NCBI GenBank assembly: GCA_965234725.1
Contig: CBDDUX010000044.1
Span: 1 to 58,341, forward strand
Length of the DNA: 58,341 nt
Direction: 5' to 3'
Source of the DNA: Thermoplasmatota archaeon
Lineage (GTDB): Archaea > Thermoplasmatota > Penumbrarchaeia > Penumbrarchaeales > Penumbrarchaeaceae
Shown here: one piece after another, positions 1 through 58,341 of the stretch
How positions within the stretch are numbered: the first letter of the stretch is position 1
How the letters are laid out: every line of letters begins with the position of its first letter
The notes under the pieces: generated by a model
The model's database searches: none
Told to the model about the DNA's origin: nothing
Seen by the model: the letters and a program-made list of their open reading frames with translations, nothing else
Position numbers and translations under genes: made by a program

Positions 1-25
1 CTTGAGTAAGGTCTAATTATGAGAC

Positions 26-1009
26 TTAAACCCCTGACGAAAATCGGTGTTTAATATACTTGTCAATAAGGCCTGGGAGAATTTTCTGAAGGTATTCAGT
101 ATCATTCTTTTTAAGTATGTGCATCGAGTTATAATTGTAAAGAGAAAATATCTCATGAGTGATGAAATATACTTCCATATCCAACAGTGATTCAATGGTC
201 TTTCTACTTCTAATGACCGAATTGATGAACAGGTCTCCCATTGCATAATCGATATGGAAACCAAAATAATTATAATACAGAACAAAGGCCATTTTCTGAT
301 TAGTTCCACGATGCGGTAAAAGCGAATCGAGTCTGGGAAGCACCTTTTTGATATTTTCAATATAGTATGATGTATCCAATCCAATTTTGTCGATGATATA
401 GCAGGCCCTTAGATAGGAGGTGCTATCCTGTTTGAATTGCTCGTCATCGATAATTTCCATATCATGATATTCGGGGGTGAAGGTAATCCTAGTAGCATCG
501 CCAGCCAGTTCTCTGTAATATATTTTCTTCTCAAGAGTTTCAGCGGTAAGATAAAGGCAGAGATATATATCCAGAAGTTCCACGAGCTTCTTTTTCCCTT
601 TAATTCCCATCTCGTCTCTCAACCGTATCGGGTCCACATCGAGTGTATCCAGCCATTCAAGTGCATTTTGGTTTATGGTCAGTACCCTTTCCTCATAATT
701 ATCGCTAGTATCGTCAGTTTGTATCTTTATATCATCGATATCATCGTTCTCATTTTCGCTATATCTATGGTAAATCACTGCGGTGGCACTTCCGAAAAGA
801 ATCAGGGTCAATAAACATAAAACGATAAGTCGTTTAGAAAGATTGGGAATATTATCATCATGTATTGTAAAGGGTTTATTAAGTGAGTGGGAATGCACTC
901 TGGTCATGTGCCTTTGCAAATTCTTTTTTTTTAAATCAACTCCGCACTTTGGGCAGGTTTCCCATTCATCGTCTGTTGTTCTCCCCTTACCCTCATGATT
1001 ACTGGACAC
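26..1009 (-). CDS. Membrane-anchored hypothetical protein with N-terminal C2H2 zinc finger; possibly C-terminally truncated
   Basis: CPKC-x12-H-x4-H (CPKCGVDLKKKNLQRHMTRVH), then a TM helix (LIVLCLLTLILFGSATAVIY), then a helical domain containing YFITHEIF; 327-aa ORF. Confidence 0.7.
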   Translation of the reverse strand: MSSNHEGKGRTTDDEWETCPKCGVDLKKKNLQRHMTRVHSHSLNKPFTIHDDNIPNLSKRLIVLCLLTLILFGSATAVIYHRYSENENDDIDDIKIQTDDTSDNYEERVLTINQNALEWLDTLDVDPIRLRDEMGIKGKKKLVELLDIYLCLYLTAETLEKKIYYRELAGDATRITFTPEYHDMEIIDDEQFKQDSTSYLRACYIIDKIGLDTSYYIENIKKVLPRLDSLLPHRGTNQKMAFVLYYNYFGFHIDYAMGDLFINSVIRSRKTIESLLDMEVYFITHEIFSLYNYNSMHILKKNDTEYLQKILPGLIDKYIKHRFSSGV

Positions 1010-1168
1010 GATGGTGATTAATATCGAAGTTTTTTATCTCTTTCGGGTTCATGAATATCCTTGGATATGGAGCGAAATATTATAGTCTATCTGTCAAGTA
1101 CATCATGTTTCAATCCCTAGATTTAATAGTGACACTCACTAAGGTTAGAAGGGAGATCCATTAAAACA

Positions 1169-1927
1169 TCAAACTGTTGCATTGATTTCCAGCAACTTCA
1201 GTTTATAAACCCATCCATCAATGGTTTCCATATGGAAGATTTTCCTTGGATCGTTCTTATGGAGAAAATACGTCTGAGAATCGATTATGTCCACTTCGGG
1301 CTCATGTTCCATCGGATTTATTGGGATTCTAATAACAAGAGCGTAATGAGTTCTCTCGATGTTGTTGAGTTTATTATTCATGAACTCGTTCTGTTTCCTT
1401 AACTCTCGGTTCTCAGTTTCTAGGTTGAATATTCTGTTTTGATGCTTATGGTCCATATGCTTTATCTTCTCATTTTTTTTCCTTAATTTCTCGACTAGTT
1501 CAGCATCATCTTTTAAGATGACCTTACATTTTGTTTCAGGTATATTCTCTGTATTTTCCATTCTCTTCCTGAGATTGTTCACTTCCTCCTTCCATCTTTC
1601 CAACCCTTTACATTTCTTATTAAGGTCCATTATTAGTCTCTTTTTCTCCTTTTCAAGCTTTTCCATCTTTAAGAAAAGATCTGTCATCTCACCTCTAATA
1701 TTCACTACCTCAGATTCAAGTGTTTCATTCTTCTCTTCAATTTCCAAGGATTTCAAATAACTTGAATAAAGTTCCTTCAATATCTCATCATCATCACTAT
1801 CTGGGAATTCCTTCCTTATCATATGCCATAGTTCTTGGTCAGTTACAGCTCTTCTGATAATCAATCTGATTGAGGGAATGATCAAGGATGACATACTATC
1901 AGACAGTCCATCAATCCATTTTACCAA
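1169..1927 (-). CDS. Hypothetical coiled-coil protein
   Basis: 252-aa ORF with a long E/K-rich heptad region; start uncertain (TTG). Confidence 0.6.
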   Translation of the reverse strand: MVKWIDGLSDSMSSLIIPSIRLIIRRAVTDQELWHMIRKEFPDSDDDEILKELYSSYLKSLEIEEKNETLESEVVNIRGEMTDLFLKMEKLEKEKKRLIMDLNKKCKGLERWKEEVNNLRKRMENTENIPETKCKVILKDDAELVEKLRKKNEKIKHMDHKHQNRIFNLETENRELRKQNEFMNNKLNNIERTHYALVIRIPINPMEHEPEVDIIDSQTYFLHKNDPRKIFHMETIDGWVYKLKLLEINATV

Positions 1928-2150
1928 ATCAATATATGGTTATTGGTTTCATGAAACAATGTAAGAGCGATTTATTGGATACCATGACCTAATGGAACAT
2001 CAATGGTATGAGAGATTAGAGATGCTATGGCTGGTCTGGAAGAAATGACAGAAAATATTTCATTCTCATTATACAAATATAATGGTATTTGTATAGAATT
2101 TATAATTCGAGATTACTCAATGAACTTGGTGACTTATAACAGCAAATTCC

Positions 2151-2363
2151 TTATTCAACTATCGGAAAGTATCTGGCCCAGAATCTCTCATGCAGGTAGT
2201 AGAGGATGGTCTGAATTGTTTGAAAGATAATCGTTATCAGGATCGATCGTGAGAAATCTCCGGTCAACAGCAGAGTAACAGACAATAATGAGATAATACA
2301 GATGATCCGGTATGATATCGATTTCAGTATACCGCGTTTCTTTGTCTCTAGTTTTCCCGACAA
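2151..2363 (-). CDS. DUF2061-like small membrane protein
   Basis: ETKKRGILKSISYRI...TILYYLHERFW matches the DUF2061 pattern; TTG at 2363 is preceded by a GGGTGA RBS (ORF track starts at 2420). Confidence 0.75.
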   Translation of the reverse strand: MSGKLETKKRGILKSISYRIICIISLLSVTLLLTGDFSRSILITIIFQTIQTILYYLHERFWARYFPIVE

Positions 2364-2418
2364 CCTGTTCACCCAACCAATATCATTATTCATGGAATTA
2401 ATCTTATGCTCTATTATC

Positions 2419-2485
2419 AAAAAAAATTAAAAAAAAGACCCTTGAATCGAAGTAAAACGATCTTCGGATTCATATCCAAGGGTCT
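2419..2485 (-). terminator. Probable terminator of the 1390-aa surface protein gene
   Basis: Inverted repeat AGACCCTTG (2436-2444) / CAAGGGTCT (2477-2485) with inner AATCGAAG/CTTCGGATT stem, followed on the minus strand by T-tracts (A-runs 2419-2436). Confidence 0.5.
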
Positions 2486-2538
2486 ATCATGGTCCAGACT
2501 ATTAGATTGTCATCCCATATCGGCTTCATATTCGGTCT

Positions 2539-5500
2539 CTATTTCTGGGATTGTTCCTTATCTCGGAACATGCCCAATTCTCTGGCACTTCCTTCCTTAT
2601 CCTTTTCCTCCTTTTTAACTTCTCTATCAATTCTTCTCATATGAGGATGAGAGGTTCTTGGTTCCTCTTCTTCGGAGGTCTTCGGTTCGAGCAAGGAATA
2701 TTTCTTTGCGATGAAAATGGTCGCTAAGATTAAGATGGTGAGCAGGGTCAATGTAATGGGCAATGCAAGCCATTTGTAGTCCTTTGGTCCGATATAAGGA
2801 TTCAATGGAGCTTCGTCATCTCCATCTTTGACACCATCGTTGTCATCATCGGTATCGGCGTTGTTTCCAATACCATCATTATCAGTGTCCAAGGATTCCG
2901 ATGCATCAAACGGGAATGCGTCATTCACATTCAAAACTCCATCCCCGTCAATATCGAGGTCTTTGTTATCACCCATACCATCTTTGTCGATATCCGACCA
3001 TTCGTAAGGATCATCGGGATAACTATCGTTCGAGTTCTGAATACCATCTCCGTCCCTGTCGGGATCCGAATTATCCCCGATCCCGTCTTCATCCAGATCA
3101 TCCCATTCGGATGGATCCGTTGGGAACAGGTCCTGGATATTGAATACATCATCACCATCTATGTCCAGGTCGGAATTATCCCCGATCCCGTCACCGTCAA
3201 GATCTATCCATTCTAGGGGATTCAGAGGGAATTCATCCTCCGTATTAACGAATCCGTCTCCGTCGATATCCGGATCGGTATTGTCTCCGATCCCGTCTTC
3301 ATCCGTATCCATGTATTCTGAGGACAGTAGTGGGAATACATCCCAGATGTTCATCACACCATCGCCATCGATGTCTAGGTCGGAATTGTCCCCGATCCCA
3401 TCTTCGTCAAGATCGGACCATTCATCAGGGTCTGTCGGGAAAGCGTCCTTGGAGTCGATGAATCCGTCATTGTCATCGTCCGTATCAACGGAATCCGGGA
3501 TATGGTCCTCATCCGAGTCAACAGGATAGATACATGCATCAAATGAATCAGTACCATAGGTAGTCTCTTCAGTATCAGACCAACCATCATTGTCGTCATC
3601 ATTATCCGCGTTATTCCCAATACCGTCACCATCGGAGTCCTCGGATTCGAACTCATCGAAGGGGAACAGATCCTTGAAGTTGGGGATGCCGTCTCCGTCG
3701 ATATCATCATCAAAATCATCCGCTACATCATCCCCATCCACATCCTGCAATGCATTCGTGAAAGAGATCTCAGGACTTTGACCACTGTTTTCCGAGATGT
3801 CCTCGGCTATGGCTAGTATTGTATGATCCCCAAGACCGAGTGCTTCGATGGATAATGTATACTCATAGTAAGATGATCCCAGTCTGCCTGACATCGGAAT
3901 GGTGGTCTCACCATCCAAAATAAGGTCCACCGATGCAAGATCCGATTCATCCGTCACCATTACGAGGACGATGACATCATCGAAGACATCCTGACCTGAT
4001 TGTGGTGATAATATAGATACGGAAGGCCCTGTCATATCATTGTTGAATATCAAAGAAGTCGTGTCAAGGACAGTATTGCCGTCACACCCCGATCCAACAA
4101 CCTTGATCAAATGAATCCCGTCCCTGTAATTATCGGAATTGAGATCATAGACCCAGGGGCCCTCATCCGTGCTTGTCATGACAAGCTCATCATCCACGTA
4201 GAAGTAAACGATATCAAGATCCGATCCGGAAACTGTGACCTCTATTTCCCCTGAAACCTTAGAACCATCTATTGGAGATATTATTGATACATCCGGATGC
4301 CAGTTGTCAGTTTCGAAGGACATGAAAGAGATTACGAATTTCCCATCGGGATCATAGCTGATCGCTTTTACAACATGGTTACCATCTGTCAGGAATGTAG
4401 TATTGATGGGGAACTGATGGGTATCCGAAGTCAATGTGAAGTCGATACCGTACAATGAACCGTCAATGAATATCTCCGTGTATTCACAATCCTCTGATGG
4501 GTTCGGTCGAACAGTGAATGTATATTCGCTGGATATTGCTGACCCGGGATCATCGATGGGATTTCCCGCAAGTGCCCAGTTGTCAACGGTATAGGATTTC
4601 GACAGTGCAGACTCGCCATAAGTGTTGTAGGCCACCGCTCTGAAGCTGTGGACGCCATCACTTATCAGTTCGCTGTTCAGGTTAAACACATAATCACCCG
4701 AAGAAGAAAGTGACATATCTCCCATGAGTGTGGAGTCCACATAGAACTTCACACCATCAGCTTTCGAAGACGATGCAATGAAATCAACACTTGTACCGGA
4801 TATTGGTTTTTGTTCGGTTGGATCCAGATCGAATTTGATCATAGTGGGAGGGATTCCGGTTCCTTTGTTGTATACGGTCACCTCGATATACCGTCTAACA
4901 ACCACTCCCTCATCGTCTTTGGCTACAATTATGACATCGTAGTTGCCATTATTCAGAGTTGTCGTATCCCATGAGCAAGACCATATGTTCGTATTGTTAG
5001 TTTTAATAAGGGAGGTCCAAGTGGTCTGTCCTTCAACTTGGAAACCGCACCATTTCACACCATTTGCATTCTCATCAACTGCCATTATCTGGAAAGTATA
5101 ACCGCTCCCAGTTGCGGTTCCCTGATCCTGAGGTGCTATCAGTTTTATTGCAGGTCCTCCAAGTTGGAGATATGCAAATCCCATATCAAGGAAAACATTA
5201 TTGTTCTTGTCTATCAGGGTGGCATTATTATTGGCAGTATATTCCCAGAAATAATCAGCAACCCCAACTGCATCATCGTCATGATACTGGAGGTGGAATC
5301 CGATCAATGCGTTCTTGGCAAGGTATAGATCTTCATCGTTTGCACCATCTTTTGCAGCAGAGTAATTCAATCTGAACTCGAACTCGTATCTGTTGGGTTT
5401 AAGGTAATATCTTACCTTTCCTAGTTGATCCTCATTATCTGTATCTGTATCTGCATCCCAGTCAGAGACGCCCCCGGAAGCAGTGAATTGCTGATCCTGG

Positions 5501-6672
5501 AAACCATCCGCTTTCGAGATCTGAAGTGCGTTCTCACAATCATGGTCCAGGATGTAATCCCTGTCTATTGCCGGTAATGAAGTGTAGTTCTGTTCGAAAA
5601 AGAGGGTGAGAGTGTCACCGCCTGAGGATTTGTTGTCGTAGATTACGACTCCAAAATAGATGTAAGTATCATCTGGATTCTCAACGATATAAACTTCAGC
5701 ATTCATTTTTGATCCGTTGAAATTGGTTAGAACCATATCCCTCTGATATGAATCAGCCCAGGAGAAGTCAGATGTGATATCTCCATCAACGGTTGGATCA
5801 CCGCCAATTGCATATGTGGCGTGTAGAGTAAGGTCGGATCTCTTCACACCCAACCGTATGTCACCCCACGTTTTGGTTCCATTTGCCGTGTAGCTGTTGG
5901 GATCCTTATTGGTCATGGACCAGTAATAATCAGTGTAAGACACGCTCTGACCCTGGAGTCTTGCATGTATCATAATCCCAAGTTCTTCGGAGGGATTTAT
6001 GTTTAGATCCGAACTCGATGATGAATCGGCTTTCTTGTTCAACGGTACCTTGAACTCATATGTGAGCTGAGTTGATACGATATCCCCGTAAACATACGCG
6101 CCAACATCCGTTGAAGAATCACCGTCTGTGATCCAGGCCGTTCCGTTCCAGCAGAGGTCAGTTAAAGTGGGTGTAACCGAGGATTTCTTGCACCTGACAG
6201 CATTCTCATTCGGAGCAGAGGTCGTTCCGGTGAGTCTGTCATCGTGGTCACCGTCATAGGTGGATGCTGCACCATCGCCCTCATCTAAGAATAGGGTTAC
6301 CCAGTTGTTATTATTACCCGAATTCTCATATCTATAAGTCATACCCACGTACAGGTACTCAGCATCGTTCATGAAAAGTATGGTTGCATCGATTGCCCTG
6401 GAACCGTTCCCATTCTCCATCCTAATAGTACGTACATAGGCACTGGCCCATTCGGCATTGCCTCCGCCGGTTGCAGTGTTGAATCTTCCATCCAATACCG
6501 GTCGGTTATCATCATCAATATAATACGAATATAGCTGCTCGCTTTCACCGCTATCTTCGGCCACGTGGGCTTCGGAGATCTCTGATGTACCAACCAAAAG
6601 GCCGAGCAATCCACTGATCAGAAATAGATATCCGATCATTAGGCTTCCTGCAATTTTCCTTTTATTTTCCAT
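2539..6672 (-). CDS. Large cell-surface protein: two DOMON/CBM9-like domains, Ig-like domains, thrombospondin type-3 (Ca-binding) repeats, C-terminal TM anchor
   Basis: Signal peptide; duplicated PxxDG...W...YxYxG...YEF domain; many DxDGDGxxN/DxFP repeats; TM WLALPITLTLLTILILATIFIA. Start 6672 chosen for its GGTGA RBS (ORF track 6711). Confidence 0.85.
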   Translation of the reverse strand: MENKRKIAGSLMIGYLFLISGLLGLLVGTSEISEAHVAEDSGESEQLYSYYIDDDNRPVLDGRFNTATGGGNAEWASAYVRTIRMENGNGSRAIDATILFMNDAEYLYVGMTYRYENSGNNNNWVTLFLDEGDGAASTYDGDHDDRLTGTTSAPNENAVRCKKSSVTPTLTDLCWNGTAWITDGDSSTDVGAYVYGDIVSTQLTYEFKVPLNKKADSSSSSDLNINPSEELGIMIHARLQGQSVSYTDYYWSMTNKDPNSYTANGTKTWGDIRLGVKRSDLTLHATYAIGGDPTVDGDITSDFSWADSYQRDMVLTNFNGSKMNAEVYIVENPDDTYIYFGVVIYDNKSSGGDTLTLFFEQNYTSLPAIDRDYILDHDCENALQISKADGFQDQQFTASGGVSDWDADTDTDNEDQLGKVRYYLKPNRYEFEFRLNYSAAKDGANDEDLYLAKNALIGFHLQYHDDDAVGVADYFWEYTANNNATLIDKNNNVFLDMGFAYLQLGGPAIKLIAPQDQGTATGSGYTFQIMAVDENANGVKWCGFQVEGQTTWTSLIKTNNTNIWSCSWDTTTLNNGNYDVIIVAKDDEGVVVRRYIEVTVYNKGTGIPPTMIKFDLDPTEQKPISGTSVDFIASSSKADGVKFYVDSTLMGDMSLSSSGDYVFNLNSELISDGVHSFRAVAYNTYGESALSKSYTVDNWALAGNPIDDPGSAISSEYTFTVRPNPSEDCEYTEIFIDGSLYGIDFTLTSDTHQFPINTTFLTDGNHVVKAISYDPDGKFVISFMSFETDNWHPDVSIISPIDGSKVSGEIEVTVSGSDLDIVYFYVDDELVMTSTDEGPWVYDLNSDNYRDGIHLIKVVGSGCDGNTVLDTTSLIFNNDMTGPSVSILSPQSGQDVFDDVIVLVMVTDESDLASVDLILDGETTIPMSGRLGSSYYEYTLSIEALGLGDHTILAIAEDISENSGQSPEISFTNALQDVDGDDVADDFDDDIDGDGIPNFKDLFPFDEFESEDSDGDGIGNNADNDDDNDGWSDTEETTYGTDSFDACIYPVDSDEDHIPDSVDTDDDNDGFIDSKDAFPTDPDEWSDLDEDGIGDNSDLDIDGDGVMNIWDVFPLLSSEYMDTDEDGIGDNTDPDIDGDGFVNTEDEFPLNPLEWIDLDGDGIGDNSDLDIDGDDVFNIQDLFPTDPSEWDDLDEDGIGDNSDPDRDGDGIQNSNDSYPDDPYEWSDIDKDGMGDNKDLDIDGDGVLNVNDAFPFDASESLDTDNDGIGNNADTDDDNDGVKDGDDEAPLNPYIGPKDYKWLALPITLTLLTILILATIFIAKKYSLLEPKTSEEEEPRTSHPHMRRIDREVKKEEKDKEGSARELGMFRDKEQSQK

Positions 6673-6741
6673 TCCATCACCTTTCTTATGATTTGTTTTT
6701 TCAACTACCATTTCAATAAAAAGTTGAATATAAGCCCATTA

Positions 6742-6798
6742 TGGTGCAAAAATCTTCGATTCGAGCAATCGTCAAACAGTTCGAAGAGGATTGCACCA
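6742..6798. promoter_or_regulatory. Imperfect inverted repeat in a divergent promoter region (candidate operator)
   Basis: TGGTGCAA-aaa-TCTTCGA (6742-6759), 21-nt spacer, TCGAAGA-gga-TTGCACCA (6781-6798), between divergent genes. Confidence 0.5.
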
Positions 6799-6856
6799 CA
6801 TTTACTACATATACTCAGGTTAAATGGCCTTTAGAGAAAGTCGATGGTGATCCTTC

Positions 6857-7993
6857 ATGTATGATCTCAGAAAGATAGGCCCGATCCTTGTTGCCGTTGG
6901 TTTGATTGTCTTGATCCTGCCTTCTCACGTAATAGCGGGAGAACCTCAAGGATCCATGGAAAAGAAAGTGGAAAAGACCGAGGACGGAGGATACCACATC
7001 CAGATTGGTGAGATGAACGTTTACTATTATGGTTACAGGATGCAGTTCAACTCAGCTGATTCAGAGGACTTTGATGACTTCCATCTAAACATGAAGACTC
7101 TGAAAATCCAGGGTGATCTGGATGATACTGGGACTGGAGAATATTACTGCAATCTCAATCAAGTCATATGGCAATATCGGACAGGTGAAGGATATGGACT
7201 CCTCGAAGGGTATGCCGATCTGGACCTCGAAATGACAAGTTCTCATGGTCAAAATATTGATCAATCTACTTCAACTGGGGATTCGGAACAAAACCAGGAT
7301 CCGGTGAATTCAGGGGGTCAAGGTAATTCACAACCAGATGAAACGGGAGGACAATCTGATGGTGGAGGAACGGGATCGGATGATGAAATATTGATTGATT
7401 GGGCAAGATTGATGATCCGCTTCCAGGGATTGGATCACGAGGGAGGACTCAAGTTCGATATTAGAATACAGCTTAAGGAAGAAGCAAGAGGCGATACGAA
7501 GATCACTCTGGAACAGGACATGAAAGGAGAGGAGAAGACCTACGAACATAGACATGTCACCCATTCAGGAGAGACTACCATTTCCGGTAATAAACCGGGT
7601 GAATACCAGCTTCGATCGGATGACAAGATGGTAGCCAAGTATTCATGGTTGTATCCATACAACACAACGAATGAAAACGGTACACAGATCGAGGAGCGAT
7701 CGATGAATGAGGATATCCTTGAAGGAGAAAACATTGCATTCGAGTACCAGGTCAAGGCCGGAGAACAAATGATTGTTCATGATCCAAACATATTTGTGAA
7801 CAGTGAAAATATAATTTCTATCCTCGGTGATGCAGAAGATCTGGTTAAGGAGCACTGGCAGTCGATAGCGGCAGGCATATTCGTAGGTTTGGTTCTGATG
7901 ATGATAGTCTCCGCCACTTTCATCAAGCTATCCGGGAACGGTTCGAATGATGATGAGAAATTCGACTTGAAGAAGAACAGATATTACAAGTGA
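6857..7993 (+). CDS. Secreted/membrane-anchored hypothetical protein
   Basis: GGTGA RBS, N-terminal signal peptide, Gly/Ser/Asp linker, HDP motif before a C-terminal TM helix. Confidence 0.8.
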   Translation: MYDLRKIGPILVAVGLIVLILPSHVIAGEPQGSMEKKVEKTEDGGYHIQIGEMNVYYYGYRMQFNSADSEDFDDFHLNMKTLKIQGDLDDTGTGEYYCNLNQVIWQYRTGEGYGLLEGYADLDLEMTSSHGQNIDQSTSTGDSEQNQDPVNSGGQGNSQPDETGGQSDGGGTGSDDEILIDWARLMIRFQGLDHEGGLKFDIRIQLKEEARGDTKITLEQDMKGEEKTYEHRHVTHSGETTISGNKPGEYQLRSDDKMVAKYSWLYPYNTTNENGTQIEERSMNEDILEGENIAFEYQVKAGEQMIVHDPNIFVNSENIISILGDAEDLVKEHWQSIAAGIFVGLVLMMIVSATFIKLSGNGSNDDEKFDLKKNRYYK

Positions 7994-8060
7994 TCGTCAT
8001 CCGAACCTTTAGAGAAAATGTGTCTTGCAGTTGAGTATAGATCTCAGAGTCGGAAATACC

Positions 8061-8597
8061 TTATTGGGTCCACGATTCGATCAATGTATCGACAATCCTA
8101 TCGACGAATGAGGACCGGAACGCAAGGATAAGTTCGAATACCCTGTCTGGCTCCTTGATCGAGTACCTCTGCATCCTGGTATCTCCGGTAGATCTGATCA
8201 AATCATCCTTTGAAAATCGTTTCAGATGATAGGATATCGTGGCCGATGATACGGTGAAATGTCTTGTAAAATCCCTGTTCTCGGATCCGGGATTTTCTAA
8301 CAGGAAAAGCAGTATTCCTCTCGGTAATTCCTTTCGTAGATAGGAGAGGATCAACTTATCCTTCATGGAAATAGGTTGATCCCGGATGAAGTATCTCGTA
8401 TAATGTTCCTCCTTCGCTTCTGTTATGATCTCCTTCTTTGTCATTTCTCTAAGATGATACTGGAGGGTTCCGGATGCAAATCCAGTCTCTCTCTCCAGGC
8501 TTCGAAAATGTACTCCCGGATTGCCTCTGATTATTCGATAGATCTTCCTTCGCGATCTTATGTCATCGATCTCAAAGGGTGTATCATCTTCCTTCAA
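8061..8597 (-). CDS. Double winged-helix transcriptional regulator (COG3398/ArsR-like)
   Basis: RRKIYRIIRGNPGVHFRSLERETGFASGTLQYHL and a second wHTH ENPG...VSSATISYHLKRF; TTG 8597 overlaps the upstream TGA and follows GGAGG (ORF track 8693). Confidence 0.85.
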   Translation of the reverse strand: MKEDDTPFEIDDIRSRRKIYRIIRGNPGVHFRSLERETGFASGTLQYHLREMTKKEIITEAKEEHYTRYFIRDQPISMKDKLILSYLRKELPRGILLFLLENPGSENRDFTRHFTVSSATISYHLKRFSKDDLIRSTGDTRMQRYSIKEPDRVFELILAFRSSFVDRIVDTLIESWTQ

Positions 8598-8908
8598 TCC
8601 ACTCCTCCCTCCCGATGAGATGTGTTCAAGATCAGTTTGATTATCGTGATCAAAATAAAAACTGTAACAGGTATCGGAAATATCCATCCCCAAACGGGGA
8701 TCTCTCCTTCAAGGGATCCAAATACAAAATATAGCAAAGGCAAGATTGAGATAAATGCAAGGGAAAAGGATATCGATCCAAGAAAGAATGCTCTTTTTTC
8801 TTTTCTCCTGAAATAACCGATGAAATACAGTATCGACAGGAAGAAACCCAAAATTCCTCCTGCAGCCAGGGTCATGTCTAGAATTAACATTATTAAGCCA
8901 TGATTCAA
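8594..8908 (-). CDS. Small multi-TM membrane protein translationally coupled to the wHTH regulator
   Basis: 104 aa with three hydrophobic segments; its stop overlaps the regulator start (TTGA). Confidence 0.7.
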   Translation of the reverse strand: MNHGLIMLILDMTLAAGGILGFFLSILYFIGYFRRKEKRAFFLGSISFSLAFISILPLLYFVFGSLEGEIPVWGWIFPIPVTVFILITIIKLILNTSHREGGVD

Positions 8909-9070
8909 TGGTTAAAACTGCATATAAGTGTTCTTGTTGGATCAATATTTGGAATATTTTTTAGATATCGAGTTCTTCTATATGCGAGGAGTATTCGATT
9001 GGGATAATCTCCACTTCAAATAAATAATGATGATGCAAATGGTCAAGAAAGCAATAAAAAAGTTAGTTGA

Positions 9071-9303
9071 ATTATAGGGGTGAAGCCCCTTCCGACGCAT
9101 TGAAAGGGGCTTCTTTTTCTCTTGGTCCGGACCGTTTTCATCCGTTATCCGCTCGGAAATCTTTTCTCGAAAATGGGTTTTTCGGGGCATTTTCCGGATA
9201 ATTTAGCTTTTCTAGTTAAACCCCGATCTACCAAATATGAGGGTAGTTTTACGACACCATGACTATAGTTATATGACACCAAAGGGCTAGAACACGACAG
9301 GAT
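9071..9303. repeat. Non-coding repeat element, copy 1
   Basis: GGTGAAGCCCCTT...AAGGGGCTTC hairpin, GAAATCTTTTCTCGAAAA core, AAACCCCGATCTACC, phased ACGAC motifs; near-identical to 19297-19527. Confidence 0.92.
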
Positions 9304-9680
9304 TGTGAATACTGGATAGAATTTTGAAGGCGGGATGTTTTAAACATTTTTAGTTAACTAATATCCATTTTTGAGGATTTTCTCCATAATTATTTTTTCA
9401 AATATAGAATTATAATCTACACGGTATGATAATATTGAGAAGAATCCCATTACATTATTTCTGTTATTCCCATTGAAATATACTTTGATGTATCTTTGAA
9501 AAATTTCTTTTTATGAATTTTACACCATACGCCCATCGAATTTAGCAGATTGAAACTTTTACTATAAATTTCCCTAAATCGAATGAAAATGCTAAATAGT
9601 TCATCTATCCATATCATTTATTCGAGTACTTGATTTGATATCTGGTAAGATACACAAATCAAGATTCAGGGGAGATATAG

Positions 9681-12600
9681 GTGAAAAAGGGTGGATCAAG
9701 AATATTACCCATTTTTTGTGTTGGATTATTCCTGACAGGTATTTTCATCCCGATTGTGGAAGGATGGGCGAATAATCAGAACCTTACCATTCCTACCCGA
9801 ATGGATATCATACCGGGCCCTTATAGGAACTTGAAAGTTCTTGTCAACGACCTTTTAGCGGTTACAGAAGATTGGACGGATTCGGACAACGACACACTGC
9901 CGGATTCCGTAGAGAGGATAATAGGGACCGATCCTGACAACGATGACAGTGATTACGACACTCTGAATGACTCCTACGAGGTAGAAATGAACATGGATCC
10001 GCTCAGTCCGGATTCAAACAAGGACGGCATATCGGATCCCAGAGAGATAACCAATGTCTCATTGGATATCGACGGGGACGGCATTCCCAATCCATGGGAC
10101 CGGGACAATGACGGAGACGGACTTGAGGACAGTACCGATATGTCCCCGTTTATAAAGACGGATCTCCACAGCAACTATCACATAGGAGTGAATTCAACCG
10201 GGAAACCCCTATATCTCACTTTTCAGGTAGTACCGGAAAATACAGACAATCTCAAACTCATGCTGCAGACACTTGACTGGCCCCTTGACGACAAAGGGAG
10301 TATGAGGGACATGGACGATTCCAAGGACGATGTCTTTGCATTCCCTTATCTGGAAATGAAATGTGATCTGCTGCCTGAGCAGAAGGATGTCCTCGAATAC
10401 GGGATCACTATAAAAGAAGATAGAGCCATCGTTCCGCTATTCTCCGAGTGGGAATATGGCAAGGTTGTAGGCCTGAGAGGAAAGATGTTTTTCCCTGGGA
10501 CCCAGGCCATGATCGATATGGATGTAGCCTTGAAATGGGACATAAGCGGATTGACAGATAGTCCCGCTAAAACTCTTCGTGGATCCAATGAAAAGTATCT
10601 CACCTCTGAAGACACAGGCATGGTATATGCTAATTATACAAGTATTACAGAATCCCAACGTTTTACATGGAAGGAAAGCGAAGAAATAATCACTCTGATA
10701 TCCGAGAAAGGCAGATTCCTCGGTATTGATGATGACAGGTATCTGAAGGCAAAATGGACTGAACCATGTGAGAACTGTTCATTTACCGTGGAACCAGCTG
10801 AAGGAGGATCATATCTTTCAGATCAATTCGGGAGGTATCTGTGTCTTCAGGATGATGGATCATATAGAGCAGAAGAGAAACGTGATGACAGTACCTTGCT
10901 GAACATCTCTAACAGCGGATATCGAAGCCAAAAGCTCAAGTTAATTACATATGACGAGGATTTCACCATAGCCAGCCTGACTGCATCGGAAAACGGTGGA
11001 ACTGAGATCGGAGTCTTCAACTGTAACAACCCCTCTGAAATGATCACGGCCAACATGGTTTTTTCCTACGACTACCTGCATAATTACTCCAACTCCATGG
11101 AAGACCTGGATTCCATACTTCTCGATCGAGGACTCGAACTGGATAATATTTTGGAAGAATATCCTCACCAGGACCTAGCCGTTATGAACGGAATGGAATG
11201 GATGATCGAAGAGGCTTTAGAATCCCTTCCCGAGGATGTAATCCTGCCGGTTACGATTCTTATGGAAGACAAGTCCGCCATGGTAGACCTATCAAGGATG
11301 AACACCACCGAGGGAAGTACATTTCTTGTTGACATGAGTAATAAACCCTTGATTACCACCCGGACGCTTAAATCTGCGTGGTATCACACACCTTCCACAG
11401 AACCTCTTGATGCCGATGATATTGTGGATGAGCTCGTTCCCTTACTTGAGGATCTGGAAGAGGACGAAGCTTCCATGGTGATATCTCTAGCTTTGAACTG
11501 GAACTTCGGGGACCTCAACATAGTTCATGACGGGTGGGGCATTGTCGAGAAATCGACGGCAATCGGAGCAATCCAGAATGCAGTGGACTGGATCCTCTGG
11601 GCCAATTCGGGTCGAATGATGCAATGGGGGGTAGCGAAGGATATAGTATTCCCCATCTTCAAATTCCTGTATTTCGTGGAGAAGATCTATCCAACATTAA
11701 ATATCGGCGGAACTGGTCTTCAGAAGTGGAAATGGGCATTTTCCGCCTATAAGGATGTGAAGGTGCTTAAAGACGTGTCTGGCGTTATTGAGGTTTTTGG
11801 GTGGTTGGTGGACATTATTGGTTATTCCGTTGACATGGGGATGATTGCTTTCACATTCATAGCTATGTGTGCCTCTTACGGTTGGGATCCCTTTGGAGTT
11901 AGTATAGCCGGCACTTATGCGATGATATCCGCTGCATACGTCAGCGTGATGTTCTTGGGCGGTGCATCAATGAGCCTCCTAGCAACGGTGTTAGGTGCAT
12001 TGACGGTCCCTGTGGTAGGATGGATAATCGCGGGCGTTGCTGCAGTGATCTCTCTTGCAATAGCTGCGGTGGAGTTTTTTGTCAAATTAGGAACCGGAAA
12101 AACAGCCTCGGAATGGATAATAGGATGGATAGTTGATGCTTTCTCCGGGGTAAGGTCTCTCACAAGCCTTGATATGGAATTTTTGGATTCAGGAATAGAG
12201 ATCTTTGACAGGACAGGTAACGGTCTTGATGCTGGAGACCGAATAGAGTACCTGAACGTAATGAATTCAACTGTTACAAGGATGCGGAAAGGGACCTCGA
12301 AACAGGTTAATGAATCATATCTGATCCCGGAGACCATGGTATATGTACCATGGTTGGATACGATGCAATGGGAAAACCTACAGGTTGACTACGGATACGA
12401 AAAGAGGGAACTCTCCAGAACGGAGACCGAGGATAAGAAGGAAATCATGTATGAAAATACCGGATGGGTGGAACCGGGAATCGCAATGCCGAACATGCCG
12501 GTTGTGAGTCAGATGAATATGCAATACAAAACCTTCTACCAGGAATACAATCATTTGATGCTTTACTATAATACTGAAAATTCTTCTGGAATCCAACGGG

Positions 12601-15600
12601 GAGAGAAAACTGTCAGATACTATGATGTCCTGCCCGAGAACATTGACGATTTTGCCACATGGAAATATCTGAAGTATGCAGATTCGGACGGCGATGGGAT
12701 GAATGATACGGATGAAGAAAGAACCGATCCGATGAAATGGGACACTGACGGAGATCTGCTTGCTGACAGCTATGAGATCAATCTGGGATACGACCCTGCA
12801 GATCCTGATTCCGACAGGGACGGACTTTGGGATAAATGGGAACTGATCAATAATCTGGATCCGGCAAAATATGACACTGACGGGGACGGATTATCCGACT
12901 ACCAAGAATACGAGGGGTGGATCATAAACTTCACCTACTGTGGAGAATATTTCGAGTGGCACATAAGATCGGATCCGTCGAATCCAGACACGGACGGAGA
13001 CGGACTTAACGATACGGTGGAATTCCTGTGTCTTCTGAATCCCATGTCCTCCGATACCGATGGGGACGGTATGCAGGATATGATCACCAACTACTCAACC
13101 ACCAAGATGGAAAAGACGGACACGTTGGGTGACGATGAGCCGTTCTGTTTCCATGACTGCAGCGATCTGACAACCGATTCTATAGGCAATATTATTATGA
13201 TTAGCCAGCAAAATGATTCGGTGATCAAAATGACACCGAAGGGGGATCTCCTTTGGGAATTCAAAGATCCCTCCTTTAATTATCTCAGATCGGTAGTCAT
13301 TGGTCCCGAGGACAGAATATATGTGGGAAGATTCAGGGAGTATGAAGATCTTCAATTATTGATATTCATCCTTAATCCAAACGGAACCCTGAATAAGACA
13401 ATATACAATCTCGATCAGGGATTTGGATGTCAGTACGGATCGCAATCACTTGTTGTTGACGACGCTGGTAATATTTTTTCCTTGGGTTGGGGTTGGGGAG
13501 ATCCTCCTGTATCTTATTTGGTTAAATACTCCCCCAATGGAACCACACTGAAGAAGAAGATATTCCAGGAAGAATTGGACCAAGCAAATCATTTTGCTAT
13601 GAATAAAAGAGGTTATTATTTTATTCTCGACAGTGGCAATAAAAGGGTCGCTATTTACGATGATAAGTTGAATTTATCCTATTATTGGGGAATCTCCCAG
13701 TTCGGATCAGCCAGTGATATATGGATCGATGAGGGTGACAACATCTTTATCTGCGACGGGGACCAGAGCTACGATCTGATTGCCAAGTTCGACAGATACC
13801 GCCGAACACTTGCAGTGTGGAGTACACCCCTTATTGAGACAAGCATATACGTCGATCCGAATGGCGATATTCTCGTCGGTGGAGTGGTGGAAACCGGAAC
13901 CACAAGAGGCAGGATAATTAGGTTCCATCAGAACGTAACCATACACCAGGTCCAGGAGAACTTATCATTCATTGACACCGACGGAGATGGAATTACTGAT
14001 CAGATGGAAGAACAGGGATGGAATATAACAGTCAAGTTTGAAACGGGTATCCTTAAATCAAAAGTATATTCCAACATTAAAATGGTGGATTCCGATATGG
14101 ACGGTCTCTCCGATTGGGATGAATTCAATATGTCCTCAAATCCGAATTCAACGGACACAGATGGTGACGGGCTTCCAGATTTGAAGGAGATAGATCAATA
14201 CACAAACCTCTCTTCATGGGACACGGATGGAGATGGTCTGTCAGATTTAGCTGAGTTATTTTTCATAAGCGATCCATTATCAAATGATACCGATGGAGAT
14301 GGATTGATTGATCTCAAGGAATTGCAATTCGGATCCGATCCGAATTTGAAGGATTCGGATTTTGATGGATTAAATGATTTAGAGGAATGGAAATTAGGTT
14401 GGAAACCATTGGATCCTGATCCGGATAGCGATTTTATGTTCGACGGGACTGAATACTTTTTAGAATGTGATCCGTTCGATCCCGATCTTGATCAAGACGG
14501 TATGGAGGATGGATGTGAAAGGTTATACGGAACAGATCCAAAGAATGGTGATTGTGATGATGATGATATCATGGACGGAACTGAGATTGATCTCCACCTG
14601 AATCCATTATCAAATGATACAGATGAAGATGGCTTGACAGATTCCAGAGAAATGGAGATAGGTTACAATCCTCTCTCCAGGGATTCGGATGGAGATGGTT
14701 TGATTGACAAGGATGATTTGGATTATACCTTTGATCTTGAAGGGAATATCGTTGTAGTCGCGGATTCCGAATACAAAGAATTCATCACTTTATTATCTGG
14801 GATCTCTTCAGTTGAAAGTGTTGATGCAGATACTTTCCTTGACAAACATACTGATGATGATAATATAATTATTATTGGAAAACCAAATAAAGAGGGAAAT
14901 GAGGCAGAACAGATAATATATGATCTACTTGAAGATAGGCAGGACCTTTTGAATGACATGTTAAATTATGATGAATGCAGATGTATTGTCAGATACGGTA
15001 TCTGGAAACCGGACCAGACAGTGATACTGCTTTCAAATCCATACCCTTACGATCATATTAGAATTCTTGGTATATTAAAAAGTATGAGAATGTCAGTCTT
15101 GCCAAATTCGGTAAAGGCCGATTATATCAGCCCGAGAAGTTTTTTCCTCCTTGACCAGATGGATGCAGTTTCCAGGACCGATACGGAGGTTTCGTGTATC
15201 TTTAATGATAATTTTACTTTTAATGTGGAAGTGACGAGATCTCAAGAGCCCCAAAATACTGAGCAAATGTCGCAAACAAATGGCTTGAATTCAGGTGAGG
15301 TCCCGATGGAAAAATATCTTGAAATCCATATACAAAACAGTAATAGTGATTTTGTTCCTGAAGAGTCAATAATCAGGTCAGAATTGTTGATTTATTATAC
15401 TGAAAGCGATCTCGATATGAACGGAGATGGAGATTCGAACGATCCTGAAGACCTTGATGAGAGTACACTTTCTCTCTATTATTATCAGAATGGCACCTGG
15501 TGTCGAATCCCGGATGGCAAAGGAGATGGGTTCGTCAGTTTAAATAATACAGATCAAAATGTTAACGGAAGAGACTACGCAGGACTGATCAGTGCATCTA

Positions 15601-16049
15601 TGGATCATCTTTCAATTTTCGGAATTGCTGGAAAAGTAAGAGGTAGATTCATTCTCCACATCGGTCCGATTGAAGATAGACAGGGATCGATCATTTCAAG
15701 TGCTGAAGTAATCATTAATTTGGGGAATTTAACAGATAATAATTCAACAGATGAATTCGGGATGACGACCTTTTTATTGCCAATTTCTTACCTGAATTCC
15801 AGCATTCACATAGATATACTTAAAGAAGGATATTTTGATATATCCTATGATACAAGAATCGATGAAAATGGCAATTTATTAGAATCACCTCCTGCCCTTA
15901 GAAAATCATCTGAAGAAGAAGAAGGCAAGGAATTATACTGGTTCCTCATCCTTATCATTTTCATAGTATCATTGACTTTAATATTTTCAGCCTTAATATT
16001 TAAAAGGATGAAAAGACTAGATAACTTATCATCCGATTTCGAGGAATGA
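9681..16049 (+). CDS. 2122-aa multidomain surface protein: TSP3/binary-toxin-type Ca-binding repeats, fascin-like beta-trefoil, hydrophobic helical region, NHL-type propeller, C-terminal TM anchor
   Basis: Signal peptide; DTDGDGLxDxxE repeats; LRGSNEKYL/LISEKGRFL/LSDQFGRYL trefoil-like repeats; long hydrophobic helices at about aa 700-820; DSGNKRV NHL-like motif; TM plus SDFEE end. Confidence 0.85.
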   Translation: MKKGGSRILPIFCVGLFLTGIFIPIVEGWANNQNLTIPTRMDIIPGPYRNLKVLVNDLLAVTEDWTDSDNDTLPDSVERIIGTDPDNDDSDYDTLNDSYEVEMNMDPLSPDSNKDGISDPREITNVSLDIDGDGIPNPWDRDNDGDGLEDSTDMSPFIKTDLHSNYHIGVNSTGKPLYLTFQVVPENTDNLKLMLQTLDWPLDDKGSMRDMDDSKDDVFAFPYLEMKCDLLPEQKDVLEYGITIKEDRAIVPLFSEWEYGKVVGLRGKMFFPGTQAMIDMDVALKWDISGLTDSPAKTLRGSNEKYLTSEDTGMVYANYTSITESQRFTWKESEEIITLISEKGRFLGIDDDRYLKAKWTEPCENCSFTVEPAEGGSYLSDQFGRYLCLQDDGSYRAEEKRDDSTLLNISNSGYRSQKLKLITYDEDFTIASLTASENGGTEIGVFNCNNPSEMITANMVFSYDYLHNYSNSMEDLDSILLDRGLELDNILEEYPHQDLAVMNGMEWMIEEALESLPEDVILPVTILMEDKSAMVDLSRMNTTEGSTFLVDMSNKPLITTRTLKSAWYHTPSTEPLDADDIVDELVPLLEDLEEDEASMVISLALNWNFGDLNIVHDGWGIVEKSTAIGAIQNAVDWILWANSGRMMQWGVAKDIVFPIFKFLYFVEKIYPTLNIGGTGLQKWKWAFSAYKDVKVLKDVSGVIEVFGWLVDIIGYSVDMGMIAFTFIAMCASYGWDPFGVSIAGTYAMISAAYVSVMFLGGASMSLLATVLGALTVPVVGWIIAGVAAVISLAIAAVEFFVKLGTGKTASEWIIGWIVDAFSGVRSLTSLDMEFLDSGIEIFDRTGNGLDAGDRIEYLNVMNSTVTRMRKGTSKQVNESYLIPETMVYVPWLDTMQWENLQVDYGYEKRELSRTETEDKKEIMYENTGWVEPGIAMPNMPVVSQMNMQYKTFYQEYNHLMLYYNTENSSGIQRGEKTVRYYDVLPENIDDFATWKYLKYADSDGDGMNDTDEERTDPMKWDTDGDLLADSYEINLGYDPADPDSDRDGLWDKWELINNLDPAKYDTDGDGLSDYQEYEGWIINFTYCGEYFEWHIRSDPSNPDTDGDGLNDTVEFLCLLNPMSSDTDGDGMQDMITNYSTTKMEKTDTLGDDEPFCFHDCSDLTTDSIGNIIMISQQNDSVIKMTPKGDLLWEFKDPSFNYLRSVVIGPEDRIYVGRFREYEDLQLLIFILNPNGTLNKTIYNLDQGFGCQYGSQSLVVDDAGNIFSLGWGWGDPPVSYLVKYSPNGTTLKKKIFQEELDQANHFAMNKRGYYFILDSGNKRVAIYDDKLNLSYYWGISQFGSASDIWIDEGDNIFICDGDQSYDLIAKFDRYRRTLAVWSTPLIETSIYVDPNGDILVGGVVETGTTRGRIIRFHQNVTIHQVQENLSFIDTDGDGITDQMEEQGWNITVKFETGILKSKVYSNIKMVDSDMDGLSDWDEFNMSSNPNSTDTDGDGLPDLKEIDQYTNLSSWDTDGDGLSDLAELFFISDPLSNDTDGDGLIDLKELQFGSDPNLKDSDFDGLNDLEEWKLGWKPLDPDPDSDFMFDGTEYFLECDPFDPDLDQDGMEDGCERLYGTDPKNGDCDDDDIMDGTEIDLHLNPLSNDTDEDGLTDSREMEIGYNPLSRDSDGDGLIDKDDLDYTFDLEGNIVVVADSEYKEFITLLSGISSVESVDADTFLDKHTDDDNIIIIGKPNKEGNEAEQIIYDLLEDRQDLLNDMLNYDECRCIVRYGIWKPDQTVILLSNPYPYDHIRILGILKSMRMSVLPNSVKADYISPRSFFLLDQMDAVSRTDTEVSCIFNDNFTFNVEVTRSQEPQNTEQMSQTNGLNSGEVPMEKYLEIHIQNSNSDFVPEESIIRSELLIYYTESDLDMNGDGDSNDPEDLDESTLSLYYYQNGTWCRIPDGKGDGFVSLNNTDQNVNGRDYAGLISASMDHLSIFGIAGKVRGRFILHIGPIEDRQGSIISSAEVIINLGNLTDNNSTDEFGMTTFLLPISYLNSSIHIDILKEGYFDISYDTRIDENGNLLESPPALRKSSEEEEGKELYWFLILIIFIVSLTLIFSALIFKRMKRLDNLSSDFEE

Positions 16050-16213
16050 TCGAAAATACCTAATAATAAGGTTTTTTTAAAAATAAACCGTAGTTCCACT
16101 ATTGGAATCGATATTGTTACCATACAAATCAACTAAGGTGAAACGAGAGAAAATTATCCAAACCACAAAAGTCCAGTCATATTATTTTGATATGTGAATT
16201 TTATTTCATTTGG

Positions 16214-16423
16214 ATTATTGGTGAAGCCCCTCCCGACGCGTTTGAAAGGGGCTTCATTTTTCATCTCGGTCCGAATCTCTTCTTTCCGTCATTCGCTTAG
16301 AAATCTTTTCTCGAAAACGGGTTTATCAGGCTTTTTTCTTGTTTTATGGCTATTTTCATTAAACCCCATCCCCGATACTATACACTATTTTTCCGACACT
16401 ATGAAGATTGAACACGACTCTAT
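16214..16423. repeat. Non-coding repeat element, copy 2 (more diverged)
   Basis: GGTGAAGCCCCTCCCGACGCGTTTGAAAGGGGCTTC, GAAATCTTTTCTCGAAAA, TTAAACCCC and TTGAACACGACTCTAT shared with copies 1 and/or 3. Confidence 0.88.
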
Positions 16424-16570
16424 CTTGGGGTAATAGCCTGTAATTCAAAGTCAATTCTATTCGGCTTGCGTATCAAAAACAATATAAACCGATCCTTAAC
16501 ATGATTTCCCTTATAGGAAAGCTGCCCGGGGCCCCATTTCAGGGCTCCTAAATCGACAGAAGGGATAGAC

Positions 16571-19180
16571 ATGAAAAGAATGAATGGAATTTTTAATTGT
16601 CTTGTGATAACTGTGCTGCTCGTATCATTCCTGTTCTTTCAGGTTATTGATAGCTCGTCTGGTTCCAGATACAAGATCGACACGAAAATTACCCGTGCGG
16701 ATTCGATCTTCATCGGAGGGGAAGTCAATGATTTTTTTGGATATGCTGTATCTTGCGCTGGGGATGTGAACGGTGACGGTATCGATGACATTCTGATCGG
16801 AGCTTATGGAAATAACACAGGGGGGAATGATGCAGGAGAGACCTATCTTTTCTTCGGCAACCGTTGCGAGGGATTAAACAATATTTCTCTCTCGGAAGCA
16901 GATGCTTCTTTCATTGGAGAGAGCCCCGGTGATTGGTCAGGATTTTCGGTTTCCAGCGGTGGTGATATAAATGGTGACGGATACGATGATATCCTTATAG
17001 GAGCCCAACACAACAGCGAGGTAGGGAGCGAAACAGGTCAGACATATCTGATCTTTGGAAAGGAAGATGGTTGGGAATTGAACATGAACCTTTCCCATTC
17101 TGACGCTTCTTTTCTGGGGGAGTTTCCAGAGGATCGTTCGGGTTCCTCTGTATCTAGCGCTGGAGATATCAACAGAGATGGCTTCAATGACATATTGATA
17201 GGATCCCCTGGAAACGATCAGGGAGGGATTATGGCAGGAAAGACTTATCTCATATTCGGCAAGGAGTCCGGTTGGAGCATGGATACATACCTTGATTCTG
17301 CTGATGCATCATTTTTCGGAAGTAGGAATTACGATAGCTCTGGAATCTCGATATCCATAGAAGGCGACGTCAATGGAGATGGATATCATGATATTCTGAT
17401 ATTTGGCTGGGGAAGTGGAAATGGGACGACAAACCTCATTTTTGGAAGAACATCCGGTCTGGGAAAGGATTTCAATCTATCTAGCGCTGATGCCTCCTTC
17501 GTAGGAGAAACTGGTCTTGACCGTTCGGGTATCTCAATCTCCAGCGGGGGTGATGTCAATGGTGATGGTTTCGATGACATCCTTATAGGTTCTGATCTAA
17601 ATAGTGAAGGAGGGACAGGTGCTGGGCAAAGTTATCTGATAATGGGGCGAGACCAGGGATGGTCAAAAGGAGTCTCCCTTTCCAACTCAGATGCTTCGTT
17701 CATTGGTGAATCAATTCTCGATTATTCAGGATCAAAAGTATCGATAATCGGAGATGTCAACGGGGACGGATTCGATGATATACTGATAAATAGTCCCAAT
17801 AACGGTGAAGGAGGGACAGGTGCTGGGCAAGCCTATTTGATATTCGGGAAGAGGTCTGGATGGAGCATGGACAACTTACTTTCGGATGCAGACGTATCTT
17901 TTCAAGGTGAAAATAATTATGATCATCTCAGCTTTTCATTATGTGGATCCGGAGATGTGAACGGAGATGGTTTCGATGATATTCTTATTGGTGCAAGTTA
18001 TGGTGGTCCATCTCATGATAAATCGGGAAGGGCATATCTTATCCACATCAAAACCAGACCGTCACCACCGGAGAAAGTATGGACGGAACTATCTGAGAAT
18101 GGTTCCTATCTCAAAATCTCTTGGAACGCTTCTTTCTATATAGACAATATTTCCGGATACAGGGTGTATCGCTCAGAAAATGGTATTGATTATCCCCTAA
18201 TCGCTCGTACTAACAGCGATACTTTGTACTACATCGACAAAGATGTTGTGATAGGCAGATACTATCATTACAAAGTAACAGCAATCGGCGTTCCAAATAT
18301 GGAATCCTTCAACTCTAAAGGTGTCTCCATTATGAACGATTTGGATACTGATAGTGACTGGATCGGCAATTCCGTTGATGATGACGATGATAATGATGGC
18401 TATCCAGATGTTATCGATCCGTTCCCTCTGAACCCACTTGAATGGTTGGATACCGACAATGATGGCCTTGGGAACCAGCTCGATAATGATGACGATAATG
18501 ATGGTCTTCCCGATGCGATAGATCCTGACCCTCTCAGTTCGATAATCACCATGATGAAGTATATGGGTGCAATGAACATGACCATTGAACAGATCAATGT
18601 GGAGATCTCCCAGATCAGGATCGAACTTGAAAACTTCTTGAATTCGGTATATGGATCACTTCAGACCATCAGAGACAACCTTGACAGTTACGGTGTGAAC
18701 ATTTCCTTGGATATGGATGATTTGATGCTATTTGTGGAGGAAATGGAACCGGGGATCCTTGAAAACCTCTCATCCAAACTAAATGACCTATCAGTGAAGG
18801 TTGGTGAGAACAATACTCAGATTAGGAACGATCTTCTCGACCTGAAGGGAAGTGTGGATGAGTTCAATGAGAAGATGATGAACAGCATCTCATTTCTATC
18901 GGCGAAAGTTGCAACCAGTGAAGATGCAGAAACCATCAAAGATAACATCGACAGAGTTGAAACAGAACTTGAGAAATTAGATGGGTTAGATGAAGAGATT
19001 TCAGACCTTGACCGAGGCCAAGAGGACATTGAAGGCCGTATAGCAGGTTTAAGGATCCATATCTGGATCTTGATAATATTTCTGATCATACTTGCAGTCG
19101 TGATAGTTGGAATAGTTCTCAAGGTGGAGTTCATGAAACAGGAGGATTCATGGAACATCGAAGATGATGATGAATGGTGA
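16571..19180 (+). CDS. FG-GAP (integrin-alpha-like beta-propeller) surface protein with FN3 domain, TSP3 repeats, coiled-coil stalk and TM anchor
   Basis: Seven GD(V/I)N(G/R)DGxxDILI repeats; FN3 motifs (LKISW, GYRVYRS, YHYKVTA); DTDNDG repeats; heptad stalk; C-terminal TM. Confidence 0.9.
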   Translation: MKRMNGIFNCLVITVLLVSFLFFQVIDSSSGSRYKIDTKITRADSIFIGGEVNDFFGYAVSCAGDVNGDGIDDILIGAYGNNTGGNDAGETYLFFGNRCEGLNNISLSEADASFIGESPGDWSGFSVSSGGDINGDGYDDILIGAQHNSEVGSETGQTYLIFGKEDGWELNMNLSHSDASFLGEFPEDRSGSSVSSAGDINRDGFNDILIGSPGNDQGGIMAGKTYLIFGKESGWSMDTYLDSADASFFGSRNYDSSGISISIEGDVNGDGYHDILIFGWGSGNGTTNLIFGRTSGLGKDFNLSSADASFVGETGLDRSGISISSGGDVNGDGFDDILIGSDLNSEGGTGAGQSYLIMGRDQGWSKGVSLSNSDASFIGESILDYSGSKVSIIGDVNGDGFDDILINSPNNGEGGTGAGQAYLIFGKRSGWSMDNLLSDADVSFQGENNYDHLSFSLCGSGDVNGDGFDDILIGASYGGPSHDKSGRAYLIHIKTRPSPPEKVWTELSENGSYLKISWNASFYIDNISGYRVYRSENGIDYPLIARTNSDTLYYIDKDVVIGRYYHYKVTAIGVPNMESFNSKGVSIMNDLDTDSDWIGNSVDDDDDNDGYPDVIDPFPLNPLEWLDTDNDGLGNQLDNDDDNDGLPDAIDPDPLSSIITMMKYMGAMNMTIEQINVEISQIRIELENFLNSVYGSLQTIRDNLDSYGVNISLDMDDLMLFVEEMEPGILENLSSKLNDLSVKVGENNTQIRNDLLDLKGSVDEFNEKMMNSISFLSAKVATSEDAETIKDNIDRVETELEKLDGLDEEISDLDRGQEDIEGRIAGLRIHIWILIIFLIILAVVIVGIVLKVEFMKQEDSWNIEDDDEW

Positions 19181-19296
19181 TCGAGCAAAATACAGCAGCA
19201 TGGTGATATGGATGTTGCGAATAATGGCTGGACATCATTTTATCGAATCGGTCATTACATTGACAGTGTAACAAATAGTAAGGTCATCTAATGGAA

Positions 19297-19527
19297 ATTA
19301 TGGGTGAAGCCCCTTCCGACGCATTTGAAAGGGGCTTCTTTTTCTTCTTGGTCCAGCCCGTTTCCATCCGTTATCCGCTCGGAAATCTTTTCTCGAAAAG
19401 GGGTTTTTCGGGGCATTTTACAGATCATTTGACTTAAATAGATAAACCCCGATCTACCAAATTTGGGGTAGTTATACGACACCATGATGTTGGAACACGA
19501 CTCTATAAGGTTTGAACACGATAGGAT
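19297..19527. repeat. Non-coding repeat element, copy 3 (integrase-proximal)
   Basis: 19302-19419 differs from 9078-9193 by 4 substitutions and 2 single-base indels; shared 35-nt exact block CATCCGTTATCCGCTCGGAAATCTTTTCTCGAAAA. Confidence 0.92.
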
Positions 19528-19665
19528 AAATTCGTCGGTTAAACATCAAGATCGATGGTTATGAAAGAATGTATCATTGATGGATCAAATATAGAGGATA
19601 TGACAAGAAAATAACTATAGTTATTTTTCGGCTTTCAGATAGACCATTACATTATACCTCAATAA

Positions 19666-20199
19666 TCACTCATCCGATGGTAATAGATGCTTGAGTTCCG
19701 GATACTTCGATCTGTCCGGAGGAGGCTCTGATTCTCTTTTCTTGATCTCCTCCTTGGACGGCATTCCGTTGATGTAATCGGTAATGTCTTTGGTGATCTT
19801 CTTTGACCTCAACTTGAAGGCGTCGGAATGATATCTGAGGTGGAAGGTCGGGATCCCATCCTTGTCCACTCTTACCACCGATGCTTTCTCGGAGAATACT
19901 ATTCCCTTGTCCTTGTCCCACCGCTTGAATACCTTCTTCGGATCGTAGATCCTGACCTTGGTGAGTTGATCTCCGACCTCCATGAAACAGTAACCCAATG
20001 TGGGATCCTTGGGATCTATCGAGATGAGCATCAGGGTACCAGTGACCTCTTCGTGGTCCTTCAGTTCATGTACCACGATCTCGTCCTGAATATTCTCGTA
20101 GTTCTCGAAGAAGTCTGTATACTTCTTCTCAAGAAGTTTCCGTGATGAGATGTATATGTGGAGATCACCAACTCTGTCAAGCTTGTTGACATCTATCAT
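19666..20199 (-). CDS. Hypothetical protein, third gene of the integrase module
   Basis: 177-aa ORF starting 39 nt after the integrase stop, same strand, similar GC-rich codon usage. Confidence 0.75.
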   Translation of the reverse strand: MIDVNKLDRVGDLHIYISSRKLLEKKYTDFFENYENIQDEIVVHELKDHEEVTGTLMLISIDPKDPTLGYCFMEVGDQLTKVRIYDPKKVFKRWDKDKGIVFSEKASVVRVDKDGIPTFHLRYHSDAFKLRSKKITKDITDYINGMPSKEEIKKRESEPPPDRSKYPELKHLLPSDE

Positions 20200-20238
20200 G
20201 GATCGGGGATGGACTCGGAGTTACTTATCTTTTGGTCC

Positions 20239-21171
20239 CTAAAGATTGAACCGTGGGATATGCTGCAGATAGGAACGTTTCAGCTCCTCGGGTGTTATGT
20301 GATTATAGATGTCAATTGTCTCGGTCCTTGAGTCGCCTCTGAGTTCCTTGACATAATCTCGTGGCATCCCGGAGTTCAGCAGCTCCGTCGTGAAGAAGTG
20401 TCGGAAGCAGTGAGCCGTGTACCTTTTCTCAAGGTCCGATGAGTCAGGATCGTGCAGGCCTGCCTCTTCCGCATACCTCTTGAGTCTATTGTTCAGGATC
20501 ACATGGGACATCCTGTGCCCAACATCGGTGACAAACAGGGATATTTCTCCCTCATTAGCCGTCTCGTGCCTGATGCTCAGCCATCTTTCAAGGAGCCTCC
20601 TCGTTTCGAGATCGAAGTATACGTCCATGTTCTTGCGTTTCCCTGTTGCCTTAACGTTAATGGTCATCTCTTCCAGGGAAACATCCACGAGATCTATTGA
20701 AAGAAGCTCCTGTGCCCTCAGACCGGTCTTGGCAAGCAAGGTATACATCGCCTGGTCCTGAGGATCGAGGATCGATCCTATGAATATCCTCATCTTCGGA
20801 AGGTCTATTATCTGCCTCTTCTGCCCCCGGGCTCCCGTCCTGTAATTGTTGGAGATATATCTTCGCCTGAACTTTGGGATCGGAGATTTGACGACATAAT
20901 CCTCGTCCTCCAGATATTCATAGAATGAAGCCAGGTTGTTGATGTGCTTCCTGATGCTCTCAGAGGAAATCTCTCCGTTCCTTCCCTTTCTTTTCTTGAG
21001 ATCCTTCAGAAACTTCTTCAGGTCATGCTGATCGATATCCACGTATGACTTATCCTCTATGCTTTTCCTGAAGACATTCAAGGTATACCTGCATCCTTTG
21101 GTCGTCCATTTGCTCCATCCGCGAAGCTCCACATCGTCGAAGAAATCCTCCTCCAGAGAAATGTTATCCAA
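20239..21171 (-). CDS. Tyrosine recombinase/integrase (XerC/D-like, archaeal ELRGD subtype)
   Basis: TGLRAQE (Arg), KRK (Lys), HCFRH (HxxR), ELRGD in place of LGH, DIYNH (Tyr); N-terminal SAM-like domain. Confidence 0.95.
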   Translation of the reverse strand: MDNISLEEDFFDDVELRGWSKWTTKGCRYTLNVFRKSIEDKSYVDIDQHDLKKFLKDLKKRKGRNGEISSESIRKHINNLASFYEYLEDEDYVVKSPIPKFRRRYISNNYRTGARGQKRQIIDLPKMRIFIGSILDPQDQAMYTLLAKTGLRAQELLSIDLVDVSLEEMTINVKATGKRKNMDVYFDLETRRLLERWLSIRHETANEGEISLFVTDVGHRMSHVILNNRLKRYAEEAGLHDPDSSDLEKRYTAHCFRHFFTTELLNSGMPRDYVKELRGDSRTETIDIYNHITPEELKRSYLQHIPRFNL

Positions 21172-21685
21172 CCCACTTCCACCCCCTTTTGGAATATTTG
21201 ATCAGACCATAACCCTTCAGTGCTTCCAGCTGGTTCCTGATACCCTTGACCGCTTCGGTATCTGTAGGATCCACCCCGAGCTTGGATATGATATTGTGGT
21301 TTGGGATCGGATATTTTGCCTCCTTGAGTAACCCCGTAAGGTCCTTGTTGAACATCCTGTAACCGTCACCGGTCTCCCCGAAGGAGATATGCTGCGCTCT
21401 CTTCATGTCATGCTCCAGGATCTCGATATACCTTTCATGTCTTCTATTCTGGATCTTCAGAACCCGGTTTTCTTCCTCAAGAGCACTGATCTCTTTTGAC
21501 AGGGTCTCCTTTGCTTCAAGCTGTTTCATCAGATTTCCCATGACCCTTGCTTCGACCGTCTCGATGATGAACTTGGAAAGAGAGGTGTTTTTGCTCTTCG
21601 CATACTTCTTCCATCTCTCCTTCTGACCGAACGAATGAAGGTATACCTCGACCTTCCTTTTTTTAATTGTTTCGGTCTTTCCCAT
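21164..21685 (-). CDS. Ribbon-helix-helix/coiled-coil DNA-binding protein coupled to the integrase
   Basis: VEVYL...KERWKKYAKSKNTSLSKFIIETVE RHH-like pattern followed by a coiled coil; 8-nt overlap with the integrase start. Confidence 0.75.
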   Translation of the reverse strand: MGKTETIKKRKVEVYLHSFGQKERWKKYAKSKNTSLSKFIIETVEARVMGNLMKQLEAKETLSKEISALEEENRVLKIQNRRHERYIEILEHDMKRAQHISFGETGDGYRMFNKDLTGLLKEAKYPIPNHNIISKLGVDPTDTEAVKGIRNQLEALKGYGLIKYSKRGWKWVG

Positions 21686-21735
21686 GAACTCCGATAAACT
21701 TGCTGGCTAATAAAAATTTGCATGTAAAAAAATAG

Positions 21736-21807
21736 AGCCACTGGAGGGAGTTGAACCCTCGACCTACTCCTTACCAAGGAGTCGCTATACCTCTAAGCCA
21801 CAGTGGC
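21736..21807 (-). tRNA. tRNA-Thr (GGT)
   Basis: GCCACTG/CAGTGGC acceptor stem, anticodon arm ACTCC-TTGGTAA-GGAGT, T-arm GAGGG-TTCAACT-CCCTC; no encoded CCA; T-tract downstream. Confidence 0.97.
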
Positions 21808-21835
21808 ATCGGATTAGGATGGGTTATCGAGGTTT

Positions 21836-21845
21836 ATTATTAAAA
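21836..21845 (-). promoter_or_regulatory. Probable TATA box of tRNA-Thr
   Basis: TTTTAATAAT about 30 nt upstream of the tRNA 5' end. Confidence 0.45.
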
Positions 21846-21870
21846 GCTTGTGAGATAAGGTCCTGAAACA

Positions 21871-23175
21871 TCAGAAGGGATTGACAATGCTTCCAGAGAA
21901 GATTACATTCACTACCTGTAAAAAACCGACAAGACCGAAGAATCCTATAAGTCCAAAAAGGACCGATAATGGCAAGCCAGGCATCACATTCTCCTTATCA
22001 AGATAGCTGAGTGTCTTCTTCAATCCCAAGATCACAAGGGCGCTAACAATAGCTGTTGCAAGAATGGCGACCATCTCACCCCACCCAGGCATGTAATAAT
22101 CCATCCATGGGACCTTGAGCATCATCCATTTGAATGTTGCAGAAACCAGAACTGAAAAGAAGATGAAGTCCCCGATTCCCAGTGAGTAGTATTTCCCCTC
22201 ATACAATCCATATGAGGTGATATCCTCGCCTGCCTGGACATCGAATATCTTTTTTCTGGTCGGACCGGTTTCCCTGTTATTATCACGGGATCCGGTCACA
22301 TGTGGGGGTGCCCCGTTTTGGATATTTGTATCATAATACGCAGATACTGCTTCTCTCTTCCTCTGGTTTTTCATAGCGATTTTCCTGCTATTTTTAACCT
22401 CATCCCGTTCTTTATCCGATTCGGTGATCATTTCTTTGATTATCCCCTTCTTAGCTGCCCAGAGGTCCCATAATGCGACTCCGGATATCAATGGTATCAC
22501 TGCCCAAACGGGTAATACGATGGCCAGGAATGCTCCCAGAAGTATACAGAAAGCCACAAGGGAGGGGTTTTTCCTCTTGGGTTCGAGTGATCTGAAGACC
22601 ATATTGTACACGATAATTATACCCAAGGCGAGACCGATCATTGTAATTGTCGAATAGAAAAAAACATCAGTATCCAGGTTGATGCCAAGAGCCCCATCCA
22701 GGAAGTCCCTGAACAGATAAAGGTAGAGCATAATAGAAACAGATGCACAGAGTCCAAGGGCCCCTGTAAAGAAAATTTTCAGAGTAAACTTTCTCCGTTT
22801 TATGAAAAGCTTATAGATCCCGAAAGCGGCAGCGATCGCAATGGCAACCATTATCAGGGCATTGACCAAACCTGATAGTATGGACCTTTTCGGTGAATCC
22901 TGCTCCAATGTAGACACATTTCCACTTGAGTCAGTGACATTAACTTTTTCCTTCGAATCGGAGATGGTGTTATCTAATACACTATCAGGGATGATACTCA
23001 CCGTTGTGGACGTATCTTCTGTGAAACCTTTGAAGATCCCGGTGTTGTCTACCACTTCTTCCGATAATTCCCTTGATCTGTCAAAGTCTTTCCATTGAGA
23101 GATATATACAAGAGGAACTGATAGCACAAGGACAAGGAGGACGGGCAGATACATTGTCCAGCGTCTTTCGACCAT
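21871..23175 (-). CDS. Presenilin/signal-peptide-peptidase family GxGD intramembrane aspartyl protease
   Basis: Multi-TM; ALWDLWAA (YD-equivalent), LGIGDFIFFS (GxGD), MPGLP (PAL-equivalent). Confidence 0.88.
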   Translation of the reverse strand: MVERRWTMYLPVLLVLVLSVPLVYISQWKDFDRSRELSEEVVDNTGIFKGFTEDTSTTVSIIPDSVLDNTISDSKEKVNVTDSSGNVSTLEQDSPKRSILSGLVNALIMVAIAIAAAFGIYKLFIKRRKFTLKIFFTGALGLCASVSIMLYLYLFRDFLDGALGINLDTDVFFYSTITMIGLALGIIIVYNMVFRSLEPKRKNPSLVAFCILLGAFLAIVLPVWAVIPLISGVALWDLWAAKKGIIKEMITESDKERDEVKNSRKIAMKNQRKREAVSAYYDTNIQNGAPPHVTGSRDNNRETGPTRKKIFDVQAGEDITSYGLYEGKYYSLGIGDFIFFSVLVSATFKWMMLKVPWMDYYMPGWGEMVAILATAIVSALVILGLKKTLSYLDKENVMPGLPLSVLFGLIGFFGLVGFLQVVNVIFSGSIVNPF

Positions 23176-23248
23176 CAGGTTTGGAGGGTGTGGGTCTTTA
23201 ATCTATTTTTTGGAACAGCTCTCATCAGATCTGTGGTAAAGTAGAAAT

Positions 23249-23953
23249 ATGGCTATCTATCATGGGCCGAAGATGGACGACAGGGTGTTCATGCTCATAG
23301 GTTTCGTTGTTGGTCTTGCACCAACATTTGGACTCCTTTGGGCTGTCATGTCCAAATATGAATCCAAGATAGCAGAGCGAGATACGAATGCATCCTTTAT
23401 CATTGGGATATTTGCCGGTCTTCTTGTCATCGTTGGACACCTGCTTTTCATAGTATATTACTCATATTCTTCCATTGGTCTTGTTTCCGCCTTCGGTCTG
23501 GCCCTTGCTGAATGCCTTCTTTATTACATATATATCAACAGAAGAAAGCTGAAGATGAGATCCGACAAATCCTTTCTTGGCCTGGGTTTTTCGCTTGGAG
23601 CAGCTTCCATGTACATTGCATTCCTGATGGGTCAACTGTTCCTAAATATAGATTTTAACTGGGCCCACATCCTCGGGATGGTCATCTATGCTCTAGGGGC
23701 CTCAACTATACGGGGATCGATGGGAATACTGATGGCAAGAGTAAAAGATAGAAAGGGTCTTTTCAAGAATCTCTTGATCGGAACCTCGATATTGGGTTTT
23801 TTCAATGTGGCAACGATAGTCTACCTCAATCCAATTGAACCATTCTTCTGGGTATTCTCCCTACCTTGTGTTCTAATGGGTCTTGTATCGTTCTACTATT
23901 TTCTGGGAGATATCGACCGGGTCAAAAAATGGAGAGAAGGTATCAGCCAATAA
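23249..23953 (+). CDS. Multi-pass membrane protein of unknown function
   Basis: 234 aa, about 7 hydrophobic helices. Confidence 0.7.
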   Translation: MAIYHGPKMDDRVFMLIGFVVGLAPTFGLLWAVMSKYESKIAERDTNASFIIGIFAGLLVIVGHLLFIVYYSYSSIGLVSAFGLALAECLLYYIYINRRKLKMRSDKSFLGLGFSLGAASMYIAFLMGQLFLNIDFNWAHILGMVIYALGASTIRGSMGILMARVKDRKGLFKNLLIGTSILGFFNVATIVYLNPIEPFFWVFSLPCVLMGLVSFYYFLGDIDRVKKWREGISQ

Positions 23954-25016
23954 CCCCTGTCTTTTCAGCGATCTTTCTGGCTGCCCTTTCCTCGAGTCCA
24001 TTTCCCAGGATCGTATACCTGTTTGGCCTTATCCGATGGGCTTGAAGCAAGGCTTCGATCACCTCATCTTCCGATACACCCAGCCCCTTTGAATCTACTG
24101 GAGCCCCTATCTTAAAAAGAGCATCCCTGATCCCTTTCCAATCTCCACCATGTAGGTACATCATCATTATAGTCCCCACACCGGTCTCTTCTCCATGAAG
24201 GGCTGGTGTTCTTGCAACTGAGTCAAGAGCATGGGCGAACATATGTTCCGAACCTGAAGCAGGTCTGGAGGATCCGGCAATGGACATTGCAACAGATGAG
24301 CTGACAAGGGCCTTAAGGACTATTTTGACAGGTTCATCAAGACGCGGTTTGATATCATTTGCCCTCTGGAGGACAAGTTGCGCTGTCATCTCTGAAAGTG
24401 CTGCTGAATACTCAGAGAATGGTTCCCCTTTCAATCTGGCTGCAAGTTTCCAGTCAAGGACTGCGGTACAATTCGAAATAATATCCGCGCATCCGGATGC
24501 CAGGAGTCTATAGGGCGCCCTCGCGATCACATCTATATCCGCGACAACCCCAAGAGGAGCTTTGGCCATTATGGATTTCTTTCTTCCATCCAGCTCTATT
24601 GAGGCCCTCGATGAGGCGATGCCATCATGAGATGCGGCAGTTGGGACAGAAATGAATTCCAGATCGTCAATGAAAGCAACATATTTTGCCACATCAATGG
24701 GTCTTCCACCCCCAACTCCAAGAAGGAAATTATCCTTATGTTCCTTCATAAATTCTCGTACTATCATGGCAGAACTATCGGTCGCACCTTCGATCTCTAT
24801 CATCTCGGAATCGAATCCTTTGTCGGATAGGGAGTCCGCAACCATTTCACCTGCGATCTTCCTTGTGGTCGGATCGCAGACGATCAGCCCAGTACCTTGA
24901 AGGTGGAATCTTTGGCATACTCCGCCTACTTCCCCCAGTGCCCCCTTCTTTACTAGGATCCCTCTTGGAAGTTCCATGAAGGGGAAGGTCTCAAAATCCT
25001 CATTTTCGGGGCGCAT
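23943..25016 (-). CDS. egsA: sn-glycerol-1-phosphate dehydrogenase
   Basis: GVGGGRPIDVAK, SVPTAASHDGIAS, SSRPASGSEH, LHGE, RYTILG. Confidence 0.96.
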   Translation of the reverse strand: MRPENEDFETFPFMELPRGILVKKGALGEVGGVCQRFHLQGTGLIVCDPTTRKIAGEMVADSLSDKGFDSEMIEIEGATDSSAMIVREFMKEHKDNFLLGVGGGRPIDVAKYVAFIDDLEFISVPTAASHDGIASSRASIELDGRKKSIMAKAPLGVVADIDVIARAPYRLLASGCADIISNCTAVLDWKLAARLKGEPFSEYSAALSEMTAQLVLQRANDIKPRLDEPVKIVLKALVSSSVAMSIAGSSRPASGSEHMFAHALDSVARTPALHGEETGVGTIMMMYLHGGDWKGIRDALFKIGAPVDSKGLGVSEDEVIEALLQAHRIRPNRYTILGNGLEERAARKIAEKTGVIG

Positions 25017-25088
25017 ATTTTCAACATAACATTAGCCTTGTATATGAAACCTTTATATTGATAAGATTGGATTGGGCATTGATACCAG

Positions 25089-25922
25089 ATGATACCTGTC
25101 GCTGACCTGCTCTTCGAGGAAGGGAAGGCCTACGATCTTTCCATTGTCGTTTCCGACGATGCGGATTTTATATCTTCCTTGATGAATAATATCACAACGG
25201 ATAAGACCATTGTACTTAACTCTGGGAAGCAGGATGTAAATGTTAGAGAGGGCGTCATTTATTACACTTATAACCGTAACCTGGAGAACTCGATCTATTT
25301 CATGAACTTCATCGAAAGGCTGGTATTCCGGATATTCTTAGGGGGCTATATCAAATCAAATATGGAGGTTCTTCTGATATCCGATTATCCCTTCAAGTTC
25401 CTCCTAGAATTCAACTCATCAGCCATGCCTTTCTATAGGGTCATGGAAGAACTCTCGGATGTGGTGGACAGGGAGGTTATGGAAAGCCTTCTTAAGATCC
25501 TTTTCGAGATCCATCTTGAGGGGCGAGAAGGAAAGAGGGTGGGCACTCTCTTCATTGTAGGGGATACCGAAAAGGTGCTTCAAAGCTCAAAACAGTTAGT
25601 GATAAATCCATATCATAATCAGGAAGAAGGTATCCGTACCCTCCTGAACAAGGAGAATTGGGAGTCCTTGAAGGAGTTCGCACAGCTGGATGGAGCATTT
25701 ATCATTGATACAAGAGGCAGGATCATCTCTGCTGGAAGATATATCATAGTAGATCCTGAAGTCCAGACAACTGGAGGACTTGGGGGAAGACATCTTGCAG
25801 CTGCCTCCATTACCTATGCAACGGAGGCTGTTTCTTTCGCTCTTTCATCATCCGGAACCGTCAGAATATTCAGAAATGGCAAGGTGGTCTTGAAGGAAGA
25901 CCTCAATACATCGGAGGGATAA
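25089..25922 (+). CDS. dacZ: Diadenylate cyclase (archaeal DacZ type)
   Basis: EGREGKRVGTLFIVGD, KEFAQLDGAFII (DGA), GLGGRHLAAASIT. Confidence 0.9.
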   Translation: MIPVADLLFEEGKAYDLSIVVSDDADFISSLMNNITTDKTIVLNSGKQDVNVREGVIYYTYNRNLENSIYFMNFIERLVFRIFLGGYIKSNMEVLLISDYPFKFLLEFNSSAMPFYRVMEELSDVVDREVMESLLKILFEIHLEGREGKRVGTLFIVGDTEKVLQSSKQLVINPYHNQEEGIRTLLNKENWESLKEFAQLDGAFIIDTRGRIISAGRYIIVDPEVQTTGGLGGRHLAAASITYATEAVSFALSSSGTVRIFRNGKVVLKEDLNTSEG

Positions 25923-25925
25923 TCG

Positions 25926-27215
25926 ACGGCAGGTCTCTTCGGTTTCACTCCAATCGATGACACACTTATTGCACTACTTTTTCTCCTTTTTTTAAGTAGA
26001 GCGCTTGGACTAGTTGTTAGAAGACTGAAAGTCTCTCCAATTGCAGGCGAGGTTGTAGGCGGTGTCCTGCTCTCTCCTCTTTTCTTCAACCTGCTTGAGG
26101 AAGGGGCCACCCTGATCACATTCTCGGAGTTTGCAATAATCGTGATAATGTTCCATTCAGGTCTGTATACTGATTTCTCATCATTCAAGGAACACAAATG
26201 GACTGCCATCGTTATCGGTACTGCTGGGGTCATTGTATCATTTCTCATGATATTCGCCCTTTCAGCCTTTGTTTTCGGTCTATCTCTTGAGACCTCCTTA
26301 TTCTTGGGAGCGATCCTTTCAAACTCCGCGATCGAGGTATCATCAGCAATGCTGGCCCGGACCAGATATGACAAACTGAGGACAATTGTCGTAGGGGCCA
26401 GTTTTATCGATGATATACTGGCCGTTTTCATTCTCGGTGTAGTGCTTTCCTTTGTATCAAGAACCCCAGATGTCCTTATCCCGCTGGTTGGTGAGCTTCA
26501 GGGCAATACAGCTACCATTGTCAACTTTGTGGTCACATCCATTAAGGTGATAGCATTCCTCCTGATCACCTTCTTCGTTCTATCCAAGCTCTCTCATAAG
26601 ATCCTTGATAAGTTCTCAAAAATGGGATTCGAGGTCCTTCTTTCTATAGGTTTCCTCTTTGCACTGGGTCTTGGAATAATATCTCGTTGGATGGGACTCC
26701 ATGAGGTGATAGGTGTTTACCTGGCAGGTCTGATCCTATCAAAGTGGGGGATCCTTCCAGATCCCATGTTGAGCAGAGGTATAAACTGGATGAAGTTCAA
26801 GGAGACCTTTACGTTGATGATGGATGCACTCTTCTCTCCAATATTCTTTGGAGTTGTTGGGATACTTTTAGGATCGAGCCTTGTTGCGGAAGGGGGAAAT
26901 TCCATACTTTATATTTTCATGGGTGTCCTGATATTCTCCTTCTTTGCCTTCATGGGAAAGATAGTCGGATGCGGGATAGGTGCTAGGATCAAAGGGATCG
27001 GTCCTTCGGGTGCTCTTCTGATCGGAGCAGCAATGGGGGGAAGAGGAGCTCTGGAGTTCATTCTGATCAAATCAGGTTTGAAGGAGGGACTACTTTCTCC
27101 CGATGAGTTCTCCATTGTGATCATCGTAACTCTGATCACGATCCTGCTTACTCCATTCATGTATCGCTTCATTGAGAAATGGAAGAGGGACGATCCTTCA
27201 CTCAAGGACCTCTGA
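25926..27215 (+). CDS. Cation/H+ antiporter (CPA2/Kef/NapA-like); start codon atypical
   Basis: In-frame TM1-TM2 (RRLKVSPIAGEVVGGVLLSP) upstream of the ORF-track start 26142; ASFIDDIL, PIFFGVVG, MGGRGALE. The only plausible start after GGAGG is ACG 25926. Confidence 0.85.
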   Translation, partial: TAGLFGFTPIDDTLIALLFLLFLSRALGLVVRRLKVSPIAGEVVGGVLLSPLFFNLLEEGATLITFSEFAIIVIMFHSGLYTDFSSFKEHKWTAIVIGTAGVIVSFLMIFALSAFVFGLSLETSLFLGAILSNSAIEVSSAMLARTRYDKLRTIVVGASFIDDILAVFILGVVLSFVSRTPDVLIPLVGELQGNTATIVNFVVTSIKVIAFLLITFFVLSKLSHKILDKFSKMGFEVLLSIGFLFALGLGIISRWMGLHEVIGVYLAGLILSKWGILPDPMLSRGINWMKFKETFTLMMDALFSPIFFGVVGILLGSSLVAEGGNSILYIFMGVLIFSFFAFMGKIVGCGIGARIKGIGPSGALLIGAAMGGRGALEFILIKSGLKEGLLSPDEFSIVIIVTLITILLTPFMYRFIEKWKRDDPSLKDL

Positions 27216-27217
27216 AC

Positions 27218-27802
27218 TCATTTTTTCTTTGCTCGAGGGAATTTCTTCAATTGGGTTATCCGGCTTTCAGGAGCTTGATCCCTTTTCAAGGTTGAACCAC
27301 TTATGTTTCTGACATCCTCGATAGTGTAAAATGCTTTAGGATTGAACTTCTTTACCATCTTGATGACTTCTGCGACCTCTTTTCTCTTCATGGGCATGTA
27401 GATGACGTTTACCAAACCCCAATCACTCTTTGCATCTATTATCGTGAATTTCCTTTCACTGTGAATGAGCCATTCCTTCAGGTCATGTGCTGATCTCCTT
27501 GTTATGATCCTCACAAGGACAAATCCCAATGAGATCTTATTCTCTATTGTGATCCCTACATAATTCCCTATGGCAAATCCCAGGCCGTATGCGATATAGT
27601 TCATCGCATTTCCGAGATTTTGCATGATCTGTCCTATGGCAAGTAGCCAGATGATGACCTCGAAGAACCCCATCACAGGTGCCAGATATTTTAGCCCTTT
27701 TGAAATGAATATTATCCTTAGTGTTCCAATTGTAACATCTACTATCCTGGCAAGGCATATGAGAATTGGAATTATTATAAATGAGAATATTTCCAGGTCC
27801 AT
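27218..27802 (-). CDS. UPF0316/DUF2179 family membrane protein
   Basis: ARIVDVTIGTLRIIF...GFFEVIIWL...YGLGFAIGNYVGI...PKAFYTIEDVR. Confidence 0.88.
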   Translation of the reverse strand: MDLEIFSFIIIPILICLARIVDVTIGTLRIIFISKGLKYLAPVMGFFEVIIWLLAIGQIMQNLGNAMNYIAYGLGFAIGNYVGITIENKISLGFVLVRIITRRSAHDLKEWLIHSERKFTIIDAKSDWGLVNVIYMPMKRKEVAEVIKMVKKFNPKAFYTIEDVRNISGSTLKRDQAPESRITQLKKFPRAKKK

Positions 27803-27859
27803 GCCGATTCAACCTTCTTTCTAATTAATGTAAAAAGGCTAAATTATATAATGATTTTT

Positions 27860-27892
27860 AAAAAAGAAAAAATGGGGCGGGTCAACCGCCCC
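27860..27892 (-). terminator. Hairpin plus T-tract terminator
   Basis: GGGGCGG-gtcaa-CCGCCCC (27874-27892), followed on the minus strand by a T-rich tract, 18 nt after the stop of the 1049-aa gene. Confidence 0.65.
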
Positions 27893-27910
27893 GGTCCTTT
27901 AATCATCCCC

Positions 27911-30900
27911 TCAATAGGTTGGAGGTTGTTGGGGTGGTGGGAGCTGTGATTGGCCTGGCTGTGGCCCCAATCCACCTGTCCTAACATCTCCCGGGAGTCC
28001 CTGCTGTTGTCCAGGTGGAATCCCCTGATAAGTTCCAGGAGGGATGCCTCCAGGTGGGGGTATCTGTTGGGCTGCGTTATTCTTCCTCATTACAAGGAGC
28101 CCAGCTACAACGATCACGGCCACAAGGATGACACCGATCAACAATACGGCCACTATCAGGCCTGTTGATGTGCCTTCGTCATCACTCCCATTATCGACCG
28201 GTTTGTCTCCTCCCGTATCATCAGTTGTGTCATCGTCGGAATCCACAACAGGAGTGTAGATCTCGAAGACAGAAGTGGTCAATTCGTAGGTCAATTTCTC
28301 CCTGGACTTGTCGGTGACGAGGATCCTGATCTCGTACTCGGCTGATTCTATCTCAGATACGTCCCAGATGAAGGATGTTGTCTCCAGGTTCAATGCACCA
28401 TCGATGGGTATCCATCCATCCGTTCCGGCAGGCCGGTAATAGAGCCCATATGTGACTCCTTTCCCTTCGGGGTCTTCGCCGTTCCAGGATATTGTGATCT
28501 GTCCGGTCTGGTTGGATTGAGGTTCTGGAACGTCTGTAAATTCCACCGTAGGGGGGTCGTTATTGTCCACTATGATCCCGGTATAGATGAAATCGGTTGT
28601 CTGGTTGTTATCCCCCGGCTGGCAGTCTGCCACCAGTACCTTGACATCGTATGTGCCGTCTGCCCAATCATTCACATCCAATGTATAGCCGTTCGTATTC
28701 TGTATTCCCTGTGCTCCTTCAACGGCCATCCAATCTCCCTCTGCGGTCTTGTAGTATATCCATACCTTCAGACCATCGCTTTCGAACGGGTCAGGATCAG
28801 AGGCTATCCATGAGAGGGTTGTGACCTTCTCAACTTTGCCAGTGGGTCCGATGACGTTGGTGGCTATTGGTGGGTCCGGGTTGTAAACTGTCACGAAAAG
28901 TGTGTCAGTATCGGAAACCAGGTCCCTTGAATCCTTGACGACTATCTTCAATGTGTAAATGCCGTCTCCCTCTGCCTGATCTGCGGTATTCCAGATAAAA
29001 GAACCCTCATCTGTACCGTAGGCATCATCCAATGCTTTCCAGTAGGTATCCCCCTCGAACATATAGGATATCTCAAATGTAAGATCCTCAGGGTCCTCCT
29101 CGTCGTATGAGTCCCAGATGACATCAACATCTCCGGTGACCGTGTCATCTTCATTGGGTGATGTGAACTCTACGGTTGGCTGGTCATTGTTGTAAATTTT
29201 AAAGATACCGGTCTCAACTTCGACGGAGTAGCCGTCCGTGTCCCTGATCCTTATCTTTACCCTGTAGTTATCGCCGTCCTCGAAATCCTCTGTGTTGAGG
29301 TTGAAATTTCCCGAATTGGACTGGTCGGGCCATTCCCTGAAGTATGTCGCTCCCCCGTCATTCGAGAGGTAGATGTCCGCTCTTAGACTGGCTTTATTAT
29401 CCTCGCCCTCGTCATCTTGTGCGTTCCATTTTATCTGAGCTGGTCCTGATAGCTCCTTTCCTGTCGTGGGCTGGAATATCTCAAGTTCCGGTGGATCTGG
29501 GTTGTTGATATCGAACCTGAACTCGCTTGTGGCCTCATACTCATCGGTCATGTCGTCGGTGTCGGTGACCACTATCTTGAGCTTGTAGTTCTCCTCGTCA
29601 TCCACTCTGGGGTCCATGGTGTTCCAATCATATGTCTCTACATCCATGAGGTCCTCAACAATGGGTGTCCAGGTGGAGACCGCGTTCGATTTGTAGAAGA
29701 TATCGACAGAAAGACCAGTGTCATCCTCATCGTCTGACATGGTCCATGATATCTCGAACACACCTTTTACAGGTTCATCATTTATCACTTCCAACATCTC
29801 ATACTCATTGAGACTTATCACAGGAGCATCCGGGTTGAGGACCGTAACGTCGATTATCGATTCGCCTATGTCATCCCAGTAGTCCTTAGCCCTGAGCATG
29901 ATCTCATATTCGCCGTCTGGATAAACATAGTTGGCACCTGCTTTCATCGCTGTGTCCCACTTGAAATTGCCACCTGTCAGTGAGATGGAACCCCACTCAG
30001 TCGTTCCCTTCTCCCGAACATATACGGATTTGACTATGTGATCGTCGCTTGCATCGGGATCGGTGGCACTGAATGAGATATCGACTTCGCCGGAAAGGAC
30101 GGAATCCTCGGCAGGAAGAATATCGGAAATAATAGGATCGCTTGAAGGAACGTTGAACACCCTCTGTGTCTGCATCGACTGGGCGATCCATCCGAGATAT
30201 GCATCTGAATTCGATCCATGCCTTCTTGGATAAGCATCCTGTAGCAGGACTACATTACAATCCACAAGGGCGTTATCGAATGCGGCATCTTCGATGGTAA
30301 CCGAGAAATCTATCCATGCGGATGTGCTTGAATGACCTGCCCTGGCTGTGATATTCAATGGCGATGAGCTGACACGTGCATTGATCTTACTTTTAATATT
30401 ATTCTCAACCGCCGTGTTATTGGGGTCGCTCGATCCACCTACATTGGGATCGACTCCATCAACAACCCATGTCGGGATCCCGGTGCTTGATGAATAATAG
30501 GCTTTCCTGTTTGCACCCGCAGTATTTCCATATGTTCCTCCTGAACCATGGAATTCAATACCGATATACTTCTCGGGGAACCAGTCACTGTCATGGTCCA
30601 TTCTGTCCATTGCTCCGATGATCGCTGTACAATAAGTGCACCAGGTCGCGGTGAAATCCTCAAGGAGTATTGCTTGATTATCACCTGTGACAACCTCATC
30701 ACCTGAGAGGTTGACAAAGACTGCCTGATAAATTTCGGCATGGGTAAGGCTATCACTTCCCGTTCCTCCATTTGACTTCACCTGTTTCGTGTGCTTATCC
30801 TGGAAGAAGATGACAAATGAAATATCGTCCCAGTCGTTCGCTGTCAGGTTGGTATGTCCTGAATAATTCGGATCCGTGTCACTATAGAATGCTGGTTTGC

Positions 30901-31060
30901 TGAACGTCCAGTTGTAACTCTCAGTTAACTGATATAAGGGGTTGGCCCTGGAATCTTCGGCATCCACATTTTCGATGACGGGAGCCACCGATATTACGGC
31001 AAATGATGCCATGAGCATTATCGCAACCAGTGCCAGAGGTAGTAAGGTTTTCATTTTCAT
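27911..31060 (-). CDS. Surface protein with thioredoxin-like (Omp28-like) CxxC domain, tandem Ig-like domains, TM anchor and Pro/Gly/Gln-rich tail
   Basis: Signal peptide; LLEDFTATWCTYC; repeated ISW...D.D/W.T..DG.Y.I domains; TM; PPGG/QQ tail. Confidence 0.85.
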   Translation of the reverse strand: MKMKTLLPLALVAIMLMASFAVISVAPVIENVDAEDSRANPLYQLTESYNWTFSKPAFYSDTDPNYSGHTNLTANDWDDISFVIFFQDKHTKQVKSNGGTGSDSLTHAEIYQAVFVNLSGDEVVTGDNQAILLEDFTATWCTYCTAIIGAMDRMDHDSDWFPEKYIGIEFHGSGGTYGNTAGANRKAYYSSSTGIPTWVVDGVDPNVGGSSDPNNTAVENNIKSKINARVSSSPLNITARAGHSSTSAWIDFSVTIEDAAFDNALVDCNVVLLQDAYPRRHGSNSDAYLGWIAQSMQTQRVFNVPSSDPIISDILPAEDSVLSGEVDISFSATDPDASDDHIVKSVYVREKGTTEWGSISLTGGNFKWDTAMKAGANYVYPDGEYEIMLRAKDYWDDIGESIIDVTVLNPDAPVISLNEYEMLEVINDEPVKGVFEISWTMSDDEDDTGLSVDIFYKSNAVSTWTPIVEDLMDVETYDWNTMDPRVDDEENYKLKIVVTDTDDMTDEYEATSEFRFDINNPDPPELEIFQPTTGKELSGPAQIKWNAQDDEGEDNKASLRADIYLSNDGGATYFREWPDQSNSGNFNLNTEDFEDGDNYRVKIRIRDTDGYSVEVETGIFKIYNNDQPTVEFTSPNEDDTVTGDVDVIWDSYDEEDPEDLTFEISYMFEGDTYWKALDDAYGTDEGSFIWNTADQAEGDGIYTLKIVVKDSRDLVSDTDTLFVTVYNPDPPIATNVIGPTGKVEKVTTLSWIASDPDPFESDGLKVWIYYKTAEGDWMAVEGAQGIQNTNGYTLDVNDWADGTYDVKVLVADCQPGDNNQTTDFIYTGIIVDNNDPPTVEFTDVPEPQSNQTGQITISWNGEDPEGKGVTYGLYYRPAGTDGWIPIDGALNLETTSFIWDVSEIESAEYEIRILVTDKSREKLTYELTTSVFEIYTPVVDSDDDTTDDTGGDKPVDNGSDDEGTSTGLIVAVLLIGVILVAVIVVAGLLVMRKNNAAQQIPPPGGIPPGTYQGIPPGQQQGLPGDVRTGGLGPQPGQSQLPPPQQPPTY

Positions 31061-31430
31061 CGTATCACCCTAGAGCTAATCAAACCTCACGTAGTGAGGA
31101 CTGGCGACCATTGATGGCCCGGATATATATTGATTTTCATGCTTCCCTAGATATAGTAGTACGTAACAGGAGAACCAGGGGGACGTGGAAAGAACTGAAA
31201 TAATGTCATGATTACCCTTTTTTTATGGGATATATATCACAATCCTGTAGAATTCCTCAGTTATCTTATTATCGGGGGCCGTCTGTTCGCGATTAGAACA
31301 CATCTGCTTTACATGTTAACACATTCCCATGATCAAGGCAAGACCAGGCGATGTTTGGTTGACCATACCTTATTATAGAAACATCATTTTCCCGGACCGA
31401 CGGACTTCCTTTGACGGAGGTTATCTGCCC

Positions 31431-33359
31431 ATGGATGACAAGGATTTCGAAGCACTTGGCTTCAAATGCGGATTGGAGATCCACCAGCAGCTCCTGACGG
31501 ACCGTAAGTTATTTTGCCGGTGTCCCCCGGTTTACAGGAACGATCCGGCACATTACAGGATCATCAGACATATGAGACCCACACTATCGGAGATGGGGAC
31601 ATATGATGGAACGGCCCTTATGGAGTTCAAGACCCGTAAAAATATCACATACGAGTTTTTCAGGGATACCACCTGTTCATATGAGATCGACGACACGCCT
31701 CCCTTTGAGATGGACCAGAAGGCCCTTGAGATCTCAATGGTGATAGCAAGGTCCATGGATTGCGCCCTTGTGGATGAGGTCCATGTATCCAGGAAGCAGT
31801 ACCTTGACGGGTCGATCCCTACGGGTTTCCAGAGGACCACTATAATCTCTCTTGGGGGATCCGTACCTTGGATGGATGGAAGAAGGATAGATATCAGGCA
31901 GATATCACTTGAAGAGGATGCATGCAGAGAGGTCTCTGACAAGGGACATGAGGTGGTCTTCAGGACCGATAGACTTTCAATTCCCCTTGTAGAGGTTGTT
32001 ACAGAGCCGGATGCAAGAAATCCGACTGAAGCCGGAAAAATGGCGGAGATCCTCGGCTGGGTGATGAGATCCACCAAACTAGTCAGAAGAGGTCCCGGAG
32101 CAACCAGACAGGATGTGAACGTATCTGTTGAGGGAGGAACAAGGGTCGAGATCAAAGGAGTCCCCTTTCTCGAATGGATACCTCCGATAACCGCCGGGGA
32201 AGCTATCAGACAGTATAACCTGTTGAAGATCAAAGCACTCCTTGAGGAAAGGGACCTCGATCCCGATCCCATGAGGATCGATGATATTACCTCGTTTAAG
32301 TCTGTGGACGTGACCGATGTCTTTTCCGGGCGTACCCTTGAGATAATGGACGATTGGTTCAACGGCCCTATTGTCAATGGAAAGGGATTGGATGTAAAAG
32401 CGGTCCTTATACCCGGTTTCAAGGAGATATTCTCCCATCCGACCCACGGAGACCAGACATTCTCCGACGAGGTATCCGGAAGACTCCGGGTGATATCCTG
32501 TCTGGATAGAATGCCCAATCTCCATACCTCCGATGATGTTCCTTTTGGTGGTATCACAGCTCAGGATATGGAACGCATCGGTGATCTGTTGGAAGCAGGA
32601 GAGAATGATGCTTTCGTTCTTGTTTGGGGGCCAAAAGCCGATACCCTTTCAGGTGTCATGGAGGTCCATAATAGGTCCCGGGAAGCATTCGATGGAGTTC
32701 CCAATGAGACCCGTCAGGTCATTACACCTGACATTACAACCTTCGAGAGGATCCTGCCCGGTCCAGATCGAATGTATCCCGATACCGACAGTCCTCCGAT
32801 CGTCGTGACAAAGGAAATATTGGACAATGTGAATTCAATGGTGTCCACTCCATGGTGGGTCCATAAAAAGTCCCTTTTGGATGCCGGGGTTCCCGAGCAG
32901 GTTGCACATAGATTGGTGGCATCTCCATGGCTCCATATACATGAGTCAGCCGTTATGAAAGGGGCGGACCTGAAATTTTCGGCCATATTCACGATGGAAG
33001 GGCTCAAACATCTCAATAGAAAGGGTCTGGACATCAACTCCATGGACCCTGAGATCATTGCAGAGGTCATAGCAATGCCTGCAAAGGGTTTGCTCTCTGT
33101 GAATGCCATTCCGAAGGTTCTCTGGGTCATTGCATCTTCCGGAAAAGGTACTTTGGATTTGATCAATGATCTGGGTCTTCAACCTTTGAAAGGAAAGGAT
33201 CTTAATGATGCTGTGGAAGACCTGATCAATGATAATATTGAACTGAAAGATGATTTCGTCAAAGGCAGGATCGGTCCATTGATGGGAATCGTAATGGATA
33301 GCATCGGGGACAGGGCAGATGGCTCGGTGGTCTTTGAGATCATCCAGAGCTTGTCCTGA
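31431..33359 (+). CDS. gatE: Glu-tRNA(Gln) amidotransferase subunit E
   Basis: GFKCGLEIHQQL, KLFCRCP, DGSIPTGFQRT, LEEDACR, RRGPGATRQDVNVS, LPGPDRMYPDTD; start 31431 follows GGAGGT (ORF track 31329). Confidence 0.93.
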   Translation: MDDKDFEALGFKCGLEIHQQLLTDRKLFCRCPPVYRNDPAHYRIIRHMRPTLSEMGTYDGTALMEFKTRKNITYEFFRDTTCSYEIDDTPPFEMDQKALEISMVIARSMDCALVDEVHVSRKQYLDGSIPTGFQRTTIISLGGSVPWMDGRRIDIRQISLEEDACREVSDKGHEVVFRTDRLSIPLVEVVTEPDARNPTEAGKMAEILGWVMRSTKLVRRGPGATRQDVNVSVEGGTRVEIKGVPFLEWIPPITAGEAIRQYNLLKIKALLEERDLDPDPMRIDDITSFKSVDVTDVFSGRTLEIMDDWFNGPIVNGKGLDVKAVLIPGFKEIFSHPTHGDQTFSDEVSGRLRVISCLDRMPNLHTSDDVPFGGITAQDMERIGDLLEAGENDAFVLVWGPKADTLSGVMEVHNRSREAFDGVPNETRQVITPDITTFERILPGPDRMYPDTDSPPIVVTKEILDNVNSMVSTPWWVHKKSLLDAGVPEQVAHRLVASPWLHIHESAVMKGADLKFSAIFTMEGLKHLNRKGLDINSMDPEIIAEVIAMPAKGLLSVNAIPKVLWVIASSGKGTLDLINDLGLQPLKGKDLNDAVEDLINDNIELKDDFVKGRIGPLMGIVMDSIGDRADGSVVFEIIQSLS

Positions 33360-33410
33360 ATCAGTTGACAATACCTTTAATTATGCATACTCACCATTGC
33401 GCATCGAGGG

Positions 33411-33755
33411 ATGCCAATGTCCAACGAGATCAACCTGGGTCGGCTTTTCTATTCATCAATCGAGGATGTCCTTGGTGGAGAGGACCTGGTAATGGAAGTT
33501 GCCAGGGACATGATCAAGGACGAGATAAAGGCAAAGTTCAAGAGAACTCTAGATGAGAATCCTGAGTTAAAAACGGAACTCAAGAATGCTCTCTCACAGT
33601 ATTATGAAGCAAAGCTTGAACAGACCATTGCTGCAATGAAGATAGCAAAAGCATCTGTCCATCTTGGTCTGAAGACCGTTCCAAAGGAGCTTCAGGACGA
33701 GGTTTCTGAAGAAGTAGAGAAAGAGATCAGCAGGATCATAGACGATACTCTATAG
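33411..33755 (+). CDS. Helical hypothetical protein
   Basis: 114-aa ORF with GAGGG RBS, co-oriented with the glmU-glmS run. Confidence 0.7.
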   Translation: MPMSNEINLGRLFYSSIEDVLGGEDLVMEVARDMIKDEIKAKFKRTLDENPELKTELKNALSQYYEAKLEQTIAAMKIAKASVHLGLKTVPKELQDEVSEEVEKEISRIIDDTL

Positions 33756-33784
33756 TCGTTTGCGTATAGGTAGGTGTATTCCAG

Positions 33785-35041
33785 ATGAAAGCTGTTGTTC
33801 TGGCCGCAGGAGAGGGAAGGAGACTTAGACCACTTACAGGTAAAAGAGGCAAGGGAATGCTTCCGGTAGGAAATAGACCAGTTATATCCTATGTTATGGA
33901 AGCCCTGGCAGATTGCAATATTAGGGAGATCGTTGTGGTCGTCGGATACCAGAAAGAAAGGGTAATGAACCTTCTTGGAGACGGAAAGGACCTGGGTATC
34001 AAAATTGAATATGCACCACAAAAGTTCCAGTTAGGAACAGCCCATGCTCTTTTTCAGGCAAAGGAAAAACTTGAAGGACAGTTCTTGGTCGTTCCCGGGG
34101 ACTCCCTTGTCGATTCCGAGGCTTTGAAGACACTCTCCCAGGTTCCCGAGGGTGAGTGGGGAATGCTTGTAACGAGAACTTCGAACTCTTCCAAATACGG
34201 TGTTGTTGAGGTATCAGGAAACAGGTTGGATTATATCAGGGAAAGACCCAAGATAACAGAGGATATCATCTCCAGTGGAGCACCGTCGGCTTTTGCATTG
34301 GCACTCTGGGAATATCAAGACCCAACAAGTTCAGCTCTAATTAACACAGGAACCTACCTTATGGACACGTCGGTGTTCGAGAGACTGGAATCGATGGAGG
34401 TAGGTCAGCCGATGACCCTTACTTCTTGTTTATCCGATGAAGCGAAGAAGAGACCAATAAGGATCATCCAGACCGAGAAATGGTTGGATGCTGTCTACCC
34501 ATGGGACCTCCTGGTCCTTAATGAACATGTTCTGTCTCGGTCACCCAAGTCCATCTCTGGAACCATCGAGGAAGGAGTTGTGATCAAAGGTAATGTGAGG
34601 ATAGGACCGAATGCGAGGATCAGGGCCAATACCATATTGGAAGGACCAGCGGTTATTGGTGAAGGTTCAACTATTGGACCCTGCGCCTATGTTGGAGCGA
34701 ACACCTCTGTGGGAGAGAATTGTTACATAGGACCGTTTTCTGTTCTCAAAGGTTCATTGATCATGGACGATGTGGTCATTGGAGCCCATTCTTCCATTTA
34801 TCAGTCGGTAATTGCACAGGGATGTGCAATAGGTGATTTTTTTGGTGTCGAACAGGGAGGATACAAGATCAGGGTTGAACGGTATACCAGCTCCAAGACC
34901 TTGGGTGCCGTGGTAGGTGAGGACTGTGATATCTCCCATCATGTCTCATTGTCTCCGGGAGTGATCCTTGGCAATGGTTGCAAAGTGGGACCCATGAGGG
35001 CTTTGAAGGAAAATCTTCCTGATGGGACCCATGCGGTGTGA
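33785..35041 (+). CDS. glmU: Bifunctional sugar-1-phosphate nucleotidylyltransferase/acetyltransferase (archaeal GlmU-like)
   Basis: MKAVVLAAGEGRRLRPLT, QLGTAHAL, hexapeptide repeats; adjacent to glmS. Confidence 0.85.
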   Translation: MKAVVLAAGEGRRLRPLTGKRGKGMLPVGNRPVISYVMEALADCNIREIVVVVGYQKERVMNLLGDGKDLGIKIEYAPQKFQLGTAHALFQAKEKLEGQFLVVPGDSLVDSEALKTLSQVPEGEWGMLVTRTSNSSKYGVVEVSGNRLDYIRERPKITEDIISSGAPSAFALALWEYQDPTSSALINTGTYLMDTSVFERLESMEVGQPMTLTSCLSDEAKKRPIRIIQTEKWLDAVYPWDLLVLNEHVLSRSPKSISGTIEEGVVIKGNVRIGPNARIRANTILEGPAVIGEGSTIGPCAYVGANTSVGENCYIGPFSVLKGSLIMDDVVIGAHSSIYQSVIAQGCAIGDFFGVEQGGYKIRVERYTSSKTLGAVVGEDCDISHHVSLSPGVILGNGCKVGPMRALKENLPDGTHAV

Positions 35042-35050
35042 GGTGTTTCC

Positions 35051-36865
35051 ATGTGCGGCATCGTTGGATATATCGGAAACCAGGAGGCGACCAGCGTATT
35101 GCTAGATTCATTGAAGAAGCTGGAATACAGGGGTTACGATTCCTCTGGTGTGGCCATATTGGTCAATGGTCCAGAGGGAATGGACCTTAAAGTGACCAAA
35201 AGTAAAGGGTATATCGCAGAACTTGAGGAAAAGATCGAAAGGACGGATTCCAGGATCGGGATCTCTCACACCAGATGGGCCACACATGGTGTTCCCAATG
35301 AGAACAATGCCCATCCACACGTGAACGGATCTTCCTCGATCGCCGTGGTCCATAATGGGATCATCGACAATTTCATGTCATTGAAGGATGAACTTGGAGA
35401 TAAGGGGCATTCGTTTACAACGGAGACCGATTCCGAGGTCATACCACATCTATTAGAGGATGAATATGAAAAGAACGGTGGGGACCTTTTGGAGGCCTTG
35501 AGATCCTCTGTTAAAAGATTGAAGGGATCCTATGCCATCCTTGCCATCCATAAGGACCATCCTGATATCCTGGTCTCAGCAAGAGAAAAAAGCCCCATGG
35601 TCTTAGGAAAAGGTGTTCACGAATCCTTTGTCGCCTCCGATGTCACTGCTCTTCTCAAATACACCAACAGGTTCCTTTACATGGAGGACGGGGAGATAGC
35701 CCGAATATCAAAGGACTCCATTGAGGTTCAGAAGCTTGATGGTGCTAAAGTGGACCGGGAATGGATCCGAGTTGATTGGTCCCTTGAAGATGCGGAGAAG
35801 GGTGGATTCAAACACTATATGATCAAGGAGATTTTCGAACAACCGAGAGCCCTTCACCAATCCCTCTCAGGATGGAGGTCGGATGAGGTAAATATTCCCC
35901 GTGATCTGGTCCAGACCCGTATGGTCAGGCTGATAGCTTGCGGGACCTCTTATCATGCTGGCATGGTAGGTAAATACCTCTTCGAGAAGTTCACGGGTCT
36001 TCCTACGATCGTTTCTATGGCCTCCGAATACAGGTTTGCGAATATTACCAAGGATAATTCCTTGATGATGTTCATTACCCAGAGCGGAGAGACCTTGGAT
36101 ACCATAATGGCAGCCAGGGAAGCCCATGCACGCGGGTTAAGGACCATTGCAATTACCAATGTAGTGGGGTCTACCATCACCCGTGAGACAGATATCACTC
36201 TCTATCTTCGTTCCGGACCTGAGATCGGTGTTGCGGCCTCCAAGACATTCACTTCCCAATTGATGATGATGTATCTCTTCTCATCATATATGGGATTCAG
36301 TATGGGGACAATCCAGAGGGAGGAGTTCAAGGATGTGGAGAACAACCTCCGGGATATTATCAGGGCTGTTGAAGGCATATTGAACAATAAGGAAATAATA
36401 AAAGAGCAGGCTGACTGGTTCAGGCAATTTGAAAATGCGTTCTTCCTCGGAAGGTATATTAATTACCCTACAGCACTTGAAGGGGCCCTTAAAATGAAGG
36501 AGATATCCTATATCCATTGCGAGGGTTATCCTGCCGGGGAACTAAAACACGGCCCATTGGCACTTCTCACCGAAAAGACTCCGGTAGTGGCGATAGTGGC
36601 AAATGATCATACATATGATAAGATGCTCGGTAATATTGGCGAGTGCTCCGCAAGGGGTTCTCCGGTTCTTGCCATTGTTCCTGAGGGGGACACAGAGGTG
36701 AATAAATACACAGACAGGATCCTCTACTACCCAGACCCCGGAGCTTCCTATTCGCCAATACCGGTTTCAGTATTACTTCAACTTCTTGCATACTATACGG
36801 CTGATATGAGGGGTTGTTCAATAGATAAACCCAGGAACCTGGCGAAATCCGTTACCGTGGAATGA
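35051..36865 (+). CDS. glmS: Glutamine--fructose-6-phosphate aminotransferase
   Basis: MCGIVGY, LEYRGYDS, HTRWATHG, GELKHGP, DKPRNLAKSVTVE. Confidence 0.98.
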   Translation: MCGIVGYIGNQEATSVLLDSLKKLEYRGYDSSGVAILVNGPEGMDLKVTKSKGYIAELEEKIERTDSRIGISHTRWATHGVPNENNAHPHVNGSSSIAVVHNGIIDNFMSLKDELGDKGHSFTTETDSEVIPHLLEDEYEKNGGDLLEALRSSVKRLKGSYAILAIHKDHPDILVSAREKSPMVLGKGVHESFVASDVTALLKYTNRFLYMEDGEIARISKDSIEVQKLDGAKVDREWIRVDWSLEDAEKGGFKHYMIKEIFEQPRALHQSLSGWRSDEVNIPRDLVQTRMVRLIACGTSYHAGMVGKYLFEKFTGLPTIVSMASEYRFANITKDNSLMMFITQSGETLDTIMAAREAHARGLRTIAITNVVGSTITRETDITLYLRSGPEIGVAASKTFTSQLMMMYLFSSYMGFSMGTIQREEFKDVENNLRDIIRAVEGILNNKEIIKEQADWFRQFENAFFLGRYINYPTALEGALKMKEISYIHCEGYPAGELKHGPLALLTEKTPVVAIVANDHTYDKMLGNIGECSARGSPVLAIVPEGDTEVNKYTDRILYYPDPGASYSPIPVSVLLQLLAYYTADMRGCSIDKPRNLAKSVTVE

Positions 36866-36913
36866 GGACAAAGTTGAATTAGGAACTAAACGATCAAGGT
36901 TCGGGAAAGCAGA

Positions 36914-37594
36914 ATGAGAAGGTCCTTAACTTTTCCGATAAAGGTCCTGGTGTCAGTGTTCTTTAGTGTAGCATGCCTCACGGGTGCCTTTTCATCCCCA
37001 TCGGCCATTTCAGGTGATATCAACCTTGAGAACCAATGGCCCATAGCTCCGCTTAAGGATGAGGAAACGATCCTTCAGGTCCAAGGCGCCTTTATCCTTA
37101 CAGAGAGGAGTGGTCTTGACCTGATCTCACCTGTTACAGCAACCGTATCGGTGAGTTCAGGACAATGGGATGCGGTTCCCAGAGTGTCAACATACAGTGA
37201 TGTAACCCCCAATGAATGGATCAACTTCATAATCGATATCACGATCCCAACCGAGGCAAGAACGGGGGAGAACTCTCCCTATACTGTGACAGTAAGTTTC
37301 GAAGGGCAGGTCAGTAATGATGAAGTTACCGCAGGTTTTGTCGTCAGTATCATCAGTGTCACAGGCGATGATGATCCAGTTGATGACGATACAAAACCAT
37401 CTGACGGCAATGAAGATCAGGAGAACAATGGATTTCCCATATGGCCGGTCTTCCTGCTTGGGTTGATAGCAATACTTGTTATCGCAGGTATATGGGCCTA
37501 CAGGAATGTTGAGATAGTAAGGGAAACCGATGGAAGGAGACGGGTCTATCTTCGGGAGAAGGATACTGGAAGGATAATCGGAAAGGACAGGTAG
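36914..37594 (+). CDS. Secreted, membrane-anchored hypothetical protein
   Basis: Signal peptide, beta-rich domain, acidic linker, TM helix, basic tail. Confidence 0.75.
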   Translation: MRRSLTFPIKVLVSVFFSVACLTGAFSSPSAISGDINLENQWPIAPLKDEETILQVQGAFILTERSGLDLISPVTATVSVSSGQWDAVPRVSTYSDVTPNEWINFIIDITIPTEARTGENSPYTVTVSFEGQVSNDEVTAGFVVSIISVTGDDDPVDDDTKPSDGNEDQENNGFPIWPVFLLGLIAILVIAGIWAYRNVEIVRETDGRRRVYLREKDTGRIIGKDR

Positions 37595-37626
37595 AGAGGA
37601 CTTTAGTTACTATTCCATTAATTCCC

Positions 37627-38589
37627 ATGGGAGGAAGGATGTTGGAACCCATGAATAGTTCGAGAAGGGTGGCCGTCATCTTCAATCCTAATGCCGGAGC
37701 TGGTCGTTTCAAATTCAATGAGGAATCACTCCTGAAGAAGATGACCACTCTTTCCAGGAGATCCAATGTTCATCTTGATATTGAAACTACAAGAACAACA
37801 TGCAAAGGGGATTGCTTAGAGATGACGAAGGATGCTATTTCCGATGGTTGTGATGTTATCGCCGTTGCAGGTGGTGATGGCACGATCATGGAAGCAGTGA
37901 ACTCTATCGTGGGGACCAGAGCATCCTTAGGTATCATTCCCATTGGATCTGGGAATGATACGATAGTCTCAATAGCAGGTCATAAGGATATGTCCCGCTG
38001 CTTGCAGGATATTATAAACTCACGACCTGAACCCTTGGACCTGGGTTCAATGAATGGGACATATTTCCTTAATGTTTTAGGCATTGGCCTGGATGCGGAG
38101 GTGAACCATATGGTTGCAAAGCGAAGGGACCTGGTCACAAAGATCGGACCTGCTTTGACCTATACCTTTGCCGCAGTTAAGGTCCTTTTCAACTTCAAAC
38201 CTCATTTGATCACACTATCAGTTGATGGGGGTCCACCTGTAAACCATTCAATAAGTCTATGCACCATCGGGAATGGCACCACCTGCGGAGGCGGATATCG
38301 CCTGACTCCAAGGGCCGTTATGAACGATGGACGGCTCGATCTTTCAATATCTGGTTTCATAGGGAAGATACCCTCTCTCCTGAACATCAGGAACGCATAT
38401 TCCGGGAAGCATATTCTCAGGAAGGAGAATAAATATAGACAATTCAAAAGGGTAGAGATATCGGGGAATTCAATGGTTTTACCATATCACATGGATGGGG
38501 AACCCGGATCCGTAACCAAGATGATAATCGATGTGGTTCCTGGGGGCATATCATGTGTCCATCCGCATACTCCCTCTCATTTGACATAG
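37627..38589 (+). CDS. Diacylglycerol-kinase (YegS/DAGK) family lipid kinase
   Basis: IFNPNAG, VAGGDGT, LGIIPIGSGND, GIGLDA, GGG, MDGE. Confidence 0.92.
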   Translation: MGGRMLEPMNSSRRVAVIFNPNAGAGRFKFNEESLLKKMTTLSRRSNVHLDIETTRTTCKGDCLEMTKDAISDGCDVIAVAGGDGTIMEAVNSIVGTRASLGIIPIGSGNDTIVSIAGHKDMSRCLQDIINSRPEPLDLGSMNGTYFLNVLGIGLDAEVNHMVAKRRDLVTKIGPALTYTFAAVKVLFNFKPHLITLSVDGGPPVNHSISLCTIGNGTTCGGGYRLTPRAVMNDGRLDLSISGFIGKIPSLLNIRNAYSGKHILRKENKYRQFKRVEISGNSMVLPYHMDGEPGSVTKMIIDVVPGGISCVHPHTPSHLT

Positions 38590-39725
38590 GACCTGGAAAC
38601 ATCCTCAAGAATGTCCATTCCTTTGTCTATCTGTTCCCTTGAACTCACGAAGGAGAACCTCATGTGATTTTCACCACTCGGACCGAATGTGGACCCTGGT
38701 GAACAGATCAGACCCTTTCTGGCAAGCTCCATTGCGAAATCTGTTGAGAGGACCCTTTTCCCATCATTATAGAGTTCGAATGCAGGGAACGAATAAAAGG
38801 TCCCCCTTGGTATAATTGCCTGGAATCCCCCTATAGAATTCAATCTCTTTGTTATGAGGTCCCTTCTTTCCTGGAACTCTGAAACCATATTTTCAACGAA
38901 CCCATTGGATCCTCTTAAGGCTGCGAGTGCCCCGTATTGCATCGGTGTTGAGGGACAAGCTACCATGTGATAATGTGCAAGTTTCAACTTGGCGATCATC
39001 TCTTTGGATGCTGCCATGTACCCCATTCTCCAGCCGGTCATTGCAAAGATCTTGGAGAAAGAATTGACCATAACAGATTTTTCGTAAACACCTAAGAACG
39101 AGTGGTGGACAGAACCGCTATAGACCATTGTATCGTAAACCTCATCAGAGATGATCACCAGGTTCTTGTCCCTGGCGAGGTCCACAATATCGTCCCGATC
39201 CTGTCTTGTCAGCATTCCACCTGTGGGATTGGAGGGGGAATTCACGATCAGAACACCTGTCTTCTCATCCACTGATCTCTCCATCTCTTCCAGATCCGGC
39301 CTGAATTCATTTTGGATACTCAGGGGATATTCATAGAAGGAGGCCCCCATCATTCTGGTGTGCGGTCGGTAGAGGACAAAACCAGGATCTGGTAGAAGGA
39401 CCTTGGAACATCTCTCTATAAATGTCAATGCACAGGAGAAAAGGGCTTCGGAACCTGAGCTGGTGACCACTATGTTATCAGCATGTATGTCCTTCCAATA
39501 GATCCTCAGTCTATCGGCTATAGCCTCTCTCAAGGGTGTTATCCCAGTCGTTGGACCGTATTTGTTGAACCCCATCCTCATTGCCTCACCTACGGCCTCT
39601 ACAGCTTCAGGTGGGGGTTGGAAATCGGGTTCGCCAAGACCAAGATTGATGGAATCCTCTCTGGAGAGTTCGAACATCTTCCTGAGCCCTGAAAGCTCTA
39701 TTCCTTCCATTCTTTGGGAGAACAT
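38577..39725 (-). CDS. PLP-dependent aminotransferase class I/II (aspartate aminotransferase-like)
   Basis: LGLGEPDF, NSPSNPTG, ISDEVY, NSFSKIFAMTGWRMGY. Confidence 0.93.
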   Translation of the reverse strand: MFSQRMEGIELSGLRKMFELSREDSINLGLGEPDFQPPPEAVEAVGEAMRMGFNKYGPTTGITPLREAIADRLRIYWKDIHADNIVVTSSGSEALFSCALTFIERCSKVLLPDPGFVLYRPHTRMMGASFYEYPLSIQNEFRPDLEEMERSVDEKTGVLIVNSPSNPTGGMLTRQDRDDIVDLARDKNLVIISDEVYDTMVYSGSVHHSFLGVYEKSVMVNSFSKIFAMTGWRMGYMAASKEMIAKLKLAHYHMVACPSTPMQYGALAALRGSNGFVENMVSEFQERRDLITKRLNSIGGFQAIIPRGTFYSFPAFELYNDGKRVLSTDFAMELARKGLICSPGSTFGPSGENHMRFSFVSSREQIDKGMDILEDVSRSYVK

Positions 39726-39908
39726 GGGTGCACCAATCCCTTATGGTTGAAGGATATTATAATCTATCCTGGTACATCCATCCCTGTTTTCTCATTAATT
39801 TTACAATGTAGCCGCAACATTAAATAACGATCCGAGTCCATAAACCGGCAATCTTTATATATAGAAGGGGCCTTCCATGGTAGGTCCCACTCAATCTGGT
39901 GTATCCAA

Positions 39909-40667
39909 ATGTATCCCCGAATAGCCCTCTACCACGACAGTGCCAGCGGAGAGAGGTATGAGGAAAAGGCATTCAAGAAAACAGGGGTCAAGTATGAGAA
40001 GATAGGCCCGAAGGATATGGTCAAGGATATACTGGATCGGTATGATGTTCTCTTCCTTCCCGGAGCTTTTCCTTTGAAGACACATAATAAAGGCGGTTTT
40101 TTATCATTCCTTTCTTTCCTCAGAAGGCTTGCATTGAACTACAGGGGTACTCTCCTGGACTATATCAAGGGAGGTGGAGGTCTTGTCGCCGTTTGTGCAT
40201 CCGTTGCTGTAATGGGCAACAGGATGGCCATTCCCCTTCCGATAAAACCTTACTTCATCGGATCTCCACCACTGGGTGTATTTGATTTCCATTCAAAGTA
40301 TGGTCAAAAGACAGGCGTCGTTGATCTTGAACCCATGGAATACAGGAAGAGCCCGGAGGCACGGAGGATAGTTAATGATGTATTGGGTGATTACAGCGAG
40401 GATCAGTTCTCTTCCCTATATTTCAGGGGACCTGCTGTAACATATGATAAAAAACTGGATATTATCCACCCCTCAATCAATGCTGAGGATGGTCCCAAAG
40501 AGGTTGTGGTGGCCCGATATGCGGATGAGGATCCACTTCTAAAGGATAAGGGAGCCATCGTTTACAAGGAATATGGTAACGGAAAGTCCATATCCTGTTC
40601 TGTCCATCCTGAATTCTCCACCTGGGACCTCTTCGATTCTATGATCGATGTGGTTGCAAGGAATTAG
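39909..40667 (+). CDS. Class I glutamine-amidotransferase-like (BPL_N-type) protein
   Basis: DVLFLPG, YIKGGGGLVAVCAS (nucleophile elbow Cys), HPE. Confidence 0.7.
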   Translation: MYPRIALYHDSASGERYEEKAFKKTGVKYEKIGPKDMVKDILDRYDVLFLPGAFPLKTHNKGGFLSFLSFLRRLALNYRGTLLDYIKGGGGLVAVCASVAVMGNRMAIPLPIKPYFIGSPPLGVFDFHSKYGQKTGVVDLEPMEYRKSPEARRIVNDVLGDYSEDQFSSLYFRGPAVTYDKKLDIIHPSINAEDGPKEVVVARYADEDPLLKDKGAIVYKEYGNGKSISCSVHPEFSTWDLFDSMIDVVARN

Positions 40668-40679
40668 GAGATCGATAAT

Positions 40680-41216
40680 ATGGTCTTTGACATGGAAGGA
40701 GAGTTCTACAAGCTTGCTAAAAGGATTCTTTCCTCACCAAAGAACCTTTTCAAGATGGCAGCCCTCTCTCCCAAGACAGGCAGGGTCACCTTGATGGGTG
40801 CCGATAACTTTGTTGTGGTTACCTCGTCCGTCCTTAGAAGTTTAACTCGATCAACTGAGAAGAAGGCATACCAGACCGGAAAGAGATGCGGTAAGGAGAT
40901 GCTTGGAACCCTTGTAAAGGAATTCGATGAGGAGGTTGCTGACCTTGAACCCAAGAAGATGTTCGACCTTGGTCTTCCTCTCTGCTCGAGTACCGGTTGG
41001 GGCAAGTTCGAACTTCTTTCACTTAACGTAAAAAGATCATCGATATCGATCAAAGCCGAGGATACCATTGAACTCAATTATCCAAGGGCAGACCACAATA
41101 TGCTGACCTGCGGTTTGCTTGCAGGCATATCCAGCATCTGCCTTCGCAAGGATATCGATGGAATCGTCAAGGAGACATCAGACAACCATGTCGTCTTCAT
41201 CTTCAATATGCAATAA
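40680..41216 (+). CDS. V4R-domain (small-ligand-binding) protein
   Basis: AYQTGKRCG...GWGKFE...CGLLAG pattern. Confidence 0.7.
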   Translation: MVFDMEGEFYKLAKRILSSPKNLFKMAALSPKTGRVTLMGADNFVVVTSSVLRSLTRSTEKKAYQTGKRCGKEMLGTLVKEFDEEVADLEPKKMFDLGLPLCSSTGWGKFELLSLNVKRSSISIKAEDTIELNYPRADHNMLTCGLLAGISSICLRKDIDGIVKETSDNHVVFIFNMQ

Positions 41217-41267
41217 CGTTGTTACAAATACAAAAACATTAAACAATATCTCCACCTTGACTTTTAC

Positions 41268-41723
41268 TTGATGCCAGAAGGGATCGCCATACGTAGAGTG
41301 GAAGGGAAGGATATCTCCAGGATAAAGACGATCGCAGATAGCAGATTAAGAGAGGAATACTCAGTTGATCTTTTCAATTTCTTCTTTGAGAAGCATCCCG
41401 AATGTTTCCTTGTGGCGAATGCTGGGAATGAGATCATCGGTTTCATCGTGGGTGTGCCTCTTGACAATACCACATTGAGGATAATGATGCTCGCAGTTAC
41501 ATTTGAGTATAACATGAAGGGCATCGGTTCCTCCCTCCTGAATGACAGCCTAAATTATGCAAAGAGCAGGATGATGACATCTATTGTTCTCGAGGTGGGA
41601 ACAGAGAATTCCGATGCCTTGGATTTCTACAGCAAGAGAGGTTTCAAAGTAACTGGACTACTGCCTAAGTATTACAAGGACAAGAGTGACGCATTTGTAA
41701 TGAAGCGATATATTGTCATGTAG
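41268..41723 (+). CDS. rimI: RimI/Ard1-like N-acetyltransferase (GNAT)
   Basis: LAV..EY..KGIGSSLL, LEV..EN..ALDFYSKRGF, YYKD..DAFVM. Confidence 0.85.
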   Translation: MMPEGIAIRRVEGKDISRIKTIADSRLREEYSVDLFNFFFEKHPECFLVANAGNEIIGFIVGVPLDNTTLRIMMLAVTFEYNMKGIGSSLLNDSLNYAKSRMMTSIVLEVGTENSDALDFYSKRGFKVTGLLPKYYKDKSDAFVMKRYIVM

Positions 41724-42855
41724 CCTCATTATTGGTGACAAAGGTCCTATCTCTCTTCCTCCCCTTAATCTTGTAGTAGTATAACGGGTTGTTCATCCAT
41801 TCCTTCTCGCAAAGATGGTCAGGATTGAAGCATATTCCACCGCTTTTCATGGTATCGCAGTTGGGTGCCCTGTATGATGTCGTTGAGGAGGTTCCAGTAA
41901 TATGTTCTACCTGGTATTTTACCAGGTCCTCCTTGAAGTCAGGAGCTGTTGTGAAGACCCGGAAGATATCTTCTTGTGACATCCCTATGGCATTTAGGAA
42001 CGTCACCAATGCGAACCTTGCATGATGGGGAAGATTCTCTCCTGCCTGGGACATGCCAAGGATCTGTCTCATACAAGGTGGGAGTCTTGTTATGCTCATC
42101 CTTCCTAGATCCGTGGGAGAATATCTCTTCTTCCTGCTTTTGACCTTCTCATTCAATGATTCTATCCTCACTTTCAAGGTGGCTTCATTCGGCACAGGTG
42201 GTTTATCACTTAGTCCCTCCTCAACCCTTTCCCTTATCCTTTCCTGTATCAATCGAACATATGCTTCTCTTTCGACACCCACAAGACCTGAGATCATTCT
42301 CCGGTTGACAAGGTCCCAGGTTGGTCCCGTAATATTCCTTCTGGAATAGAGGAAATCAGTGAACCTTATCCAGATGGTCCCAGTTTCAGTTATGTTCTTC
42401 TCTTTATGGAGTTTCAATCTAACGTTTTGAAATCTCCTACCCACCCCTCCATCAACTGATAGTCCTGATGGCGATGGTTGCTGTGGAAGTCCAAGCTCTT
42501 CCCCTATCGATCTGATAACCCCTATGTCCTCCTTTTGAAGGTAGGACCTGGCCCTTTCACCTTCATGGTGAGAGAACCATTTTATCAGATGCCTGTCACC
42601 AACTGCAGCAACCAGGAACCTGGCAACAGGATAGGAGAGAAGGTCAGATTCCACTTCCCCAATCCCTCTCCTCAACTCGGTATTGATCTCCCTGCCCTCA
42701 ACAGCCTCCTCTATCCTGGTAACAGCTCTGTCTAAGACATTTGAGTTATCCGGAGAAAGCATCTGCTGAAGTGTAAGGGCCATATTCCTGACCCTTTTCC
42801 TCGAAACCTCGAGGAAGGGATATCTCGATATCTGGTTCTGGTCCAATTCAACCAT
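41716..42855 (-). CDS. priL: DNA primase large subunit
   Basis: RYPFL, LPPCM, GENLPHHARFAL, APDF, YQVEHI, PNCDTMK..GIC, NPLYYY. Confidence 0.95.
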   Translation of the reverse strand: MVELDQNQISRYPFLEVSRKRVRNMALTLQQMLSPDNSNVLDRAVTRIEEAVEGREINTELRRGIGEVESDLLSYPVARFLVAAVGDRHLIKWFSHHEGERARSYLQKEDIGVIRSIGEELGLPQQPSPSGLSVDGGVGRRFQNVRLKLHKEKNITETGTIWIRFTDFLYSRRNITGPTWDLVNRRMISGLVGVEREAYVRLIQERIRERVEEGLSDKPPVPNEATLKVRIESLNEKVKSRKKRYSPTDLGRMSITRLPPCMRQILGMSQAGENLPHHARFALVTFLNAIGMSQEDIFRVFTTAPDFKEDLVKYQVEHITGTSSTTSYRAPNCDTMKSGGICFNPDHLCEKEWMNNPLYYYKIKGRKRDRTFVTNNEAT

Positions 42856-42863
42856 TTCAAACC

Positions 42864-43001
42864 CTAGAAGTAGTTAACGGCCCCAACTGTGAAACCGCAG
42901 TTACCGCAGTAGATCAGCTGATACCCGGTCATATCCTTCAGCCTAGCATGGACACTTAGATTCGATTGGCAGGCGGGACATTGGGGATTGTTCTGGTCCA
43001 T
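42864..43001 (-). CDS. Small zinc-ribbon protein (45 aa), below the ORF-track cutoff
   Basis: Own translation: MDQNNPQCPACQSNLSVHARLKDMTGYQLIYCGNCGFTVGAVNYF*; CPxC and CxxCG; stop 8 nt before the priL start. Confidence 0.75.
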   Translation of the reverse strand: MDQNNPQCPACQSNLSVHARLKDMTGYQLIYCGNCGFTVGAVNYF

Positions 43002-43110
43002 AGGACCATTACTGCAATAGAGTAGAAAAGGCAGGTCCCGGGAGGTATCCGAAAATATCCATGGTAACAGTTATCATTGGGCCCCTCATTACCAGAAAGT
43101 TGGTGAGAAG

Positions 43111-44346
43111 ATGACTGATGTTCTTGAAAGGTTCTTGAGATATGTCAAAGTATGGACCACCTCCGAGGAAGGTGTGGAGGATAGATATCCCTCGACAGAG
43201 AGGCAAAAGGACCTGCTTTCCCTCCTTATGGAAGAAATGAGAGGTATGGGAGTCGAGGATGCTGAGATGGACGATTACGGTTATGTTATGGGAACTCTTG
43301 GATCGAACCTGCCAAAGGGTGCCGAAGCTCCAACATTGGGCCTGATAGCACATGTTGATACATCTCCGGATGTTTCGGGTAAGAATGTAGATCCCATTCT
43401 TCATGAACATTACGATGGATCCGATATAGTTCTTCCTGGAGATGAGAATGTGGTCATCAAGGTCATCGAGAATCCACATCTCCTTGAAAATATTAAGGGA
43501 ACGATAATAACATCTGATGGGACAACCCTTCTTGGAGCTGATGATAAGGCCGGAGTTGCCGAGATAATGGCGGCCATCAGGGTCCTTTTGGATGATCCAT
43601 CCATTCCACATGGAAGGATACGGATCGGTTTCACTCCCGATGAGGAAGTGGGCAATGGGACGAAGTATTTCGATGTGGGGAAATTCGGTGCCGATATCGC
43701 ATACACCATGGATGGAGGGGTGATAGGTGAGGTGGAGGATGAGACATTCAACGCAATGGCAGCCACTTTTTCAATTAGAGGAATGAACGTCCACCCGGGA
43801 TATGCCAAGGATAAGATGGTTAATGCTGTAAGGATCATTACCGAGATAGCAGACATGATACCTGCCACAATTTCACCGGAAATGACCGAAGGGTCTGTTG
43901 GGTACCTGCATCCTCACCAGATCGAGGGGAATGTAGAGGAAGCGAAACTCAAGGTCCTTATCCGTGATTTCACAATGGAGGGGATGGGAGAGAAGGTCAA
44001 TATCCTTGAGAATATTGCTGAACTTCAGAGGGCGAAGTATCCCAATGCGGATATTGACCTGGATATCAAAGAATCCTATCGGAACATGAAGTTCAAGCTT
44101 GACGAGGAGCCACGAGCAGTTAGTTATGCATTGGAAGCGGTAAAAAAAGCGGGGATTGTACCTGTTCAGAAAAAGATCAGGGGGGGAACCGATGGTGCAA
44201 TGCTTTCATATAAAGGGCTTCCTACACCCAATATATTCGCCGGTGGAATGAACTTCCATTCCAAGACCGAATACATACCACTTGAGTCCATGGAGGCAGC
44301 TGTAAGAACCATCATCGAACTGGTGAAGATATTCTCAGAAAAATGA
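43111..44346 (+). CDS. pepT: Peptidase T (M20B tripeptidase)
   Basis: IAHVDTSPD, TTLLGADDKAG, FTPDEEVG, VHPGYAKDKMVNA, IRGGTDG, NFHS. Confidence 0.95.
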   Translation: MTDVLERFLRYVKVWTTSEEGVEDRYPSTERQKDLLSLLMEEMRGMGVEDAEMDDYGYVMGTLGSNLPKGAEAPTLGLIAHVDTSPDVSGKNVDPILHEHYDGSDIVLPGDENVVIKVIENPHLLENIKGTIITSDGTTLLGADDKAGVAEIMAAIRVLLDDPSIPHGRIRIGFTPDEEVGNGTKYFDVGKFGADIAYTMDGGVIGEVEDETFNAMAATFSIRGMNVHPGYAKDKMVNAVRIITEIADMIPATISPEMTEGSVGYLHPHQIEGNVEEAKLKVLIRDFTMEGMGEKVNILENIAELQRAKYPNADIDLDIKESYRNMKFKLDEEPRAVSYALEAVKKAGIVPVQKKIRGGTDGAMLSYKGLPTPNIFAGGMNFHSKTEYIPLESMEAAVRTIIELVKIFSEK

Positions 44347-44413
44347 TAATATGAACCTCCGTCCTCGCAAGTGAGGCAAAGTTTAAATATGAACCTCTGG
44401 GATTTTATCTCTC

Positions 44414-47098
44414 ATGAGCCGCTTTCCAGCCATAGTTTTGATCATGACCTTGATATCGGGGGCCCTCTTCTTTTCAACGGTGGATCCCGACTCTGCTGAT
44501 CCCGTTCGAAATGGAGGAGTCGATCTTACCGCAACGGTCAACCTGCCCATGAAAGGTGGATCCTATCAAACCGAACTCGGTCTATCAGTCAACATTACAG
44601 TTTTCAACATAGGGAACATGACAACCAACAAGACTGGAAGGGCTTCACTTGTGATCAGGGACAACCATACAGGCGAGGTAGCTCATTCAGCTATGAGTCA
44701 AACTTTCACAGATCTTGAAGCGGGTCATAAGATCAATATTACTTTCCAGAACTGGACCAATCCTTATGCTGGAGAGTTCTTATTGAACGTTTCCATACTC
44801 TACACCGGTGATATCAATTTGACAAATAATTATATCGAATCCAATTTCACAATGTGGACCAAGAATTGGCCTTTTCCCCCCAAGTTCGATTCCTGGAATG
44901 TTGAACCAAAAAAAGGGAACACAACAACCATATTCAAATATCAGGTCGAATACAATTACAATAAACCTCCTCAGGAAGTTAGGGTTGAGATAGATGGTAT
45001 CAATCATACAATGATAGAATCAGATCCGACAGATAAGATATACCAGGACGGGAAGTCTTACGAATACAAAACGAAACTGCCTATGGGAAATCACAGATAC
45101 CGGATATTTTCCCTGGTCCAGGATTGGAACGATCTGAAGACCGACAACATATCCTTCCCATGGGTCAATATATCTCTCAAGAACCAGCAGGTAACTCCCA
45201 TGAAAGGATACGTTACTACCCCTTTCAGGTTCTCGGTTGAATACGGATCCACCAACAGTCTTCCACCCGATGAGATTTTCGTATTGGCAAATGGAAAGAG
45301 GTTCGATCTGAAACTGAAAAGCCCGACACCGATCTATCTGAGAGGTGATGTCAGGTACGAGGCCACAGTAAAGGGGATAGATATACTTCCATCTCCCCTT
45401 GAGTATACATTTAATGTGATCACCGGTCCGGATGAGTATGTTATTGGACCATTCCAGATGGAGGGCCCTTCATCCAACAAATTCACCGTTTCCGGGATCG
45501 TTACAGACCTTGAGATGTCACCCCTTGAGGGGGTCAAGGTTAAAATCGAACCTGGTGTGGAGGTGGAAACCAATGAATTGGGCCAATATTCGATAGAGAC
45601 GTATGAGGGCCCATCCTTCACAATAGAATATTCCCTTGAAGGTTTTGAAGAGGAACAGTACACTCTGAACTTCTTTGAGGACAGGAGGTTGGATATCGAC
45701 CTTGCACCTCTTCCTGTGGGGGCTTCCCTGTTCGGATATGTTTTCATGGGTGTGAAAGGCTCCCTCGTTCCTGTTGAGGGAGTCCTTTTAAACCTATCTA
45801 ATCCCGGATATTCAAATGAGACGTTATCGGATGTTAGTGGATATTACATAATCGAGGATGTTCCACAGGGAACCGGATATTTATTGACCGCCTTTGAGGA
45901 GAGGTTCGATCTTTTCAGCACTCATTTGGACATCGATGACGGGACCCTTCTCGCATTCAATATCACTCTTGTTGAGAGGGACATGGGTGTTTCCTTCGAT
46001 CCAGAACCTGGAACAGGAAGGATCCAGGTCACCAAAGGTTTCTTGGTATCTTTCCCGATGGAACCCGATATCTCAACCCTGAATATCTCGTTATCGAACA
46101 GGACATCGGGGATCCCTATTAAGATCGAGCATGAGACCAACGAGACAACAGTGTTCGTGGGGCCAGATGAGCCCCTCAAGTTCAATGAGGTCCTTTCATT
46201 GATAGTAAAAGCAGGAGTTCAATCAAAGGCAGGCAAGTTGATGGTCTGGAGGGATATCAGATCGGAATATATCACGGTCATTCAGGATCGATTCGAAGCA
46301 CCGGTCACGTCACCCTTCCAGGACCAGACATCCGTCCCACTCGACTCCAAGATCTCATTGACATGGGGTATCGGATTGAACATGTCCACATTTTCATACA
46401 AGTTGATCGACCTGGATGATCTGGTCGAGGTCGATACCGATCTGGCTCATACATCTTCTGTGAACTGGAGCGATTCAGGTAGAACCAATACATGGATAAC
46501 CTTGCAACCTTCCAACCTATCTTACGATACACGTTATTCCCTCGAGATCAGCGGTGGACTTTCCGATATCTACGGTTCTGTCCTTTTCACATCCACCTAT
46601 ATCCTTGAGTTCATGACCGAAAGGGAGCCAGACACTGATGGCGACGGTATTGTTGATTCAGAGGATGCATTCCCTGATGATATCAATGAGTGGTCAGATA
46701 GGGATGACGATGGCGTCGGTGATAATTCAGATGCTTTCCCAGATGATCCGAACGAATGGATCGATACCGATGGAGATGGCAAAGGTGACAATGCGGACTC
46801 TGATGATGACAATGACGGGATGCCCGATGAATGGGAGTTGAAATATGGTCTGGATCCCCTTGATCCAACGGATGCCTTCGCTGATAAAGATGGTGACGAA
46901 GCAACCAACCTGGAAGAATATCTTGCGGATAAGGACCCGACCGATAAAGGCTCCAAACCAGATAATGGGGACAACCAAATCCCTTCATGGGTCCTGATCG
47001 TTGGAATTGTGATTCTCATAATGGTGGCATTAGCTGCTGTTATCCTGGTATTAAGGGCAAGGGATTCCGGGAGAAAAGGTCCCTCATTCGAGGAATGA
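44414..47098 (+). CDS. Surface protein: CARDB/Ig-like, carboxypeptidase-regulatory-like, Big_5-like domains, TSP3 repeats, TM anchor
   Basis: Signal peptide; VSGIVTD...PLEGVKV...TNELGQY; LSYDTRYSLEISGGLSDIYG; DTDGDG repeats; TM; PSFEE end. Confidence 0.85.
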   Translation: MSRFPAIVLIMTLISGALFFSTVDPDSADPVRNGGVDLTATVNLPMKGGSYQTELGLSVNITVFNIGNMTTNKTGRASLVIRDNHTGEVAHSAMSQTFTDLEAGHKINITFQNWTNPYAGEFLLNVSILYTGDINLTNNYIESNFTMWTKNWPFPPKFDSWNVEPKKGNTTTIFKYQVEYNYNKPPQEVRVEIDGINHTMIESDPTDKIYQDGKSYEYKTKLPMGNHRYRIFSLVQDWNDLKTDNISFPWVNISLKNQQVTPMKGYVTTPFRFSVEYGSTNSLPPDEIFVLANGKRFDLKLKSPTPIYLRGDVRYEATVKGIDILPSPLEYTFNVITGPDEYVIGPFQMEGPSSNKFTVSGIVTDLEMSPLEGVKVKIEPGVEVETNELGQYSIETYEGPSFTIEYSLEGFEEEQYTLNFFEDRRLDIDLAPLPVGASLFGYVFMGVKGSLVPVEGVLLNLSNPGYSNETLSDVSGYYIIEDVPQGTGYLLTAFEERFDLFSTHLDIDDGTLLAFNITLVERDMGVSFDPEPGTGRIQVTKGFLVSFPMEPDISTLNISLSNRTSGIPIKIEHETNETTVFVGPDEPLKFNEVLSLIVKAGVQSKAGKLMVWRDIRSEYITVIQDRFEAPVTSPFQDQTSVPLDSKISLTWGIGLNMSTFSYKLIDLDDLVEVDTDLAHTSSVNWSDSGRTNTWITLQPSNLSYDTRYSLEISGGLSDIYGSVLFTSTYILEFMTEREPDTDGDGIVDSEDAFPDDINEWSDRDDDGVGDNSDAFPDDPNEWIDTDGDGKGDNADSDDDNDGMPDEWELKYGLDPLDPTDAFADKDGDEATNLEEYLADKDPTDKGSKPDNGDNQIPSWVLIVGIVILIMVALAAVILVLRARDSGRKGPSFEE

Positions 47099-47175
47099 TC
47101 GATCGTCAAAACAGGTATTACCTTCCAGCACTTGTACGGATAACCTTATAAGTAGTGTTATTCCGATAAGGTCAT

Positions 47176-50100
47176 GTGCAGCGGAAACTGATGATACTGG
47201 CACTGATGGCGGTCTTGGTTTTTCCATTCCAAACCCATATTCCATCCGGGGTGGGTATTGTTATGCCCGAACAGGAAATGGGTGATGGCAGGGCTGTGGA
47301 AAAATGGACTGTACTATCATACATGAACGGCGAGGGAGACCTGGAGAAGTTCATTACCGGTGATCTTAATGAGATGGAGCAAATAGGTTCCTCCGATTCT
47401 GTCGATATTGTCGTACAGATAGACCTTGGAGATGGAGGGAATCCCCCCCGCAATCAGGATCCTTTCGAAACCTGGACCGAAACCAGGAGGTACCACGTGG
47501 AATACCATCCTGAGGATGGGATCGGCTCCACTCGTCTGGATGGTGTTGGGTCCCTACCGGTAATGGGAGAGGTGGACATGGATGACCCTGAGTCCCTAAG
47601 AGATTTCCTTGAATGGGGTTTATCTGCCTACCCGGCAGACCATTATATGATTGCGATAGAGGGACACGGCGGAGGTCCTGCAGACGGTCTAATGGAAGAT
47701 CCGAGCTCTTCGGGGTCGGATAAGAAGATGTATGTTTATGAGATGGGTGCTGCCATCAGGAATGCTATTGACAACACTATCGGAGTGCCAGTTGATATAA
47801 TCTCATTCGATATCTGCTGGATGGGCATGGCGGAAGCTGCGGCCGAGATCATGGACCATTCCCGCTATATGGTGGGTTCCTTTGATGAGATCCCCGGAGC
47901 TGGATGGCCATATGACAGATGCTTGAAGAGGATCTTGAACGACACCTCATTAACTCTGAAACAGAGGCTGAAGGGAGTTGTCGAAGAATTCATGGACTAT
48001 TATGATCCCAGTGGTGGGAATTCCTATATGTCCCTTGCAGCTATCGATCTAATGGAGTTCAGGGAAAGGCTTCTTCCTGCTATTGCCGATCTGGGTGAAG
48101 AGCTTTTCTTCTCGGATCCGCAGTATAATGAGATATATAATTCATTGATGCCTCTGATCGATAATCCGCGGAAAAAGGATGATAATGAATGGGATCGGTA
48201 TATCGATCTCTATCAGTTCGCCGAACTACTATCCATGGACCAGAGGGTGCCCCTTAGGGTCAGGGAAGCTGCGGCCGGGGTGATAAGCTCAGAGGATCAG
48301 GTATTGATATATTCTGATGGTGGATCGGATCATCCGTCATCTTCAAGACTTTTTGGTATTTTCTACCCAACGATAAGGAACCAGCAGAATGAATATTCCC
48401 CTCTGGTCCTTTCAGATCTTTCTGCATGGGATGAACTGGCGGCTCTCAGGGTCGAGGAACTTGCCATCGAGGCCTCAGGTGTGAACTGGACGGATCCCAA
48501 TCCAGGGTCCATCCGGTTTGAACTCAGGACAATCACCCCTTCTCTTGTGAACAAGGTTGAGCTGCAGACCATTTTAAATGGTATTCAACAGAATGAATCC
48601 ATTATCGGGACCGGTGGTATGTATGCCAAAACACTTGATGTCAGCGGCTTTGGATCTATTCAATATCGTTATTTGGTAACCGGGAAATATGGAAATGTAA
48701 TAGAATATCCTCCCGATGGGTTCTCGGAGGCCCGGTTCGAAAGAGAAAGCGAACCACCCGAGATCTGGCATCATGTCACACAATCCATCAGCCTTTCATC
48801 TTCAGATCCCGGTCTGACCGTCTTCATCAGGGACGAAACAGGTCTCGATACTGAAATCCCCGCGAGAATCCCACGTATCGAATATCGGGAAACCGGAACG
48901 GAATCATGGTTTTCGGTTCCACTGGCTGAGATGGGATATGATAGGTTCAGGGGATGGGTCGAATACATGGTTATCCCGACAGGGATCCCCTCGAGAACAG
49001 AACTCGAGTATCATTTCCTTGCATCGGATGTGTACGGAAACCAGGCCAGGTTCCCTGATGAAGGAGAGGCCAGTACCACCATGGCAGAGGGTAAACGGTT
49101 CTATCTGGACGGATATCGCTCCAGTCTTCAGGAGCATAATCTCCTTGTGGAGAGGTTTACGGCCATGGGTATGTCTCTAACAACCGGTCTTGGGAGTAAC
49201 ATCCCTGATCTCTCCGGATACAAGGGGTATATCTTGATCCAACCCCAAGAGCCATTGGATGGTTCAGATGCCTCACGAATTCTGGCTTTTCATCAGGGTG
49301 GTGGAGAACTGATGATAGTCCTTGATCCCAACGATGGGGATCAGATCGTCAATGCAAGGTGGATCATGGAGGAAATTGGTCTGGAAGTGACTACAGAGGG
49401 TTATGTTAACGGGTTCTATCCATCCTCACCATCATCCGACCTCGGTGATGATCTTCCCTCCATCGCCGGTACCTCCCAGGGATCATTGATCGCCGGCGAG
49501 GGGATGAACATCGTATTTTACACATCTCCGCCCGGTTCCGCTCTTCTGACCGGATGGTATGGCATGGGAAAATCGGTTATCTCGATACCTTCGATCCTTG
49601 ATGACCAGGTAATGGAATTGGCTTCCAACAGACTGCTTTCTGAATTGCTGATCACTTTCCTTCAAGAGAACAATCCACCTGAAATATCCCATTCTGTCGA
49701 ACCACAGGGTGTGCTTGTTCCTGATCAGGTGTTTGAACTGGACCTTTCGGGGTCGTTCGACAGGGATGGGATAATCGAATCCTATTCCGTGACCTTCTCC
49801 GACAACACCCATATGGAAGGCCTTGATCCTGTCTTCAGTCACTCATTCCAGACCACAGGCTCATATACTGCAGTGATTGAGGTCAGTGACAAAGAGGGTG
49901 CCTCATCTTCGATCACAATATCTTTCAAGGTGAACAGACCCCCGGGAACTGAATTGGGTGTGTCTGGAACCATGATCCATGCAGGTGATACTGTGGTCTT
50001 TGATTACAAGGGATCGGATCCCGATGGGGATGAGGTGTATGTTCTCTGGGAATTCGGTGATGGTTTCAAGGTCTCGGGCAGGACCGTCAGCCATACCTAC

Positions 50101-51051
50101 AATTTGAAAGGGACCTATACTTTCAAACTTATTGCCAGAGACTCCAACGGTCTTGAAAGGAACCGGACAGGTACGATAGAAGTTGAGAATTCAATTCCGG
50201 TTGCTATCATAGACAAAGCTTCGATAACAGTAAATTCCGGGCCTGGTAATTTTTCGGGTAGTTCAATGGTAACCTTGAAGGTCAGAGAGGGCGACGTTAT
50301 AGTTTTCCCAGGAGACCTTTCCCAGGACAACGATGTGAATGACGAGCTGAACCTGACCTGGGATATGGGTGACGGCACCCTCCTTTACGGCATAGAGGCC
50401 CTCCATTCATTCCAAAACTCGGGGCTTTTCGAGGTGGTTCTGACAATTGATGATGGCCATGGAGGTGTCTCAAACACGACAATGAAGGTTTCAATTGAGA
50501 ACCGTCCGCCATTTGCAATGTTCAAGGCAAAGGACCTGGGGAATGGAAAAGTGTCATTTGATGCCTCACAAAGCACTGATGATGCTTGGGACCTTGCCGG
50601 ACTGGTTTTCATATGGGACTTTGGTGACGGCAATGAGAAGAGGACCAGAGAACCTCGGATCGAATACCGCTACTCGTTCGGAGGTAGATTCGATGTGCAA
50701 CTAAGGGTCGAGGACGAGGATGGCGGAAGTGACACGTACGAGAGTGAGATAAATATCGATGGAATGACATTCTTCGAAGTCATTACAATCTCCCTGGTGG
50801 TCCTTGCGATATTGGGTACCGCGGGAGTTGTTGGAATTCTCTTTCTCCGGAGGAGAATGATCGATGAAGGCAAGGGTTTGAAGGATTATCTCAGGAAAGA
50901 TGAAAGAACGGAACTTGGATCCCAGGGAAGCTTCTCCCGGCCTACTGATCCAGGTCCGGCAGGAAAACCCGGACATTCTCATAGAACAGCTCCTGATAAG
51001 GATAGGTATCCGAAAAGTTCAAGTCAAGACCGGAGATTCGACAGGACATGA
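47176..51051 (+). CDS. Clostripain (C11) family cysteine peptidase with PKD domains and TM anchor
   Basis: KWTVLSYMNG, DLNEME, YPADHY...GHGGG (His), SFDICWMG (Cys), GWPY; PKD-type WDFGDG/WEFGDG/WDMGDG repeats. Confidence 0.9.
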   Translation: MQRKLMILALMAVLVFPFQTHIPSGVGIVMPEQEMGDGRAVEKWTVLSYMNGEGDLEKFITGDLNEMEQIGSSDSVDIVVQIDLGDGGNPPRNQDPFETWTETRRYHVEYHPEDGIGSTRLDGVGSLPVMGEVDMDDPESLRDFLEWGLSAYPADHYMIAIEGHGGGPADGLMEDPSSSGSDKKMYVYEMGAAIRNAIDNTIGVPVDIISFDICWMGMAEAAAEIMDHSRYMVGSFDEIPGAGWPYDRCLKRILNDTSLTLKQRLKGVVEEFMDYYDPSGGNSYMSLAAIDLMEFRERLLPAIADLGEELFFSDPQYNEIYNSLMPLIDNPRKKDDNEWDRYIDLYQFAELLSMDQRVPLRVREAAAGVISSEDQVLIYSDGGSDHPSSSRLFGIFYPTIRNQQNEYSPLVLSDLSAWDELAALRVEELAIEASGVNWTDPNPGSIRFELRTITPSLVNKVELQTILNGIQQNESIIGTGGMYAKTLDVSGFGSIQYRYLVTGKYGNVIEYPPDGFSEARFERESEPPEIWHHVTQSISLSSSDPGLTVFIRDETGLDTEIPARIPRIEYRETGTESWFSVPLAEMGYDRFRGWVEYMVIPTGIPSRTELEYHFLASDVYGNQARFPDEGEASTTMAEGKRFYLDGYRSSLQEHNLLVERFTAMGMSLTTGLGSNIPDLSGYKGYILIQPQEPLDGSDASRILAFHQGGGELMIVLDPNDGDQIVNARWIMEEIGLEVTTEGYVNGFYPSSPSSDLGDDLPSIAGTSQGSLIAGEGMNIVFYTSPPGSALLTGWYGMGKSVISIPSILDDQVMELASNRLLSELLITFLQENNPPEISHSVEPQGVLVPDQVFELDLSGSFDRDGIIESYSVTFSDNTHMEGLDPVFSHSFQTTGSYTAVIEVSDKEGASSSITISFKVNRPPGTELGVSGTMIHAGDTVVFDYKGSDPDGDEVYVLWEFGDGFKVSGRTVSHTYNLKGTYTFKLIARDSNGLERNRTGTIEVENSIPVAIIDKASITVNSGPGNFSGSSMVTLKVREGDVIVFPGDLSQDNDVNDELNLTWDMGDGTLLYGIEALHSFQNSGLFEVVLTIDDGHGGVSNTTMKVSIENRPPFAMFKAKDLGNGKVSFDASQSTDDAWDLAGLVFIWDFGDGNEKRTREPRIEYRYSFGGRFDVQLRVEDEDGGSDTYESEINIDGMTFFEVITISLVVLAILGTAGVVGILFLRRRMIDEGKGLKDYLRKDERTELGSQGSFSRPTDPGPAGKPGHSHRTAPDKDRYPKSSSQDRRFDRT

Positions 51052-51779
51052 GGGTCGCCGTCTGTTCCGATCTCCATGGGAACATCGACGCTGTTAAGAA
51101 TATTTGGGAGGCCCTACATGATGCGGATCGGATCATATGTCTTGGAGACATTGTAGGTATCGGTCCTCACCCCAGAGAGGTACTTGAACATGTTCTTGAT
51201 GATAAAAGGGTGATCAGGGTCATGGGGAACCATGATATGAACACCCGGGATGGAACTCAACTTGGCCCTATACAACACGTTCCGAGAAGACCACATCATG
51301 ATTGGGTCAGGAGCGAGTTAGGTGAACTTACCAAGGATCTGTCCTCTCCTATGTCCATAAAAATGGAACTGGGTGGAAGGAAAATGGTCTTCATGCACCG
51401 ACATCCGGATGACTGCGGTTCCAAGGTGCCCTATTTCGATAGACCTTTTCCAGAGGTCCTTGATGATTTTTATTCGGATATTGATGGGGATATGATTTTC
51501 TTCGGTCATACTCATATTCCCCTGATGGTTATGGGAAATACCGGGAGATCCTACTTGAATCCAGGTAGTGTTGGAGCTGAGAATGGTGGTTTCTCATCGT
51601 TCATTGTCCTGGATGATGAGAACGATAAGAGAATAGGAGTTGCTAAGAGAACGATCGGATATGATAAGGAGAAGGTGGTCCTTGACCTGAAGAGGTTAAA
51701 GGTCCCTTATCACCGATTTATAATTGAAAATTTTTACAATGACAGAGGTTGGGTCAGTTCCACCGTTAAGGATATCTAA
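51048..51779 (+). CDS. Calcineurin-like metallophosphoesterase (YfcE/MJ0936 type)
   Basis: SDLHGN, CLGDIVG, GNHD, FGHTH, NPGSVG. Confidence 0.92.
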   Translation: MRVAVCSDLHGNIDAVKNIWEALHDADRIICLGDIVGIGPHPREVLEHVLDDKRVIRVMGNHDMNTRDGTQLGPIQHVPRRPHHDWVRSELGELTKDLSSPMSIKMELGGRKMVFMHRHPDDCGSKVPYFDRPFPEVLDDFYSDIDGDMIFFGHTHIPLMVMGNTGRSYLNPGSVGAENGGFSSFIVLDDENDKRIGVAKRTIGYDKEKVVLDLKRLKVPYHRFIIENFYNDRGWVSSTVKDI

Positions 51780-51801
51780 TAAGATATCTTTGATTAGTCA
51801 G

Positions 51802-53478
51802 ATGAGAAAGAGGTCACTACTGTCAGCATCGGTCATCATAACGATCATGATTGTAGGTTATATCCTTCCCGGAACAGATGCAGCTTTTGATAACCAGAAG
51901 GTCCTGGATGGAAGAGATGATGTAAGGGCCTATACCATAAGGGAAAGAAGGGTATCCGGACATTCCGAGATAGATATCATTTCCCTGGAGACCTTTGAAA
52001 GGGTTGCAAGGGTCGAAGCTTATCTGACGACTGTAGATGATATTTCACCTGATTTCGGTTTCATCTACACGATCTCCTTGGGAGGTATAACGGCTTCATA
52101 TGACAATGGCAGTGTTCTTGTCACAAGGGCGAGCGATGGTGAGGATCTTAGTGGTGAAGTGGAGGTGGATATTGATGGGAACCAGATGTCCATGGTCGTA
52201 CAAAAGGTTCAAATGGATGACTCCGAGATGAACATCAATGCTTCCTCTTTGGAATATATTCTCGATTATGGAATGGAGCATTCCCAGGAGAACTATTACG
52301 ATATTGTCGAGGGGTTGGTGTCAGGTTCGGTGACACCTTATCAGGTATCTCTTACCGATCCGAAAAGTGATGTGATGTTCAATTACCTTGAAGAGACAGC
52401 CGGTTCCGATCCGGACATTGACATCTCAAGCATGTTGATATCAGGTGGGAGTGGGTCAGTAAGATTGGAGATGTCCCTTGAGGGTGAAGCGTTTGGAACT
52501 GGAAGGGAAGAATATATCTTCCAATTGGGAGAGCAGGTCTTTGGATATCAAAGGGATCAGGTCGAACAGCTGGAAGGAGATCATTCAAACATCCTTGATA
52601 GTGGAACGGAGGAAAACCTTGTCTATTTGGTGATCCAAAGACCTCTTCCATCTCCGGGAGAACTTCTCCAGGGTTCTTCCAGTATTGAAGGGGAAGATGG
52701 TGGTTGGCTGGAGGATACCTGCCCTGACAGACCTCATTATCAATTGGATATCTTCCCTTTCTCATCTGGTGATACCGTGGATGTTCAACTAGTGATCGGA
52801 GCTAACGGTAGGGTAGAGCTATCAATATCCACTTATGATTATGATCCATCCCTTGAGTCGATGATCATCGGATCCTGCGATCTGGATTCATCCGGGGAGA
52901 TAGAGAAGGAAGAGATCGACACATTGTTTGATCCTATTATTAAGGGTTTGAAGATGGACCCCCCTATAAAGATCAATGAAAAGGATGAAGACATTTCCGT
53001 GGAATTTGAGTATTCGGGCCTTATTGACACATCTCTTCTGAGGATCACCATGAAAGTATCCCTCAATACGGACCTTGACAAGAAAGAGAAGATGAGCATC
53101 GAAATCGTACCATTCAGGACAAAGACATCAAGGATCTCCAATGATCCTATCCATATGGACCTTTTAATGGATCTTCCGGATGATTGGGAGATCCTGCCAT
53201 TGTCTCTCTTTCCGGTAGAACTGGGTAACTACCTCTCACTTGACAAAGGAACGGTCGAGGTAATTTCTGATGAGCCCTTGAAAATGGATATGATCTTAGG
53301 TGGGATATCCTTCGATCTCAGATATGATCCCAATGAGGCGGATCCCTCCAATGATCCTGTGAAATACGAAGATGTTCCTCTTTGGGTCTATATTGTCCTC
53401 ATATTGGCGGTGATCGGGATCTGTCTTCTTATCATAAAGTTAACATCTAAAAGAGGACCCCCTCCAGAAGATATTTAA
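51802..53478 (+). CDS. Secreted, membrane-anchored hypothetical protein with an internal duplicated domain
   Basis: Signal peptide from ATG 51802 (ORF track 51724); duplicated D..DDV/SDV...DI.I motif; EF-hand-like DLDSSGEIEKEE; TM. Confidence 0.75.
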   Translation: MRKRSLLSASVIITIMIVGYILPGTDAAFDNQKVLDGRDDVRAYTIRERRVSGHSEIDIISLETFERVARVEAYLTTVDDISPDFGFIYTISLGGITASYDNGSVLVTRASDGEDLSGEVEVDIDGNQMSMVVQKVQMDDSEMNINASSLEYILDYGMEHSQENYYDIVEGLVSGSVTPYQVSLTDPKSDVMFNYLEETAGSDPDIDISSMLISGGSGSVRLEMSLEGEAFGTGREEYIFQLGEQVFGYQRDQVEQLEGDHSNILDSGTEENLVYLVIQRPLPSPGELLQGSSSIEGEDGGWLEDTCPDRPHYQLDIFPFSSGDTVDVQLVIGANGRVELSISTYDYDPSLESMIIGSCDLDSSGEIEKEEIDTLFDPIIKGLKMDPPIKINEKDEDISVEFEYSGLIDTSLLRITMKVSLNTDLDKKEKMSIEIVPFRTKTSRISNDPIHMDLLMDLPDDWEILPLSLFPVELGNYLSLDKGTVEVISDEPLKMDMILGGISFDLRYDPNEADPSNDPVKYEDVPLWVYIVLILAVIGICLLIIKLTSKRGPPPEDI

Positions 53479-53479
53479 C

Positions 53480-54649
53480 TTGTTTCAACGGTTCCGGATC
53501 ATGAATACGGAAGGAGGAACAGGTTATCAAAAGGCCATACCTGTATCAGCCATCGATCTGAGGGAATTGTCAGAGATATACAGCGAGAAGGACGTCTTTA
53601 TTTCTCTTTATCTCCCCACTGCCACGAGATCCGATAGGGACCTCAACGGTCCCTTCGTCCAGCAGAGAGAACGGATCATTGGAAAGGTCATAGGCAAAGA
53701 CCTGCAGGAATGCTTCGGCCCCACTATGGAAGAGGTTAAGACCATTATTGACCATGCTCAAGTGGAAGATGAGAAAGGTCTTGTTATATTCGCTTCCAGA
53801 TGCTCGGGTTTCCTAAAGGTATTCAGGATAGCTGCCGAACCCGATCGGAAAATGGTCCTTGACACATCTCCATACCTTCTACCACTGGCATCCCTCCAGG
53901 ATGAATTCCAGGATTACGGCCTCCTCCTGTTGGATTCAAGGGAAGCCAGATTGATGTTAGTAAGATCGTCCATACTTGAAATGGAGGGTGGGTCTTCCAT
54001 AGATCTGATGAACAAGCATAAGAAAGGTGGCATGTCCCAGATGAGGTTCAACCGTCTAAGGCGGGGAGCCATCAAATCCTTTGTTACGGAGGTCGTTGAA
54101 GATCTCAGGTCCTTGGAAGGTCTCAGCGATCTGCGGGGCATCGTCGTTGCAGGACCCGGAGAGGCTAAGAAATTGCTTATGGAAGAACTTCCCAAGGATA
54201 TTTCTGACCTGGTGATGGGGACCCTCGATGTAGATATGGGCATCTCTGCCGGAGATCTGATCAGCTTGACAAATGAGATCGCATCGGAGGAGGAGAGAGA
54301 GGAGGAGGCAGAATATGTTAAAACTCTCCAAGTTGCAATAATGAAGGGGGATCCTGCCGCCTATGGAGAGGAGGAGATAAAACAAGCTTTAGAGCAGGGA
54401 AGGGTAGGTGTGCTACTAATACTCGAAGGAACGTCGATCCCTGGGTGGATATGTGAGAGGTGCCAGAACCTCCATGCCAGAAAAGCTCCGCCCAAGACCT
54501 GTCCGAAATGCGGAGCCCCTACCTCAAGTGTGGAATTCGTGGAGGAGCTTTACGAACTTGCAATGAGGACCGACGCTGAAGTAGAGTTCGTTAAGGAATC
54601 CACCTTCCTTGATTCGATAGGAGGATTGGGAGCGATCCTTAGATACTGA
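53480..54649 (+). CDS. eRF1/pelota-fold release-factor paralogue (baeRF/Vms1-like) with zinc ribbon
   Basis: ISLYLP, KHKKGGMSQMRFNRLR, VAGPGEAK, AAYG, CERC/CPKC, GGLGAILRY. Confidence 0.85.
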   Translation: MFQRFRIMNTEGGTGYQKAIPVSAIDLRELSEIYSEKDVFISLYLPTATRSDRDLNGPFVQQRERIIGKVIGKDLQECFGPTMEEVKTIIDHAQVEDEKGLVIFASRCSGFLKVFRIAAEPDRKMVLDTSPYLLPLASLQDEFQDYGLLLLDSREARLMLVRSSILEMEGGSSIDLMNKHKKGGMSQMRFNRLRRGAIKSFVTEVVEDLRSLEGLSDLRGIVVAGPGEAKKLLMEELPKDISDLVMGTLDVDMGISAGDLISLTNEIASEEEREEEAEYVKTLQVAIMKGDPAAYGEEEIKQALEQGRVGVLLILEGTSIPGWICERCQNLHARKAPPKTCPKCGAPTSSVEFVEELYELAMRTDAEVEFVKESTFLDSIGGLGAILRY

Positions 54650-54662
54650 CAATGGATTCAGA

Positions 54663-56123
54663 TCAGGTAGCATTTTCTCCTTCTTCCGAATATATGACCT
54701 TTCCAACCCAGATATCGGATCTAACCGCCTGGGGAGTCCCTTCTCTTGCATCACACCAGACACCCACTGAAAAACCGGGTCCTGAAGCCAGGGAAAGATA
54801 ATCTCCAATAAAAGGTCCTCTGGTATTATCTCCTTCAAATGGTTCATCCTGCATCCTGATATTATCCCATGTCAGGCCTCCATCTCTCGAGATAGCGAAA
54901 TAGACCGAGATCAGGTTATTATCCGGATCGTCCCTTCTGTCATAGAACATCACCTGGACGGATCCGTCGTTGCCAACTGCGACGGCAGGAAAGAACTGGT
55001 CATTATCCATGGCAGTGGTGGCGTTGTTCACCTTCACAGGAGCTATCCAGGTATCTCCTTTATTGTAGGAAGCAACCATGTAGATGTCACCTTCCCCTGT
55101 TCTATAGTCAGGCCAGGCAATGTATATCGAACCATCCCCGTCTCCCCCGGTGTTGTCCACAGACATATCGCACATAGTAGGGGTCCTGTATTCACCGTTG
55201 GGGAGGTAATAAGGGAGTGGGGTGACGGAAGCAATTGTCCTGACCGCCTCAAAAGAATCACCTCCATTGGTCGACCTTGTATATCTCAGGGAACCGATGT
55301 CATATTCTATCCAGGAGACATGGATAGTACCATCGGATGTTACCTCCAACTGGGAACCCTGGACCTGTCTTTCCTTCCTGGTAATCTCCGAGATTATCTG
55401 GGGACGGGACCAGGTTTCACCTCGATCTCTTGAGACCGAATGTGCCATGGCGGATGACACACCATAGAGCTGGAATGCCGTCCATGTAACATGTACATCT
55501 CCTGTGGTTGGATCCACAGCGATCCATTCCTTGTCATGAAAGGTAAGATAATTTGAGATCGATGAGATCACCAGGGAGACCATATTGAAGTTCTCACCAC
55601 CGTCATCTGACCTGGCAACAAAAATGCCAGATCCGGGTTTCAGGATATTGCCGAGGGCAGGGTCCCTCTGGAAAACTATTCCCGCCATGTAACAAGTTCC
55701 GTCGGGGGCGAACGTTAGAACAGGATCGCCTCCTCCCGCGAACCTCCACAATGGGGAGTTCCTGTCACCGTCATAACCTGGAATGAGGCCCCTTCCCCAT
55801 GTTTCACCTCCATCCCTGGACCAGTAATAACCGCACCAGGCATCTCCACTAGGTGTTCCATAATCATTTGATCCGGCCACGATGTTCATGCTATCGGTGG
55901 GATTCACAGCTAAAGCTGGCTCGTTATTTGCAGTGTCCAGGTCTGTTACTGGAAGATTCGGGAAACTGGTATAGGCTTTGAAACCCAACTCCTCCACACC
56001 ATTTTCACCCTTCTTAGAAGAACTATCGTCTGTGATCAGCGAATATAGAAATCCACCGATCACCAGAATTACAATGACCAAACCAACACTGATCAGTACC
56101 CTGTTAGTCTTCTTTTCCCCCAT
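54663..56123 (-). CDS. Membrane-anchored BNR/Asp-box (sialidase-like) beta-propeller protein
   Basis: Repeated S.DGG.TW (SRDGGETW, SDDGGENF, SRDRGETW, STNGGDSF, SRDGGLTW), DKEW, DQFFP, GDY; N-terminal TM; start uncertain (ORF track 56183). Confidence 0.85.
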   Translation of the reverse strand: MGEKKTNRVLISVGLVIVILVIGGFLYSLITDDSSSKKGENGVEELGFKAYTSFPNLPVTDLDTANNEPALAVNPTDSMNIVAGSNDYGTPSGDAWCGYYWSRDGGETWGRGLIPGYDGDRNSPLWRFAGGGDPVLTFAPDGTCYMAGIVFQRDPALGNILKPGSGIFVARSDDGGENFNMVSLVISSISNYLTFHDKEWIAVDPTTGDVHVTWTAFQLYGVSSAMAHSVSRDRGETWSRPQIISEITRKERQVQGSQLEVTSDGTIHVSWIEYDIGSLRYTRSTNGGDSFEAVRTIASVTPLPYYLPNGEYRTPTMCDMSVDNTGGDGDGSIYIAWPDYRTGEGDIYMVASYNKGDTWIAPVKVNNATTAMDNDQFFPAVAVGNDGSVQVMFYDRRDDPDNNLISVYFAISRDGGLTWDNIRMQDEPFEGDNTRGPFIGDYLSLASGPGFSVGVWCDAREGTPQAVRSDIWVGKVIYSEEGENAT

Positions 56124-56253
56124 GGGCGCCATGATCAACAGATACGAGGGGCCTTTATTGAAATTATCGGTGAAATGGTTCATCTATGTACTGCAAAACC
56201 TTTTATTATGGGACATCTGATAGGAAGTCAGTCAGTTCAAAGGTGATAGTGGG

Positions 56254-58260
56254 ATGGACTTTGGATGGCTCGAGGAGCCGATTCTCGGACCAGATATACT
56301 TCTCGAGGAAGTTCTCATAGCCAGTGGCATCCTTGTTCTGGGTATAATCCTTGCATTTATTTTTCCCAGATTGATCTCCAGGAATATCGGGGAACTCTTT
56401 GTCAATTATCAGATGAAGCAGATGGAGAAAAAGAAGAAGAAGACCAAGGATGAGCTCGAGGAAGAAAAGGTCCATATCCGGAGAAGGATGAGAAGGTCCC
56501 TTGAAAAACCTCTGAGAAGGTCCCTTGCCGTTGCTTACTTCCTTCTATTCTTCCTTCTCGCAATCTATTCGATCGATATCGGTCTGGATACCAATATTGA
56601 GATCGTTAGCAGGAACTATCAAGCATGGCAGTTCCTGCAGTTTGGAATGATCCTGGGATTCCTCGTGATCTTTGTCATCCTTGCAGTTGAACCCATCCTT
56701 CGGGCCCTTGTATATTCTCTTCTAAGTGATTCATATTCAAAGGCTGGAAAATACAGTCTATTCAGATCCTTGAGATTCCCAACGAAGTTCGTGATCCTTG
56801 TCTTTGGCATTTATATCACTCTGATCACAACGTTTTCCAAAAATGAGCTTGGACCCTTTGAGTGGTTGACCCGGACCCTGATATTCATTATTGTTTTACT
56901 GTTGTCTTATTTGATAGCCCAACTCTTTGTCGCTTTGACGGAACCCACTTTCAAGGGTCGCGACAGGACTACAAGGGCAGCAAGTAAGGTTGTAGGACGG
57001 ATCATAAAGGTGGGGATCTATCTTATCGGCGGTCTTCTTGGATTGACGCTTCTGGGATTCGATCTGGTATATATCGCAACATCCCTCGGTCTGATCGGTT
57101 TTGCATTGGCATTCGGTCTTCAGGACACAGTGGCTAACTTCGCTGCAGGTATAATGATCGCTCTGGACAAGCCGTTCATAATTGGTGACAGGATCAGGAT
57201 CGATTGGGGAGGCAAGGAGACGTGGGGTGACGTTCGGGATATATCACTTCGATCCACCTGGATCAAGACGCCAGAGGATGAGATGATTGTTGTACCCAAT
57301 AATGTCATCGCTTCCTCCCAGGTTTGGAACTATACCAAGGATTCCCCAAAGGTTGCACTTCATTTTGATATTGGAATATCATACGATTCGGACTGGAAAC
57401 TTGCAGAGAAATTGATGCTGGCAGTAATTCAGAAACATCCACTGGTAATGAACACACCCTCACCTTATGTCCTCATGAAGGAGTTTGGAGAATCCTCTCA
57501 GATCCTGACCATTTGGTTCTGGATACCTGAGGCCAGGGATATGCTGGTCATCAGATCGGATATCCTGAAGAGGATAAAGGATTCCTTCGACCGCAACGGC
57601 GTGGAGATACCCTTCCCGTACAGGACACTTGTTTACAAGGCAGATATATCCAAACCCAAGGTCCTCGGAGAGGAGTATCACAGTCCGGTCTTCCTTCCTT
57701 CAACTGGTTTCAAGGAATTCAAGATAGCGAACGGGGGAGCAGTTGAGATGGGGATATCGGGTTCAGTGATACTGGCCCCTACCTCCTCCTCGATCCCGGC
57801 ACGTTCCACAGCTCCTTATGTCATGGAGACCGCAAAGAAGATGGGGGCATCGGTTTCGGCACTATTTATCAAGACCCCGGGTTCTGATCTGAGGGATGGA
57901 CAGAAGGCCCTCAGGATCTATAACGAGGTGGCAAAGAACTTCGGTGTGGATATCAAGCTCATTTTCAAAGAAGGGGATATCCTGGAGAACATATTGATGG
58001 CAGTGGAACAGGAAAATGCGTCCATAGTCATTATGGGCACAACCGAAGAGTCGGTCTTCGGATCCCTCACAAGGAGGTCCATAAGTCAGGAACTTCTTCT
58101 TCATCTCAATATTCCTACAATGATCATTCCATTCTCCAGGGATGGAGCAAGGGATATTACCGGCAAATCCGAGGAATTCCAGTATGATGATTCCACAGCC
58201 AGTTTAGAATCGATAATGGCCCTTGAAAAACTGGAAGAGAAAGCGGAAAAAGGTGATTAA
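56254..58260 (+). CDS. MscS-family mechanosensitive channel with C-terminal universal-stress (USP-like) domain
   Basis: GLIGFALAFGLQDTVANFAAG, PFIIGDRI, STWIKT, VPN, GVEIPFP; C-terminal ILAPT...VIMG...GS...IPTMII. Confidence 0.9.
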   Translation: MDFGWLEEPILGPDILLEEVLIASGILVLGIILAFIFPRLISRNIGELFVNYQMKQMEKKKKKTKDELEEEKVHIRRRMRRSLEKPLRRSLAVAYFLLFFLLAIYSIDIGLDTNIEIVSRNYQAWQFLQFGMILGFLVIFVILAVEPILRALVYSLLSDSYSKAGKYSLFRSLRFPTKFVILVFGIYITLITTFSKNELGPFEWLTRTLIFIIVLLLSYLIAQLFVALTEPTFKGRDRTTRAASKVVGRIIKVGIYLIGGLLGLTLLGFDLVYIATSLGLIGFALAFGLQDTVANFAAGIMIALDKPFIIGDRIRIDWGGKETWGDVRDISLRSTWIKTPEDEMIVVPNNVIASSQVWNYTKDSPKVALHFDIGISYDSDWKLAEKLMLAVIQKHPLVMNTPSPYVLMKEFGESSQILTIWFWIPEARDMLVIRSDILKRIKDSFDRNGVEIPFPYRTLVYKADISKPKVLGEEYHSPVFLPSTGFKEFKIANGGAVEMGISGSVILAPTSSSIPARSTAPYVMETAKKMGASVSALFIKTPGSDLRDGQKALRIYNEVAKNFGVDIKLIFKEGDILENILMAVEQENASIVIMGTTEESVFGSLTRRSISQELLLHLNIPTMIIPFSRDGARDITGKSEEFQYDDSTASLESIMALEKLEEKAEKGD

Positions 58261-58341
58261 GAGGGCCCAAAGGAACCTGATCGATTTTACAAAAAAAGCA
58301 TTCCTACGGAATGCTCGAGCCTAACGGCTCTTTAGATCAAT

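Follow-up and report, generated by a model that had tools for sequence, protein, structure and literature searches.

In Dehalococcoides, copies of about 20 bp from the 3' end of an RNA gene (ssrA) delimit tandem islands. Insertion is in the T-loop, a conserved motif lies just upstream of each repeat, and many islands lack an integration module (16 of 31 carry one); the enzyme is a serine integrase (available text of PMC3146451). Streptococcal CIMEs, which occur with ICEs and IMEs, are integrase-less elements that keep attL and attR; they accumulate at the end of a tRNA gene, giving internal sites that are chimeric, and can move as composites; in the accessible part of the source they are decayed elements at the helper's own target (PMC5704250). 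Prochlorococcus tycheposons (bioRxiv 2020.12.28.424599) and archaeal tandem elements (PMC8371274, PMC6563490) use tRNA-specific tyrosine integrases, and newcomers push older elements outwards, leaving partial tRNAs behind; as described in the available portions of these sources, they carry their own integrase. Integrons, including archaeal ones (bioRxiv 2022.02.06.479319, available text), offer a likeness in outcome: co-oriented sites, cassettes of one or two genes reordered between genomes, and arrays without an enzyme.

The locus described here is a layered form of tandem tRNA-targeted genomic islands, not a new integron. It shares with tandem tRNA islands and CIMEs units bounded by direct copies of the target's 3' end, and integrase-less units with retained ends alongside an enzyme-bearing relative (in genome G009). 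Unlike integrons, it has no IntI and no attC, its sites derive from a tRNA end, and its cargo lies in both orientations behind long leaders. The Dehalococcoides islands differ in several respects: here the target is an archaeal tRNA-Met, units measure 0.8-10 kb and mostly contain one or two genes, the arms fall into several families, some sites lack the tail, and the stack lies inside a second island. The CIMEs are decayed, whereas the units here look streamlined and recently mobile, and their carrier targets a different tRNA; in contrast to tycheposons and archaeal tandem elements, a single integrase-bearing unit was found among all units examined. What is new is that the stack is nested in a tRNA-Thr island, that this island has an att box of its own and that some sites are tail-less, together with the test of arm assortment and a candidate enzyme. 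A search of the full-text literature, with subscription journals mostly outside its coverage, found no description of this system.

The window, that is, the whole stretch analysed, comprises 58,341 nucleotides of contig C44 from a Thermoplasmatota archaeon (its genome is G000; other G numbers denote the genomes compared). A tRNA-Thr(ggt) gene (21735-21807, minus strand) forms attL of an outer island. Reading leftwards, ORFs of 173, 310 and 177 aa follow on the minus strand, then ORFs of 869 and 2122 aa on the plus strand, with three direct, intergenic repeats of about 210-230 bp between and beyond them (~9080-9305, ~16220-16425 and ~19303-19530). This gene order, and the coordinates given in the preliminary description, match the ORF and tRNA calls. 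The intervals between repeats measure 7143 and 3083 bp, and each holds one large gene, as had been noted; nhmmer, which scores the three repeats at E values of 1e-59 to 8e-78, finds no copy in the window to the right of tRNA-Thr, in agreement with the earlier account. Repeats 1 and 3 are 86% identical, while repeat 2 shares 74% with either. GC content is 42-43% left of repeat 3 versus 47% right of tRNA-Thr. The left part of the island (1..9217) contains at least five genes, including an Ig/TSP3 surface protein and an HTH regulator, and ends in the left arm of repeat 1; no further core was detected in it, and the far boundary lies beyond the contig. No Rfam family matches the repeats, and a promoter/terminator scan gave a result at chance level.

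In each repeat, a 7-bp core (AAACCCC) joins a left arm to a right arm. Genome-wide matches are full, left-only or right-only, and all break at the core; iterated searching showed that each half match is a full joint carrying another arm family. Left arms fall into the window's own family LA, into LB and LB', and into rarer ones, and open with a stable hairpin and a T-run (z -3.1 to -3.9). Right arms either run on as GTCCCCGACAC, the tRNA tail, or are of the Ra type. They repeat the last six bases of the tRNA at +12, +33, +54 and +76, about two helical turns apart, a phasing that resembles protein-binding arrays and may reflect one; Ra arms retain the later motifs and have lost the tRNA tail. 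Many right arms diverge immediately past the last base of the tRNA. In repeat 1 the LA-type left arm (9082..9217, plus strand) consists of a terminator-like hairpin (9082-9113) with a T-run and a conserved body, and the core (9218-9224) is followed by a tail-less Ra arm that reaches 9305, with CGACAC-like motifs at +34, +56 and +77. Repeat 2 (16222..16425, plus strand) joins an LA-type left arm, a core at 16361-16367 and a tRNA-Met tail with two mismatches, with motifs at +12, +33 and +54. Repeat 3 (19304..19530, plus strand; core 19444-19450) is again an LA-Ra joint and the final site ahead of the integration module. The sites in the window face this module, opposite to the polarity of tRNA-Thr.

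The origin of the core lies in another tRNA gene, on contig C75 (G000:C75:14887-15005), whose 3' end is identical to core plus tail over 18 nt. In this gene an intron follows the CAT anticodon; ARAGORN wrongly calls the gene Ser but its orthologues Met. It is probably the elongator rather than the initiator tRNA-Met, and the core corresponds to a T-loop/T-stem portion of it. Three more sites lie downstream of it in G000, and arrays behind tRNA-Met were found in G000, G001, G003, G004, G005, G007, G009 and G023. A contig of G004 opens with the end of tRNA-Met and has, within 18 kb, ten co-oriented sites, eight of them pattern-matched and two degenerate. The tail of the host tRNA carries a one-base difference in G008 and G017, which the copy downstream shares. 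The preliminary description had held that the repeats are not tRNA-derived att duplications; from their letters they are such derivatives, of tRNA-Met rather than of the adjacent tRNA-Thr, and a duplicated Thr tail was looked for in the repeats and no match was found.

A strict pattern gave 28 matches in G000 (the tRNA itself, two armless matches that were dropped, and 25 array sites on 9 contigs) and two in a reversed-genome control; a further site, on C102, was found through its left arm, making 26 Met-type sites on 10 contigs. A looser core pattern, whose 164 matches in G000 are mostly due to chance, was used only for locating the tRNA. The tRNA-Met tail (0-3 mismatches) is present at 18 of the 25 pattern-matched sites and the core alone at seven; in the window, one repeat of three has the tail. 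Sites on any one contig are all co-oriented and are confined to island-like contigs, and the distance from one core to the next varies between 69 and 9766 bp (31 intervals).

Across the core, the two arms of a site assort independently. Among 43 non-tRNA sites from G000 and its relatives (near-contig-end sites and one armless match left out), Mantel tests gave a correlation of 0.59 between the halves of the left arm and 0.28 between those of the right arm (both p 0.001), against 0.01 between left and right arms (p 0.37). Related genomes are not independent, yet the result stands within G000 alone (22 sites; 0.71 left, 0.49 right, -0.01 across the core).

Cassettes are shared precisely between genomes. 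G000 and G004 have an AbiE cassette in common at 99.3% identity (1875 bp), against a background identity of 84-91%; the match starts at core +0, and the left arms differ. Of a surface-protein cassette, five copies (two in G000, and one each in G004, G023 and G001) begin no more than 4 bp from the core, one of them directly at tRNA-Met. Many other long cross-genome matches stop away from any detected core and are mostly paralogous genes or older shared blocks. Arm assortment and core-precise sharing bear out the earlier proposal that the repeat is a recombination site, and support the movement of cargo as repeat-bounded cassettes, which sequence comparison makes likely. Cargoes include toxin-antitoxin genes, AbiE and surface proteins, and Ra sites head at least seven different cargoes in G000. 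Within the window, cassette 1 (9218-16360) carries the gene for a predicted 2122-aa surface protein with TSP3 repeats and a fascin-like domain (9681..16049, plus strand), with paralogues on C72 (43%) and C40 (40%). Cassette 2 (16361-19443) carries a predicted 869-aa FG-GAP surface protein (16571..19180, plus strand); a paralogous unit on C80, 72% identical, begins 97 bp past the core and extends into the hairpin. Since only such diverged paralogues were found for both, their mobility would follow from that of the family. In assembled contigs of two sequencing runs, which cannot show rare circles, depth was flat and no repeat-repeat joint was seen.

The integration module next to tRNA-Thr belongs to a different family. 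The 310-aa tyrosine recombinase (20239..21171, minus strand) conserves R152, K178, H254, R257 and Y289, with D280 where XerD and XerA, its nearest structural relatives by sequence, have His; in the family (this gene and 34 related loci), Asp (LRGD) replaces the second catalytic His in at least 90% of members. Against the integron-integrase model TIGR02249 it scores only 50 bits (cut-off 265), consistent with the reported lack of an evident IntI insertion. The 173-aa gene (21164..21685, minus strand) precedes the integrase at 33 of the 35 loci of the family; the partner gene had been called RHH, and while the gene itself is a regular companion, its RHH-like identity is doubtful, the match to DUF6364 (E 0.0012) being below cut-off and the remaining matches being unnamed clusters. 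The 177-aa gene product (19666..20199, minus strand) has no known family and only five database sequences, and was seen only behind Thr-linked integrases; an OB-fold lead scored only 0.83 and was dropped, and the structural model (pLDDT 54) was too poor to search. In the second Thr module of G000, a reversed gene for 239 aa without a Pfam family stands between the integrase and the small gene (L097:700-1419; G000:C102:6022-6741).

At 32 of the 35 family loci a tRNA in the same orientation precedes the integrase by 560-890 bp; the tRNAs are of seven kinds (Thr, Leu, Ser, Glu, Gly, Arg and Lys). A palindromic TTTACnnGTAAA-type box (21717..21728, minus strand, in the window) stands behind the tRNA in 20 of those 32 loci, a count made in the same loci from which the motif was defined. 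Among 47 tRNA calls in G000 it occurs only behind the three Thr genes, and also ahead of three Thr tail fragments. The box is the putative att signature of the integrase family, which appears to have been retargeted among at least seven tRNA types while keeping it; alternatively, it could be an operator of the partner protein. All three tRNA-Thr genes of G000 precede a 173-aa gene, with the full module at two and the third cut by a contig end. Of 401 genomes in the phylum, 30 have homologs of the integrase (E<=1e-40); used as a query, it gave one locus in a metagenome scan and two in a genome scan, none extending an array. In G004 the tRNA-Thr(ggt) site is empty, and in G003 and G007 tRNA-Thr has no module, so that window positions 1-21734 probably represent an insertion at tRNA-Thr. 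The integrase of this outer island lies at attL; C25 has one box-plus-Thr-tail site, which is not assignable to the window's island. An origin of the window array as the far end of a tRNA-Met array was dropped, since G004 has a different neighbour behind tRNA-Thr; contig-end overlaps could not join C44 to other array contigs, and many ends share short repeats.

Taken together, these observations probably describe a Met-type cassette stack nested in a tRNA-Thr island, with two site-specific systems at work. The inner system would be an element family with the 3' end of elongator tRNA-Met, an intron-containing gene, as its integration target. Its unit would run from right arm through cargo to left arm, the attachment site of the circle would read left arm, core, right arm, and strands would be exchanged within AAACCCC(G). 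Repeated insertion would build a head-to-tail stack in which each repeat joins one unit's left arm to the next unit's right arm, and nearly all units, being without an integrase, would be moved in trans, most likely by a separate tyrosine recombinase of 370-390 aa like that of G009. The outer system would have put the island into tRNA-Thr by means of the 173-aa/310-aa module and its own box-flanked sites, with the stack as cargo. Two of the window's three sites lack the tRNA tail and would be confined to secondary sites, the one integron-like trait; a tail-less Ra unit inserted at tRNA-Met would damage that gene. Repeat anatomy, the tRNA-Met origin of the core, arm assortment, cassette-precise sharing and the empty Thr site in a relative are observed; from them we infer the circular intermediates, the acting enzyme and the stack's entry into the Thr island. 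The preliminary description had offered as its alternative the conserved ends of an element family integrated in tandem without integrase, and this was essentially right. No tyrosine integrase was found inside any G000 unit bounded by two sites.

The candidate mover is encoded in G009, where tRNA-Met is followed by a 4751-bp core-to-core unit with a different tyrosine integrase. The right arm of this unit has CGACAC-like motifs at +12, +33 and +54 (phased score above all 3000 random windows), and its end resembles an LB left arm, although the similarity is modest (score 37 versus 31 for the best of 300 shuffles). In G021 the tail of a 56%-identical integrase lies beside the same kind of right arm. 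The G009-type enzyme is most likely a better candidate for the Met-type sites than the window integrase. Of 37 genomes in the class, only one gave a match to it (E<=1e-25); none was found in G000, although cassettes have moved recently. The enzyme's rarity fits a transient helper, yet leaves recent movement in G000 without a resident enzyme. Seven such proteins are at 54-100% identity, that is, six close homologs besides that of G009, which come without genomic context. Viral contigs held no match to the hairpin pattern or to the G009 integrase. Another integrase family, of 270-290 aa (G003, G004, G007 and G009), was rejected as the enzyme, with no site found nearby and no close homolog found in G000. 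Serine resolvases are present in four of five genomes. One long contig (L086, G004:C9) ends with a 388-aa integrase that looks unrelated to archaeal ones and is possibly foreign or mis-binned.

The strongest rival to a separate mover is that the Thr-linked integrase also acts on Met-derived sites, at least on the tail-less Ra ones, in which case the island could capture cassettes by itself and repeat 3 would be its attI-like entry point. An LA-core site, a full left arm-core-right arm joint like the others, does lie directly behind the module in both assembled G000 modules (222 and 467 bp behind the 177-aa-type small gene), seven Ra sites occur in G000, where no G009-type enzyme was found, and the family has switched among seven tRNA types. 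Strict Ra sites were found only in G000 and G011 (2 of 24 genomes), and the genus of G011 also has the module. The joint in repeat 3 has a 5-bp inverted repeat around an 8-bp spacer; inverted repeats around a short spacer are typical of tyrosine recombinase cores. Against this, the family box is present in none of 23 Met-type repeats, and the arrays of G001, G003, G004 and G007 exist in genomes where no close homolog of the integrase was found (integrase-lacking relatives are 83-96% complete). The stretch that separates the site from the small gene shows no conservation between the two G000 islands, and small Thr islands in G008 and G013 have no Met-type site. The proposal that the repeat serves the neighbouring recombinase, made in the preliminary description, is therefore unlikely.

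A related and still tentative possibility, not the one we favour, is that a tRNA-targeting system has turned integron-like: the Thr island would be a landing pad that ferries stacks, and its own integrase may have taken over. Because tail-less Ra units cannot rebuild tRNA-Met, traffic would run through internal sites only. If true, this would be an archaeal platform, free of IntI and attC, that shuffles large surface-protein genes, and should tail-less sites prove able to recombine in the absence of the tRNA, tandem islands at tRNAs and integron-like arrays would be two ends of one evolutionary path. The resemblance to integrons does not extend to the sites themselves. As previously stated, no paired RYYYAAC/GTTRRRY boxes frame any repeat on either strand, and repeats 1 and 3 fold into several short hairpins, with no single long one.

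Under the preferred reading of a nested stack, the duplications are tyrosine-recombinase crossovers; that they are instead target-site duplications made at tRNA ends by a casposase or other transposase is improbable. Tandem casposon insertion with target duplication has been described (PMC6563490, available text), G000 has a second Cas1-family frame (408 aa, C59) beside tRNA-Leu, and the abrupt divergence of many right arms after the tRNA's last base would suit such a process. No casposase or polymerase genes and no terminal inverted repeats were found in the region, however, and no inverted repeats join cassette ends in the window. The conserved Ra arm starts inside the would-be duplication, which means that the unit takes along DNA to the right of the core; searches of the array-bearing G004 and G007 found no Cas1, and the sole enzyme-bearing unit found (G009) encodes a tyrosine recombinase. 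Equally improbable, and largely refuted, is that the repeats are dispersed terminator, regulatory or MITE-like elements shuffled by ordinary homologous recombination: the left arm's hairpin and T-run and the length and similarity of the arms (100-150 bp at 75-95% identity) could support this, but exchange is focused at the 7-bp core even between unrelated left-arm families, the core copies a tRNA end, and the copies, whose halves assort independently, are clustered and co-oriented on island-like contigs.

The nested stack shows an uncultured sediment archaeon renewing surface proteins and defence genes in precise packets of one or two genes, and its few parts (two integrases, two kinds of site and defined cassettes) lend themselves to testing.

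Several further observations touch on these islands. Partial copies of the 5' part of tRNA-Thr(ggt) lie upstream of the gene in several relatives (L161, L166, L168, L169). At four loci (L135 in G027, L189 in G003, L191 in G008 and L192 in G006), an inverted copy of the tRNA's own 3' end stands 20-60 bp past the tRNA, followed by short tail-bounded units. Groups of G000 contigs, the right end of C44 included, end in identical stretches of 50-55 bp, probably the ends of multi-copy insertion sequences. Two Met-type sites are closely preceded by a CRISPR-Cas operon (G000:C106:251-11777), presumably of type I-G, which includes a 554-aa gene containing Cas1 and may belong to the cassette cargo. Finally, a 299-bp non-coding stretch is 97% identical between G000:C25:1560-1858, beside the box-plus-Thr-tail site, and C40:107787-108085, beside an LB arm fragment.
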